From Nitrospirota bacterium (GTDB lineage Bacteria; Nitrospirota; 9FT-COMBO-42-15; HDB-SIOI813), in the NCBI GenBank assembly GCA_016217665.1, contig JACRHF010000019.1:1-47183 (forward strand): a DNA stretch of 47,183 nucleotides, in the 5' to 3' direction. Under the pieces are notes generated by a model, which searched no databases, was not told the origin of the DNA, and saw only the letters and a list, made by a program, of their open reading frames with translations. Below, piece after piece: positions 1 to 47,183 of the stretch (within the stretch, counting starts at the first letter, position 1; each line of letters starts with the position of its first letter). The position numbers were made by a program, and so were the translations under genes.

Positions 1-279
1 CTCATCCGGGCCTCTATGATCCTGATTCTCTCCTCTTCGGGGAAGGATGAGATGTATCTCTTTACCACTTTTCTGATTCTCCATATCAATCTTAATCTGA
101 GTGCTATTTGGGATATCTTCACCACTCTTGATGATATCTATAGTAATATCCACGGGCAAGTCCACTTCCGCAGGGACCTTTGCCGTGGGTTGCGGAGAGG
201 GCGGCTCCCCAAAGGTATTTCCAGCACCCCATGACAGCGCTATCACGATTGCACCTGAGATTAGTATGATTCTTTTCAT
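1..279 (-). CDS. hypothetical secreted protein, first 93 codons only (gene runs off the window start)
   Basis: Absent from the ORF track because there is no stop codon in the window. ATG at 279 with AGGAGG (revcomp of 288-293) 8 nt upstream. My translation MKRIILISGAIVIALSWGAGNTFGEPPSPQ... has a signal-peptide-like N-terminus and stays open to position 1. Confidence 0.5.
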   Translation of the reverse strand, partial: MKRIILISGAIVIALSWGAGNTFGEPPSPQPTAKVPAEVDLPVDITIDIIKSGEDIPNSTQIKIDMENQKSGKEIHLILPRRGENQDHRGPDE

Positions 280-305
280 TGAAAAAACCTCCTTTCGGTC
301 GAGAA

Positions 306-359
306 GGGGTCAGGTCTTGAATCTTGATGTGTCTACATCAAGATTCAAGACCTGACCCC
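306..359. repeat. perfect 25-bp inverted repeat with 4-nt loop (intercistronic hairpin)
   Basis: GGGGTCAGGTCTTGAATCTTGATGT gtct ACATCAAGATTCAAGACCTGACCCC read directly. It lies 8 nt after the anti-sigma stop and before the RBS of the next minus-strand gene. There is no U-tract on the coding strand. Confidence 0.9.
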
Positions 360-367
360 ACAGATGG

Positions 368-1129
368 CTAAATGCCGTTCACCTTAATATCAACAGACTG
401 TTCCTTTCGAGCCAGACCTTTCTCAATCAAGACCGTCACTCTCCACTGACCTCGCGCCACTCCACGGACTGTTAAGGGAATTAAATTCCGTCCACTCTGA
501 AGATCCCCCTCCCATTGCAACCTGTGATCAGCAACGACCTGACCATCCTGTACCATGGCGATCCCCGCAGGGAGTTCCAGATAAAAACGAACCTGTTCCA
601 CCGGCTCCCTCGCATCAAACCAGATCCGTACGAGGGTATCCTCATTGAGCCCGACATGAACCCCGGCTATATCTGTCTTGTAAGTGGCAACGGTCGCCGG
701 CGCTCCGGATTGTTCTGTCTTTATTGAATAGTAATAAATGGGGATCAGAAAGAGAAGAAGGGCAAGTCCTGCCATGGCCCAGATTCTTGGCGCTTGTAAG
801 ACCGGGAAGACCCTCTGTATCCATTGTATTCGCTGGTGTATTCGCTGGCATATTCGCTGTCCGGTGGAACCCTTTATGGTCTCTACTGGAATTGTCATCG
901 GGGTTACCTCCTGCAGGCGGTCCCTGAGCCTTGCAGAGAATCCGGCAGGAACGGGTTCCTCTCCAACCTGACTGCATAGATTGATGAGCTGCTGCGTCAT
1001 ATCCAATGCCCCGGAGCAACGATGACAGGAAAGAAGATGCTCCTGCACTCTCTCCCTTTGCCTAAAGGAGAGAGAACGGTCGATATAGTCGGCAAACTGT
1101 CCCTGAGTCTCTTTGCAAAGTGGATCCAT
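368..1129 (-). CDS. anti-sigma factor, zf-HC2 type, single-pass membrane protein
   Basis: 253 aa, 37 nt downstream of the ECF sigma gene. N-terminal H-x3-C-x2-C motif (HLLSCHRC), one hydrophobic TM segment (IWAMAGLALLLFLIPIYYY), and an extracytoplasmic C-terminal domain. Confidence 0.8.
   Translation of the reverse strand: MDPLCKETQGQFADYIDRSLSFRQRERVQEHLLSCHRCSGALDMTQQLINLCSQVGEEPVPAGFSARLRDRLQEVTPMTIPVETIKGSTGQRICQRIHQRIQWIQRVFPVLQAPRIWAMAGLALLLFLIPIYYYSIKTEQSGAPATVATYKTDIAGVHVGLNEDTLVRIWFDAREPVEQVRFYLELPAGIAMVQDGQVVADHRLQWEGDLQSGRNLIPLTVRGVARGQWRVTVLIEKGLARKEQSVDIKVNGI
825..860 (-). repeat. in-frame 12-bp tandem repeat x3 inside the anti-sigma gene
   Basis: TGTATTCGCTGG TGTATTCGCTGG CATATTCGCTGT on the + strand. 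It encodes QRICQRIHQRIQ in the juxtamembrane linker. Confidence 0.9.
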
Positions 1130-1166
1130 TTTTCCTCTTCCTGTTATATTAGACGGAAAATTTTAT

Positions 1167-1730
1167 CTAAAAGTTCCCGGAAAGGATGGTTCGAAGTTGA
1201 TTTCTTGCCCGGTTGAGCCTGGATTTCACAGTCCCGATAGACGCGTCTACTATTTCTGCAATCTCCTGGTATGAGAAACCCTGAATATCCCTTAAGATCA
1301 AGATGGTTCTAAATTCCGGGGGGAGTTGAGTGATGAGCTTTGCAATCCAGTCCTGTATCTCTTCCTGCCTCAAACGGTCGTAAAAAAGACGAGAGGCCGC
1401 GTCAGTGAGATCACTCTTTATCTCATCTGCATCATCCTCTGAAAAATATACTTTCATCTCGGAGGAACGCCCTTCTTTCCTCCAGTGGTCCTGCCAGGTG
1501 TTGTAAACGATCCGGTAAAGCCAGGTGGAAAAATTCGAATCACCACGGAAGGATGCGATGGAGCAATAGGCCTTAATAAGGGCCTCCTGACAGATATCCT
1601 CCGATTGCGTCGGGTCTCCGGTCATCCGAAGGGCATAGTTATAAACCTTTTGTTGATATTTAAAAACAAGTTTCTCAAAGGCGGTTTTGTCCCCGTTCTT
1701 CGCTTCTTCTATAAATACGGTTTCATCCAT
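1167..1730 (-). CDS. ECF-type RNA polymerase sigma-70 family factor
   Basis: 187 aa. Region 2 (YNYALRMTGDPTQSEDICQEALIKAY) and region 4 HTH (FSYQEIAEIVDASIGTVKSRLNRAR), followed by a cognate anti-sigma gene. Confidence 0.9.
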   Translation of the reverse strand: MDETVFIEEAKNGDKTAFEKLVFKYQQKVYNYALRMTGDPTQSEDICQEALIKAYCSIASFRGDSNFSTWLYRIVYNTWQDHWRKEGRSSEMKVYFSEDDADEIKSDLTDAASRLFYDRLRQEEIQDWIAKLITQLPPEFRTILILRDIQGFSYQEIAEIVDASIGTVKSRLNRARNQLRTILSGNF

Positions 1731-1978
1731 TCTTCCAGTGAACCTCAGTTTATCAGTAACTTTGATGCCTCAAGACATTGCAAAGGCTTTGAAGCGATAT
1801 TTTTAAAATCTTCGCAAAATCCATGCCCTCTTTAAACCAGTCATCCTTTAAGACAGGATACATCAAATTAAAGTATCTATTAAGCCTTTTGTCAAGCTGT
1901 GACAAGTGTGGGTAGTGGGTAATTGCCATTTAAAAATCAATGTGATAGTGTAATAAGATATAAAGAAGAGGGGGTTAT

Positions 1979-2206
1979 ATGCACGGAATGAAAGAAATAA
2001 TACAGGAAGCCGAGTCCTTACCTGTTGAAGAGCGGGCTATGGTTATTGATTCCCTGCTCCGAACGCTAAATCCTATATCTGCCACAAAAGATGTAGAATG
2101 GGTAAAGGTTGCCAAACGCCGACTGGCAGAGTTGCGATCTGGCCGTGTGAAGGCCATTCCTGGAGATGATGTTTTTGCTAAAATCCGGGAGCGCTTTGAG
2201 AAATGA
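1979..2206 (+). CDS. addiction-module antitoxin (putative addiction module component family)
   Basis: 75 aa. The AESLPVEERAMVIDSLL motif is typical of this antitoxin family. GAGGGGG RBS and an ATGA stop/start overlap with the toxin gene. Confidence 0.75.
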   Translation: MHGMKEIIQEAESLPVEERAMVIDSLLRTLNPISATKDVEWVKVAKRRLAELRSGRVKAIPGDDVFAKIRERFEK

Positions 2207-2493
2207 CCTTCTCATTTCATCCCGAGGCAGAAGCAGAGTTTAACGAAAGTATAGAATACTACGAAGAATGTGAACAGGGACTTGGCTATGATTTCTCTAT
2301 CGAGGTGTTTGCCGGCATTCAGAAAATTGTCAACTATCCAACTGCCTGGCCGGTCATGGAAGAATACATCCGGCGTTGTCTTGTAAACCGTTTCCCATAT
2401 GGTCTTATTTACAGTATTGAGCAGGCCGGGATTTTCATCCTTGCGGTAATGCATTTGCGACGGCATCCTGATTATTGGAAAAATAGACATTGA
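2203..2493 (+). CDS. RelE/ParE family type II toxin
   Basis: 96 aa. Plasmid-stabilisation (ParE/RelE) fold signature, e.g. FPYGLIYSIEQAGIFILAVMHLRRHPDYW. 4-nt overlap with the upstream antitoxin. Confidence 0.8.
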   Translation: MTFSFHPEAEAEFNESIEYYEECEQGLGYDFSIEVFAGIQKIVNYPTAWPVMEEYIRRCLVNRFPYGLIYSIEQAGIFILAVMHLRRHPDYWKNRH

Positions 2494-2978
2494 AATGGCA
2501 GAACAAGGCGTTCCACTCCGCTTGCCCAGAATGGACTGCACCCCTCAAACTGGACAAAATATGAATACATTACCTCTACCTTTTTCCATTTAGCTTCCAT
2601 AGTGGTGCAACTAATCAAAACAATACTAATTATAAAAAAACTTAATAGTAAGCATATTTTGCCCACTCGTATCTTCCTTTTTGTTGCGACCATAGGAAAT
2701 TCAAAATTCCGTTTGAATAATAGACCCCACAACTGGTGGGTGTCAGTTAACGGAGAATTGGGGTATTCCGGCGGACAGGATGTTTTGAATCAACGTCGTC
2801 TTTCCCGTTTGCCGTGGCCCGAAGAGAAAAAAACTGTGCCTTCCGATGGGGAGAGTAATGATACGATTAAACATCGCTGGTTACCCTATAGGTAAATTTT
2901 ACAAGGCAATTTTAACTTATTATCTCCCTGTATTCAAGAGAAGTTTTTAACCATTCATCCCAGGCAAACCTTCCCTAA

Positions 2979-3108
2979 GAGGCTGTTGAAAAAGTCCTGT
3001 ACTGTCACCCTGAACGAAGTGAAGGGTCTGATAACTCATGGTTTATCAGATTCTTCGCTTCGCTCAGAATGACAATCCTGGACATTCCATGCTTTTTCCA
3101 ACAGCCTG
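2979..3108. repeat. nested-hairpin palindromic element (outer arms GAGGCTGTTGAAAAAGTCC / ...GCTTTTTCCAACAGCCT)
   Basis: Outer imperfect inverted repeat 2979-2997 vs 3081-3108. Inner 28-nt imperfect inverted repeat 3003-3030 (TGTCACCCTGAACGAAGTGAAGGGTCTG) vs 3047-3074 (CAGATTCTTCGCTTCGCTCAGAATGACA), where all arm differences are transitions. The outer arms resemble those of the element at 24419-24544. Confidence 0.75.
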
Positions 3109-3163
3109 CTAATAAATAAACCGGGGCATTACAAGGTATCAAGTGCACAGCCATGGCCAGTGT

Positions 3164-3192
3164 TTGACAGGCAAAACTCACCGTGCTATTTT
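3164..3192 (+). promoter_or_regulatory. candidate sigma-70 promoter for sqr
   Basis: TTGACA (3164-3169), 17-nt spacer, TATTTT (3187-3192), about 80 nt upstream of the ATG at 3275. Confidence 0.4.
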
Positions 3193-3274
3193 AGCCAGAC
3201 AAAACACTGGTCCCGGGTCTTACTCTTTCTCTTTACGGGACGGCGGGATGGGACGAGGAGTGGAAGGGGGGGAC

Positions 3275-4528
3275 ATGGCAAAAATCGTAATCATAGGCGC
3301 CTCCACGGGCGGGCTGCCTGCGGCTTATGAGATAAAGGCCCTCGTGGGCGCTGCCCACACCGTAACGGTCATCTCTAATACGGAGACCTTTCATTTCGTC
3401 CCTTCAAATCCCTGGGTCGCTGTGGGGTGGAGGACAAAAAAAGATATCAGCTTTCCCTTGAAACCGTATTTTGAGAAAAAGGGGATCCGGTTCATCGCCG
3501 AGGCCGCGGCTAAGATAGACCCACAGCGAAGCGAGGTCATTACTGTCCTGGGGACTGTTGTCCCCTACGATTATTTAGTGATCGCCACCGGACCCAAATT
3601 GGCGTTTGAGGAGATTGACGGCCTTGGGCCTGAGAGAAATACCGTCTCGGTCTGCACTGTAGATCATGCGGAGTATGCCTATAATGCGTACCAGAGACTC
3701 CTGGAGAAACCGGGGCCGGTAATCATCGGCGCGGCACAGGGGGCGTCTTGTTTCGGTCCTGCCTATGAGTTCAGTTTTATCATGGATACAGACCTGCGCC
3801 GGAAGAGGCGCCGGAGAAAGATCCCGATGACCTTTGTCACCTCAGAACCTTACATCGGACATCTGGGGCTCGGCGGGGTCGGTGATTCCAAAGGTCTCCT
3901 GGAGCACGAATTCCGTCAAAGGGATATCCGGTGGTACACCAATGCCAAGATAAAAAAAGTCGAACAGGATAAGATGACTATTGAAGTCATCAACGAAGGC
4001 GAGAAGGAGATCCCCTGCGGTTATGCGATGATCATCCCTGCCTTCAAGGGTGTTGACGCCGTGGCCCAGGTTGAAGGCCTCTGCAACCCCAGGGGTTTTG
4101 TCATCGTGGATGCCAACCAGAGGTCGCCAAAGTATCCGAACATCTATGCCGTGGGCGTCTGCATCGCCATCGCCCCGTCTGAGCCTACCCCGGTCCCGAC
4201 GGGTGTGCCCAAGACGGGGTACATGATCGAGTCCATGGTTTCTGCCGCGGCGCATAACATCAGGGCATCCGTCAATGGTGAGCCGGTCTCTTCCAGGGCG
4301 ACCTGGAATGCCGTATGCCTTGCGGACCTGGGGAACACCGGGATCGCCTTTGTCGCCATGCCGCAGAACCCGCCGAGGGACGTCACCTGGTCCAAAAAGG
4401 GGAAATGGGTCCACCTCGCCAAGATCGCCTTTGAGAAATACTTTATCCGCAAGATGAAAAAGGGGGTGAGCGAACCCTTCTATGAAAAGATGATCCTCCG
4501 TGCATTAAAGATCAAAAAGATTGAGTAA
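3275..4528 (+). CDS. sqr: sulfide:quinone oxidoreductase (type I SQR)
   Basis: Start moved to ATG 3275 (MAKIVIIGASTGG, an FAD Rossmann motif) with a GGAAGGGGGGG RBS. Strong similarity along the whole length to Aquifex-type SQR as I recall it: DYLVIATGPKL, SCFGPAYEF, MTFVTSEPYIGHLGLGGVG, TGVPKTGYMIE, KWVHLAKIAFEKYF. Confidence 0.9.
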   Translation: MAKIVIIGASTGGLPAAYEIKALVGAAHTVTVISNTETFHFVPSNPWVAVGWRTKKDISFPLKPYFEKKGIRFIAEAAAKIDPQRSEVITVLGTVVPYDYLVIATGPKLAFEEIDGLGPERNTVSVCTVDHAEYAYNAYQRLLEKPGPVIIGAAQGASCFGPAYEFSFIMDTDLRRKRRRRKIPMTFVTSEPYIGHLGLGGVGDSKGLLEHEFRQRDIRWYTNAKIKKVEQDKMTIEVINEGEKEIPCGYAMIIPAFKGVDAVAQVEGLCNPRGFVIVDANQRSPKYPNIYAVGVCIAIAPSEPTPVPTGVPKTGYMIESMVSAAAHNIRASVNGEPVSSRATWNAVCLADLGNTGIAFVAMPQNPPRDVTWSKKGKWVHLAKIAFEKYFIRKMKKGVSEPFYEKMILRALKIKKIE

Positions 4529-4584
4529 TATACAAGGTTTAAACTGGGGCAGATGATGACCTTCATTGTGTGCTGACTTTATCT

Positions 4585-5088
4585 TTAATCTTTGGCTGTT
4601 TTGATGTACTCTCTCAAAACAGCATTAATCAATGTTTGATACCCTACCTTTTTTTCGCTGGCGATCTTTTTAAGGTAAAGCAAAATGTCATTATCAAGCC
4701 TCATAGAAGTAGATATCTTTTTGGGACGATAAAAACGCCCTCTGACACCATGTGAAAAATCATACTCTTCCTTTAGCACAAATTCCTTTTTTTGTTTAGA
4801 TTCCAATGTCTTCATATTCTTCCCTTTCTTTTTTTTGGCCTTTCTTGCTGTTATAATCCTTATAATCTCGTTGCCATCTTCTGTTATATAGTATAGGTGG
4901 CCTATGACTATAATCTTCCTTTCCTTTGTAAGGCCTATAGTAATCCACCTTTCCTCGAAATAATCAGATCTCTTATCCAGGAGCGAGATGTGAAAAGGGT
5001 CGTCGAATACATCTTTTGCCTCTTCAAAAGAAAATCCATGCCTCTTTCTATTTTCCTTGTTTTTATATTCATCCCACTCAAAACGCAT
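4585..5088 (-). CDS. BrnT toxin (DUF497) fused in frame to BrnA antitoxin
   Basis: 167 aa. Residues 1-~88 are BrnT-like (MRFEWDEYKNKENRKRHGFSFEEA...IRIITARKA). Residues from M92 (ATG at 4815) are BrnA/RHH-like (EYDFSHGVRG...STSMRLDNDILLYLKKIA...GYQTLINAVLREYI). The two parts are joined across an A8 run (T8 on + at 4829-4836). Confidence 0.8.
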   Translation of the reverse strand: MRFEWDEYKNKENRKRHGFSFEEAKDVFDDPFHISLLDKRSDYFEERWITIGLTKERKIIVIGHLYYITEDGNEIIRIITARKAKKKKGKNMKTLESKQKKEFVLKEEYDFSHGVRGRFYRPKKISTSMRLDNDILLYLKKIASEKKVGYQTLINAVLREYIKTAKD

Positions 5089-5153
5089 AACTAATTTTAG
5101 GGGAAAGCATATACAATGTCAATACAACGGGCATAGATTTGATGAACTCGTAG

Positions 5154-7001
5154 CTATGCATTTTCGAAGAACCTCTGTACTGCGTCAACCGCATGTACGA
5201 TCTCCATCTCTGGGAGTGAGGCGATAATCGTCCTGCCGTAGGAACTGGTCACAAGCCGGCTGTCGAGGATGGCGACCACGCCCCTGTCATCCGTGCCGCG
5301 GATCAGCCTTCCGATCCCCTGCCTCAGGAGGAGGATGGCAGAGGGGAGCGCGAGATCTGAAAACCAACGCTCTTTGAGCCTCCGGCACCGCTCATCATAG
5401 ACCGGATCCCCGGGAGAGCCAAAGGGCATCTTGACGATCACCACCAGGCTCAGCTTCTCCCCTTTGATATCCACCCCCTGCCAGAAGGTCGCTGTGGCAA
5501 GGAGGACCGAGTCAGGCGTCTCCCGGAACCACTCGATCAGCCTCGCCGGCGGCATATCCCCCTGGGCCTTGAACGGATAGTCAATCCGGATATTCCTGGC
5601 CGCAAAGTTGAGATGCTGATATGAGGTAAAGAGGATGAGCGCCCTCCCCCGCGAGGCATTGACAAGCCCCTCGATTGTCTTTAAAGACTCCTGTTGAAAG
5701 GACTCGTTGTTCTCTTTGTCCGGGGACGGAAGCTCCCTGTCAATGTAGAGGAGGGCCTGTTTTTTGTAATCAAACGGCGAACCAATCACCTTCTCTCTGA
5801 ATCCAGCAATGCCAAGCCTCTCCTTAAGATAACTAAAGTCCCCTCCCGCGGTCAGGGTGGCCGATGTCAGGACCATGCTCTCATAGCTCCTGAGCAGGCC
5901 CTCAAAGGGCGTCAGAGACTCGACCATGTTGCTCCTGATCTCAAGGTATCCACGATTCCATCCTAAATAATAGACCCTCTGCTTGTCCCCCTGTTCAATC
6001 AGATCCTCCATGTCCCGCACCAGGGATTTGATACTGGTGATGGTCGTCTCCATCCTGTCCCTTGCCTCAGCATTTAGGATCGCCCCTTTCTCTGCATTCA
6101 ATCTGCTGATGACCTTATCCAGTGCCAGAAGCCTTTTTAACTCTTCAAGACCGGAAATAGCGGACCCGGGGATTGGATAGATTGCCTGGGTCTGAGTCTC
6201 AATCCCCTGCGATAACCTCCTCCCTTTAAAAAAGGACTCCATCGGATCAAAGAGGTGCTCCACAGCCATCTTCAACCCCTTCAGGCGATAGAGGAGCCAT
6301 AAGACCCGCGAACGGGTCAATGCCGTGCCAAAGACATGAGAGATCACATTCTCTAATTGATGGGCCTCGTCAATAATCAGTTGATCATGAAAGGGGAGTA
6401 TCTTCCCCTCTGAGAGAAGGTCGTAGAGCAGAAGGTGGTGATTGACTACAAGGATATCCGTATCCGAGAGGGCCCTGTAATGCCTGTAGTAGAAACAGTC
6501 ATTGTAGAATGGACACTCCCTCCCGCTGCAGTCATCAGAATCGCCGCAAATTCGAGACCAGAAATCCGGGATAAAGGGGAGTTCGTCCTTGTCACCGGTC
6601 TCTGTCGTAGAGACCCAGTCCGTAAACCTGTTATAAGACTCCCCTGCCTCTATATACTCCTTCTCCCGCTTCAGACAGAGGTAATTATTCTTCCCCTTGA
6701 GGAGGGCAAAGGTAAAATCATGAGAGAGGAGCTTCTTTAAGACGACCAAATCCTTGCTGACCAGCTGGTCCTGCAGGGCAATGGTGGCTGTAGAGATGAT
6801 GGTCTTCTCCTCAGAGAGGATGGCAGGGATGAGATAGGCAAAGGATTTTCCAACGCCGGTGCCTGCCTCGATCAGGAGCCGCTGTTTATCCCTCAGGCAG
6901 TTCAAGACCTCCTCTGCCATCTCCACCTGCTGGGGCCGGTTTTCATAACCGGGAAACCCCTTCTTTAGCCTCCGGAAGTCTGCTGCCAGTTCCTTCATCA
7001 A
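5154..7001 (-). CDS. dinG: ATP-dependent DNA helicase, DinG/Rad3 (XPD-like Fe-S) family
   Basis: 615 aa. Walker A GTGVGKS, DEAH box IIDEAHQLE, and a Cys cluster between them (CLKREKEY ... CGDSDDCSGRECPFYNDC) typical of the 4Fe-4S helicase domain. Confidence 0.85.
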   Translation of the reverse strand: MMKELAADFRRLKKGFPGYENRPQQVEMAEEVLNCLRDKQRLLIEAGTGVGKSFAYLIPAILSEEKTIISTATIALQDQLVSKDLVVLKKLLSHDFTFALLKGKNNYLCLKREKEYIEAGESYNRFTDWVSTTETGDKDELPFIPDFWSRICGDSDDCSGRECPFYNDCFYYRHYRALSDTDILVVNHHLLLYDLLSEGKILPFHDQLIIDEAHQLENVISHVFGTALTRSRVLWLLYRLKGLKMAVEHLFDPMESFFKGRRLSQGIETQTQAIYPIPGSAISGLEELKRLLALDKVISRLNAEKGAILNAEARDRMETTITSIKSLVRDMEDLIEQGDKQRVYYLGWNRGYLEIRSNMVESLTPFEGLLRSYESMVLTSATLTAGGDFSYLKERLGIAGFREKVIGSPFDYKKQALLYIDRELPSPDKENNESFQQESLKTIEGLVNASRGRALILFTSYQHLNFAARNIRIDYPFKAQGDMPPARLIEWFRETPDSVLLATATFWQGVDIKGEKLSLVVIVKMPFGSPGDPVYDERCRRLKERWFSDLALPSAILLLRQGIGRLIRGTDDRGVVAILDSRLVTSSYGRTIIASLPEMEIVHAVDAVQRFFENA

Positions 7002-7050
7002 CTCTCCACTACTTGCCTTTCATTCCCCCTTTCCAATATACTTCAGATTG

Positions 7051-8244
7051 ATGAAAATTCCAAAGATAAAAGTAGACAAAAAGTGCGCGGCAAGGCTCCT
7101 CCAGGGTCACCTCTGGGTCTTTGATAATGAAGTCATGAACGTGGAGGGGGCGTACACCAACGGCGATGTGGTTCATGTGACGGATCACAAGGGCAGGACC
7201 ATCGGGAAGGGGTATATCAACGACCGCTCAAAGATCGTCATCAGGGTCCTGACCTTCCGGGATGAGGAGATAGACAGGGCCTTCTTCCGCCGAAGGATTG
7301 AAGAGGCCATGGCATACCGGCGATCTCTGGGCTATCCTCAGGATGGCTCCTTCAGGGTAGTCTTCAGTGAAGGGGACCTCCTCCCCGGCCTGATCGTGGA
7401 TAAGTATGACGAGACTCTGAGCCTCCAGATCCTCACCCTCGGGATAGAGAGGTGGAAGGAGGAGATCGTTGAGATATTGAAGGAGTTGATCCATCCGGAG
7501 ACGATCATCGAGAGGAGCGATGTCGAGGTCAGGCGAAAGGAAGGACTGGAGCCCACAAAGGGGATCTTATGGGGAAAGGGGGAGGAGAAGACCCTCATCA
7601 CCCTGGATGGCCTGAAATTTGAGATTGATCTCATGGAGGGGCACAAGACAGGCTTCTACTTGGATCAGCAGGAAAATCGTCGCCTCATCAAACCCTACGT
7701 CGCAGGCGGAAGGGTCCTGGATGCCTTTTCCTACACCGGGGCCTTTGCCCTCTATGCGGCGAAATATGGGGCAAAGGAGGTCCTGGCGCTGGAGGACTCC
7801 GGCAAGGTCATGGAAGGGTTGAAACAGAACATCGGGCTCAATCATTTTGAAGAGAGGATCGCCGTTGAAAAGGGGGACGCCTTCCAGTGGTTGAGGGACA
7901 GGCATAAGGCTGGTGAGCGGTTTGACTGCATTATGCTCGATCCGCCGTCGTTTGTCAGAGAGAAGGCCACAAGAGGCGGCGCCGTACGTGGCTACAAAGA
8001 TATCAACCTGATGGCGTTGAAGTTGCTTACAAACGGTGGCTATCTGATCACCTCCTCCTGCTCTCAGAACATCTCACCCGATCAGTTTCTGGACATTATC
8101 CACGAGGCCGCTAATGACGCAGGCTGCCTCCTGCAATTAACAGAGAATCGCTCCCAGTCAAGAGACCACCCCATCCTCCTCTCCATGCCCCAGACCCATT
8201 ACCTGAAGTTTGTCGTGGCACGAAAGATGGCGAAGGAGGGATAA
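7051..8244 (+). CDS. rlmI: 23S rRNA (cytosine-C5) methyltransferase RlmI-like, PUA + class I SAM-MTase
   Basis: ATG at 7051 (the track starts at TTG 7048). PUA-like N-terminus, then SAM-binding LDAFSYTGAFAL and the catalytic region DCIMLDPPSF. Confidence 0.85.
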   Translation: MKIPKIKVDKKCAARLLQGHLWVFDNEVMNVEGAYTNGDVVHVTDHKGRTIGKGYINDRSKIVIRVLTFRDEEIDRAFFRRRIEEAMAYRRSLGYPQDGSFRVVFSEGDLLPGLIVDKYDETLSLQILTLGIERWKEEIVEILKELIHPETIIERSDVEVRRKEGLEPTKGILWGKGEEKTLITLDGLKFEIDLMEGHKTGFYLDQQENRRLIKPYVAGGRVLDAFSYTGAFALYAAKYGAKEVLALEDSGKVMEGLKQNIGLNHFEERIAVEKGDAFQWLRDRHKAGERFDCIMLDPPSFVREKATRGGAVRGYKDINLMALKLLTNGGYLITSSCSQNISPDQFLDIIHEAANDAGCLLQLTENRSQSRDHPILLSMPQTHYLKFVVARKMAKEG

Positions 8245-8248
8245 TAGA

Positions 8249-8289
8249 CTTACAAAATCAACTGATGGAGCATAATCTCTTGCCAGGAT
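8249..8289. repeat. 41-bp direct repeat, copy 1
   Basis: CTTACAAAATCAACTGATGGAGCATAATCTCTTGCCAGGAT is identical to 9681-9721. It starts 5 nt after the rlmI stop. Confidence 0.98.
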
Positions 8290-8350
8290 CGATGAGGCGA
8301 AGCAATCTCCTGAGTTTTCACCGGAAATTGCCGGGCAGCGACACTTTTTA

Positions 8351-8390
8351 TTGACTTGGTATTCGTCATTTATTATACTAAATGACGAAT
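8351..8390 (+). promoter_or_regulatory. near-consensus sigma-70 promoter with a 12-6-12 palindromic operator over the -10 box
   Basis: TTGACT (8351-8356), 17-nt spacer, TATACT (8374-8379). Perfect inverted repeat ATTCGTCATTTA (8361-8372) / TAAATGACGAAT (8379-8390). The predicted TSS is around 8386, past ATG 8382 and just before ATG 8394. Confidence 0.55.
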
Positions 8391-9560
8391 ACCATGACAT
8401 CTTTACAGACACAAAAGCAGACACCCTATATTGAGCGTATTATCAATCTAAACGCCCTTCTTGAAAAAAAATCCCACTTTCTGCTCGGTCCCCGGCAAAC
8501 AGGCAAAAGTTCTCTCATCGCTCATTCTCTGAGAGGAATCCGCGTCTATGATTTGCTCGACACCACGGTCTATCTGTCGTTGAGCCAGAACCCTGGACGG
8601 ATTTCCGAGGAACTTCTCCGGGAAGACCGCTTGTTGGTGATCGATGAGGTCCAGCGCCTTCCGGTTCTCCTCAACGAGGTACACCGCCTCATCGAAACCC
8701 GGGGCATACGTTTCCTGCTCACCGGCTCCAGCGCCCGCAAGCTTCGGCGCGGCGGGGTTAACCTCCTGGGCGGACGCGCGAGAACAAAGCACCTGCACCC
8801 GCTAACCTTCCGCGAACTGGGTGGACACTTTAATTTGCTACGCGCATTGGAGCGGGGGCTCCTCCCGTCAGTCTATTTTTCGGATGATCCGCACGCAGAC
8901 CTCCAGGCCTATGCAGGGTACTATCTTCAACAGGAGATTGTCGCAGAGGGGGCCACCAGGAATGTTCCGGCCTTCAGCCGTTTCCTGAAAGTGGCTGCCC
9001 TGTGCAACGGCACAATCGTTAACTTCACCAACGTGGCGAACGATGCCCAGGTGGCCCGAACGACTGTTTACGAATACTTCGAAATTCTTAAAGATACCCT
9101 GATTATTCACGAACTTCCTCCCTGGCGGAAGTCGCTCAAGCGGAAGCCTCTTTCATCCTCCAAGTACTATTTCTTCGATGGAGGTGTGGTCACATCTCTT
9201 CAAGGTCGGCAGAAGCTGCAACCCGGGACGTCCGAATTTGGACAGTCCCTTGAGACCTATCTCTTCCACGAGCTGGTGAGCTATCGGGATTATATATCAG
9301 GAGAACCCTTAACTTATTGGCGTTCGACATCCGGGTTCGAGGTAGATTTCATTATCGGGGACCACACGGCTATCGAAGTAAAAGCCAAGAAAAACGTCTC
9401 GCCTCAGGATGTGAAATCACTGCGCGCCCTTGCCGAGGAAAAAAAACTCAAACGCTATCTATGCGTCAGTCTTGAAAACCGGACACGGCAACTCGAAGGT
9501 ATTACCGTCCTTCCCATCCAGGAATTTTTAAGCATGTTGTGGAATGAGGAATATTCTTGA
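8382..9560 (+). CDS. AAA+ ATPase with C-terminal DUF4143-like domain
   Basis: 392 aa. Walker A GPRQTGKSS, Walker B LLVIDEVQ, and a C-terminal region (FEVDFIIGDHTAIEVKA) typical of AAA_14/DUF4143 proteins. The true start may be ATG 8394, giving a near-leaderless mRNA. Confidence 0.8.
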   Translation: MTNTMTSLQTQKQTPYIERIINLNALLEKKSHFLLGPRQTGKSSLIAHSLRGIRVYDLLDTTVYLSLSQNPGRISEELLREDRLLVIDEVQRLPVLLNEVHRLIETRGIRFLLTGSSARKLRRGGVNLLGGRARTKHLHPLTFRELGGHFNLLRALERGLLPSVYFSDDPHADLQAYAGYYLQQEIVAEGATRNVPAFSRFLKVAALCNGTIVNFTNVANDAQVARTTVYEYFEILKDTLIIHELPPWRKSLKRKPLSSSKYYFFDGGVVTSLQGRQKLQPGTSEFGQSLETYLFHELVSYRDYISGEPLTYWRSTSGFEVDFIIGDHTAIEVKAKKNVSPQDVKSLRALAEEKKLKRYLCVSLENRTRQLEGITVLPIQEFLSMLWNEEYS

Positions 9561-9680
9561 CGCTCTTAACGTGTAATCCTCAACATTATTATTCCACCTA
9601 TCCTCAACAATAATATCACAGGGGATTGCTTCGCTTCGCTCGCAATGACGCTCTATTTATTACCGTTACTATACCATTAT

Positions 9681-9721
9681 CTTACAAAATCAACTGATGG
9701 AGCATAATCTCTTGCCAGGAT
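9681..9721. repeat. 41-bp direct repeat, copy 2
   Basis: Identical to 8249-8289. It ends immediately next to the stop codon (9722-9724) of the C11-like gene. Confidence 0.98.
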
Positions 9722-11047
9722 TCAGGATGGGCCGAGGAGGCCGGCCTTCTGATAATAGGTCTGTAAAAACTCATCCCAATGGGTATCATGGAAGAATTGC
9801 ACCTGGCTTCCCTCTCCGGTGTAGGGATCAAAGAGGCTTGAAATTTCGTAGTACTGCTGATATTGCAGGGCCTCAGGCAATCTGAAAAAGGTGATGGAGA
9901 GCCCGTTCGCTTTGGGACGGTCCTTGCCATGATATTCAGCAATAATAATATCCTTCTTCATGGACAGAATTCTCCCGGCGCTATCTTTCACTTCCTGCAA
10001 TTGCCCGGAAAGATCAGAATATCTGTTTAAGGCATCCTTTAAATTACTGATCAGGTCCATGAGATCTACATAGACGTAGGGTGCCGTCAGGGGGTTGAGT
10101 TCCTGAGTAAGATTCCGGGCCTCGCTGACAGCATTTAACAGCGCCGCGCCTGTTCCTGTCTGATCCCCTGTAAGGATTCCATTCATTCCTTCAGATAGCC
10201 GGTTAATCTCCACAGCCATGTCATTCATACTGTTTTTGAGTTGGATGGCTGAGATGGTCAGGTATTGTTCAACGTCTGGATTTTCAGGATAAAAAACTTC
10301 TTCATAGAAAGATTTGTAACTATCCACGATCACCCGGGCAAGCTCTCTCCCCCCCATAAGGGGCTTGCTTCTTAAGGCACGTAATATGGCCGTGTAATCC
10401 CACCCATGGGCCTGGCCGGTCTCCTGGGAGAATACAAGGATATCTGACAGGTTTCTAAATTCATAGGCCGTCTCGATCTGCCCCATCTGGCTTGCGTCAA
10501 ATCCCAAGAGATCAAGGTAAATACCGGCATCTTCGAGGGCCTGTCGAACCAGGGTGTTTGAGAGACAACAGCGTACACCGTCTGTATCATCCTGCAGGAT
10601 CCTTCCCAGTATCCGATCCGTTGGGTGATAGGGAAGCCGTTTTGCCAGTCCATCGCCGTGGCTGGAAAGAATAAGGGCATATCGCAGGGCTGGATAGTCT
10701 GTCTTTGCCCAGAGGAGAAAGTCTTTGAGGGTCTGAGGGTCTGCCATGTTCTGCTCCCCCAGGTCTTCAAGGAGGATTGATTGGCCCCTTTCTACCAGGA
10801 TCCTTTTTGTAGTGCCACCCAAGGTATCCATCTGGACTACTACATTAACAAGACCTGTAGAACCTACTGCCTCCAGCTCTCCTAAATCGTTTAAAAGTGC
10901 GCCAGAGAGATTGTTGTCTCCCGCCATGTAGACCATGACGGTCCAGAGGGGCTCTGCATTAGAGCCATTAGAACTGCTGCAACTTTGGATCAATAAGAGA
11001 AGAAGAAACAGAAAAGGGTACAGATTCATTTTCCTCATCATCATCAT
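9722..11047 (-). CDS. clostripain-like (peptidase C11 family) lipoprotein with Ser at the expected catalytic Cys position
   Basis: 441 aa. Lipobox LLIQSC. C11 hallmarks VMVYMAGDNNLSG and ILSSHGDG (His). The nucleophile motif reads GFDASQMG where the family normally has FDAC (Ser codon AGC at 10490-10492). Confidence 0.75.
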   Translation of the reverse strand: MMMMRKMNLYPFLFLLLLLIQSCSSSNGSNAEPLWTVMVYMAGDNNLSGALLNDLGELEAVGSTGLVNVVVQMDTLGGTTKRILVERGQSILLEDLGEQNMADPQTLKDFLLWAKTDYPALRYALILSSHGDGLAKRLPYHPTDRILGRILQDDTDGVRCCLSNTLVRQALEDAGIYLDLLGFDASQMGQIETAYEFRNLSDILVFSQETGQAHGWDYTAILRALRSKPLMGGRELARVIVDSYKSFYEEVFYPENPDVEQYLTISAIQLKNSMNDMAVEINRLSEGMNGILTGDQTGTGAALLNAVSEARNLTQELNPLTAPYVYVDLMDLISNLKDALNRYSDLSGQLQEVKDSAGRILSMKKDIIIAEYHGKDRPKANGLSITFFRLPEALQYQQYYEISSLFDPYTGEGSQVQFFHDTHWDEFLQTYYQKAGLLGPS

Positions 11048-11119
11048 TCAATCGTATTTACGTATTTATAAAATAGAAACAATTTTGTTTAGCAGGTAGA
11101 CCTGAAAAGGCGAGGATAC

Positions 11120-11674
11120 TTATTCAAAGAGTTTTTTTAAATCTATCTTTAAACCTTTCAGGAGTGGAGACTCTAAAGTATCATTCCTTTTGAATTTCTT
11201 AAAAAGATCATAGTCCCCTTCCTTAAAGGTATAAATCTCGACCATCTCCTCTTTTGGGATTACAAGCCAGAACTCCTTTACACCAAAAGTTGCATAAAGT
11301 CCTTTCTTTTGAATCAAGTCTCTATATGCACTGTTCTCTGAAACAATTTCGATTGCAATATCCGGTGCACCCTGTATGTTTTTTTCACCGATGATATTCA
11401 ACCTATCTTTTGAGATAAACAGGATATCAGGCTGCACCACATTTTCATCATCGAGATGGACGTCACAGGGGGCATAAAAGACCTCACCGAGTCCTTTCTC
11501 CTTTACAAACTTTAATAACTCAAACTCAATCTCTCTCGATATCTTTTGATGATTGGGGACCGGTGAGGGTGTCATTAAAAGCTCTCCTCCTATAAGTTCA
11601 TATCTTTTATCATCCGGAGTCTTCAGATAGTCCTCATAGGTGTATCGCCTTTTCTGTGCCATAGAAAATGACAT
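11120..11674 (-). CDS. Uma2 family (DUF820) endonuclease
   Basis: Start set at ATG 11674 (AAGGAGAAGGAGAG RBS). YELIGGELLMTPSPVPNHQKISREI and the PDILFIS / PDIAIEIVS motifs are typical of Uma2 PD-(D/E)xK proteins. Confidence 0.8.
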   Translation of the reverse strand: MSFSMAQKRRYTYEDYLKTPDDKRYELIGGELLMTPSPVPNHQKISREIEFELLKFVKEKGLGEVFYAPCDVHLDDENVVQPDILFISKDRLNIIGEKNIQGAPDIAIEIVSENSAYRDLIQKKGLYATFGVKEFWLVIPKEEMVEIYTFKEGDYDLFKKFKRNDTLESPLLKGLKIDLKKLFE

Positions 11675-11828
11675 AATACTCTCCTTCTCCTTGTTAGCAA
11701 CAAATATCACAAATTATATGGTAATGCAAGGATTTTCTCATGGGTAAGCAATGGTAATAATTCCCCTGATAAAATTGATGTTCTAAGGGATACAAACACC
11801 TATTTATGGGAATCATTTCCCTTGTAAA

Positions 11829-12128
11829 TCAGAATAATAGCGTGGTCCGACCCCATCCCTCCATTACCAGGAATCTTTTCGCAGCGCCGCCAAAGGTATC
11901 CATCTGGACAACAACATTAACAAGACCTGTAGAACCTACTGCCTCCATTTCTCCTAAATCGTTTGATAGTGCGCCAGAGAGATTGTTGTCCCCGGCCATG
12001 TAGACCATAACAGTCCAGATCGGCTTTCCATCTGAACCCCCGCACCCTATAGCCCATTGGAGTATAACTGAAATAAGCAGTAAAGACAGAAAAGGGGACA
12101 GATTTATTTTCCTTTCTTCTTTCCACAT
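11829..12128 (-). pseudogene. truncated duplicate of the 5' end of the C11-like gene
   Basis: About 245 bp (11866-12112) aligns with 10793-11034 at roughly 85-90% identity by eye. It encodes a lipoprotein signal plus WTVMVYMAGDNNLSGALSNDLGEMEAVGSTGLVNVVVQMDTFGG, then diverges and stops. Confidence 0.7.
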
Positions 12129-12155
12129 CCCGAAAATAAATCTGTCCCCTTTTCT
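12088..12155. repeat. GGGGACAGATTTATTTTC hairpin element, copy A (24-nt arms, 20-nt loop)
   Basis: AGAAAAGGGGACAGATTTATTTTC (12088-12111) is perfectly complementary to GAAAATAAATCTGTCCCCTTTTCT (12132-12155). Confidence 0.95.
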
Positions 12156-12241
12156 ATTTCTCATATAAATACGTTGCAAAACCTCTGGATTCCCGTTTTC
12201 ACGGGACGGGAATGACGACTGTAGCAAGAGCTTCTCCCAAT

Positions 12242-12272
12242 AAAAAAAGGGGCGGGTTTTAAAGCCCGCCCC
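12242..12272 (-). terminator. Rho-independent terminator of the large lipoprotein gene
   Basis: On the minus strand: GGGGCGGGCTTTAAAACCCGCCCC followed by TTTTTTT (A7 at 12242-12248 on +). It lies about 50 nt after the stop at 12324. Confidence 0.8.
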
Positions 12273-12323
12273 TTCCAAATCCGCCTTTAAACTAAAGCGA
12301 AAGAATGCATCCCTGCAATCTGT

Positions 12324-15140
12324 TTACCTAACACTCCCGTCGGAGAAGTACTCATCTCCTGTGGTACGGATCGTATTTCCTCCGACATCCGTGACATTAG
12401 ATACTGTCACCTTCCCGCCCACACGTGTGTCATCACCTGAGAGGGTCTCGGTATCAATCTTCCCATTTACACCACCTGTGATGGCGGTAGCATTGGGAAT
12501 ACCCTGGCCCACAGGAATTACCTGGGTTCCACTTGCATCTGCTGTAGTCTGACAAATTCCATTGGCTCCGACATGAATATAATCCTCACCAACACCTACT
12601 CCGTCTGTACCGCCAACTAACGTGTCTCCAGCAGCAGCGGCAATGTATGGAGTCGTATCAACTACACAGGTTCCGCTCGGCCTTCCGTTAGCGCCGGTTG
12701 CCTGAAGCACGGTGTCAGCAGTCTCTGCCGGGGTTATACCATTGTCTGCCGAAGTTTCGCAAACACCATTGGCACCGGCATTTATCTCACGTCCCGTATC
12801 AACGTCATCGCCCTGTTCCACCGTATCCGTCCCATTATCAATCAGGCAAGGTCCGAAAGCTCCTCCTGCCGCGCCACTTGCTGCAGCAATTACCTGAACA
12901 TCATCACCGGCGGCTGTTGTGTTCGCAATCCCATTAGCACCCGTTGTAATGCGAGTCACAAGCAGGTTTAAAGGAGAAAGCACCGCTGATAACGTCAGGG
13001 TGACGCTATCATCTGCTGCACTATATACGGCGGTTGAAACCGTAGGCGCCGTACCTGTGGCCAACCCGGATATGACGTAGTTGGTGGCTGTCTCTGCAAC
13101 CGTCTCATTCAGCTCTTCATTAAATTCAAGAACGATCTGATCAATGTTAGTTGTATCTGCGCAGATGGCTCCACTAGTACCCGGATCAACACCTGTACCG
13201 CAACTCAGATCATTTCCATTCTCTTGAAGAATCGGCCCGATATTGTCATCCGCGGGATTGGCTGCAATGGCGCTGAATGAGCCTGCCACGCCGTCTGCAT
13301 TGACACCGGCGACCTGACAGTTGTAGCGAAGCTCAATCTCGCTATTTTCCACAAAGGCAGCGCCATCATTCAATGTGGCGAAGACATAAGCACCAAGAGT
13401 ATAATCATATCGCCATTCACCATCGGATAGCTTATCAGCCAGTTTATTGAAGTCAACTTTAGCCGAGGAACCGGTGGCTTCCATTCCATCGCCATAGCAA
13501 TATTCACCTACCTCGCAGACACCGTCATCATCTCCGCCGCCGGAATAGTAGTAGTCACCGATGACCTCTTTAGATGCCGGTAGGCTTGTATCGTCCTGCA
13601 CAAAGGGCCCGTCCTGGGTAGCAGTACCCCAGACCTGGACCTTCTGGCAGTTCATCACGTAGGTCTTTGCCCCAGACACGATAGACCAGTCATACTGTCC
13701 CACTTGTGTACCGCCCTCATCAAGGCTGGCATCATTTTTCAGGACAAGGTCTGTAACCGTAGCGGGGATGTTCCCCCCCGTGGTGCTGAAGGCGACGGTA
13801 CAATAATCATTATTACTGCCGCTGGGACAATTAAAGGATGTTGCCGGATTCCCTGCGGCATCGGTCAGATGGTCAAGACCATTCAGTGTCACATGGTACA
13901 TCGACGATGTCCCTGTCGCGAAGGTCACCTGTAGCTGGGTGCAGTTAGTGGTGCAAGCGGCTGGAAGCCAGGCTAATGAATAGCTCACATTACCTGCCTT
14001 GCTCCCGTCATAGCTCACCTCAACATGGTCATAGAGGTCATCTACGCCAGAGGCAGTTAGACCCGTCGCATAGGCCGTCTGCAATACCGGCTCATGGAAT
14101 CTGAAGACCGCGGTCTGGCTTGACGCCTGTGCAAGGTCACTGCCATCCTCCGGGGTCACCTCAACGATTTTCGGTCCCATGTCATCGTTTGGACAGAGGT
14201 GAAGGGCCTGATCCTTGGACGGATCGTCCCCTAAACCATAATAACAATCACCACCGTATCCATACTCACACTGATCCAGGTGAAGCACCAGGGTTTCGTT
14301 ATTCCCATCCGGACCCGTTGTATTCAGGACATCATGCTCCGTGGGATTATCCAGGCTATCGGCCGCCACGATCTCGAAATTGCGACCGCCGCACTCAATA
14401 TTATTGAATTCAAATGTCCCATCACTCCCTGCATCAGCATAGCTTATGATATTATCATAATGGCCGCTGCCTGTATTATCACTGTCATCATTCGAATCGA
14501 GCCGCAATTCCGCAGATTGCGGAGTCGCATAATCCGGTCCAAAACAGCCGTATACAGTACCCTTGATGTTGCAGGCAAGTCTGCCAATCTCTATTTGGAG
14601 GTTTGCGACAAGCCCATCCACCTTTGTGTCGTGGTTAGTCGAGTTACCGCATGTCCCTGCACCACCTCCCTCGTCGTCACCAAGATCAGTATCCTGGCAC
14701 TCCGTATCATTCAGTGAGGTATAACTGACTGACACTGTCCGGTAAGAGAACTCCGGATATTTCTCTGTGGCGGTCTTCATGTTGATCGGCTTCGTCGCGT
14801 TCCTCAGGTCCACAGAGACATCATAAACATCATATACAGAGCCATTCAGCGCATCTGTTGTTGCAGGGACATCTTTGATCACATACTGCCCCATCTCATT
14901 TGTTGTGGCCTCACCCACACCCACAGATACCCTTGCACCTACGATGGGTTCCCGGGTAACGGCATCCACAACAACCCCCTGAATCGTCCCCTTGGGTTTA
15001 AAGGTCGCACTTACGGGATTTGTAAACGACTCAGTTGTATCCTTTGAGCAGCCTGCCATTGTGAACATGGTTGAGATCGCTGCAATCAGGAACCCAGCCA
15101 TCCACAATGTTTTCATGTTCATCATTCTTCTTTTTTTCAT
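12324..15140 (-). CDS. large acidic surface lipoprotein (CarboxypepD_reg-like and Ig-like domains, C-terminal GANG-x-C repeats)
   Basis: 938 aa. Signal peptide with lipobox MAGC. GTIQGVVVDAVTREPIVGARVSV resembles carboxypeptidase regulatory-like domains. PKIVEVTPEDGSD resembles SbsA-type Ig domains. The last ~209 aa carry reiterated G(A/V)NG motifs. Confidence 0.7.
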   Translation of the reverse strand: MKKRRMMNMKTLWMAGFLIAAISTMFTMAGCSKDTTESFTNPVSATFKPKGTIQGVVVDAVTREPIVGARVSVGVGEATTNEMGQYVIKDVPATTDALNGSVYDVYDVSVDLRNATKPINMKTATEKYPEFSYRTVSVSYTSLNDTECQDTDLGDDEGGGAGTCGNSTNHDTKVDGLVANLQIEIGRLACNIKGTVYGCFGPDYATPQSAELRLDSNDDSDNTGSGHYDNIISYADAGSDGTFEFNNIECGGRNFEIVAADSLDNPTEHDVLNTTGPDGNNETLVLHLDQCEYGYGGDCYYGLGDDPSKDQALHLCPNDDMGPKIVEVTPEDGSDLAQASSQTAVFRFHEPVLQTAYATGLTASGVDDLYDHVEVSYDGSKAGNVSYSLAWLPAACTTNCTQLQVTFATGTSSMYHVTLNGLDHLTDAAGNPATSFNCPSGSNNDYCTVAFSTTGGNIPATVTDLVLKNDASLDEGGTQVGQYDWSIVSGAKTYVMNCQKVQVWGTATQDGPFVQDDTSLPASKEVIGDYYYSGGGDDDGVCEVGEYCYGDGMEATGSSAKVDFNKLADKLSDGEWRYDYTLGAYVFATLNDGAAFVENSEIELRYNCQVAGVNADGVAGSFSAIAANPADDNIGPILQENGNDLSCGTGVDPGTSGAICADTTNIDQIVLEFNEELNETVAETATNYVISGLATGTAPTVSTAVYSAADDSVTLTLSAVLSPLNLLVTRITTGANGIANTTAAGDDVQVIAAASGAAGGAFGPCLIDNGTDTVEQGDDVDTGREINAGANGVCETSADNGITPAETADTVLQATGANGRPSGTCVVDTTPYIAAAAGDTLVGGTDGVGVGEDYIHVGANGICQTTADASGTQVIPVGQGIPNATAITGGVNGKIDTETLSGDDTRVGGKVTVSNVTDVGGNTIRTTGDEYFSDGSVR

Positions 15141-15621
15141 CTCCTACCTCCTTTTGTTCTTATTATTGCTGTCTTCTTATGAAAAACTAACATGTAACTA
15201 TTACATGTCTCTTTTGCAACCATCACCCCCTCTCCATCTATGCTCAGACTTCTATTTTTTACCAAGCACGTATTCCTTATTTTCGCCTCACCCATATCTA
15301 TTGACTGGCTTACCGGCAGGACCCCATGATGTAGGATTCAAATGATGACGGTCAAAACTATCAAAAATAAATAACCCTGTCAAGCTTAAACTTTAGCATC
15401 AAAGAAATATAAGGAATCATAAACATAAAAAAGCGTACCAGGCACCCCCATAGATATAAATAATTAATAGGTTAATGTCAAGAAAAAAATCGGATATAGA
15501 CATCGGATTGCACCAGCAATAGTTTAGTTGATACAGTACATATCACGACCGGCCTTTGTTTCTTGTACGATAGAGTAGCCAAAAGGCAACTTTCTGTCAA
15601 TAGAAATTTTGCAGGAATACA

Positions 15622-15844
15622 TAATGCCTCGGTGAAGGGTGGGGTCGTAGTCCCTTCGCTCCTGGCCTTCGCAGTTGACCTATCTAAGGACTCGCAGGCG
15701 GGGAAGCCTTCCAGCCTCTAACGGGCTGGCTTTTTTCGCTTCGCTCAATGCAAGCACTGCCCTCCGCCTGCTCGCCTTGACAGGGGCCCAACTGCTCCGG
15801 CAAGTTGCGAAGGGACTACGACCCCACCCTTCACCGAGGCATTA
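15622..15844. mobile_element. MITE-like palindromic element, copy 1 (223 bp, 38-nt perfect terminal inverted repeats)
   Basis: TAATGCCTCGGTGAAGGGTGGGGTCGTAGTCCCTTCGC (15622-15659) is the exact reverse complement of 15807-15844. The internal ~150 bp is shared with 43056-43297 and contains a terminator-like hairpin CCAGCCtctaacgGGCTGG followed by CTTTTTT. Confidence 0.7.
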
Positions 15845-17999
15845 CCTTGTTCATCTTTGCCCTGACTAATCTTATCTCCTCATAGGAATACCCTTCTCCA
15901 AGTTTTTCCTTGACCGGACTCAGGAATTCTGCGCCCTGATCTTCTAAGACATGTCTGATATGGAGTTGTCTTTCCGGTACGACAAACCTATCTATAGAGA
16001 TGTCCTCGCCCTCCAAGATGAGCCTTTCCAGATGAGAGACGATGGTCGTTATTGTCAGGCCCCGATTCTGTGCGATCTCCCCGATGGCAAGGCCTTGCCT
16101 GTAAAATCCTAAAGTGGCCTGGGTTGTTAACGTTTTTGACGGTTTCAGGCGAGGCTCAGGATCTTTACGGGAGATTGGTTTGGGCTGGATATGATATTGC
16201 TTACAGTAATCGCCGATCTCTTTGAGAAAAATTTCTCCATATTTCTGTAATTTTTGTTCCCCGACACCACTGATCTTCCGGAAGTCCTGCAGGCTTTGAG
16301 GGTAATAGATGGACATCTCCTTGAGACTGGTGTCGTGAAAAATGACATAGGGGGGCATTTCTTCCTGATCTGCAATGGTCTTTCTTAAAGTCCTCAGACA
16401 GTCAAAAAGGGTGCGGTCGTACTCCTCATCCCTCTTGTCCTTCCGAATCAAAATCGGCTCTTCTGGTTTTGTTAAAGAGACCTGCTCATTGTGAAGCAGC
16501 ACATCACGACTCTTGTTATTTAATCTCAGAACGGGATATTGATCTCCATCCAGTTGGACATATCCGGATCGAATTAACTCACGGATGAATGATTGCCATT
16601 GTGATTTGGGATATTCCTTTCCGGCCCCGTATGTCTTAATCGTGTCGTGATGATTCTGCGCTATCTTTTGATTTTTAGAGCCTGTCAGGACATCAATGAT
16701 ATAGTTCATTCCAAACCGCTCCCCGGTCCTGTAAATGCACGATAATATCTTTTGTGCGGCAATGGTTCCGTCAAACCTTTCTTTGGGTTCCAGACAGACG
16801 TCGCAATGGCCGCAATTGGATTCATCGAATACCTCGCCAAAATAGGCCAACAAGAGCCTTCTCCGGCAAACGTTGCCCTCACAGTAGTTTATGATTTCTC
16901 TCAGTTGCTTCAACGCGGCCTGTCTTTCGTTCTCATCTGTCTTTTGAAGGATAAAATGTTCTATCTTAAATTTGTCCCCATAGCTAAAGAAGAGGATGCA
17001 ATCGCTTTTTAATCCATCCCTTCCGGCACGTCCGGTCTCCTGATAATATCCTTCAATACTCTTGGGCAGATCGTAATGGATAACATACCGCACATTGGGC
17101 TTATCAATCCCCATACCAAACGCAATGGTGGCCACAATAATCTCTGCATCATCGCGGATAAAACGTTCCTGATTTCCGGTTCTGACTTCAGTGGACAGCC
17201 CTGCATGGTATGGCAGGGCGCGGTATCCGTCTGATCTCAGTCTCTCTGCCAATTCCTCCACACTTTTGCGGCTCTGGCAATAAATGATCCCGGAATCATT
17301 TTTCCGCTCTTTCAGATATTGGACTATTTGATGATAGGGATTCTCCTTCTGTTTAATGAGGTAACAGAGGTTCTTCCTGTTAAAGCTTGCCGTGAAAATC
17401 TTACAATCCGGCAATCTCAACTGTGAAATAATATCTCTCTGAACCGTGGGTGTCGCAGTGGCTGTTAAGGCCATAACAGGCACTTTGGGAAATATCTCTC
17501 TCAATATCTTTAACTGCCGGTATTCGGGCCTGAAATCGTGTCCCCACTCTGAAATGCAGTGCGATTCGTCAATAGCGAAGAGGGAGACCTTCAGTCCCCG
17601 CAAAAACTGTAAAAACTCCGGCATCATTAGCCGTTCGGGGGCCATGTAGAGGATTTTTATTTCATGGCTTGATAAACTTTGCTTTCGTCTGTCAATCTCG
17701 CTGTAGCTTAACGAGCTATTGATGAACGCGGCCGGAATACCATCGGCTATCAATCCATCCACCTGGTCCTTCATTAAGGCTATCAGAGGGGAAATCACAA
17801 CGGTCAAACCGTCAAAAAGGAGGGACGGGAGTTGATAACAGAGAGACTTGCCGGCCCCGGTCGGCATGAGGACAAAGACATCATTTTGCTTGATCACCTC
17901 ATGGATAATATCTTCCTGGAGGGGGTAAAAGCTTGTGTAGCCAAAGTAGGTGTGTAATGTTTTGTGAATGAGATCGTGTCTCTTAACTTCAGATTTCAT
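15831..17999 (-). CDS. recQ: ATP-dependent DNA helicase RecQ
   Basis: 722 aa. Motif I MPTGAGKSLCYQ, DESH box FAIDESHCISEWGHDFRPEY, a zinc-binding Cys cluster, RQC/HRDC regions and an extra C-terminal HTH-like domain. The last codons and the stop lie inside the element at 15622-15844. Confidence 0.95.
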   Translation of the reverse strand: MKSEVKRHDLIHKTLHTYFGYTSFYPLQEDIIHEVIKQNDVFVLMPTGAGKSLCYQLPSLLFDGLTVVISPLIALMKDQVDGLIADGIPAAFINSSLSYSEIDRRKQSLSSHEIKILYMAPERLMMPEFLQFLRGLKVSLFAIDESHCISEWGHDFRPEYRQLKILREIFPKVPVMALTATATPTVQRDIISQLRLPDCKIFTASFNRKNLCYLIKQKENPYHQIVQYLKERKNDSGIIYCQSRKSVEELAERLRSDGYRALPYHAGLSTEVRTGNQERFIRDDAEIIVATIAFGMGIDKPNVRYVIHYDLPKSIEGYYQETGRAGRDGLKSDCILFFSYGDKFKIEHFILQKTDENERQAALKQLREIINYCEGNVCRRRLLLAYFGEVFDESNCGHCDVCLEPKERFDGTIAAQKILSCIYRTGERFGMNYIIDVLTGSKNQKIAQNHHDTIKTYGAGKEYPKSQWQSFIRELIRSGYVQLDGDQYPVLRLNNKSRDVLLHNEQVSLTKPEEPILIRKDKRDEEYDRTLFDCLRTLRKTIADQEEMPPYVIFHDTSLKEMSIYYPQSLQDFRKISGVGEQKLQKYGEIFLKEIGDYCKQYHIQPKPISRKDPEPRLKPSKTLTTQATLGFYRQGLAIGEIAQNRGLTITTIVSHLERLILEGEDISIDRFVVPERQLHIRHVLEDQGAEFLSPVKEKLGEGYSYEEIRLVRAKMNKVMPR

Positions 18000-18060
18000 G
18001 GATCACTTATTGTTTTTTTATTCATGGCCGGGTCTCCTTCTCTGTTATAGAAAAGTGTGT

Positions 18061-18152
18061 TGGCGGAGAGAGGGGGATTTGAACCCCCGGTGGAGTTTCC
18101 CCCACAACTGCTTTCGAGGCAGTCGCCTTCAACCGGACTCGGCCATCTCTCC
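18061..18152 (-). tRNA. tRNA-Ser (anticodon CGA), CCA encoded
   Basis: Reverse complement is GGAGAGATGGCCGAGTCCGGTTGAAGGCGACTGCCTCGAAAGCAGTTGTGGGGGAAACTCCACCGGGGGTTCAAATCCCCCTCTCTCCGCCA. It has a 7-bp acceptor stem, anticodon loop CTCGAAA, a long variable arm and a GGTTCAAAT T-loop. Confidence 0.9.
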
Positions 18153-18158
18153 AAGGCC

Positions 18159-18187
18159 ATATTAGCAATTCTGAAAGGAGGCGTCAA
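18159..18187 (-). promoter_or_regulatory. candidate promoter of tRNA-Ser
   Basis: On the minus strand: TTGACG (18187-18182), 17-nt spacer, TAATAT (18164-18159). The -10 ends 6 nt before the tRNA 5' G. Confidence 0.55.
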
Positions 18188-18213
18188 ACGGTTAAAATGG
18201 CGACATTTCTAAT

Positions 18214-18774
18214 TCATACAGCCTTGCGGCTAAGTCTTCTATACCGCGCACTGTGTTCCCTGACAATGAATCCTATTTTCTTCTTCGTTGGTTCCGGCGG
18301 TATCATAAGTTGCCGGATGGCATCAAAAATAACTTTTATCTCCTCGTCATGTTTTTCTATCTTATTCTCAAGCTGTTTCAGCTTATGAGCCAGTTCTTTA
18401 TGGGTGGACAGCATTTCCCGCAGTTTGACAAAGGCCCGCACGATGGCAATATTCACCAAAATGGCCCTCTCGCTGTTCAGCACGCTTGAAAGCATAGCAA
18501 CCCCCTGTTCAGTAAACACATACGGTATGTATCTCCGGCCTCCTTTTCCACTCTTTGAGGTCACAAATTGTGACCTCAAAGTTATAACCTCTTGATTATT
18601 CAGTTGAAACATAAAATCCAGTGGGAAGCGCCCAATATTCCGTTTGACAGCTTGAATAAGCGCTTTAGTCCTGACCTCATAAAGCTCCGCAAGATCACTA
18701 TCCAGCATCACCTTATGGCCACGTATTAGATAAATTTTCCTTTCGACCAGTTCTACTGGAACAACCGAATCCAT
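18214..18774 (-). CDS. ORF6N domain DNA-binding protein
   Basis: Start set at M12 ([32 protein letters not shown]...). [10 protein letters not shown] and [24 protein letters not shown] are typical of the ORF6N/KilA-N-like family. C-terminal coiled coil. Confidence 0.75.
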
Positions 18775-18844
18775 AGCTCCTCCACTTTTAATGTGCCAAG
18801 ATGGCACCTTAAAGATTCATACTCTTCAAGGAAACAGTCAGGAT

Positions 18845-19495
18845 TCAGCCTGCCATGAAAACGGCTTCCCTGATATGCCGGGGTGATAAGACTTCATCCA
18901 GCGTGAACGCGGCAACATCGGCCCTCGATACGGATGAGAGGAGTCCTGCCTTTAGATCGTCTCCTGATTTAAACCTTTTGCTCCTGGGGCCGTTTGTCAG
19001 CCGCGGCGGCTTGATCAGGGTCCATTCAAGCCCACTCGTCCTGATCAGCCTTTCCTGTTCAACCCGGTCCCGGGAGATAGCGGGCCGCTGCCGCTGGAAA
19101 AGCTTTGCCATCCGTTTTAGCAGAGAACTCTGATTCGCAGGATAGTCGCCGATCATGGCCCCGGTCTGACACACGACCCGGGTAATGCCATGTCTGCGCA
19201 TGGCCTCCAGGATCAATCCAGTCGCCGTTGCACAGAATACATCCCGGTACGGAGGCCTGGGGCCAATAACAATGCTCACCGCATCCGCCCCTTCCAGGGT
19301 TTGGGCAATGGCCTGTGCGTCGGACAGGGAGCCCTTGATCCGGATGACCTCTCCGTCATATCCTCCGAGAGAACTTCCTTCCCGGACCAGCCCCCGTATC
19401 CTGATCCTTCCCTGAACAGCCTGATCAATAATCGCCCGCCCTGTAGCGCCGCTTCCGCCAAACAGGGCAAGGGTAAAGGGTCGTGCATCTCCCAT
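18845..19495 (-). CDS. NAD(P)H-binding (NmrA/SDR-like) protein
   Basis: 216 aa. N-terminal Rossmann motif LFGGSGATGRAII. Confidence 0.7.
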   Translation of the reverse strand: MGDARPFTLALFGGSGATGRAIIDQAVQGRIRIRGLVREGSSLGGYDGEVIRIKGSLSDAQAIAQTLEGADAVSIVIGPRPPYRDVFCATATGLILEAMRRHGITRVVCQTGAMIGDYPANQSSLLKRMAKLFQRQRPAISRDRVEQERLIRTSGLEWTLIKPPRLTNGPRSKRFKSGDDLKAGLLSSVSRADVAAFTLDEVLSPRHIREAVFMAG

Positions 19496-19517
19496 ATCTT
19501 ATCTATCCTTTTAAAAG

Positions 19518-19625
19518 AAAAAGGGGACAGATTTATTTTCCATTACTGCTGCGATCAAATCCCCCTTACCCCCTTTTCTAAAGGGGGGGATTATAAGAGG
19601 GGGAAAATAAATCTGTCCCCTTTTT
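19518..19625. repeat. GGGGACAGATTTATTTTC hairpin element, copy B, with a CCCCCTTT..AAAGGGGG element nested in its loop
   Basis: 24-nt arms at 19518-19541 and 19602-19625 are perfectly complementary. The loop (19561-19603) holds CCCCCTTACCCCCTTTTCTAAAGGGGGGGATTATAAGAGGGGG. The element starts 3 nt after the nuoN stop and is followed by a T-rich run on the coding strand, so it likely acts as the operon terminator. Confidence 0.9.
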
Positions 19626-19628
19626 TGC

Positions 19629-21071
19629 TTAACCAGGGAAAATGGCGTTTTTGGCCAAGTCAAGGAACCACGCAGGGAGGACGCCGATGAGGATCGTGCC
19701 GGCGGCGGCAATAGCCAGGGCAAGGCTGTTGGCCGGCGAGCGGGCCAGGTCAAATTCACGGGTCGGCTCTTTCATGTAGATCAGCATCACGATGCGGATA
19801 TAGAAATAGGCGGATATGGCGCTCATGATCACGGCGATCACTGCCAGCGGAACATAACCATTCCGGATAAGGGCCATGAAGATATAAAACTTCCCGACAA
19901 AACCTGCAGTCGGCGGAATTCCGGCTAAGGAGAAGAGGAAGATGAGCATCAGAAGGGCCGCCCCCTTGTTCACCTTGGACAGGCCGGCATAGTCTTCGAT
20001 GTTCTCTCCCCTGAAATTCCCCTTCCGCATCAGGATAATCGTACCGAAGATCCCCATGTTCATGAAGGTATAGATGAGCATGTAGAGCATGACGGCCGCA
20101 ATCCCGTCCGGCCCGCCTGCCACAAGCCCGAGAAGGGCATAGCCGGCATGGGCGATGCTCGAGTAGGCCAGCATCCTCTTGATGTTGGTCTGAGACAGGG
20201 CCACGACACTCCCGACGGCCATCGTCACAATAGAGAGTGCGGCGATCAGGTTGACCCAGTTTACCGACACCGGTCCCAGGGCCCCGATAAAGACACGGAG
20301 GATGGCCGCAAACGAGGCCGCCTTCGGGCCCACAGACATAAAGGCCGTAATGGATGTCGGCGCCCCCTCATAGACATCCGGCGCCCACATATGGAACGGC
20401 ACTGCCGCTACTTTGAATCCAAATCCGGCCACCAGAAAGATGATGGCAAGGACAAGGGCCAGATCCATGCTCCCCTGCTCCTTGACTGCGGCCGCCAGGT
20501 CTGATAACTGGGTTGTTCCGGTGACGCCATAAACTAAGGATATCCCGTAGAGGAGGACCCCGGATGAGAAGGCCCCGAGGATGACGTATTTCATGGCCGC
20601 CTCGTTGGAACGTCCGTTATACTGGATAAAACCTGTCAGCACATAGATAGACAGGGCCATCAGTTCCAGCCCGATATAGATGCTGAGCAGGTCTGTCCCC
20701 GATGCCATGATCATCATGCCGCTCAGGGCAAAGAGCATCAGGACATAGTATTCCCCCCGTTCCACACCCTCCACCTTGATATAGTTTATGGACAGGAGTA
20801 CGGCTAAGAAGGTGGAAAGATAAAATACCATTTTAAAGAAGGTGGAATATCCATCGACGGTGAACATCCTGCCTAAGATCTCTCCTGAATTATTCCCCGC
20901 AAACATCCAGGTCCCGGCCGCCGCAATCAGGATTACGAACAGGGACAGGTAGGCGATAATATGCTTCTGGTTCTGATCGAGGACTAAGTCCAGCAGGATC
21001 AGAAGGCATGCACCGGAAAGGACAATAATCTCCGGCATGAGGAGCACCATATTATAGATATCGAATATCAT
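19629..21071 (-). CDS. nuoN: NADH-quinone oxidoreductase subunit N
   Basis: 480 aa polytopic membrane protein. TM5 Glu (IGLELMAL), TM7 Lys (GFKVAAVPFHMWAPDVYEGAPT). Last gene of the nuo operon. Confidence 0.9.
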   Translation of the reverse strand: MIFDIYNMVLLMPEIIVLSGACLLILLDLVLDQNQKHIIAYLSLFVILIAAAGTWMFAGNNSGEILGRMFTVDGYSTFFKMVFYLSTFLAVLLSINYIKVEGVERGEYYVLMLFALSGMMIMASGTDLLSIYIGLELMALSIYVLTGFIQYNGRSNEAAMKYVILGAFSSGVLLYGISLVYGVTGTTQLSDLAAAVKEQGSMDLALVLAIIFLVAGFGFKVAAVPFHMWAPDVYEGAPTSITAFMSVGPKAASFAAILRVFIGALGPVSVNWVNLIAALSIVTMAVGSVVALSQTNIKRMLAYSSIAHAGYALLGLVAGGPDGIAAVMLYMLIYTFMNMGIFGTIILMRKGNFRGENIEDYAGLSKVNKGAALLMLIFLFSLAGIPPTAGFVGKFYIFMALIRNGYVPLAVIAVIMSAISAYFYIRIVMLIYMKEPTREFDLARSPANSLALAIAAAGTILIGVLPAWFLDLAKNAIFPG

Positions 21072-21120
21072 AATCCCTCACGATCATTTACCTCAGTATC
21101 ATTTACCTCAGTATCATTTA
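21067..21120 (-). repeat. 15-bp tandem repeat at the nuoM/nuoN junction (2 perfect units plus 2 degenerate or partial end units)
   Basis: ATCATTTACCTCAGT at 21083-21097 and 21098-21112. A partial unit at 21113-21120 contains the nuoM stop. A degenerate unit at 21067-21082 contains the nuoN RBS and ATG. Confidence 0.9.
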
Positions 21121-22625
21121 ATCGTCGCGTAATAACCATGGACTGTATTCATCTGCTCTATCAGATGGTTGACGGATACGTGCATGATGTCGAGAAACGG
21201 CGCTGAGTTTAATCCGATCCAGAAGACAAACAGCGCCAGGACGGCCATGGCAGCGATCTCCCTGCCGTCAACATCCCATGCCTCCCGGATGTGGTGGCTC
21301 GAAACCTCGCCCAGCGCTATCTTCTTATACATCCCTAACAGATAAACCGCGCCCAGCATGGCCCCGATGATCGAGAGGCCTGCGAATACCTTATTAAATC
21401 CAAAGGCACCGGTAATAATGAGCAGCTCCCCGATGAACGAATTGGTCCCCGGGATGGCCAGAGAAGAGAGGACGAAGATGGCTAAAAAGGTCGTGTAGAT
21501 GGGGACGGCCTTGGCAAGCCCCCCATAGGCGGCAAGTTCACGGGTATGGGTCCTCTCATAGATCACGCCGATGCAGAGGAACAGGGCGCCCGTAGTTATG
21601 CCGTGATTCAACATCTGCAGGATCCCCCCCTCGATCCCCGTGGCATTCAGGACAAAGAGGCCCAGCGTCACAAACCCCATGTGGCTGATGCTGGAGTAGG
21701 CGATCAGCTTCTTGATGTCTGTCTGGGCCAGTGCCAGGAAACCGCCATAGATAATGGCGATAACCGACAAGACGACGATCGGGACGGCATAATAGGAGGT
21801 GGCATAGGGGAACATGGCCATGGGGAATCTCAGTAAACCATAGGTCCCCATCTTGAGCAGGACCCCTGCAAGGATGATACTCCCTGCGGTCGGCGCCTCC
21901 ACATGGGCATCCGGCAGCCAGGTATGGAATGGGAACATGGGGACCTTGATCGCAAAGGCGATAAAGAAGGCTAAAAAGACCCAGAGCTGCACAGGCAATG
22001 AAAACTTCTGCTGCATCAGGGCGATGATATCAAAGGTCTCTCCCCCTGCAAAGTAGAGGACGATAATGCCGATCAGCATAAAGATACTGCCGGCTAAGGT
22101 GTAGAGGAAAAATTTGAATGCGGCATATATCCTGTTCTTCCCCCCCCAGACACCGATGATCAGATACATCGGTATCAGCATAGCCTCCCAGAACAGGTAG
22201 AAGAGGAAGAAGTCCAGTGCACAGAAGACCCCGATCATGGCCGTCTGCATCACGAGTAGGGAGATCATGAACTCCTTGACCTTCTGCTCGATGGCCTTCC
22301 AGGATGCCACAACACAGATCCATCCCAGCAGGGCCGCCAGGAAGACAAAGAGGACGCTGATGCCGTCAACCCCCATGAAGTAGGTGATGTTCCAGGATGG
22401 GATCCACTGGTAGTGTTCTACAAACTGCATGTGATAGGTCGTCCTGTCAAAGTTGAGGAGAATCGGGATGGAGACGAGGAAGTCCGCCACCGTCACGGCG
22501 AGGGCGATCCACCTCACCAGGCCCGCATTCCTTACAAAGAGTAAGACAGCGGCTCCGGCTAACGGCAGGAAGGTCACTATGGATAATATGGGTATCCCCA
22601 GACTGTTGTGGACGGCCTCGATCAC
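21114..22625 (-). CDS. nuoM: NADH-quinone oxidoreductase subunit M
   Basis: 503 aa. FWEAMLIP (TM5 Glu), AIKVPMFPFHTWLPDAHVEAPTAGSIILAGVLLKMG, MLNHGITTGALFLCIGVIYERTH. All are NuoM-type motifs. Confidence 0.9.
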   Translation of the reverse strand: MIEAVHNSLGIPILSIVTFLPLAGAAVLLFVRNAGLVRWIALAVTVADFLVSIPILLNFDRTTYHMQFVEHYQWIPSWNITYFMGVDGISVLFVFLAALLGWICVVASWKAIEQKVKEFMISLLVMQTAMIGVFCALDFFLFYLFWEAMLIPMYLIIGVWGGKNRIYAAFKFFLYTLAGSIFMLIGIIVLYFAGGETFDIIALMQQKFSLPVQLWVFLAFFIAFAIKVPMFPFHTWLPDAHVEAPTAGSIILAGVLLKMGTYGLLRFPMAMFPYATSYYAVPIVVLSVIAIIYGGFLALAQTDIKKLIAYSSISHMGFVTLGLFVLNATGIEGGILQMLNHGITTGALFLCIGVIYERTHTRELAAYGGLAKAVPIYTTFLAIFVLSSLAIPGTNSFIGELLIITGAFGFNKVFAGLSIIGAMLGAVYLLGMYKKIALGEVSSHHIREAWDVDGREIAAMAVLALFVFWIGLNSAPFLDIMHVSVNHLIEQMNTVHGYYATIK

Positions 22626-22626
22626 C

Positions 22627-24390
22627 CTACCCTCCTCCCATCAGTGAATAGATGATGATAATGACCATGATCCCTACGACCATCCCGAGGGCATAGTGCT
22701 GGAGGAATCCGGTCTGTATCCGCCTGACAGAGGCGCTGATGGATAAGACGAAGGCCGCCACACTGTTGACGAACCGATCCACGATATTCCTGTCAATCCA
22801 CAGACCGATCCCGGCAAGGGAATAGATGACCGGCAGGACGATGGTATTGGAGACCTCTGTAATGAAACCCTCGTAGACCCCGACGGGCCCCTTTGCAATC
22901 CGCATGAAGACCCGGCTCCCCATCCTGTAAGACCAGTCTGTATCCAGACTGATGAGATTTTTAGGATGCAGGTACTTCAGCAGCATAAAAAAGCCCAGGG
23001 CCGTGAACATCAGTATCCCCAGGGATCCGGTGATATGGTCTCCGGTATAGGGTTCAAAATCGACGGGATAGGGGAGCACAGAATAGAGCGGACCGGGGAA
23101 TACACCGATCGCGATACACAGAAAGGCAGCGATCCCCATCCCGATCAGCATGTTGAGCGGGGGCTCTTTGGCCCGGATCCCGGAGTCATGCCCGAAGAAC
23201 ATGTGATAGGGAAGTTTGAGCGTGGTCGAGAGAAAGGTGCCGGACGAAGCCAATACCAGCAGGAGCGATACAATCGCCTTGTGGTCGTGGTTTGCGGCGG
23301 CGACGATCATCGACTTGCTGACAAAACCGCTGAAGAAGGGGAATGCCGATATGGAAAACCCGGCGATCATATAGAGTATCATTGTTAAAGGCATGGTCTT
23401 GTAAAGCCCGCCAAGGTCTGAGAGTTTGCGCTTGCCGGTCATGTATATCACAGAACCGGCCCCCATAAAGAGGAGCCCCTTGTAGAGGATATGGGTAAAT
23501 GCATGGGACACAGAACCGTTCAGGGCCAGCTCTGACCCCAAGCCGATGCCGGTCACCATGTAACCGACCTGACTGACAATGTGGTAGGCCAGCAGCCTGC
23601 GGAAATCATTCTGCAGCATCGCATATCCGACGCCGTATACCGTCATCACCACCCCAAGCCACATCAGCATCTCCGTACCGGCAAAGGCACGCACCAGGAC
23701 ATAGACCGCAGTCTTTGTGGTAAAGGCGGACATGAAGACAGCCCCGGTCACCGTCGCCTCCGGATAGGCATCGGGGAGCCACGCATGGAGCGGCGGCACA
23801 GCGGCGTTCAAGATAAATCCGATCATGATCAGATAAAAACCCATACTCCCGTCATGCTCAATAGGCCCGAAGAGGATCGAACCGGTATCCGCATAATGGA
23901 GGATAATGCCGCCTAATAAACAGACACCGCCGAATACGTGCACCAGGAGATAGCGGAAACCTGCATCAATCGAACGTCTCTCCCGCCTTGCAAAGACCAG
24001 ATAGGCCGAGGCAAAGGCCATGATCTCCCAGAAGACAAAGAGGGTAAAATAGTCGCCGGCAAATACAACCCCTAAGGAGCTGCCTACATAGAGGAATGCC
24101 GCCATGTGCTGTCCCGGATCGTCGACGTGGAGGGAATAGACCATCCCGATAAAGGCCATCAGGGTAAAAACATAGGAGAAGACCAGGCTGAGTTTATCCA
24201 CCTTGCCGAATATGATCTCATGGCCGAGGAAGCTGTGCGCCCCGTAGGTGCCCTCGCCTGCAGAAAAGACGGCTATCATGGCGAATGCCGGGATCAGGAC
24301 GAGATAGGCCTTCCGCACATTCCCTTTAAGGAACGGGATCAGGAATGCCCCCGCGATAAATAAGATGGACGGATGAAACCAATCAATCAT
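22627..24390 (-). CDS. nuoL: NuoL-like antiporter-type subunit carrying the C-terminal lateral-helix/anchor tail; Asn at the TM7 Lys position
   Basis: Start set at ATG 24390 (GAGG 7 nt upstream), giving 587 aa. NuoL-type SHAFTHILYKGLLFMGAG and a C-terminal ...RRIQTGFLQHYALGMVVG tail. The TM7 motif reads ILNAAVPPLHAWLP (Asn codon AAC at 23806-23808). Confidence 0.75.
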   Translation of the reverse strand: MIDWFHPSILFIAGAFLIPFLKGNVRKAYLVLIPAFAMIAVFSAGEGTYGAHSFLGHEIIFGKVDKLSLVFSYVFTLMAFIGMVYSLHVDDPGQHMAAFLYVGSSLGVVFAGDYFTLFVFWEIMAFASAYLVFARRERRSIDAGFRYLLVHVFGGVCLLGGIILHYADTGSILFGPIEHDGSMGFYLIMIGFILNAAVPPLHAWLPDAYPEATVTGAVFMSAFTTKTAVYVLVRAFAGTEMLMWLGVVMTVYGVGYAMLQNDFRRLLAYHIVSQVGYMVTGIGLGSELALNGSVSHAFTHILYKGLLFMGAGSVIYMTGKRKLSDLGGLYKTMPLTMILYMIAGFSISAFPFFSGFVSKSMIVAAANHDHKAIVSLLLVLASSGTFLSTTLKLPYHMFFGHDSGIRAKEPPLNMLIGMGIAAFLCIAIGVFPGPLYSVLPYPVDFEPYTGDHITGSLGILMFTALGFFMLLKYLHPKNLISLDTDWSYRMGSRVFMRIAKGPVGVYEGFITEVSNTIVLPVIYSLAGIGLWIDRNIVDRFVNSVAAFVLSISASVRRIQTGFLQHYALGMVVGIMVIIIIYSLMGGG

Positions 24391-24418
24391 GACAACCTCG
24401 TAAAAAGTCTCGACAGCG

Positions 24419-24544
24419 GACGGCTTCGTAAAAAGCTCCATATGCAAGGCGCGCAAATCCTGAGGAATGAGGCGTACTTGTAGCTACGCCGCAATGACGA
24501 AGGATGCAGCGCAACGCCGCAGATGGACTTTTTACAAAGCCGTC
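24419..24544. repeat. nested-hairpin palindromic element inside the nuo operon
   Basis: GACGGCTTCGTAAAAAGCTCC (24419-24439) pairs imperfectly with GGACTTTTTACAAAGCCGTC (24525-24544). There are internal sub-hairpins, e.g. GGCGTActtgtagcTACGCC. The outer arms resemble those at 2979-3108. Confidence 0.75.
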
Positions 24545-24794
24545 AGTCATAGTAATCCTCTTTCTTCAAGAGCCATACACTCCCGAGGAACTTAAAGACT
24601 GCAATAATCGCGACACAGGAGACAAATCCATAAAAGGCGCTCCAGCCGGGTATCGCATCCCAGGCAAAGGCAATATGGTGACGGGAGGCGATAAAATCCG
24701 ATGCAAATACAACCACCAGGATGACGTAAAATATCGCCCTCCGTTTACCGGCATTCTCAGGGTCGCAAATATAATCCACCATTCCCTTGATCAT
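24543..24794 (-). CDS. small two-TM membrane protein encoded within the nuo operon
   Basis: 83 aa. ATGA stop/start overlap with the upstream antiporter-like gene. Two hydrophobic segments (AIFYVILVVVFASDFI; SAFYGFVSCVAIIAVFKFLG). I recognise no family. Confidence 0.55.
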   Translation of the reverse strand: MIKGMVDYICDPENAGKRRAIFYVILVVVFASDFIASRHHIAFAWDAIPGWSAFYGFVSCVAIIAVFKFLGSVWLLKKEDYYD

Positions 24795-26278
24795 CGAATA
24801 ACAATCTCCTTAGCCAGACTCAGGAAATAATTCGGATAGATACCAATAAGGATCGAGATAATGGCCGTAAGGACCAGCGGGATTGCCACCATCGGGATCT
24901 CTTTAATATCTCCTTCATGACCGTGACCACCTCCGGAATGATGATCATTGGGTTCCTCAAAGAATGCCTTGTAAGTGATGGGTAAAAAATATGCGGCATT
25001 TAAAATCGTGCTGGTTAAGAGGACGATCAGGATCGGTATTTCCTTCGCCTCAACCGATCCGATGACAAGGTACCACTTGCTGATAAAGCCGGCGGCAGGC
25101 GGCACTCCGATCATGCTGAGGGATGCGAGAAAGAATGCCGTCATGGTCCAGGGGAGCTTGCGGCCGATACCGGAGAGCTGGCTGACCTCGGTCTTGTGCG
25201 CGGCACAGTAAATAGAGCCGGCACAGAAGAACAGCGTGATCTTGGAAAAGGCGTGGTTGGCAATGTGCACAATCCCGCCGATCATGCTGCTCGGGGTGAG
25301 GAGCACCGCGCCCAGGATGACATAGGAGAGCTGGCTGACGGTGGAATAGGCCAGCCGCCTCTTCAGATTATCCTGAGTCAGGGCATAGACCGATGCCATG
25401 ATGATCGTGAAAGAGACCACGTAGGCCGTGGCCATCCCAAGGTTCAACTCAGCCATCAGTTTCGTGCCGAAGACATGGAAGATGACCCGCAGCACCGAAA
25501 AGACGCCCATCTTCACCACAGCCACCGCGTGCAGGAGCGCACTGACGGGCGTGGGGGCCACCATGGCCGCAGGGAGCCACGCATGAAACGGCATAATCGC
25601 GGCCTTTGAAAAGCCGACCATGAAACAGATATAGACAACGGTTAAGAGCAGGGGCGAGGCTGAGGTATTCGCCAGCAGACCCTGATCTGAAAAATCAAGA
25701 TTCCCCGTGATATAGTAGGTCAGTGCAATCGCGGCTAACAAAAAGGTCTTGGAGGTGCCGACCAGATAGACGACATATTTCTTGCTCCCCTGCCAGGACT
25801 CCTCTGTCTCCTTGTGATAGACAAGGGGATAGGTCACCAGACTCAGGACCTCATAGAAGACGATCAGCGTAAACAGGTTGGCGGCGAATGCCCCGCCCAC
25901 CGCGGCGAAGATACTGACGCTGAAACTGGCGAAGAACCTCGTCTGGGCGTGCTCTTTCGCACTCCGCATGTAGCCTACAGAATAGACAGAGGCAAATATC
26001 CAGAGAAAGGACGCTATCGTGGCAAAGACCATCCCTAAGGCATCCACCCTGAATTTAAAGGGAACGCCGGGGAGTGTATTAAAGAGGGTGTATTCGATGG
26101 TCCTGCCGGAGAGGATGACCGGCGCCATCGAGATGACGATCAAAAACGTCAGGATCGCCGCCAGAAAGGATGTCGCATCCCTCAGGTTAGGGGTCTTCTG
26201 AAAAAACAATATCAGGAAAGCAGCCGTCAGGGGAAGAAACAGTGCAAGCAGCGGTCTTATGGACTCAATCGTTTCCAC
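24791..26278 (-). CDS. additional NuoL/MrpA-like antiporter-type subunit lacking the lateral-helix tail
   Basis: 495 aa, starts 4 nt after nuoK. FYEVLSL (TM5 Glu), FSKAAIMPFHAWLPAAMVAPTPVSALLHAVAVVKMG (L/MrpA-type PTPVSAL-HA), HIANHAFSKITLFFCAG, GFISKWY. It ends after a His-rich loop (NDHHSGGGHGHEGD) and one more TM. Confidence 0.75.
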   Translation of the reverse strand: METIESIRPLLALFLPLTAAFLILFFQKTPNLRDATSFLAAILTFLIVISMAPVILSGRTIEYTLFNTLPGVPFKFRVDALGMVFATIASFLWIFASVYSVGYMRSAKEHAQTRFFASFSVSIFAAVGGAFAANLFTLIVFYEVLSLVTYPLVYHKETEESWQGSKKYVVYLVGTSKTFLLAAIALTYYITGNLDFSDQGLLANTSASPLLLTVVYICFMVGFSKAAIMPFHAWLPAAMVAPTPVSALLHAVAVVKMGVFSVLRVIFHVFGTKLMAELNLGMATAYVVSFTIIMASVYALTQDNLKRRLAYSTVSQLSYVILGAVLLTPSSMIGGIVHIANHAFSKITLFFCAGSIYCAAHKTEVSQLSGIGRKLPWTMTAFFLASLSMIGVPPAAGFISKWYLVIGSVEAKEIPILIVLLTSTILNAAYFLPITYKAFFEEPNDHHSGGGHGHEGDIKEIPMVAIPLVLTAIISILIGIYPNYFLSLAKEIVIR

Positions 26279-26282
26279 TATT

Positions 26283-26585
26283 CTACCCTTTCATCGTCTG
26301 GATTTCATCCACATTAAGGGCGGCCTTGTTTCTCACCAGGGCAATCAGAATGCCCAGGGCAATGGCCACCTCGGCGGCTGCAATCGTAATTACGAATATC
26401 GAGAATATCTGCCCCCTCAGATCCTGGAGAAAATAGGAGAAGGCCACAAGATTGATATTGACCGAGTTTAGGATCAGTTCCACCGACATCAGGATGATCA
26501 GGATATTTCTTCTCAAAAGGACGCCTGAAGTCCCGATGATAAAGAGGAGAGCGCTCAGGATAATATACCAAGACAAGGGGACCAT
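26283..26585 (-). CDS. nuoK: NADH-quinone oxidoreductase subunit K
   Basis: 100 aa, three TM segments. Conserved ELILNSVN and [12 protein letters not shown] motifs. Confidence 0.9.
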
Positions 26586-26589
26586 GCTC

Positions 26590-27102
26590 CTATCTCAGCT
26601 CCTTTCTACCCAACACAATCGCGCCTAACAAGGCGACTAAGAGTATCAGCGACACCACCTCGAAGGGGAGAATATACTTTGTAAACAACGCCTCCCCTAC
26701 CTCCCTCACGGTCCCGGTAAGGCGGCCCGCCGCAGGCGCTGTGATGACGGCCAGCCTGCTCCTTGAGACAATCAGCACCATCTCAATGACCAGCACCCCT
26801 AAGAGGGCGATCACCCATAACTGCCCTCCGGAGACAAACCGTTCCATGCCGGCCTTGGAGATATCCAACATCATGATGACAAAGAGGAAGAGCACCAGCA
26901 CCGCACCCACATAGACAAACACCTGGACCACGGCAATAAAGGGGGCGCGCAGCATGACGAATAATGCCGCCATCTGTAAGAAACAGACCATCAGGGATAT
27001 GACGCTGTGGACCGGATTTCGGAGAGAAACGACGGCGATCGCTGATCCTACGGCCAATATTGCAAAGACAAAGAAAAACATCTGCTCCGCCACTACCACC
27101 AC
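26590..27102 (-). CDS. nuoJ: NADH-quinone oxidoreductase subunit J
   Basis: 170 aa membrane protein. NPVHSVISL and [17 protein letters not shown] are typical of NuoJ. Operon position between nuoI and nuoK. Confidence 0.85.
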
Positions 27103-27668
27103 CTCTTCTGAACACTCATGTCCGGGACAATCTTTATCCCTGTTTCATCTGTCTCCAGCCTCGCCTTCACAATGACGCCCCCCTCGAACTCCCCAGGGAT
27201 CGCCTGGGGGGTCAGGAGTTCTTCCTTGGTCCGGAGCTGCCTCTGCATCGAGGTGCCGGCCAGTTCATACTCCCTCCCCAGCTTCAACGCCTCGGTCGGG
27301 CAGGCATCCTCACACAACCCGCAGAACATACAGCGCAGGAGATTGATCTCCCACCGGTAAGCTACCCGGTCTGCGATCCCCTTCCCTGTCGTGTCCTGCA
27401 TGGGGACTACCGTAATACACTGGGTAGGACACGACTTTTGGCACAGCTCGCACCCAACACATAATTCCTTCCCCTCTTTATTCCTGTTCAGCGTATGGAG
27501 CCCGCGGAATCTTCTGTACGGGATCCACGTCTCCTCGTCAGGGTATTTCATGGTAACGGTCTTAGAAAAGGTATAGTTGAATGTGATAAACAATCCCTGG
27601 ATGAGGTCTAAGAAAAAGACCTTTTTCAGAAGCCCCTTCAGATCAAAGTTGTGATGGTTCCCGTTCAT
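27093..27668 (-). CDS. nuoI: NADH-quinone oxidoreductase subunit I (2x[4Fe-4S])
   Basis: Start set at ATG 27668 (ATGA overlap with the nuoH stop). CVGCELCQKSCP and CMFCGLCEDACP ferredoxin motifs. Confidence 0.9.
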   Translation of the reverse strand: MNGNHHNFDLKGLLKKVFFLDLIQGLFITFNYTFSKTVTMKYPDEETWIPYRRFRGLHTLNRNKEGKELCVGCELCQKSCPTQCITVVPMQDTTGKGIADRVAYRWEINLLRCMFCGLCEDACPTEALKLGREYELAGTSMQRQLRTKEELLTPQAIPGEFEGGVIVKARLETDETGIKIVPDMSVQKRWW

Positions 27669-28648
27669 ATGATTATCAACCCCGTAATCAGGATGTTCGC
27701 CAGCGATAACGGCAGGAGTATCTTCCACCCGATGCTCATGAGCTGGTCATACCGGTATCGAGGAAAAGTAAACCGGGTCCATATAATGATATAGATCAGC
27801 ATCGCCACCTTCAGCAGGAACCATAGGATACCCGGAAGAAAGACCGGGCCGTCCCACCCGCCCAGGAACAGGAGGACGATCAGGATAGACATCGAGACCA
27901 TGGCCACATACTCGGTCAGCATAAAAAATGCAAATCTCATCGAACTGTACTCCGCATGATAACCGGCGCCCAGGGTCCCTTCATCCTCCGGCAGGTCAAA
28001 GGGAATGCGGTTGATCTCTGCCAGCCCTGCGATAAAAAAGATGACAAATCCAACCGGCTGGTACAGGATATTCCAGTGCCACCCGGACTGGGCCCTCACG
28101 ATATCTAAAAGGCTCAGGGAGTTTACAATCATCACTACCCCGATGCAGGCAAAACTCAGGGCCAGCTCATAACTGATCATCTGCGCTGAGGAACGGAGGC
28201 CGCCGAGCAGGGGATACTTGCTGTTGGAAGCCCACCCGCCGAGGATAATCCCGTAGACGCTCAGGCCTGCGATGGCCAGGACGTAGAGTATCCCTGTGTC
28301 CATATTCGAGATGTACAGATTGACCTCATAATTTACAATGGGGAGGGTCACCTTTTCCCCGAAGGGGATCGTGGCAAACACGGCAAAGGCCGGAACCATG
28401 GCGATGACAGGCGCTATCCTGAAGAGCCACGGGTCTGCCTTTGCAGGGACGATGTCCTCCTTGAACATGAGCTTGATCATGTCTGCAAAGGGCTGCAGGA
28501 TCCCATGCGGACCAACCCGGTAAGGACCGAGCCTGACCTGGATATGCCCTGCCACCTTCCGCTCGATGTAGGTCAAGGGAAGCGGGAGTGCAAACACAAT
28601 CAGGGTAACAACCACCACCTTAATGCCTATCAAAAGCAACTCGATCAT
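27665..28648 (-). CDS. nuoH: NADH-quinone oxidoreductase subunit H
   Basis: 327 aa. GPHGILQPFADMIKLMFKED and EYSSMRFAFFMLTEY motifs. Confidence 0.92.
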   Translation of the reverse strand: MIELLLIGIKVVVVTLIVFALPLPLTYIERKVAGHIQVRLGPYRVGPHGILQPFADMIKLMFKEDIVPAKADPWLFRIAPVIAMVPAFAVFATIPFGEKVTLPIVNYEVNLYISNMDTGILYVLAIAGLSVYGIILGGWASNSKYPLLGGLRSSAQMISYELALSFACIGVVMIVNSLSLLDIVRAQSGWHWNILYQPVGFVIFFIAGLAEINRIPFDLPEDEGTLGAGYHAEYSSMRFAFFMLTEYVAMVSMSILIVLLFLGGWDGPVFLPGILWFLLKVAMLIYIIIWTRFTFPRYRYDQLMSIGWKILLPLSLANILITGLIII

Positions 28649-28659
28649 CGTCTTTCGGC

Positions 28660-29130
28660 CTACCTCTTCCTACCCCACATATAATTGATCATCTCTAAGT
28701 ATCTTGCGTTCATCCCTCTCACGATGGAGTGTATATTGAATACAACACTTTTGAGCATCTTATAAATCAGGCGGGGATGGCTGTCAACTAAGGTCTCAAA
28801 ATCCGCCTTCTCCAGCACGTACACCTTTGTATCCGCAATCGCCACAATGGTCGCAGAACGGGGCCTGCTGTCCAGGAAAGACATCTCGCCGAAGATGTCG
28901 CCATCTTTGTGCAGGGTCAGTGTCAGGAGGTCCCCTTCCGGCGTCGCCTTGCATGCCTTGACCTCTCCCCTTTTGATGACGTAGAGGGATTGTCCGTCTT
29001 CTCCCTCTTTGAATATGGTAGTCCCAAGCTTAAAATCCTTCTCTTTTAACACCTGGGAGACAATATTCAATTCTTCGTCGTTCAGATCTGAGAAAAAATG
29101 GATATCACGAAGCGATTTCGGATCTATCAT
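28660..29130 (-). CDS. stand-alone cyclic nucleotide-binding (CNB/Crp-type effector) domain protein embedded in the nuo operon
   Basis: 156 aa. Beta-roll and phosphate-binding cassette GDIFGEMSFLDSRPRSATIVA, with no HTH or other output domain. ATGA overlap with the nuoG stop, and its own stop lies 11 nt before the nuoH ATG. Confidence 0.8.
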   Translation of the reverse strand: MIDPKSLRDIHFFSDLNDEELNIVSQVLKEKDFKLGTTIFKEGEDGQSLYVIKRGEVKACKATPEGDLLTLTLHKDGDIFGEMSFLDSRPRSATIVAIADTKVYVLEKADFETLVDSHPRLIYKMLKSVVFNIHSIVRGMNARYLEMINYMWGRKR

Positions 29131-31670
29131 TTTATCCCCCCGCCGTGAGATTTACCCGTAAGAGGGAGCACCCTCACCCTTGGGAGCCCCTCCCCTTTTG
29201 TGAAAAACATATTGACACGGACATCTGTAAAGTTCTCCGGTATAAAGACAACACCTTTTGCAGACCTCTTGTTCACGTGCACCGTCAATACGGCCTCATA
29301 CCGCTCCCCTTTTACCGTGACCTTATCCCCTTTTCCAACCCTCAGATCCTTTGCATCCTCTTCGCTGATCTCGACAATGGCTTCGGACAGGATATCCCTT
29401 AAGGTGTCCGTCCTGAGAGAAAGCCTCCCGGAGTGATAGAGATGATTCCCTGTGATCAGGACGAAGGGATAATTGGGATCAGGAGAGGTAGAAGGCATCT
29501 GGCTGGCCGCTGAGGGGACAGATTTCAAATCTGTCCCCTCACTGCTGCCTGCTGCCTTCACTATTGCCCCGTTCCCATCCAGGCTCTCAAAGGCGATCTC
29601 ACGATACATCGGTGCCACCTCTTTGATCTCCTCAAAGATCCCGGCCACAGACCCATAGTTAAATGAGGGATCCACGGCCGCACCGACAGCGGCAATGATC
29701 TCCCAGTCCGCCTTTGCATCCCCCTGGGGCGGCACGAATCTCCTTAACCTCTGGACCCTGCCTTCCTGATTCGTAAAGGTCCCGTCTTTTTCAACAAAGC
29801 TTGCGCCGGGCAGGACCACGCTGGCCATCTTGGCCGTCTCGGTGAGGAACATATCCTGGACGATCAGGAACTTAACCCGGCGGAGGGCCTCTTCGACAAA
29901 CCTTCCATCCGGAAAATCAGAGACAATATCTTCACCGATGACATACAAGACGTCCACCTCTCCCCGCGACGATGCCTCCAACATCCCCTCACATCCCAGG
30001 CCATTCCCGTCCGTGAAACTGTAGCCGGGCAGGATAGCCGGATGAACACCCATCTCCCAGGCCCCCCTCTGGTTTGCCCTGTCAAAGACAGGGAAGAGCT
30101 TGACCTCTTTGCCCAAAAGCCGCAGCGTCCCGACAAGGATGTTCAGGAATTCCAATCGCGAGGGCCCTCTTAATACGTCATTTCCCACAACAATAGTCAC
30201 CGATTTGGAGGATGACATGAAATCTGCAGCAGACTCTATCCTGCCCCAGTCTATGCCGGTCAGCGAGGAGACACTTTCCTTTGAGATATTTTTAATCTGC
30301 TCCCTGCCGGAGAGATCATTCAATTGATCTGCATTCTTATCATAAAGGACTTTGGAGATCCCGCTGAGGATCTCCCCTTCGGCGGCTGGTCTGTGCCGGA
30401 GGGTCAGGGCCGCAGAGCTGTCGAGCTTCATCCCCCTCGGAGAGGCGATGATGATGTTCATCTTTTTATTCTTAGACAGGCGCCTGATCATATAGTCTGT
30501 GACAGGATTTTCATCCGAGATGCCGGACCCGATAACGAGCAGCGTATCCGTGTTTAAGGCATCATATACCGATACACCGCCCCTCCTGAGCTCCATGACC
30601 TCCGCGAATGTCTTCACGGTACTGCTATTCCACCGGCTGCTGGAATCTATGTGGTTTGTCTTCAACACCACCCTCATCAGCCTCTGGAAGAGATAGAGTT
30701 CCTCGTTGGAAAGCCGGCTTGAGGCAATCCCCCCGATCTTCCCTCCGTTTCTTACGACCCCGGTGATCCCTTCCTTGATCGTCTTGAGGGCCTCGCCCCA
30801 TGTGGCGGGTTCAAGCATCCCCCCTTTCCGGATCATGGGGGTCACAAGTCGATCATGGCTCTGGATAAAGGAATAGCCATATCTCCCTCTGGCGCACAAC
30901 GTCTCATTATTGATCCCTTTATCCGGCTTTGAGATGACCCGAAGGACCTCGCCGTTCCTGGCCTGCACCGTTAACTGACAACCCGTGCCGCAGTAGGTGC
31001 ACACCGTATCCACCCCTCTCAGATCCCAGGATCTTGACTTATACCGGAAGGAGCGGCTCATCAACGAGCCGACCGGACAGACCTCGATGCAGTTGCCGCA
31101 ATGATCGCAGTCTAAGTATTCTTTAACAAAACTGGTCTCCCCTGTCCCGGCGCCGCGGTCAATGGACCCTAACACCCCCGCGCCGACCGTCTCGGCACAG
31201 ATGCGGACACACCTCTTGCACTGGATGCACCGGTTGACATTCTGGACAATGACAGGACTCAGGATATAGTCTTCCTCGTGGAACCGCCTCTTTTCTTCGC
31301 CAAAGGGGCTCTTTCGCGGACCGAACTTAAAGGTGACATCCTGCAGCTCGCACTCGCCCCCTTTATCGCATACCGGGCAATCAAGCGGGTGATTCGCCAG
31401 GAGGAGATCAATCATGGCCGACCTGGCAGACTTAACCACCGGAGATTCGGTCAGAACCTCCATCCCGTGCATGACCGGGGTCACGCAGGAGGGCTGGAGC
31501 TTCTTCTGGCCCACAATCTCTACAAGGCAGACCCTGCAGGAGGCCAGCTTGCTGAGCCTCGCATGAAAGCACATCGTGGGTATCTCAAACCCTGCGCTCG
31601 TTGCCGCATCCAGGATCAGGGTCCCGTCCTCGACTGTAATCTCTTTCCCGTTTATTTTTACGGTGGCCAT
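29127..31670 (-). CDS. nuoG: NADH-quinone oxidoreductase subunit G
   Basis: 847 aa. N-terminal 2Fe-2S (CRVCLVE), HPLDCPVCDKGGEC, 4Fe-4S motifs CIQCKRCVRIC and CDHCGNCIEVCPVG, then a molybdopterin-oxidoreductase-like domain. Confidence 0.92.
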   Translation of the reverse strand: MATVKINGKEITVEDGTLILDAATSAGFEIPTMCFHARLSKLASCRVCLVEIVGQKKLQPSCVTPVMHGMEVLTESPVVKSARSAMIDLLLANHPLDCPVCDKGGECELQDVTFKFGPRKSPFGEEKRRFHEEDYILSPVIVQNVNRCIQCKRCVRICAETVGAGVLGSIDRGAGTGETSFVKEYLDCDHCGNCIEVCPVGSLMSRSFRYKSRSWDLRGVDTVCTYCGTGCQLTVQARNGEVLRVISKPDKGINNETLCARGRYGYSFIQSHDRLVTPMIRKGGMLEPATWGEALKTIKEGITGVVRNGGKIGGIASSRLSNEELYLFQRLMRVVLKTNHIDSSSRWNSSTVKTFAEVMELRRGGVSVYDALNTDTLLVIGSGISDENPVTDYMIRRLSKNKKMNIIIASPRGMKLDSSAALTLRHRPAAEGEILSGISKVLYDKNADQLNDLSGREQIKNISKESVSSLTGIDWGRIESAADFMSSSKSVTIVVGNDVLRGPSRLEFLNILVGTLRLLGKEVKLFPVFDRANQRGAWEMGVHPAILPGYSFTDGNGLGCEGMLEASSRGEVDVLYVIGEDIVSDFPDGRFVEEALRRVKFLIVQDMFLTETAKMASVVLPGASFVEKDGTFTNQEGRVQRLRRFVPPQGDAKADWEIIAAVGAAVDPSFNYGSVAGIFEEIKEVAPMYREIAFESLDGNGAIVKAAGSSEGTDLKSVPSAASQMPSTSPDPNYPFVLITGNHLYHSGRLSLRTDTLRDILSEAIVEISEEDAKDLRVGKGDKVTVKGERYEAVLTVHVNKRSAKGVVFIPENFTDVRVNMFFTKGEGLPRVRVLPLTGKSHGGGIK
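29511..29541. repeat. 31-nt perfect palindrome of the GGGGACAGATTT family inside the nuoG coding sequence
   Basis: TGAGGGGACAGATTT c AAATCTGTCCCCTCA read directly. It encodes SEGTDLKSVPS in the nuoG frame. Confidence 0.95.
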
Positions 31671-31698
31671 GTTAATCCTGCTCTAAATCCGCCCTTAG

Positions 31699-31746
31699 CC
31701 CAATCCCCCTTTTTCCCCCTTTATTAAAGGGGGATTATAGGGAGGC
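31699..31746. repeat. CCCCCTTT..AAAGGGGG nested palindromic element (copy 2)
   Basis: CCCAATCCCCCTTTTTCCCCCTTTATTAAAGGGGGATTATAGGGAGG in the nuoF-nuoG spacer. Related copies at 19561-19603 and 38451-38500. Confidence 0.85.
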
Positions 31747-31750
31747 TTAT

Positions 31751-31785
31751 CTGTTCACTGTTCACTGTTCACTGTTCACTGTTCA
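31751..31785 (-). repeat. heptanucleotide tandem repeat (CTGTTCA)5, = (TGAACAG)5 on the coding strand
   Basis: Five perfect units read directly. The nuoF stop codon (31776-31778) and its last codons lie within the array. Confidence 0.97.
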
Positions 31786-33047
31786 CTATTTACCATGCAT
31801 CTCTTATGTTTTACATGATACTCAAACTCTTCCCTGAAATTATTGATCGCGCCCCTCAGGGCCATCACGGCGCCGTCGCCGAGGGGACAGAAGGTGCGGC
31901 CAAAGATATCCCCGCATAATTTAAGGAGGACTTCCACATCCCCCTCTTTCCCTTCACCATGCTCCACCCTCCGCATCACCTTGACAATCCAGTCGAGCCC
32001 TTCCCGGCAGGGGGTACACTTGCCACACGACTCATGGTGAAAGAATTCATGGACAATCAGGGCCCCCTTCACAATGCAGGTCTTCTCGTCCATAACGACC
32101 ACAGCGCCACTTCCCAGCATCGTCCCCTTGGCCGCAAGGGAGTCAAAATCCATCGGGGTATCCAGGTCTTTCTCCGTCAGCATCGGGGCAGATACGCCGC
32201 CAGGAATCACGGCCTTTAACCTTCGGTCCCCTTTGATCCCCCCGGCATGGGTATAGATGATCTCGCGGAGCGGTGTCCCCATCGGGAGCTCATAGAGACC
32301 CGGCTTATTCACATGTCCGCTGACCCCGAACAGCTTGGGCCCCGGGCTTTTGGCCGGCCCGATAGCAGCAAACCACGCTGCCCCTCTGTTGATAATGTGC
32401 GGGATGCAGGCCAGGGTCTCCACATTATTGATAACCGTTGGTTTTCCAAAAAGACCGACTTGGGCCGGAAAGGGGGGTTTTATCCTCGGCAGGGCGCGCC
32501 GGCCTTCCAACGACTCCAGGAGGGCCGTCTCCTCGCCGCAGATATATGCCCCGGCACCCCGGTGCACATAAATATTGAGACTGAATTTGCTCCCCAGGAT
32601 ATTATTCCCCAGATATCCCTTTGCATGGGCCTCCCGGATCGCCTCCTCAAGCCTGTCCGCGCCGAGGGTGAATTCCCCGCGGATGTAGATGTAGGCGTTG
32701 TTCGCTCCGATAGCATAGCAGCCTATTGCAATCCCCTCAAGGAGCTGATGGGGGTCCTTCTCAATGATCGCCCTGTCCTTATAGGTGCCCGGCTCCCCCT
32801 CATCTGCATTGCAACAGAGATACTTGGGGATGGTAGGATCTTTCGGGATAAAACTCCACTTCAGTCCTGTCGAGAAGCCGGCCCCGCCGCGCCCTCTCAG
32901 GCCGGAGTCCTTGACCATCTGGATGATCGTATCCGTGTTCATCTCAAGGGCCTTTTTCAGGGCCTGATACCCGCCGCTGTTAAGATATGCCGTTAGCTTA
33001 AACGAATCAGGGGCATTCATATTTTTCAGAATCACAGGTTCAAACAT
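31776..33047 (-). CDS. nuoF: NADH-quinone oxidoreductase subunit F
   Basis: 423 aa. GRGGAGFSTGLKW (FMN/NADH site), ESCGKCTPCREG (cluster N3). Confidence 0.95.
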   Translation of the reverse strand: MFEPVILKNMNAPDSFKLTAYLNSGGYQALKKALEMNTDTIIQMVKDSGLRGRGGAGFSTGLKWSFIPKDPTIPKYLCCNADEGEPGTYKDRAIIEKDPHQLLEGIAIGCYAIGANNAYIYIRGEFTLGADRLEEAIREAHAKGYLGNNILGSKFSLNIYVHRGAGAYICGEETALLESLEGRRALPRIKPPFPAQVGLFGKPTVINNVETLACIPHIINRGAAWFAAIGPAKSPGPKLFGVSGHVNKPGLYELPMGTPLREIIYTHAGGIKGDRRLKAVIPGGVSAPMLTEKDLDTPMDFDSLAAKGTMLGSGAVVVMDEKTCIVKGALIVHEFFHHESCGKCTPCREGLDWIVKVMRRVEHGEGKEGDVEVLLKLCGDIFGRTFCPLGDGAVMALRGAINNFREEFEYHVKHKRCMVNSEQ

Positions 33048-33070
33048 AGCTTTACTTTTTACAGGGTCGT

Positions 33071-33119
33071 CTTCTTGCTTCTTGCTTCTTGCCTCTTGCT
33101 TCTTACTTCTTACTTCAGC
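33071..33119 (-). repeat. heptanucleotide tandem repeat (CTTCTTG)n, about 7 units, = (CAAGAAG)n on the coding strand
   Basis: CTTCTTG x3, then CCTCTTG, CTTCTTA x2, CTTCAGC. The nuoE stop (33110-33112) lies inside the array, which fills most of the nuoE-nuoF spacer. Confidence 0.95.
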
Positions 33120-33574
33120 CCCTTCAGTATCTCCTCTATCTTCTCTTTTGTGAGGTCTTCATGGTATCTATCGTTTATCTGCATCATCGGGGCAGTCCCG
33201 CAAGAGCCAAGGCACTCTACAGCAGAGAGTGTAAACCTCTTATCCGGGGTAGTCTCCTTCACCTTGATCCCTAATCTCTGGGAGAGGAAATCCATAATAT
33301 GATCAGCCCCCAGGAGAGAGCAGGATATGTTCGTACAGACCTGTATATGGTACTTGCCTACAGGTTTTTTGTTGTACATGGTGTAGAAGGTAGCCACCTC
33401 AAAGACCTGGACAGGCCGCAGGCCGAGGATGTTCGCGATCTCCCGCATTCCCTCCTCGTTGACGTAGCCATATTCCCTCTGAACCACAAAGAGTGCGGGC
33501 ATGACAGCAGACCGCTTATTGGCATATTTGCCGGTCAGCTCGTTAATCTCTTTTACTGCGCCCTCTGAAAGCAT
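33110..33574 (-). CDS. nuoE: NADH-quinone oxidoreductase subunit E
   Basis: 154 aa. Thioredoxin-like 2Fe-2S motifs VCTNISC and CLGSCGTAP. Confidence 0.93.
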   Translation of the reverse strand: MLSEGAVKEINELTGKYANKRSAVMPALFVVQREYGYVNEEGMREIANILGLRPVQVFEVATFYTMYNKKPVGKYHIQVCTNISCSLLGADHIMDFLSQRLGIKVKETTPDKRFTLSAVECLGSCGTAPMMQINDRYHEDLTKEKIEEILKGLK

Positions 33575-33590
33575 CTTACTGCTCCCCCCT

Positions 33591-33618
33591 CTTCTTGCTT
33601 CTTGCTTCTTCTTACTTA
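33591..33618 (-). repeat. heptanucleotide tandem repeat (CTTCTTG)n, about 3-4 units
   Basis: CTTCTTG CTTCTTG CTTCTTC TTACTTA. The nuoD stop (33612-33614) lies at the array end. Same unit as the array at 33071-33119. Confidence 0.9.
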
Positions 33619-34823
33619 TCTACCTCTCCGAACACCGGATCCAGGCTGGATATCACCGCCACCACGTCCGCAAAGTAGGCCCCGCGGGACATCGGATCAA
33701 CACTCTGCAGGTTCACAAAGGACGGCGCCCGGATCTTTACCCTGAAAGGCCGCTCAGACCCATCGCTTACGATATAGAAACCCAGTTCCCCTTTGGGGGC
33801 CTCGATAGAGGAGTAGACCTCACCCTTGGGGACCTTAAACCCATGAGAGATCAGCTTGAAGTGGTGGATAAGGGCCTCCATGTTGGTGGTGATATCCCTT
33901 CTGGGAGGCGAGACAAACTCAGGGACATCGGCATTCACAGGCCCCTCCGGCATCTGTTCCAGGGCCTGGGCAATAATCCTGCTGGCCTGCCTCATCTCTT
34001 CTACCCGCACCATGTATCTGTCAAAGCAGTCTCCATTCCCGCCGGCCGGCACCTTAAAATCAAACCGGTCATAAACGAGATAGGGCGTGTCCTTCCGGAT
34101 ATCCCACTTCACGCCGGACCCTCGCAGAGACGGGCCGGTAAGGCCGAGGTCTACGGCATCCTCTGCGGATATGACCCCCACACCCTTGTTTCTCTGAAGC
34201 CAGATCCTGTTTCCTGTCAGGAGTTGTTCATACTCATCCACCCGCTTTGGAAATATCTGAACAAAGTCCCTGCACTTTTCTTTAAACCCGGAAGGGAGGT
34301 CTCCCCTCACCCCGCCGATCTTCATGTAGTTGTAAGTGAGTCTCGCGCCGCAGAGCATTTCAAAGAGGTCCAATATCATTTCCCGCTCTCTGAAGGCATA
34401 AAGGACGAGGGTGACCGCCCCTAAATCAAGACCCCAGGCGCCAACGGCTAAGAGATGACTCGATATGCGCGAGAGTTCAGATGTGATGACCCTGATATAT
34501 TTGCCCCTCTCAGGAATATCAAGGCCAATCAGCTTCTCTACAGCCATCACGTAGGAGAGGTTATTCGTCATGCTGCTCAGATAGTCCAACCTGTCTGTGT
34601 AGGGAACGAACTGGGAATACAAGAGGTTTTCAGCGATCTTTTCCATACCCCGGTGGAGGAATCCAATATCCGGCTCTGCCTTTACAATCTTCTCACCCTG
34701 CATCCGAAGGACAAGGTGCATCACTCCATGGGTCGAGGGGTGCTGCGGCCCCATGTTCAGGGTGACCTCTTTGGTGATGATATCCTCTCCGTTATTGGAG
34801 GCGATGCTGACGATATCTTCCAT
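33612..34823 (-). CDS. nuoD: NADH-quinone oxidoreductase subunit D
   Basis: 403 aa. LNMGPQHPSTHGV, GFLHRGMEK and a C-terminal RIRAPSF-like segment (KIRAPSFVNLQ). Confidence 0.95.
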   Translation of the reverse strand: MEDIVSIASNNGEDIITKEVTLNMGPQHPSTHGVMHLVLRMQGEKIVKAEPDIGFLHRGMEKIAENLLYSQFVPYTDRLDYLSSMTNNLSYVMAVEKLIGLDIPERGKYIRVITSELSRISSHLLAVGAWGLDLGAVTLVLYAFREREMILDLFEMLCGARLTYNYMKIGGVRGDLPSGFKEKCRDFVQIFPKRVDEYEQLLTGNRIWLQRNKGVGVISAEDAVDLGLTGPSLRGSGVKWDIRKDTPYLVYDRFDFKVPAGGNGDCFDRYMVRVEEMRQASRIIAQALEQMPEGPVNADVPEFVSPPRRDITTNMEALIHHFKLISHGFKVPKGEVYSSIEAPKGELGFYIVSDGSERPFRVKIRAPSFVNLQSVDPMSRGAYFADVVAVISSLDPVFGEVDK

Positions 34824-34827
34824 ACGT

Positions 34828-35355
34828 TTAAACCTTCTCCACCCCGAAGGGGTTATACTGATCCTTGTATCCGGTCAGGGGATAATCCTTTCTCAAAGGG
34901 TAACCCTCCCAGTCCAACGGCATGTAGATCCTCTTGAGATTGGGGTGACCATTAAATACAATACCAAACATGTCAAAGGTCTCCCTCTCCGCAAAATCCG
35001 CGCTCCTCCACACCGGGGTCACCGAGGGGACCGCCTCATTTTCCCTGACCCGGACCTTTATCCGGAGGCGATTTTTGTTGGGAATAGAGTAGAGATGATA
35101 GACGACTTCAAAACAGGCGAGTGACTTGCGGCAATCCACGCCGAGCACATCCGAGAGGAACTTAAACTGCAGATCCGGTTCCTGTTTCAGGAACCTGCAT
35201 ATTTCGACAAGGGCGCCCTTCTCAACAACATGAGTGACCTCACCCCGGAAGACTGTAGTCTCAAGTATAGCCCCCCCAAATCTGTCCTTGATCTTTTTTA
35301 CCAGGAGCGAATAGTGCGGCGCAGGCAACTCTTTTTCTATATCCTTTTCTTCCAT
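34828..35355 (-). CDS. nuoC: NADH-quinone oxidoreductase subunit C
   Basis: 175 aa 30-kDa subunit. [21 protein letters not shown] motif. Confidence 0.92.
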
Positions 35356-35361
35356 GCCTCC

Positions 35362-35841
35362 TCAAACTTTAAACTTGGCAAAAACCGACGGCATCTCCCT
35401 CTTGATCTTCTCCTGGAGCTGCAGGAAACCGTACAACAGCGCCTCCGGCCTGGGCGGACACCCGGGGATATAGACATCCACCGGCACCACGAGGTCCGTA
35501 CCCTGCACCACACTATAGGTATTGAACGGCCCGCCTGCCGATGCGCAGCCGCCCATGGCAATCACCCACTTTGGCTCCGGCATCTGCGCATAGAGCCTTT
35601 TGACTGCAGGGGCCATCTTTTTTGTCATCGTGCCTGCCACAATCATGACATCCGACTGCCTGGGAGAAGCCCTGAAAATTATCCCAAACCTGTCAGTGTC
35701 ATACCTTGAACATCCCGCGGCAATCATCTCGATGGCACAGCAGGCCAGACCAAATGTCATAGGCCAGAGGGCAGACCTGCGCCCCCAGCTTACAATATGA
35801 TCCACGGTGGTAAACAGTACATTTCCTTCTGTCACACCCAT
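35362..35841 (-). CDS. nuoB: NADH-quinone oxidoreductase subunit B
   Basis: Start set at ATG 35841 (AAGGGGG RBS), overlapping the nuoA 3' end by 10 nt. The track's upstream ATG 35862 is possible. [22 protein letters not shown] and CPPRPE motifs for cluster N2. Confidence 0.9.
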
Positions 35842-36191
35842 TCTAACGCCCCCTTTTTCCATGCATAGATAAACCCGATGACAAGGATGGCTATAAAAAT
35901 AAACATCTCTATAAAGGCAAACATCCCTATATCCCTTAAGACAACGGCCCAGGGAAAGAGGAAGAGGGTCTCAACATCAAAGACAATAAACAGGATGGCC
36001 ACGATAAAAAAATGGACCTTAAAGTGTCCGGCATCGGCATTTCCAATAGGCTCCATACCGCATTCCCATGGCAAGAGTTTTTCCCGGGTAGGATTTTTTG
36101 GACTGACGAGGAAGTTGATCAAAAAAACCATAGAAGCCATGAAGATCACAAAACCTGCTATGAGTAAGACAGGGAGATAAGTGATTAACAT
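35832..36191 (-). CDS. nuoA: NADH-quinone oxidoreductase subunit A
   Basis: 119 aa, three TM segments. ECGMEP and [12 protein letters not shown] motifs. First gene of the operon. Confidence 0.9.
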
Positions 36192-36220
36192 CCTCTAATC
36201 CCTCATGGTGGTGGAGAATC

Positions 36221-36249
36221 ACCTTAAAGGAACTATTCCTTTTTGTCAA
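36221..36249 (-). promoter_or_regulatory. candidate nuo promoter with a 7-3-7 palindrome in the spacer
   Basis: On the minus strand: TTGACA (36249-36244), 17-nt spacer, TAAGGT (36226-36221). The spacer contains AAAGGAAnnnTTCCTTT (36226-36242). Confidence 0.3.
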
Positions 36250-36264
36250 GTAGGGGAAATTCCA

Positions 36265-36867
36265 TCACAGGATATATCTGACTAACAGAAAACCTGCGAT
36301 CAGGAGGGCGAAGAAGGAGAGGGCCAGCCAGTCAAAGTATTTCTCGATCTTTTCCTTCATGACAGGGCCGAAGTAGGAGATGAGACCCGCGACCAGGAAA
36401 AATCGTGCCGAGCGGCCGATTACAGAGGCGATGACGAGCGTGAGAAAGCTGATCTTAGTCACACCGGCGGCGATCGTGATGACCTTGTAGGGGATCGGCG
36501 TGAATGCGGCGGTCAAAACAGTGATAAACGCATTGTCATTATAGGCCTGTACGACCTTATCAAAGACCTCCCGGGAAAAGACGTGCCCGATAAAGATGCC
36601 CCCGACCGCCTCCCATACCCCCCACCCGATGGCATATCCGGCCATCCCCCCGAGAACAGAACCCACGGAACAGACAAAGGCATACCCCATGGCGCTGGCC
36701 GGGACAGCAATGACCATAGCGATCAGCAGGACATCGGGCGGGATGGGGAAAAATGAAGACTCTGCAAAGGCCAGCAGGAAGAGCGCCTTAATGGCATGCG
36801 GCGTGGAGGACCAGTGAAGGACCCAGTTATAGAGCCTGCGCATCCATTGCATGGAGGTTCGGTACAT
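36265..36867 (-). CDS. YqaA/DedA-family (VTT domain) membrane protein
   Basis: 200 aa. AFAESSFFPIPPDVLLIAM and TPIPYKVITIAAG motifs. Confidence 0.8.
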   Translation of the reverse strand: MYRTSMQWMRRLYNWVLHWSSTPHAIKALFLLAFAESSFFPIPPDVLLIAMVIAVPASAMGYAFVCSVGSVLGGMAGYAIGWGVWEAVGGIFIGHVFSREVFDKVVQAYNDNAFITVLTAAFTPIPYKVITIAAGVTKISFLTLVIASVIGRSARFFLVAGLISYFGPVMKEKIEKYFDWLALSFFALLIAGFLLVRYIL

Positions 36868-36881
36868 TGTATAATAGCCCT

Positions 36882-37289
36882 ATGAAAAAACCGGGACTTC
36901 CACCCCTTTGGACAGTGATTGTCATCCTCCTCACGATCGGCATCAGTGAAGTCGCCCTGAGGATCATCACATCGCCCTCCGGCCTCCTCCTCCTCGAGGA
37001 CATAGCGCTCCTCCTCTGGGGAGTCGCACTCTTTTCCGGAGGTCTTTTTTCCCTGTCCAGTTATTTCTTTGAGACAAAATGGAGAGGCTTTCAGGGCCTC
37101 ATCTGGGTGTACAAGACTATAATACCTGTCGGCGGGAAAGTCAACGCTATCCTATTCGGGGTCATCGGGATACTCATCGGCATCCTCTCTATCCTCAGGG
37201 TGCTGTCATCTCACTTCCTGCTTCTCCCCCTTTTCCTTTCCTCAATCAACCTTGATAATCGTTCGATCTCTTCGGGGCTCGTCTTATAA
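36882..37289 (+). CDS. hypothetical membrane protein
   Basis: ATG at 36882 (MKKPGLPPLWTVIVILL...), about four hydrophobic segments, no recognised family. Its 3' end overlaps the convergent blaI-like gene by 79 nt, which lowers confidence. Confidence 0.35.
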   Translation: MKKPGLPPLWTVIVILLTIGISEVALRIITSPSGLLLLEDIALLLWGVALFSGGLFSLSSYFFETKWRGFQGLIWVYKTIIPVGGKVNAILFGVIGILIGILSILRVLSSHFLLLPLFLSSINLDNRSISSGLVL

Positions 37290-37639
37290 AGGATATCCAC
37301 AAAAGAGGTCGCCGCGGAGCTTGCCGAGATGTCCATAATGCCCTGCAGCACCTCCTGGGATACCTGTCTGACAAAATCGTCCTTGGACATCGCAGCCATA
37401 TAAACAAACAGCCTCCCCCTCTTCGCCCTCCGGATAAGCCCCTTTTTAAGCAGACGATCCAGGACGGTCAGAATCGTCGTAAAGGCGAGCGCCCTTCCCC
37501 GGCCTATCTCTTCGAATACCTCGCGGCCTGTAACCTCACCCTTGTCCCAGAGGACATCCATCACGGACTTTTCAAGATCGCCTAACACACGGCCCAGCCC
37601 TGCCTTGTGAGGTTTAAAGGTTGACGTGAGATGTTTCAT
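37211..37639 (-). CDS. BlaI/MecI/CopY family transcriptional repressor
   Basis: 142 aa. Winged-helix N-terminus LGDLEKSVMDVLWDKGEVTGREVFEEI...FTTILTVLDRLLKKGLIRR. Confidence 0.85.
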   Translation of the reverse strand: MKHLTSTFKPHKAGLGRVLGDLEKSVMDVLWDKGEVTGREVFEEIGRGRALAFTTILTVLDRLLKKGLIRRAKRGRLFVYMAAMSKDDFVRQVSQEVLQGIMDISASSAATSFVDILYKTSPEEIERLSRLIEERKRGRSRK

Positions 37640-37657
37640 AGAAGATTGATACCACGA

Positions 37658-38446
37658 TTAGTGTTCTACGTCAAGTAGAATGACTGAGCTCACCCTCCCC
37701 CCGGTGAGGGTGACTTCCATCATATCTCCGCTCCGGAGGCTGTCTAACGTGACCATGCTCCCCTGTCTCAGGAGAGGGGTCCCCTCATAGACGATGAGAC
37801 GCACAGGTCCTATGGCCTTATCCCTGATCGTGAGCACGCGGAGAGGGAGGTTCAGGTCTGTCAGCGATCCTTGAAGGATTGCCTTGCCAAACTCATCCCC
37901 GTGATACAGGGCGGAGAGGTCAAGGCCCCGGACAGGGTTCCCGTCTTCGGGAGGCTCTCCGGCAGTTTTAAAGATAATCTCTCCGCCCATCCTGGGGCAA
38001 TATTCCATCTTGTCATTTCTGATCGTCATATAGAGATAGGTCCATACCCGGTATTGAGTCCCGGGCTCTAACGGCGCCTCCGGGGTGATCACCTCCCGGT
38101 CATCCTCCCAGGCAGCCTTCCCGCCGATCCCCCATTCTGTGGTCAGGAGGGTCCCCATGCGATACCGGCCTCCGGCGATATTAACGGACTCTAAGGCGGG
38201 CCTCAGATCCCTGAGGCGGTCACTCAGGATTTGCAATGTTTCTTTATCCCAGGTGATCGTGATGGGTGTATCTACGGAGACACCGGAAGAACCGCTGGCC
38301 GGACTGGAAGAGATCATCCTGATGACCGGAGGACATTCCGCGTGGACCATCTCCGCCCACCCTGTCATCGGGCCCAATATCCCCAATATCCCCAAGACCC
38401 AAAGACTCCACACCCCGCGGATCGTTATAGAAAAAACCCTCCCCAT
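37658..38446 (-). CDS. secreted or membrane-anchored hypothetical protein with an Ig-like (SbsA_Ig-type) segment
   Basis: Start set at ATG 38446 (MGRVFSITIRGVWSLWVLGILGILG...), because the longer N-terminus in the track is translated from a repeat element. SSSPASGSSGVSVDTPITITW resembles Big_5/SbsA Ig domains. Confidence 0.55.
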   Translation of the reverse strand: MGRVFSITIRGVWSLWVLGILGILGPMTGWAEMVHAECPPVIRMISSSPASGSSGVSVDTPITITWDKETLQILSDRLRDLRPALESVNIAGGRYRMGTLLTTEWGIGGKAAWEDDREVITPEAPLEPGTQYRVWTYLYMTIRNDKMEYCPRMGGEIIFKTAGEPPEDGNPVRGLDLSALYHGDEFGKAILQGSLTDLNLPLRVLTIRDKAIGPVRLIVYEGTPLLRQGSMVTLDSLRSGDMMEVTLTGGRVSSVILLDVEH

Positions 38447-38450
38447 GACC

Positions 38451-38500
38451 CCAATTCCCCTCAATCCCCCTTTAATAAAGGGGGAATAAGGGGGATTATT
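38451..38500. repeat. CCCCCTTT..AAAGGGGG nested palindromic element (copy 3)
   Basis: CCAATTCCCCTCAATCCCCCTTTAATAAAGGGGGAATAAGGGGGATTATT read directly. Confidence 0.85.
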
Positions 38501-38526
38501 TCCACGCTCCCTTGTGAGCCTGCGAT

Positions 38527-39150
38527 TCATGAGTATTTTATTGGAAATACCCTTACAGCAGAGGGAGGGTTTACGGTCTGGCAGACATTCTCACAGATCC
38601 CGCAGCCGACACATTTTTCAGCCTGTACCACAGGCCCTGATCCTTCAAGGGTTATCGCCTCGTCCTTCAGAGGACACTGACTGTAACACTGCTGACAGGG
38701 AGAGGTCTGCGCCCCCCTATAGTCAAACGTATAGTCAAGGCATCTCCTCCTGTCGATTAATGCAACCCCGATCTTTACCTTCCGTATATCCCCGACCGGC
38801 CTGAGTGCACCATCCTTGCACACCGTGATACAGGGGAAGTCATGACACAGCCTGCAGGCCGCTTCCTGGGGCCTGATGATCGGCGTGCCCACCCTCGCAC
38901 CCGTGTCTGACTCTGAATCCGATCCCCGGATGCACTGGTGCGGACAAACCTTGATGCACTCGTCACACCTCGTGCAAAGGGGGTTAAAGAGGCTCTCCTC
39001 CACAGCCCCTGGAGGGCGGAGATAATTCCTTCTCTTTGGACTCCCCTCCCCCTTCGCCCCTGAAAATTCGAGGACAACCTTTGTAAGCTCCACAAAGGCA
39101 CTTTTAAAGAACTGCCTCCTGTTGACTCCCTGTTCCGCGTTATCCGGCAT
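38527..39150 (-). CDS. NapF/MauM-like poly-ferredoxin (4x 4Fe-4S motifs) with a twin-arginine-like N-terminus
   Basis: 207 aa. NRRQFFKSAF; CTRCDECIKVCP, CRLCHDFPCITVC, CQQCYSQCP, CVGCGICENVC. Confidence 0.75.
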   Translation of the reverse strand: MPDNAEQGVNRRQFFKSAFVELTKVVLEFSGAKGEGSPKRRNYLRPPGAVEESLFNPLCTRCDECIKVCPHQCIRGSDSESDTGARVGTPIIRPQEAACRLCHDFPCITVCKDGALRPVGDIRKVKIGVALIDRRRCLDYTFDYRGAQTSPCQQCYSQCPLKDEAITLEGSGPVVQAEKCVGCGICENVCQTVNPPSAVRVFPIKYS

Positions 39151-39161
39151 CCCGCTCCCCC

Positions 39162-40388
39162 TTACGACCCATGCTCAACAGGCCGCCCTAACAACTGCAC
39201 CTTCACCACCTCGCCGGGCAGGACCTTCTCCTTATCCGGCGGAAGGACCATGAAACTGTTGGCGTATGCCATTGACATCAGCACACCGCTCCCCTGAGTC
39301 CCTGTAGACCTGACAAGATACCTTCCCTCTTTATACCTGACAACGGCCCGGACAAAATGGGTCCGGCCGGGACGGTCATGAAATTCCTCTTCAACGACCG
39401 CATCGACTACGGGTCTGAAGATAGAGGCATGCCCTCCCATTTTAAGAAGCGCCGGCCGTACAAACACCTCGAATGTCACCATCGTGGAGACCGGGTTTCC
39501 GGGGAGGCCGAATATCGGCCTCCCTCCCACCAATCCGAAGGCGAGCGGGTGGCCCGGTTTTATCCCCACACTCCAGAACTTCATATCAATCCCGTATTCC
39601 TTCAAGATATCCTTCACAAAATCATACTCGCCGGCTGAAACGCCTCCCGAGACAAGCAGCATATCCCCGGCAAGTCCCTGACCAATCTTTTCCCTGAGAC
39701 TCTCCCTTGTATCCCGTGCAATGCCGAGGATGTGCGGGATGCCCCCGGCCTCAATAACCTGAGACGCCACAGCATAACTGTTGCTGTTCGGGATCTTGTT
39801 CTCTGTAATCTCTTCGTCCAGATCCGCCAGCTCATCGCCGGTGGACATTACCATGACGGTTGGTCTTCTATAGACAGTAACAATGGACTTTCCCACCATC
39901 GCCATCGCCCCCAACTGACCGGGACCGATAGGGGTGCCTGTTTTTAAAACCGTATCCCCCTTCCTGACATTCTCCCCCTTCTTCCTGATATTCTCCCCCT
40001 TCTTTCCCGAACGGAATATACTGACCCCATCCCCTTCCGACTTTGTGTCCTCAACCCGCACCACCGTGTCTGTCCCTTCCGGCACCGGCGCGCCGGTCAT
40101 GATCCTGATCGCCTCTCCAGTATGGACTGATTTCGACGGCATGGCGCCGGCACGGACCTCATCGGTCATACGCAGTCTCACCGGCCGGTCCTGTGAAGCC
40201 TCTCTGATGTCCTCCCATTTCAGGGCATAGCCGTCCATTGCAGAGTTGTCCCATGGCGGGAGATCTATCCGGCTGTAGATATCCTCAGCCAATATCCTTC
40301 CATCAGAATCCTGCAGCGGGACCCTCTCTGGCCCAAGAACTTTTATGCTGTCCAAAACCACCTTCAGTGCCTCTTCGATTGGGCGCAT
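39162..40388 (-). CDS. moeA: molybdopterin molybdenumtransferase MoeA
   Basis: 408 aa. PPWDNSAMDGYA, TGAPVPEG and SGGVSAGEYDF motifs. Confidence 0.92.
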   Translation of the reverse strand: MRPIEEALKVVLDSIKVLGPERVPLQDSDGRILAEDIYSRIDLPPWDNSAMDGYALKWEDIREASQDRPVRLRMTDEVRAGAMPSKSVHTGEAIRIMTGAPVPEGTDTVVRVEDTKSEGDGVSIFRSGKKGENIRKKGENVRKGDTVLKTGTPIGPGQLGAMAMVGKSIVTVYRRPTVMVMSTGDELADLDEEITENKIPNSNSYAVASQVIEAGGIPHILGIARDTRESLREKIGQGLAGDMLLVSGGVSAGEYDFVKDILKEYGIDMKFWSVGIKPGHPLAFGLVGGRPIFGLPGNPVSTMVTFEVFVRPALLKMGGHASIFRPVVDAVVEEEFHDRPGRTHFVRAVVRYKEGRYLVRSTGTQGSGVLMSMAYANSFMVLPPDKEKVLPGEVVKVQLLGRPVEHGS

Positions 40389-40993
40389 ACTTTGTCCCTC
40401 CTTCCTGCCTCTGCCAGCTCATTGGCCTCATTCCAATCGTCTATTGTATTCATATTAAACAGCGATCTGAACTCAGGGTCTTCCTTCACCCACTCCCCCG
40501 CAGATACCCTCTTAATGGAGAGCCCCTGCACTTCATTAATAAATCCTGTGATGTTCAGACGGTTATCCCCGATCCGCTCCAGAAGATAAGGCATACATCT
40601 CCTGCTGTATGTTGCATGAAGGGGATGGAGCCTGCCATGGATGTCCGGCACCACGATGTCATGAGCAACGGCCTCCTTCATGAGGAGTTCTATCGCCGAT
40701 ACATGGACAAAGGGGAGATCACAGGAGACCGCAAAGACCGGGGATGATCCCGCATAGTGCAACCCTGTATACACGCCCCCGAGAGGACCGCGGTCCGGGA
40801 TCAGGTCCACCACCTCCCGGCATCCGTAGCCGGCAAATCTCCCTTCCCTGTTTGTGACGATCAGCACCTCATCAAATAATTCCAGAAACAGATCGCGTAT
40901 CCGGCGAAAGACCGGTACGCCCCCTACCGGCATCAGGGTCTTCTCCTGCCCCATGCGGCTGCTCTTCCCCCCTGTCAGGATCATCCCTGTCAT
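40364..40993 (-). CDS. mobA: molybdenum cofactor guanylyltransferase MobA
   Basis: Start set at ATG 40993 (MTGMILTGGKSSRMG), 10 nt after the upstream stop. The track's longer N-terminus overlaps the upstream gene. Confidence 0.85.
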   Translation of the reverse strand: MTGMILTGGKSSRMGQEKTLMPVGGVPVFRRIRDLFLELFDEVLIVTNREGRFAGYGCREVVDLIPDRGPLGGVYTGLHYAGSSPVFAVSCDLPFVHVSAIELLMKEAVAHDIVVPDIHGRLHPLHATYSRRCMPYLLERIGDNRLNITGFINEVQGLSIKRVSAGEWVKEDPEFRSLFNMNTIDDWNEANELAEAGRRDKVCAQSKRH

Positions 40994-41003
40994 CAGGCAC
41001 CCG

Positions 41004-41492
41004 TTACCGTCCGCAATCTGACTCATCCCCGTGCAGCTTTTCAAGGACATGGGGGATCGTGGAGAGGATCACCCCCAGGCCCTCCACCACCCCCTTGGGG
41101 CTGCCCGGTAAATTGACAATCAGCGCACCGCCCCTGATGCCCACGAGGCCCCGTGATATCGCGGCCCTGATGGTCTTTTTGCACCCCTCGGCCCTCATGA
41201 TCTCCGCAAGTCCGGGGATCTCCTTTTCAAGCACATTCTTCGTGGCCTCTGGCGTCACATCCCGGGGGCTGACGCCGGTCCCGCCGGTCGTGATGATCAG
41301 ATCAACCTTCATAATATCTGCAAAATATTTTAACTTCTCTTCAATGATCTTCTGCTCATCCGGGATGATCTCGTGCGCCACCACCTTCCCGGATATGTCC
41401 TTGACCATCTCGCATATCAATTTCCCGCTCTCGTCCACCCTTTCACCCCTTGAGCCCTTATCGCTCATGGTCAATACCGCCACATGAATCAT
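41004..41492 (-). CDS. MogA/MoaB family molybdenum cofactor biosynthesis protein
   Basis: 162 aa. ITTGGTGVSPRDVTPEA motif and an AGGAGG RBS. Confidence 0.88.
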   Translation of the reverse strand: MIHVAVLTMSDKGSRGERVDESGKLICEMVKDISGKVVAHEIIPDEQKIIEEKLKYFADIMKVDLIITTGGTGVSPRDVTPEATKNVLEKEIPGLAEIMRAEGCKKTIRAAISRGLVGIRGGALIVNLPGSPKGVVEGLGVILSTIPHVLEKLHGDESDCGR

Positions 41493-41512
41493 AGGTCCGC
41501 CCTCCTTTTAAA

Positions 41513-41586
41513 GAGTAAAGAAAAGGGGACAGATTTATTTTTCCCACTCACGTGGGAAAAATAAATCTGTCCCCTTTTCTTTACTC
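41513..41586. repeat. GGGGACAGATTTATTTTC hairpin element, copy C (perfect 35-bp stem, 4-nt loop)
   Basis: GAGTAAAGAAAAGGGGACAGATTTATTTTTCCCAC (41513-41547), loop tcac, then the exact reverse complement at 41552-41586. It covers the last 16 codons and the stop of mobB. Confidence 0.97.
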
Positions 41587-42119
41587 AAAAATTTCTCTTC
41601 AATTAACCTGGATATCCCTTCAGCATCGTTGATATCCAGTATCGGGAGATCCGGTACCGGGATCCCCACTACCGGGCTCCGAAGACGGGCCGCCTCATCC
41701 GAGGCCAAGGCTATCACCGACGAGTCATTCAGGCATAATAGCTCTTTTGACACGCCTCTCCTGTACACCTCAATCTTTGGATAGTGATCCCGTTTAAAAC
41801 CCTCCACAATCAATATGTCTGCACCATCCACAAATCTCCGCAATATGTCATCGATCGTCAATTCCTCCTTCGTCCCGGATAGGACAGCAAATTGTGCGGA
41901 GGATGAAAGGATAACGGTCCTGGCCCCTGCGGCCCTGTGTCTCCAGCTATCCTTCCCCTCGGTATCTATCGTAAATGTCTTATGGGTATGTTTCACAGTG
42001 GCCACCTGATAACCCCGGGTCGTGAGCGCCCTGATCACCTTTTCGACCAGGGTCGTCTTGCCGCTGTTGGAGGCCCCTACAAAACATAAAACAGGGATGG
42101 TCTTCATCGGCTTGCCCAT
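41535..42119 (-). CDS. mobB: molybdopterin-guanine dinucleotide biosynthesis adaptor MobB
   Basis: 194 aa. Walker A GASNSGKTTL and VKHTH motifs. The C-terminal SKEKGTDLFFPREWEK is encoded by the hairpin element. Confidence 0.85.
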   Translation of the reverse strand: MGKPMKTIPVLCFVGASNSGKTTLVEKVIRALTTRGYQVATVKHTHKTFTIDTEGKDSWRHRAAGARTVILSSSAQFAVLSGTKEELTIDDILRRFVDGADILIVEGFKRDHYPKIEVYRRGVSKELLCLNDSSVIALASDEAARLRSPVVGIPVPDLPILDINDAEGISRLIEEKFLSKEKGTDLFFPREWEK

Positions 42120-42152
42120 ATACCTGGTCCTATGCCTGTCAGGGGCGTTATG

Positions 42153-42557
42153 CTATATTGCATAACGCATGGTCATTAAAAAATCAGCGAACTCCTTCTC
42201 TACAAATCCTTCCAGGTGAGACGATATCCGCTCATACCGGCAGAGAAGCTCCTTGGCCTCCTTTGAAAGCTGAGTCCCACCCCCATTGGCGCCGCCAACC
42301 TGCGTACTCATCATCTTAATCCCAAGACGATTCTCCATCATATGAAGATAACTCCAGGCCTTCCGGTAAGGAATCTTAGCCGCTCTGGCCGCCTTATTAA
42401 TCGATCCGTATTGATCGATCCCTTTCAGCAGTTGAACCCTTCCCTCGCCAAAGAATGGTTCTCCACTGATCTCCAGCCATAGTTTTACACGAACAGAGAT
42501 ATTATTCTTTGCCGGTCTTATGCTCCTCTTGATCCTTCTGCTCTTCGTTGAGCGCAT
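42153..42557 (-). CDS. ModE N-terminal-like winged-helix regulator
   Basis: GEGRVQLLKGIDQYGSINKAARAAKIPYRKAWSYL matches the ModE/LysR-type HTH of molybdate-responsive regulators. The start is ambiguous (ATG 42557 or 42578), and either one overlaps the upstream tatA 3' end. Confidence 0.7.
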   Translation of the reverse strand: MRSTKSRRIKRSIRPAKNNISVRVKLWLEISGEPFFGEGRVQLLKGIDQYGSINKAARAAKIPYRKAWSYLHMMENRLGIKMMSTQVGGANGGGTQLSKEAKELLCRYERISSHLEGFVEKEFADFLMTMRYAI

Positions 42558-42744
42558 GGTCCACCCCTTTGCCTGCATCTTCTATCCCTTTGGTAATGCT
42601 CTCCTTGACATCATCCGCTGCCCGTTGAAAGCTCCTGAAGGCCTTTCCCAGATCCCTACCGATCTTCGGCAATTCCTTGGGTCCAATGACCAGCAAGGCA
42701 ATGATAATGATGAGTATCAGTTCCGGCGTCCCAATACCAAACAT
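42502..42744 (-). CDS. tatA: twin-arginine translocase TatA/E family protein
   Basis: 80 aa. MFGIGTPELILIIIIALLVIGPKELPKIGRDLGKA. Confidence 0.88.
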   Translation of the reverse strand: MFGIGTPELILIIIIALLVIGPKELPKIGRDLGKAFRSFQRAADDVKESITKGIEDAGKGVDHALNEEQKDQEEHKTGKE

Positions 42745-42759
42745 CGTACACCCCGGGGA

Positions 42760-42951
42760 TCAACCCGTCTTTTCCTTCTTCTCATTCTCCTGCTTCGTGT
42801 CTTCGATCTTGGAGGTCTCTGTCAGGCCGCGCTTAAATCCATTGATGGCCTTTCCCAGCCCCTCCCCGATCTGCGGAAGTTTCCCCGCGCCAAAGATGAT
42901 CATGACAATCACAAGGATTATCAAAAGCTCCGGGATCCCTAAGCCAAACAT
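42760..42951 (-). CDS. tatA: twin-arginine translocase TatA/E family protein
   Basis: 63 aa. [45 protein letters not shown]. Confidence 0.9.
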
Positions 42952-43055
42952 CGTATGACCCTCCTTTTCAGGACGTTATAGTCCTTTCCCACCATGTACA
43001 TGAAATATTCTAAACCTGCATAACCACAAAATCAAGGAGTTTATTGGAATGGGTG

Positions 43056-43297
43056 TAATGCCTCGGTGAAGGGGGGGCCGTTTCCCCTTCGCTCCTGGCC
43101 TTCGCAGTTGACCTATCTTTTGTATGAATTGGGGACTCGCAGGCGGGGAAGCCTTCCAGCCTCTAACGGGCTGGCTTTTTTCGCTTCGCTCAATGCAAGC
43201 ACTGCCCTCCGCTGCTCGCCCATTATTTAGAAGTCAGGTGCCCAACTGCTTCGGCAAGTCGCGAAGGGGAAACGGCCCCCCCTTCACCGAAACATTA
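43056..43297. mobile_element. MITE-like palindromic element, copy 2 (242 bp)
   Basis: 37-nt terminal inverted repeats: TAATGCCTCGGTGAAGGGGGGGCCGTTTCCCCTTCGC (43056-43092) vs 43261-43297, complementary except for 2 transitions. The internal sequence is shared with 15622-15844 apart from two short indel blocks. Confidence 0.7.
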
Positions 43298-43352
43298 CGA
43301 AGATTCTTTATTTCATGTTGACAAGACCTGACTTTTGCATTAATTAATAGAC

Positions 43353-44507
43353 ATGCGAAGATACGGGCGTATGACACTATTTTTATTGATATTCGCTTTT
43401 TCCCCCCTCCCCTCTCCCGCCGCAGAAGGACCTGCAGAGACACCGCCGGCTGTCCTGAATGCCATCCGCTACCGGTCGGATCAGGATTCCCTGCGGATCG
43501 TCCTTGAACTCAGCGGTCCTGCGGCCTTTGCTGACCGTTATCTCCATAATCCTGACCGGATATATATCGATCTGGATCATACCTCTGTGGCAGACCCTAT
43601 CGCCCCCATAGAGACCGGGGACGGGATTGTGAAACTGATCCGGTCGGGACAACACGATAAAGAGACTGTGCGTATCGTGATAGAATTGAACAACGCTGTC
43701 GACTGTACGGTCTTTCCGCTGACCTCGCCGGACAGACTCGTGATTGATATCTCTAAAAAGACCCTTGCCTCCCAGAGGCCTGACAGTCCGGTAATCCGCA
43801 CCATCGTCATCGACCCGGGACACGGGGGCAAAGACCCTGGGGCTATCGGAAGGCACGATCTGATGGAGAAGGAGATTGTGCTGGATGTGGGACTTCGTCT
43901 GAGGGGGCTGATTAAGGAGAGACTCGGGGCCCATGTGATCATGACCAGGGAAGAGGACATCTTTATCCCCCTGGAGGAACGGACGGCGATTGCCAACGCA
44001 AAGGACGCGGATCTGTTCATATCGATTCATGCCAATTCGAGCAGGAAGAAGGAGGCTAAGGGCGTAGAGACCTATCTCCTGGGCAGGGCTACAGATAAGG
44101 ATGCTATGGATGCCGCCCTGCGGGAGAACAGCGCCCCCCGGAATCACTCCCCAGATGATCTCCAATTCATATTGACCGACCTGATGACCACGGCCAGGAA
44201 GGATGAATCACTGAGGCTGGCCCACTATGTCCAGGCCAACCTTGTGGAGAAACTGGAACCCCGCTATAAGTCTGTGGATCACGGTGTCAAACAGGCGCCG
44301 TTCTATGTCCTTGTGAATGCGAAGATGCCGAGCATCCTTGCGGAGATCTCTTTTATCAGCAATCCTGAGGAAGAACGGCTGCTGGCAGAAGGGGGATATC
44401 GTCAGGTAATTGCTGAGGCCATCTTTGAAGGGATCAAGAAATACGTGCAGTCCACTTCCATGTTAGCCCAACCTGGAGAGGCAGCAAATACCCCTATCCG
44501 ACGATAG
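43353..44507 (+). CDS. N-acetylmuramoyl-L-alanine amidase with N-terminal AMIN domain
   Basis: 384 aa. Signal peptide, AMIN-like region (IRYRSDQDSLRIVLELSG...RIYIDL) and Amidase_3 motifs VIDPGHGGKDPGA and FISIHANS. Confidence 0.9.
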   Translation: MRRYGRMTLFLLIFAFSPLPSPAAEGPAETPPAVLNAIRYRSDQDSLRIVLELSGPAAFADRYLHNPDRIYIDLDHTSVADPIAPIETGDGIVKLIRSGQHDKETVRIVIELNNAVDCTVFPLTSPDRLVIDISKKTLASQRPDSPVIRTIVIDPGHGGKDPGAIGRHDLMEKEIVLDVGLRLRGLIKERLGAHVIMTREEDIFIPLEERTAIANAKDADLFISIHANSSRKKEAKGVETYLLGRATDKDAMDAALRENSAPRNHSPDDLQFILTDLMTTARKDESLRLAHYVQANLVEKLEPRYKSVDHGVKQAPFYVLVNAKMPSILAEISFISNPEEERLLAEGGYRQVIAEAIFEGIKKYVQSTSMLAQPGEAANTPIRR

Positions 44508-44518
44508 CCTTGCCGACC

Positions 44519-45355
44519 ATGACCTATAACGTAAGGCTCCTCTTAGAATACGATGGAACAAACTTCCACGGCTGGCAGAGACAGGCCGGCCTGCCGACCA
44601 TCCAGGGGACACTGGAAGAGGCGCTTGCCCGCATCACGAAACAACCGGTTACCCTATTCGGGGCAGGCCGCACCGATGCCGGAGTCCATGCCGCAGGTCA
44701 GGTGGCCAACTTCAGGAGCTCCTTAAAACTGACGGAATCCTCATGGGTAAAGGCCATCAATTCACTCGTCCCCCCGGATATCGTCATCAGGAGCGCAGAG
44801 TATGTCCCCCCGGAATTTCATGCGAGATACAGTGCCAAGAGCAAGGTGTATCAGTATACGATATTAACCTCTGAACAGCGGGCTCCCTTTCTTAGAAACT
44901 ATGTATGGCATGTAAGACAGCCCCTGAACATCCCTGCCATGCAGGAGGCCTCCGGATATCTCATCGGGACACACGACTTCTCCTCTTTCAGGGCATCGGA
45001 GTGTGTTGCAAAATCACCGGTACGTACATTAGACCGGCTGGAAATCACTTATACACAGCTTACGGCAACAGCAGGACAAGAAAGTGCCATGCCCCAAATC
45101 AGGCGGGATTTTCTAATCCCGCTGAATAGGATGCCCTGCAATGCGACTATGATCCTTTTCACCCTGAAGGCCAGATCCTACCTGCAGCACATGGTCCGAA
45201 ATATTATAGGGACATTGAATGATGTGGGGAGGGGGAGATTTAAACCATCTGATGTCAGGGAGATCCTAGAAAAGAAGGACCGTCGTTATGCTGGACCTAT
45301 TGCCCCACCTCAGGGATTAGTTTTACTCAGTGTAAGATATGATGATGGATTTTAA
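44519..45355 (+). CDS. truA: tRNA pseudouridine(38-40) synthase TruA
   Basis: ATG at 44519 (the track starts at TTG 44510). LEYDGTNFHGWQRQ and the GAGRTDAGVHA catalytic Asp motif. Confidence 0.92.
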   Translation: MTYNVRLLLEYDGTNFHGWQRQAGLPTIQGTLEEALARITKQPVTLFGAGRTDAGVHAAGQVANFRSSLKLTESSWVKAINSLVPPDIVIRSAEYVPPEFHARYSAKSKVYQYTILTSEQRAPFLRNYVWHVRQPLNIPAMQEASGYLIGTHDFSSFRASECVAKSPVRTLDRLEITYTQLTATAGQESAMPQIRRDFLIPLNRMPCNATMILFTLKARSYLQHMVRNIIGTLNDVGRGRFKPSDVREILEKKDRRYAGPIAPPQGLVLLSVRYDDGF

Positions 45356-45368
45356 CCCCGTCTTCCTG

Positions 45369-45404
45369 AAGACAGGCTATATGTAGCCGTCTTACTCCTT
45401 TTTT
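45369..45404 (+). terminator. weak candidate intrinsic terminator after truA
   Basis: AAGACAGGC tatatgta GCCGTCTT (one bulge), followed 5 nt later by TTTTTT. Confidence 0.3.
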
Positions 45405-45475
45405 CCACAATATAATGGGTAATTTTCCACAGCACCCCCCTATTATAACCTCTTATATTTCAATGATTTTTCTAC

Positions 45476-45503
45476 TTGACAACGTATTTTTGTAGTGTAT
45501 ACT
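45476..45503 (+). promoter_or_regulatory. near-consensus sigma-70 promoter of the dcw cluster (Pmra-like)
   Basis: TTGACA (45476-45481), 16-nt spacer, TATACT (45498-45503), about 80 nt upstream of mraZ. Confidence 0.65.
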
Positions 45504-45504
45504 T

Positions 45505-45544
45505 GTGGTGTTTTGTGGGGCAAAGTGGGATAAAGTGGTTTAAT
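45505..45544 (+). promoter_or_regulatory. candidate MraZ operator: four GTGGN direct repeats at exact 10-bp spacing
   Basis: GTGGTGTTTT GTGGGGCAAA GTGGGATAAA GTGGTTTAAT, starting 2 nt after the -10. E. coli MraZ is known to bind GTGGG repeats with 10-bp periodicity downstream of Pmra. Confidence 0.6.
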
Positions 45545-45584
45545 AGAGAGCGCCAGTGGGAGAGGGAGGAGGGCCCAGGCTTCC

Positions 45585-46028
45585 ATGTTTCGTGGAAGAT
45601 TTATCCATACTATAGACGCAAAAGGACGTCTGAGCATACCAGCCAGATTCAGAGAGACCCTCATCGAGAGACACGCCGGGAGATTAATCCTCACCAATGA
45701 CCTGCTGGACAAGTGCATCGTTGCCTATACCCCCGCAGGGTGGGAGGAGCTTGAGGCAAAGATCCGGAAGGCCTCCTCAATGGATGAGGGTGTCAAGGCA
45801 TTCAGCCGTCATTTCTTCTCCTCTGCAGAGGATTGCGCAATGGACAGCCAGGGGAGGATCCTTCTGTCTCCAAGGCTGAGAGAATATGCCGGTCTAACCA
45901 AAGAGGCCTTAGTAGCCGGGGTTGCAAATCACAAGATCGAGATCTGGAATCCGGCCCTTTGGGAACAGACGATGGCGGCCATTGATCCGAGGGCGATTAC
46001 AAAGAGGATCGCGGAATTAGGGATATGA
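45585..46028 (+). CDS. mraZ: transcriptional regulator MraZ
   Basis: 147 aa. Duplicated DxxGR motifs (IDAKGRLSIP, MDSQGRILLS). Confidence 0.95.
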   Translation: MFRGRFIHTIDAKGRLSIPARFRETLIERHAGRLILTNDLLDKCIVAYTPAGWEELEAKIRKASSMDEGVKAFSRHFFSSAEDCAMDSQGRILLSPRLREYAGLTKEALVAGVANHKIEIWNPALWEQTMAAIDPRAITKRIAELGI

Positions 46029-46043
46029 AAACCGGGCAGATCA

Positions 46044-46976
46044 GTGAGTCAACGACATATTCCCGTTTTACTGAATGAAGTCTTAGAGGCCCTGAGGTGT
46101 GAGCGCCCCGGCCTCTATGTAGATTGTACAGTAGGCGCCGGCGGGCATGCAAAGGGCATCCTGACATCTTCTCCGGAGAACAGGCTCATCGGCATGGACT
46201 GGGATAATGAGGCTATTGAGACTGCCTCTGAAAATTTAAAGGATTTCGGTGCAAGGGTGACTCTCATTCGCGAAGACTTCTCGTCTCTTAAGACAACTCT
46301 CAAAGAACAGAATATCCGGGAGGCGGACGGATTTCTCTTTGACCTCGGACTTTCTTCCATGCAGCTTAGCTCCAGGGAACGGGGGTTCAGCTTTCAGGAA
46401 GATGCCCCCCTCGACATGCGCATGGATAAAAGGAAAAAGACCACAGCCTATGACCTGGTAAACAAACTTCCGGCAAGGGAGCTTGTAAATATCCTCAGGC
46501 TCTATGGGGAAGAACGGTGGACCAGGAAGATCGTATCCGCCCTAATGCGGGAGAGGGAGAATGGGCCTATTGCCGGCACCCGGCAATTAGCTGACATGAT
46601 CAGCTCAGCCGTTCCGCCCTTTTACCGGAGAGGTCCTATTCATCCCGCAACAAAGACATTTCAGGCATTAAGGATCGCCGTAAACATGGAGTTGGAATAT
46701 TTAGGAACCGCCATCAAAGATGCGGTAGGGCATCTGAAGCACGGTGGGCGCATCTGTGTCATATCTTTTCATTCATTAGAGGACAGGATTGTGAAAGGGG
46801 CATTCCGGGACATGGAAAGGGGGTGCCTGTGTCCACCCCGGATTCCTTACTGCGTATGCGGGCTGGAAAAGAGCCTCAGGGTCCTGACCCGTAAACCTAT
46901 CCGGCCTTCATCATCTGAGATCATCAGCAACCCGCGGGCAAGAAGTGCAAGGTTGAGAGTCGCTGAAAAGGTGTAA
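46044..46976 (+). CDS. rsmH: 16S rRNA (cytosine1402-N4)-methyltransferase RsmH
   Basis: 310 aa, GTG start. HIPVLLNEV, DCTVGAGGH, FDLGLSSMQL and SFHSLEDRIVK motifs. Confidence 0.95.
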   Translation: MSQRHIPVLLNEVLEALRCERPGLYVDCTVGAGGHAKGILTSSPENRLIGMDWDNEAIETASENLKDFGARVTLIREDFSSLKTTLKEQNIREADGFLFDLGLSSMQLSSRERGFSFQEDAPLDMRMDKRKKTTAYDLVNKLPARELVNILRLYGEERWTRKIVSALMRERENGPIAGTRQLADMISSAVPPFYRRGPIHPATKTFQALRIAVNMELEYLGTAIKDAVGHLKHGGRICVISFHSLEDRIVKGAFRDMERGCLCPPRIPYCVCGLEKSLRVLTRKPIRPSSSEIISNPRARSARLRVAEKV

Positions 46977-47024
46977 GCGGCCGTTGCAGATTTTCTTAAA
47001 TCATTTTATGATAGGAGGAATACC

Positions 47025-47183
47025 GTGCGTTTAATCCTGCGTAGTCTGATCATCATTTTTGCAGTGATGCTCCTTTATGCCGTTCAACGCATCAATGTCA
47101 TGCGGCTGGGATATGATATCCAGGACCTGAAAAACGACAAGAAACACTTAGAACAGATCCATAAAAGCCTGCTGATAGAAAAG
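47025..47183 (+). CDS. ftsL: cell division protein FtsL, N-terminal 53 codons (runs off the window end)
   Basis: Not in the ORF track. GTG at 47025 with AGGAGG at 47013-47018. My translation MRLILRSLIIIFAVMLLYAVQRINVMRLGYDIQDLKNDKKHLEQIHKSLLIEK is a TM segment plus coiled coil. The position after rsmH is canonical. Confidence 0.7.
   Translation, partial: MRLILRSLIIIFAVMLLYAVQRINVMRLGYDIQDLKNDKKHLEQIHKSLLIEK

Follow-up and report, generated by a model that had tools for sequence, protein, structure and literature searches.

The operon and the question it raises

Complexes equipped with more than three pump subunits are relevant to the number of ions that complex I moves per electron pair and to the ways in which organisms living near thermodynamic limits drive reverse electron transport. 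The stretch of Nitrospirota DNA analysed here (47,183 nucleotides of contig JACRHF010000019.1, in the following the window) carries a nuo operon with four antiporter-like genes, and the question was what takes the place of NuoL in the encoded enzyme and to which type of complex I it belongs. Two described layouts are relevant here. [quoted passage not shown] The 2M complex I of Nitrospira and others (Chadwick et al. 2018, ISME J 12:2668) has four antiporter-like subunits, for which the transfer of a fifth proton or a contribution to reverse electron transport has been proposed. The window operon is a further example of an already named, poorly studied enzyme, whereby it probably encodes a 14-subunit NADH-linked green complex I in which a 495-aa subunit (X495), an 83-aa protein (s83) and a 587-aa subunit (Y587) replace NuoL, yielding a membrane arm N-M-Y-(s83)-X with four antiporter-like subunits. 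The window hence extends the rhizobial green-type layout to an anaerobe-associated Nitrospirota-like lineage; structures or biochemistry of any member of the green type were not found in the literature and structure searches.

All genes of the operon are encoded on the minus strand. The genes nuoA, B, C, D, E, F and G, a cNMP-binding gene and nuoH, I, J and K occupy positions 26283..36191 and were taken from the ORFs, with Pfam hits for NuoJ, NuoK and the product of the cNMP-binding gene (28660-29130, between nuoG and nuoH). Downstream of nuoK, the ORF list and profile searches revealed the order K-X-s83-Y-M-N with four intact antiporter-like genes, those of X495 (24791..26278), Y587 (22627..24390), NuoM (21114..22625, 503 aa) and NuoN (19629..21071, 480 aa), exactly where the initial annotation had placed them after nuoK. 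Its description of four genes in a row is not strictly correct, the first two being separated by the s83 ORF (24543..24794) and an element of ~150 bp (24393..24540). While nuoM and nuoN pass their family models (TIGR01972 at 628 bits and TIGR01770 at 493 bits), a canonical nuoL is absent between nuoK and nuoM in this operon, as judged from the ORFs and the NuoL models. The nuo genes of the window and of its close relatives are colinear in A-to-N order and the window's gene order is common to its closest relatives (L001-L003), with L001 ('Nitrospirae bacterium nzgw272') as the nearest locus. PF00361 matches all four antiporter-like proteins (E 1e-47 to 1e-82), all of which keep the TM5 Glu (in FYE, FWE, FWE and LEL contexts) and the (F/L)HxW(L/A)P motif that had been read from the letters. 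In X495, NuoM and NuoN the TM5 Glu is accompanied by the TM7 Lys, and the TM12 residue of NuoM is Glu.

Properties of X495 and Y587

X495 starts with GTG, is predicted to possess 14 TM helices and matches NF006236 over its full length with 769.9 bits (cut-off 663), next to matches to PF00361 and to PF00662, an N-terminal domain. It keeps the full set of proton-relay residues, with TM5 Glu, TM7 Lys, TM11 His/His/Lys and TM12 Lys, and its TM8 carries a His followed by Lys six residues on, as in MrpA and HyfD. Its best sequence matches among solved structures are the cyanobacterial NdhF (6hum_F) and then 6cfw_H. For Y587 the mechanical ORF extends to TTG 24456, and the start was set to ATG 24390 because ~120 homologues of 584-590 aa begin with MIDW. 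Y587 matches NF009310 with 763.5 bits (cut-off 564), and its top sequence match among solved structures is 6u8y_X (E 1.4e-40). In a bootstrap tree, in which deep nodes had support below 50%, the X and the Y proteins fall into two distinct clades, both with 100% support and both apart from NuoM (99%) and NuoN (100%). Purifying selection acts on both, dN/dS being 0.07 for X and 0.11 for Y.

The initial annotation had reasoned that both subunits are NuoL-type, a claim which stands in part. Neither reaches the cut-offs of the NuoL models TIGR01974 (407.5 bits) and NF005141 (556 bits), which gave 203 and 214 bits for X495 and 160 and 173 bits for Y587. The motif PTPVSALLHA was indeed found in X495, and the TM11 motif HxxxHxxxK, quoted as a NuoL/MrpA signature, is present in both proteins but is not specific, since HyfB and HyfF also have it and MrpD shares its second His and the Lys. 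NuoL/MrpA-like polypeptides were reported to be marked by the helix-VIII motif H254, T257, M258 and V259 (Sperling et al. 2016, PMC4938563). X495 has H-A-V-V at these positions, so that only the His and the final Val match (HAVAVV as compared to HAATMV in MrpA/NuoL), and Y587 matches at none of the four. X495 shares the helix-VIII His and PF00662 with canonical NuoL and MrpA but lacks their lateral helix.

Y587, on the other hand, has the NuoL/MrpA build, sharing the 14-TM core, TM15, lateral helix and TM16 with canonical NuoL (E. coli, T. thermophilus Nqo12) and MrpA. Its AF2 model, with a pLDDT of 79 overall and of only 50-60 (low confidence) in the tail, predicts TM15 at residues 450-469 and TM16 at 563-585, separated by the lateral helix (486-559). 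A Foldseek search with this model returned MrpA and NuoL chains as best, full-length matches, and a sequence match to NuoL of Paracoccus (E 7.6e-4) and M. smegmatis was found at the end of the tail. The chain ends after TM16 and hence is devoid of the C-terminal MbhD/MbhE-like domain of MrpA. Of the four proteins Y587 alone has this TM15, long helix and TM16, as had been recognized initially. Sequence and model together suggest that its tail is NuoL-like and that Y587 would be able to do the structural job of NuoL.

What sets Y587 apart from canonical NuoL is an Asn for Lys in TM7 and a Lys for His in TM8, the latter as in NuoM, NuoN and MrpD. Two residues have been termed 'universally conserved' in antiporter-like subunits, the Glu of TM5 (E144 in E. 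coli NuoL) and the Lys of TM7 (K229); Y587 keeps the former but not the latter. With the alignment register anchored on the P-x3-W motif, the Lys position is occupied by Asn (Asn195 in Y587) in all 120 of the 120 close homologues and likewise in every Y from Mrp contexts, whereas the Lys is present in the rest of the family members compared, with one extra NuoM as the sole exception. MbsH' of the Pyrococcus MBS (6u8y) and MbhH (6cfw) also keep it; together with MbsH these proteins are only ~25-30% identical to X and Y and reside in ferredoxin-linked complexes.

The X-s83-Y cassette in complex I and Mrp operons

The s83 gene, whose ATG overlaps the X495 stop codon and which always lies between the X and Y genes, encodes a small protein with two TM helices. 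It went unmentioned in the initial annotation. A tblastn search detected s83 at 66 of the 80 related loci, most of the others being recovered with a motif search; 294 cluster representatives were obtained, nearly all being stand-alone proteins of 62-130 aa. Its C-terminus EDYYD is conserved and its dN/dS amounts to 0.13-0.37. Pfam and PDB searches with s83 gave zero matches, and its S. meliloti homologue is annotated as 'hypothetical protein'.

A synteny survey of the 80 related loci, of the kind proposed at the outset, revealed the same X-s83-Y cassette inside nuo operons in 37 of them, belonging to Nitrospirota, Desulfobacterota, a Motiliproteus (Gammaproteobacteria) and an archaeal MAG. Judged by the related loci, the green-type layout is common in Desulfobacterota and also occurs in a Dehalococcoidia MAG. 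Like the window, S. meliloti pSymA carries a nuoJ-K-X-small ORF-Y-M-N block along with nuoE, F and G, the window proteins being 66 (X), 49 (s83), 66 (Y), 64 (M) and 60% (N) identical to their pSymA orthologues. X, M and N of the window and of the S. meliloti green type group together at 86-98% bootstrap, nuoM with NuoM of Motiliproteus and of the S. meliloti green type at 96% and nuoN with its S. meliloti green-type counterpart at 98%; Y of both group at 85% in a clade also holding a Desulfobacterota Y. The green-type trait of a second MrpD-like subunit with a C-terminal amphipathic helix is present in Y587 (486-559 plus TM16 in the AF2 model), which therewith corresponds to 'MrpD-like 2', though of MrpA type, and X495 to 'MrpD-like 1'. 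Differences concern the host, a Nitrospirota-like lineage instead of rhizobia, the accessory gene, which binds cNMP and lies between nuoG and nuoH in the window whereas a CBS-domain gene follows nuoG in pSymA, and the gene order: the window is colinear, but pSymA is rearranged (J K X s Y M N A B C D E F G) and carries I and H on the opposite strand. This rearranged rhizobial order was treated as a lineage trait rather than as a defining feature of the enzyme. The proposal of a related but differently built architecture holds with respect to the 2M complex but not as a novelty, since the layout has been published and the pSymA operon is orthologous. Likewise, which subunit counts as the extra, NuoL-type one is a matter of definition, as the whole cassette replaces NuoL. 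A pair of MrpD-like subunits replacing NuoL, as in the window, is also found in Complex_I_3 of Candidatus Manganitrophaceae (Yu et al. 2022, PMC9040806), which reaches five pump subunits by a second NuoM as compared to four in the window; locus L055 (Y-M-M-N, with a 26-residue insert in the Y helix) appears to be of this type.

The cassette furthermore occurs in Mrp operons (L028, Methanoperedens; L038, Nitrospirota), where the X-s83 pair comes in addition to the Mrp antiporter genes, with 50-65% identity to the window. Mrp-context Y shows the same TM7 Asn and Mrp-context s83 the same EDYYD end. There the partners are MrpB/C/D/E/F/G (or MbhD/MbhE/MnhB) instead of Nuo subunits, the Y helix is ~30 residues shorter, Y may continue into the C-terminal domain of MrpA and some Y tails end without the NuoL-like QTG..YA motif. 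In the L038 operon (X-s83-Y-MnhB-MrpC-MrpD-E-F-G), Y has the full MrpA build including MbhD and MbhE domains and aligns end to end with solved MrpA (E 1e-71). These sequence relationships point to Mrp-type antiporters as the origin of the cassette. The chances seem even that X-s83-Y constitutes a portable 'pump-extension cassette' used on Mrp antiporters and complex I alike, in which s83 would be an unrecognised obligate subunit, Y would be an MrpA derivative devoid of the TM7 Lys and the length of the lateral helix would serve as a ruler for the number of subunits between Y and the anchor. The family-wide loss of the TM7 Lys in Y would then imply a changed charge hand-over at this point of the proton relay. 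Neither s83 as a subunit nor the Lys loss in Y nor the helix ruler was found in the literature searched, which did not include the 2016 FEMS paper and Chadwick et al. 2018. The conserved unannotated 83-aa partner, the natural Lys-to-Asn change and the helix-length series with one, two and three proximal subunits provide experimental handles, which could guide structural and mutational work on how the relay tolerates an added subunit.

Helix length and order of the membrane arm

Within the green complex I favoured here, Y587 would be the MrpA/NuoL-type subunit, whose amphipathic lateral helix and TM16 would strap it to NuoM and NuoN as in NuoL, X495 a complete pump-type subunit without a strap and s83 a two-helix accessory protein. 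We infer that X495 and s83 are physically incorporated, most likely on the distal side of Y587, so that the arm would read NuoH/A/J/K - N - M - Y - (s83) - X. This order is suggested by the length of the Y helix. The distance from DTDW to Q(T/S)G amounts to 46 residues with one proximal subunit (MrpD), to 76-77 residues in 25 nuo-context proteins with M and N, including the window (76), 16 further nuo-context Y proteins without the Q(T/S)G motif being left out of this count, and to 102 residues at the Y-M-M-N locus L055, where the sequence upstream of Y lies beyond the end of the contig. The 26-residue insert was found only in L055 and L050. On these sequences, helix length seems to track the number of proximal subunits (one, two, three), and X is present in the one- and two-subunit cases without adding to it, which favours N-M-Y-X.

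The opposite order N-M-X-Y, in which the same four-pump enzyme would hold X495 next to NuoM, in the usual place of the NuoL/MrpA core, and Y587 at the distal end, its helix reaching back over X, M and N, appears unlikely but has several arguments in its favour. In known complexes the strap always originates from the most distal subunit, and X has the NuoL/MrpA-type TM8 His and the PF00662 N-terminal domain. Judged by sequence, N-M-X-Y would also look more canonical electrostatically: in N-M-Y-X the TM12 Glu of NuoM would face Glu122 and Asn195 of Y without a Lys, whereas in N-M-X-Y it would face the normal Glu/Lys pair of X, and the invariant TM12 Lys of X could replace the missing TM7 Lys of Y across a constant interface. 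Measured against NuoL alone, the helix ruler is ambiguous. The FD/DTD-to-QTG distance is ~74 residues in Y as compared to 45-50 in NuoL of E. coli and Legionella, a difference of about one subunit, although the equivalence of the FD/DTD motifs is uncertain; the gap from TM15 to TM16, in turn, comprises 95 residues in Y587 and 80-89 in NuoL and is hence just 6-15 residues longer, whereas one more subunit costs 26-31 (L055, L038). Against N-M-X-Y also speaks that the helix region of the L038 Y has the length of that in solved MrpA (100 versus 99 residues); as solved MrpA spans MrpD only, no room would be left for X under the helix.

Ion coupling

For the green complex I with an N-M-Y-X arm, the extra subunit would probably add one ion per cycle, raising the yield from 4 to ~5 H+ per 2 e-, and, with the enzyme run in reverse, it would cut the per-ion cost of reverse electron transport. 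That the cassette instead keeps an Mrp-like job, moving Na+ or exchanging Na+ for H+ and thus rendering the complex a sodium-coupled enzyme or one with a built-in antiporter, is decidedly improbable, even though the same cassette resides in bona fide Mrp operons with Y being MrpA, the NCBIfam models name X and Y Na+/H+ antiporter subunit D and the loss of the TM7 Lys in Y hints at altered chemistry. Mrp Na+ handling is placed elsewhere, in the small-subunit region. The window operon is devoid of MrpE, F and G genes, and the intact proton-relay set of X likewise speaks against such a job. Moreover, work on solved Mrp structures assigns a presumed role in proton translocation to the antiporter-like subunits MrpA and MrpD (PMC7419157).

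Integrity of X495 and Y587

A further reading holds that a decaying NuoL has been split into X495 and Y587 and that these halves are not both functional, considering that they jointly fill the nuoL slot, that only one of them has the tail and that an element is inserted between s83 and Y587. It has very little probability left and was rejected at the family level: each protein represents a complete 14-TM core matching a curated model end to end, the lengths of X (~495 aa across dozens of genomes) and Y are kept across phyla at the low dN/dS values given above, and the two are only 28% identical and belong to different clades. The insertion, moreover, left both ORFs intact by duplicating the start/stop overlap, and GAGG precedes the Y587 ATG by 6 nt.

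The probability that X495 represents a normal duplicate of NuoM of the 2M kind, for which an additional 14-TM antiporter-like gene of ~495 aa within a nuo operon and a TIGR01972 score of 201.6 bits could be quoted, is close to negligible. This reading was ruled out by model scores (the TIGR01972 cut-off is 263.8 and NF006236 gives 770 bits), by the position of X495 outside the NuoM clade and by its key residues (TM12 Lys not Glu, TM8 His, TM11 Lys). The 2M complex furthermore combines a duplicated NuoM with a NuoL kept with a 26-residue lateral-helix insert, whereas the window operon has no such NuoL and its X and Y are Mrp-derived.

The inserted element

The element at 24393..24540 is an inserted palindromic MITE-like element which lies outside the enzyme. 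In relatives (L001) the s83 stop overlaps the Y start, and in the window a hairpin of ~150 nt (dG -66.9, z -5.2) is bordered by ATGACT and ATGATT. Aligned copies of the element show flanking duplications of 6-8 bp, and its 25-nt hairpin arm occurs exactly in 70 metagenome contigs.

Organization of the nuo operon

The nuo operon is colinear and runs on the minus strand from 36191 to 19629 of the window, with the gene order nuoA, B, C, D, E, F, G, a gene for a cyclic-nucleotide-binding (cNMP-binding) protein of 156 aa (28660-29130, minus strand; PF00027, E 2.9e-24), nuoH, I, J, K, X495, s83, Y587, nuoM and nuoN. The ORFs following nuoK, all on the minus strand, are those of the antiporter-like X495 (495 aa, 24791-26278), of s83 (83 aa, 24543-24794), whose ATG overlaps the stop codon of X495, and of the antiporter-like Y587 (587 aa, 22627-24390), which together are referred to as the X-s83-Y cassette, and then nuoM (21114-22625) and nuoN (19629-21071), whose products pass the NuoM and NuoN models, respectively. 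The mechanical ORF of Y587 extends to a TTG at 24456; the ATG at 24390 was assigned as the true start because about 120 homologues of 584-590 aa begin with MIDW. All four large proteins match PF00361, and together with the ORFs this bears out the claim of the initial annotation that the operon encodes four antiporter-like subunits, a picture to which s83 has to be added.

Family identity of X495 and Y587

X495 was found to match the curated NCBIfam model NF006236 end to end (770 bits; cut-off 663), as does Y587 for NF009310 (764 bits; cut-off 564), while with the NuoL model TIGR01974 both proteins (203 and 160 bits, respectively) stay below the cut-off of 407.5. As a consequence, the operon encodes four antiporter-like subunits but no canonical NuoL. 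A neighbour-joining tree of 53 subunits (own distance and NJ code, 200 bootstraps) recovered the X and Y families as clades with 100% support each, apart from NuoM (99%) and NuoN (100%), so that X495 is not a second NuoM; in this tree X495, NuoM and NuoN of the window cluster with those of S. meliloti and Motiliproteus (86-98%), and the deep branches joining X and Y to MrpA, MrpD, NuoL and Hyf have support below 50%. As compared to the closest relative, X has a dN/dS of 0.07, Y of 0.11 and s83 of 0.37 (0.13 for s83 as compared to the next relative), and X495 is thus not a fragment either. Hence, a second NuoM is ruled out by model scores, tree and key residues, and a split or pseudogenised NuoL by the full-length model matches and dN/dS.

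Relation to the green complex I

Yu et al. 2022 (PMC9040806) listed two kinds of four-pump complex I, one of them being the 2M type found in Nitrospira (Chadwick et al. 2018), which has an extra NuoM. The layout found here is unlike the 2M type, and to this extent the earlier interpretation stands, as it does for X495 being neither a NuoM nor a fragment; the architecture as such already has a name: its orthologous counterpart in rhizobia is the green complex I, in which two MrpD-like subunits take the place of NuoL. This architecture occurs widely, and curated HMMs exist for it. When plasmids were searched by tblastn with Y587 as the query, 174 records were obtained, chiefly from Sinorhizobium and Rhizobium. 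The annotated S. meliloti region comprises nuoJ, nuoK, a 'cation/H+ antiporter subunit D family' protein (487 aa), a 'hypothetical protein' (84 aa), a 'Na+/H+ antiporter subunit D' (586 aa), nuoM and nuoN, followed by nuoA-G, with identities to the window proteins of 66% (X), 49% (s83), 66% (Y), 64% (M) and 60% (N). The rhizobial enzyme is upregulated in symbiosis in those strains possessing it (review, PMC7415380). While the cNMP-binding protein is conserved in the three closest loci, L001-L003 (76-90% identity), S. meliloti pSymA carries a CBS-domain gene directly after nuoG, in the place of the cNMP-binding gene, which suggests that the green-type enzyme is accompanied by small ligand-sensing proteins. 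Added to the known architecture here are the view of X-s83-Y as a cassette, its probable Mrp origin, the helix length as a ruler, an invariant TM7 Asn and an unannotated small subunit.

Distribution and probable Mrp origin of the cassette

A scan of species-representative genomes identified 537 stretches coding a Y relative, the best 80 of which were analysed. Among these 80 loci, the cassette resides within a nuo operon (K-X-s83-Y-M-N) in 37 and clearly outside nuo operons in 16, the contigs of the other 27 being too short to judge. The nuo-type loci include close relatives of the window from Nitrospirota (74-91% identity), which possess nuoEFG and the cNMP gene, as well as many Desulfobacterota (11-subunit core), Motiliproteus, Syntrophus and one archaeal MAG. 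In the MAG of an uncultured delta proteobacterium (L079), the nuo-type X-s83-Y operon appears broken into many frame-shifted pieces, which may reflect errors of long-read assembly or decay of this copy.

The non-nuo loci examined were identified as Mrp antiporter operons, with the order MrpE-F-G-MbhD-MbhE-MnhB-MrpC-MrpD-X-s83-Y in Methanoperedens (L028) and X-s83-Y-MnhB-MrpC-MrpD-MrpE-F-G in a Nitrospirota MAG (L038). The Y protein of L038 (765 aa) possesses MbhD and MbhE domains, i.e., the full MrpA build, and aligns with solved MrpA from end to end (6z16_A, E 1.3e-71; 7qru_A, E 9.8e-63). Considering this and the Mrp operon context, Y is of the MrpA type, and X and s83 were added to it. The nuo form of Y is devoid of the MrpA C-terminal domain, and the end of its tail is NuoL-like. 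In some Mrp-type clusters of Desulfatiglandales and Desulfobacteraceae (L043-L053, L072), Y is followed by a second Y-type gene; that of L051 (12673-14436, the whole gene) encodes a protein with a tail of its own and, like Y, Asn at the TM7 position, giving four antiporter-like genes in one Mrp operon.

Residues of the proton relay

The window proteins were aligned with E. coli NuoL, M and N and 44 further family members, and the TM5 Glu was found in all of them. X495 possesses the full relay set, comprising TM7 Lys, TM11 His/His/Lys and TM12 Lys. It further carries the TM8 His, described as limited to MrpA and NuoL (Sperling et al., PMC4938563), with a Lys six residues further on as in MrpA and HyfD, and fits only two of the four positions of the helix-VIII motif from the same work. 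In Y587 the TM8 residue is Lys, as in NuoM, NuoN and MrpD, and TM11 His/His/Lys and TM12 Lys are present. The TM11 motif had been proposed as a mark of L-type subunits, a reading that does not hold, as HyfB and HyfF have the motif too and the second His and the Lys also occur in MrpD. At the TM7 position, whose register is anchored by the P-x3-W motif, Y587 carries Asn195, a residue kept in 120 of 120 close homologues and in each Y from other contexts; every aligned NuoL, NuoM, NuoN, MrpA, MrpD, Hyf and X has Lys here, except for one second NuoM with Ile, and the nearest solved relatives (MbsH', MbhH and MrpD) all retain the Lys. The exceptional protein is encoded in a locus of the five-pump type (order Y-M-M-N) from a Nitrospirales MAG (OFTM238; L055, 3519-5213) and, after Y, is the second added pump subunit seen to lack the TM7 Lys.

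The Y587 tail and the position of X

The claim that solely the 587-aa protein carries the NuoL-type tail was confirmed, as the X495 sequence stops after TM14, whereas the AF2 model of Y587 (mean pLDDT 79; tail only 50-60) predicts TM15 (450-469), a single long helix (486-559; 74 residues, ~110 Å) and TM16 (563-585). Foldseek with this model returned MrpA and NuoL/NdhF chains as top matches over the full length, and the final third of the tail gives sequence matches to NuoL from Paracoccus (E 7.6e-4) and M. smegmatis, which include the motif ..D..VN..A....R..QTG....YA..M.

The helix was measured across Y proteins as the number of residues from the DTDW motif at its start to the Q(T/S)G motif preceding TM16. 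The MrpA helix covers MrpD alone; in L038, with MrpD as its one proximal subunit, the distance is 46 residues. It amounts to 76-77 residues in 25 Y proteins from nuo contexts with M and N, both motifs being findable (window included), and to 102 residues in L055 and L050. The insert reported for the five-pump enzyme by Yu et al. (PMC9040806) has the same size as this 26-residue step. X occurs in contexts with one and with two proximal subunits without any gain in helix length (in L055 and L050 the region upstream of Y lies past the contig edge), which argues that X is probably not located beneath the Y helix and that the order would be N-M-Y-X.

The opposite order, N-M-X-Y, would yield more familiar charge pairings, with the NuoM TM12 Glu opposing the Glu/Lys pair of X and the X TM12 Lys facing Glu/Asn of Y; moreover, the TM15-to-TM16 gap of 95 residues in Y587 as compared to 80-89 in NuoL renders the ruler ambiguous against NuoL alone. 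Hydropathy gaps determined against E. coli and Legionella NuoL and Vibrio MrpA placed the Y values midway between the canonical ones, and were therefore dropped as a decisive measure in favour of the direct alignment of the L038 Y with solved MrpA. There, the TM14-to-TM16 region comprises 100 residues versus 99 in MrpA; this and the presence of X without helix lengthening make N-M-X-Y unlikely, and N-M-Y-X is preferred.

The small protein s83

For s83, two helices are predicted, along with a conserved His/Trp-Asp/Pro-Gly loop and the invariant acidic-aromatic end EDYYD. The protein is present in nearly all loci for which sequence upstream of Y is available, and no match was obtained in Pfam, NCBIfam or a profile search of PDB sequences. 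Among 1.84 billion representatives 294 relatives were identified, nearly all of them separate proteins 62-130 aa in length; none was found as a natural fusion with X or Y, so that this set gives no fusion-based clue to the s83 partner. Our guess is that s83 serves as glue or cap where X meets Y.

Inserted element and further repeats

In relatives, the stop codon of s83 overlaps the Y start codon (TATGACTGA in L001). Exactly at this overlap the window carries a palindromic element of ~150 bp (24393-24540, minus strand), whose insertion duplicated the junction on both sides (ATGACT and ATGATT) and left the s83 and Y587 ORFs both intact, with GAGG located 6 nt upstream of the Y587 ATG. The element forms a long hairpin (dG -66.9 kcal/mol, z -5.2), exact copies of its 25-nt arm were found in 70 metagenome contigs, and aligned copies of the element have both ends in common and are flanked by duplications of 6-8 bp; it is a dispersed, MITE-like element. 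A promoter and terminator scan around it found neither. The element might influence the translational coupling of Y587, and nothing suggests that Y587 is dead.

Another MITE-like element is present in two copies (15622-15844 and 43055-43298) with terminal inverted repeats of 56 nt and an identical 80-nt core (15688-15767 and 43133-43212). Furthermore, an inverted repeat pair of 42 nt with 90% complementarity (31702-31743 and 38456-38497) has one arm in the nuoF-nuoG intergenic gap, and a direct repeat of 174 nt with 86% identity locates to 10793-10966 and 11865-12038, the copies being 1072 nt apart.

Follow-up and report, generated by a model that had tools for sequence, protein, structure and literature searches.

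A cyclic-nucleotide-binding domain protein encoded between nuoG and nuoH, a candidate sensory partner of one bacterial complex I lineage

Cyclic-nucleotide-binding (CNB) domains bind cAMP or cGMP and normally control an attached or partner module. In the well-studied CNB proteins (CRP, PKA-R, Epac, HCN or MlotiK1), the ligand at the phosphate-binding cassette (PBC) repositions the C-terminal helix, and this movement is the output. CNB-like domains of the CRP/FNR class can sense other ligands as well. Bacterial complex I is viewed as a core of 14 subunits whose regulation is mainly transcriptional. Supernumerary subunits are known, namely Nqo15 and Nqo16 of Thermus thermophilus, the homologues of NDUFS4, NDUFS6 and NDUFA12 in Paracoccus and the mitochondrial NDUFA9, NDUFAB1 and NDUFA10. 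We know of no complex I accessory subunit with a CNB fold.

Here we describe a small CNB protein whose gene lies between nuoG and nuoH. Its architecture is close to that of the CRP-family sensors GlxR of C. glutamicum, CRP of M. tuberculosis and Clr of S. meliloti, with the same N-helix, eight-stranded beta-roll, PBC helix and long C-helix, and its PBC shares their canonical G-E...R-S-A pattern. Unlike them, it ends about 20 residues past the start of the CRP hinge, carries the family-specific tail NYMWGR[KR]R, has no winged helix, and is encoded inside a structural operon. Two stand-alone proteins, Mfla_1926 (PDB 3gyd) and Gmet_1532 (PDB 3mdp), also consist of a single CNB domain with no effector and are of similar size and fold (TMq 0.75-0.80), but they are only 24-28% identical to it, the conserved C-terminal tail is absent from them, and their entry titles give no function or link to complex I. 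In Family 2B encapsulin a CNB domain is likewise part of a large bacterial assembly rather than of a kinase, a channel or a transcription factor; there it is an insertion inside the shell protein, while the protein described here stands alone. With the known supernumerary subunits of complex I it would share the concept of a non-core protein on the 14-subunit core, sometimes with a recruited ligand-binding fold. Its gene differs from most bacterial accessory-subunit genes in being located within the nuo operon.

The operon itself shares with the 'green' or '2M' complex I variants (PMC9040806) the arrangement of two MrpD-like proteins in place of NuoL. A text search of that study found no mention of cyclic nucleotide, cNMP or nuoG. 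No description of such a protein was found either in the full-text literature outside subscription journals on complex I or nuo together with cyclic nucleotides, broad gene-cluster surveys included. Thus, an operon-encoded CNB partner of complex I is provisionally considered as previously undescribed.

The gene and its operon

The window, meaning the whole stretch of DNA that was analysed, comprises 47,183 nucleotides of contig JACRHF010000019.1 from a Nitrospirota bacterium. The main features are collected in Table 1. The initial annotation had described a 156-residue open reading frame whose start overlaps the nuoG stop in an ATGA and whose own stop lies 11 nt before nuoH, and all of this can be read directly from the sequence. 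Between the TAG stop at 28662-28660 and the nuoH ATG lie the 11 nt gccgaaagacg. The nuoG product is also matched by the Pfam domains Fer2_4, NADH-G_4Fe-4S_3, Molybdopterin and Molydop_binding. A scan of the minus strand for promoter-like and terminator-like sites found none between nuoG, the CNB gene and nuoH, with regional counts at chance level. Since the start and the stop of the gene overlap or abut those of its neighbours and no internal signals are present, the CNB protein would be co-expressed with the Nuo subunits.

Table 1. Features of the CNB gene and the surrounding nuo operon, in coordinates of the window
Feature	Coordinates	Strand	Evidence or remark
Complete nuo operon	19629..36191	(-)	ORFs and Pfam assignments
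nuoG, 847 aa, directly upstream of the CNB gene	29127..31670	(-)	TIGR01973, 517 bits, above cutoff
ATGA overlap of the nuoG TGA stop and the CNB ATG (translational coupling)	29127..29130 (ATGA read 29130-29127)	(-)	Sequence
CNB gene	28660..29130	(-)	ATG-started ORF, 156 aa; PF00027 match; AlphaFold2 model
GEVKACK strand motif, residues 55-61, family-specific, with the only Cys (C60)	28948..28968	(-)	Invariant in the alignment
Phosphate-binding cassette (PBC), residues 80-94, FGEMSFLDSRPRSAT	28849..28893	(-)	Most conserved block, 0.92
Long C-helix (119-151) with aromatic/basic tail NYMWGRKR	28663..28776	(-)	Candidate dimerisation or docking/output element
nuoH, 327 aa, directly downstream of the CNB gene	27665..28648	(-)	PF00146, 408 bits

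The genes of the operon follow each other in the order A, B, C, D, E, F, G, CNB, H, I, J, K, a 495-residue antiporter-like protein, an 83-residue ORF, a 609-residue antiporter-like protein, M and N. All 14 core nuo genes are present and separate from the CNB gene. At 22627-26278 (minus strand) NuoL is replaced by the two antiporter-like proteins, of which the 495-residue one has Proton_antipo_N and Proton_antipo_M domains and the 609-residue one a long C-terminal extension, giving four pump-like subunits in total, an arrangement that resembles the 'green complex I' (PMC9040806). The 83-residue ORF between them appears by eye to be a two-helix membrane protein; it has no match in Pfam or the PDB and recurs in related loci at 32-61% identity.

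Several further observations were made in the vicinity of the operon. Directly upstream of nuoA, at 36265-42119 (minus strand), a VTT-domain protein, a BlaI-like repressor, a 290-residue ORF with no Pfam hit and a 4Fe-4S protein are encoded together with the molybdenum-cofactor genes MoeA, MobA, MogA/MoaB-like and MobB. Part of this context recurs in three related loci (L007, L011 and L014). The molybdopterin and dinucleotide-binding domains of the window NuoG are complete, and the formate dehydrogenase alpha model scores 363 bits on it, below cutoff. Right after nuoN an NmrA-like NAD(P)H-binding gene is found (18845-19495, minus strand), which superficially resembles mitochondrial NDUFA9; it was considered as an NDUFA9-type partner and rejected, as no conservation of it after nuoN is seen in related loci. 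A short way past the end of the nuo operon, at 15831-18807 (minus strand), a gene like the phage regulators of the ORF6N/Rha type lies beside a full-length RecQ helicase. A single 167-residue ORF at 4585-5088 (minus strand) combines a BrnT toxin (residues 5-87) with a BrnA/CopG antitoxin (residues 100-162) and is apparently a fused toxin-antitoxin gene. No cyclase or other gene of a cNMP pathway was found among the window ORFs scanned.

Domain assignment, predicted structure and conservation

A PF00027 comparison had been proposed for confirming the domain, and the match lies above the gathering score of 27.5. Residues 31-118 align with positions 2-89 of the 89-position cNMP_binding profile with E=2.9e-24 and 85.3 bits. 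The protein has no match to any further Pfam family, and it shows no homology to the 14 core subunits NuoA-N. A profile search of the PDB retrieves PKG, PKA-R, Epac and CRP-family proteins with E down to 1e-32, covering residues 6 to about 130. Neither the 60 best PDB sequence hits nor the 50 best fold hits contain a complex I chain. The protein has a mass of 17.9 kDa and a pI of 6.4, and its maximal 19-residue hydropathy is 0.85, so that it is soluble and has no transmembrane segment; the idea of the C-terminal helix as a membrane anchor was rejected on the same value.

The protein ends at residue 156 with no HTH_Crp-type Pfam match and thus lacks a winged helix-turn-helix DNA-binding domain. 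The NCBIfam models of the CRP/FNR type (CRP, FNR, NtcA, FixK and others) score far below their cutoffs, the best being CRP with 39 bits against 266. Because of the missing DNA-binding domain and these low scores, the CNB protein is not a transcription factor of the CRP/FNR family. It is not of the PKA regulatory subunit or PKG type either, having a single CNB domain in 156 residues instead of tandem CNB domains with an inhibitor or kinase module. The best NCBIfam hit is encapsulin model NF041163 (E=3.3e-15, 56 bits against a cutoff of 400), a likeness at the level of the domain in a protein that is not a member, and encapsulin (PDB 9bhu) also appears among the fold matches. No curated NCBIfam model was found that captures the family, and the source annotation of its members reads only 'cyclic nucleotide-binding domain-containing protein' or 'CRP-like cAMP-binding protein'.

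The AlphaFold model of the protein was calculated from an alignment of 86 sequences, which takes in relatives at 38-61% identity, and reaches a pLDDT of 89.7 and a pTM of 0.83. It replaces an earlier model from a shallow alignment of 49 sequences with a pLDDT of 64 and weak Foldseek scores. The model comprises a short N-terminal helix, the beta-roll strands between residues 29 and 107, the PBC helix 82-87 and the helices 108-117 and 119-151. In the model the eight-stranded beta-roll, the PBC helix and the flanking helices of a CNB domain are all present, with TMq of 0.7-0.8 to solved CNB domains. The best Foldseek match is cAMP-bound GlxR (4cyd_A; TMq 0.78, rmsd 2.5 Å over 145 columns), and M. 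tuberculosis CRP, Clr and the stand-alone proteins 3gyd and 3mdp are among the other top matches. The alignments to CRP proteins cover only their sensor half (TMt about 0.5). The closest solved relatives in sequence and structure are genuine cNMP binders, which would support the reading as a sensor. Helix 119-151 is predicted as a single long helix, along which the pLDDT drops from 93 to 57 towards the tip, as would be expected for a helix projecting from the domain. The segment of about residues 111-140 is amphipathic with a muH of about 0.55. Pfam, the PDB profile search, AlphaFold and Foldseek all agree with the proposal in the initial annotation that the protein is a CNB domain with no DNA-binding or enzymatic output domain and only a C-terminal helix.

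The conservation map was calculated as the mean top-residue frequency per region over 82 unique family members. The PBC, which belongs to the segment FGEMSFLDSRPRSATIVA (residues 80-97) of the window protein, follows the family pattern FGEMSFLDGRP[R/H][S/T][A/S]T with a mean of 0.92. The C-terminal tail (residues 140-156) reaches 0.88, the C-helix (residues 119-139) 0.81 and the N-terminal helix 0.63. In the window protein the contact residues of the PBC are Gly81 and Glu82, which correspond to the Gly-Glu pair at the ribose 2'-OH, and Arg91, Ser92 and Ala93, which correspond to the Arg-[ST/A]-Ala group at the phosphate. Gly81, Met83 and Asp87 are invariant in all 82 members, and Glu82 is kept in 79 and lost in three. 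Position 91 is Arg in 59 members and His in the other 23 (28%); the His91 members are spread across several operon types and often also carry S92T and A93S. A relative at 38% identity has Leu at a PBC contact position. Thus, the complete CNB fold and cassette with a ligand-contacting Arg, as originally claimed, are found in the window protein with Arg91, but this Arg does not hold for the family as a whole. With Arg91 replaced by His in more than a quarter of the members, Glu82 lost in a few and Leu in the 38% relative, some members may bind cyclic nucleotides differently or not at all, and the ligand chemistry may not be uniform.

Outside the PBC, the Cys of the GEVKACK strand is kept in 80 of the 82 members. 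The end of the C-helix and the tail read [IV]V[RK]GMN.RY.EM.NYMWGR[KR]R and are near-invariant. In particular, Met140, Asn141, Tyr144, Met147, Tyr150, Met151 and Arg154 stay invariant even with the relatives at 38-45% identity included. The C-terminal 38 residues alone gave no match when compared with the PDB sequences. The conservation map thus places the strongest constraint on two surfaces, the nucleotide pocket and a helix and tail that lie outside the known CNB output modules. Judged from the alignment, this conserved C-terminal element with no known structural match would look like a lineage-specific interface. Two tandem-CNB proteins of 339 and 411 residues (P0260 and P0222) have CNB domains that end with a helix motif resembling ...MN.RY...NYM.G.., which suggests a wider CNB subfamily sharing the helix.

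Distribution, synteny and selection

A homologue search returned 357 proteins at E<=1e-5. The best 120 of them are nearly all 156-158 residues long (extremes 156-168) and 67-95% identical, and their named sources are metagenome-assembled genomes (MAGs) labelled Nitrospirae, Deltaproteobacteria or Thermodesulfobacteriota. Three homologue contexts were inspected and all have the order nuoG-CNB-nuoH. A scan with one genome per species gave 422 stretches encoding a CNB relative. By submitter label the best 80 of these comprise 6 Nitrospirae or Nitrospiraceae, 48 'Deltaproteobacteria', 19 Thermodesulfobacteriota and 7 others, the Delta1 symbiont of the gutless worm Olavius being one of the last; all 80 hosts are uncultured and represented by MAGs. 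In tblastn comparisons of these best 80 stretches, nuoG was found directly upstream of the CNB gene in each of the 66 loci that leave space for it, counting one locus where NuoG is split into two HSPs (L029), and nuoH directly downstream in all 72 readable loci. An exhaustive search of 50%-identity representatives added only three full-length proteins of the same architecture, at 61%, 45% and 38% identity. The latter two are also encoded between the NuoG C-terminus and NuoH, and the first one lies on a contig that is too short to show its neighbours.

A second sample was chosen independently of the CNB gene, by similarity to the window NuoH, and consists of 78 metagenome loci with identities between 97% and 40%. 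Where NuoH is at least 64% identical, the CNB gene is present in 27 of 27 loci (25 in full, 2 cut at the contig end). Where NuoH is at most 55% identical, it is present in none of about 40 loci with readable upstream sequence. In the loci lacking the CNB gene where NuoG was detected, the distance from the end of NuoG to nuoH is, with two exceptions, 17-214 nt, compared with 490-770 nt in the CNB loci. These roughly 40 loci agree with the earlier statement that canonical nuo operons pass directly from nuoG to nuoH. From the contrast between the two groups of NuoH-chosen loci, the CNB gene is a defining character of one complex I lineage. The initial annotation had suggested looking for nuoG-CNB-nuoH synteny in other genomes and had named absence of the gene from the operons of relatives as evidence against a link to complex I; in this lineage no readable locus lacks the gene between nuoG and nuoH, and the gene is under purifying selection like that on a core subunit.

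The CNB gene stays with the nuoA-K core across six layouts of the distal membrane arm. These are K-L-M-N; K-L-M-M-N; K, two MrpD-like, M-N as in the window; K, two MrpD-like, two M and N; K-M-N followed by an MrpD-like pair; and K-M-M-N followed by an MrpD-like pair. The CNB-bearing relatives of the window operon include 2M and hybrid five-pump layouts, and as the gene is also found with a canonical L-M-N arm, it is separate from the green/2M feature. Among the loci L010-L089 (for example L016, L019, L037 and L057) at least six layouts were seen, including ones with two NuoM copies or five pump-like subunits and a rearranged K-M-N-MrpD-small-MrpD order. Three assemblies contain two CNB-type nuo operons each, either as true duplications or as mixed MAG bins, and each operon has a separate CNB copy. 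The paired copies are about as diverged as their NuoH proteins, with CNB against NuoH identities of 88% and 78% (L001/L004), 93% and 95% (L020/L031), and 71% and 73% (L074/L082).

The CNB gene is under core-subunit-like purifying selection. Its median identity to the window over 80 species is 65.7%, compared with 77% for NuoB, 71% for F, 68.5% for D, 68% for H, 62% for K, 60% for E and C, 56% for I and 50% for G and J. In three close relatives with unsaturated dS (0.2-0.4), dN/dS is 0.09-0.11 for the CNB gene and 0.03-0.15 for core genes. The length is fixed at 156-158 residues in the 82 unique members. Identities of the CNB protein and the Nuo subunits are correlated through their common phylogeny, which explains these correlations, and they are therefore not taken as evidence of co-evolution.

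Proposed function and alternatives

The CNB gene is almost certainly real, functional and tied to this complex I, and a functional link to the enzyme is strongly supported by the genomic comparison. We consider that the protein is probably a physical partner of complex I, either as a subunit or as an assembly factor, and, with slightly less assurance, that it binds a cyclic nucleotide. Taken as a whole chain, the reading that we narrowly favour is that of a cytoplasmic cNMP sensor dedicated to this complex I lineage as its accessory or regulatory partner. A more specific version, in which the operon would encode the protein as a 15th subunit whose binding of a cyclic nucleotide gates the enzyme allosterically, either between forward and reverse electron transport or between on and off, is tentative and rather doubtful in our view. 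What we infer are the protein's physical association with complex I, the nature of its ligand and a helix-mediated output of the signal.

In the proposed mechanism, a soluble cytoplasmic sensor specific to one complex I lineage would be translated together with the Nuo subunits. In this protein a CNB beta-roll of the CRP type, its nucleotide pocket intact, is followed by a long C-helix that terminates in the near-invariant aromatic/basic tail. Via the C-helix and the tail the protein would dock on the cytoplasmic side of complex I and serve there as an accessory or regulatory subunit, possibly dimerised through the C-helix in the manner of CRP. A cyclic nucleotide in the pocket would then reposition the C-helix, as in CRP, PKA-R, Epac and HCN, and the movement could modulate the activity of the enzyme, its assembly state or the direction in which electrons flow. 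We propose docking and modulation because movement of the C-helix is the output in known CNB proteins, the tail is invariant in the lineage and the gene is inseparable from it. A search for a lineage-specific insertion of at least 4 residues in NuoH as a docking site found none, and in the same comparison NuoI differs only in a 7-residue C-terminal segment.

Other explanations have to be weighed against the sensory partner. A neutral or selfish insertion, or the decaying remnant of a CRP/FNR regulator, might be suspected from the likeness of the protein to a CRP-family regulator truncated behind the C-helix; yet its fixed length, a dN/dS of about 0.03-0.1, the near-invariant tail and a retention of 100% across a lineage whose NuoH has diverged to about 59% identity effectively exclude this. 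The CRP-like sensor domain with a dimerisation helix and no DNA-binding domain would also fit a soluble signalling protein that acts on a target outside complex I, such as a transcription factor, a kinase or another enzyme, with the operon site setting its amount by nuo expression, and 3gyd and 3mdp illustrate that stand-alone CNB proteins of unknown function exist. We regard this as very unlikely, since the position between nuoG and nuoH is invariant in more than 100 loci, with no occurrence elsewhere in the sample, and regulators of unrelated targets are not usually coupled translationally within a structural operon. In addition, each duplicated operon keeps its own CNB copy, which a single global regulator would not need.

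Somewhat less improbable, though still unlikely, are two roles at complex I itself, to which we give the same low probability. One is a structural accessory subunit on a recruited CNB fold, whose pocket would be empty, permanently filled or occupied by another ligand and which would stabilise the complex without conveying a signal. It draws on the same synteny and selection evidence as the sensor; the exchange of Arg91 for His, often with S92T and A93S, suggests that the canonical phosphate contact is not essential, and ligand-binding folds are reused in mitochondrial complex I, for example in NDUFA9 with NADPH. However, a functionless pocket is hard to reconcile with the PBC as the most conserved block, which retains Gly81, Glu82 and the [ST]-A positions; a phosphate contact is still possible with His, and the genuine cNMP binders among the closest relatives also speak against it. 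The other is an assembly factor or chaperone that acts transiently, for example in joining the peripheral arm (A-G) to the membrane arm (H-N), possibly in a nucleotide-dependent manner. A soluble protein from a co-transcribed, translationally coupled gene exactly at the boundary between peripheral-arm and membrane-arm genes would suit such a role, but assembly factors are usually neither conserved like core subunits nor duplicated with each operon copy, and no resemblance to a known complex I assembly factor was found in the sequence or fold matches.

Extra proton-pumping subunits have been discussed in connection with reverse electron transport (PMC9040806). Many of the CNB-bearing operons carry such subunits, and there, we infer, a means of switching the enzyme would be physiologically meaningful. 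Hundreds of species-level genomes under Nitrospirae, Deltaproteobacteria and Thermodesulfobacteriota labels belong to the lineage, the gutless-worm symbiont among them, and annotators could replace the generic 'cyclic nucleotide-binding domain-containing protein' by the name of a specific family. If gating is true, a second messenger would directly control a respiratory proton pump of bacteria. If the sensory partner proposed here is true, an operon-wired second-messenger sensor, as old as this enzyme lineage, would add a new level to the control of respiration.
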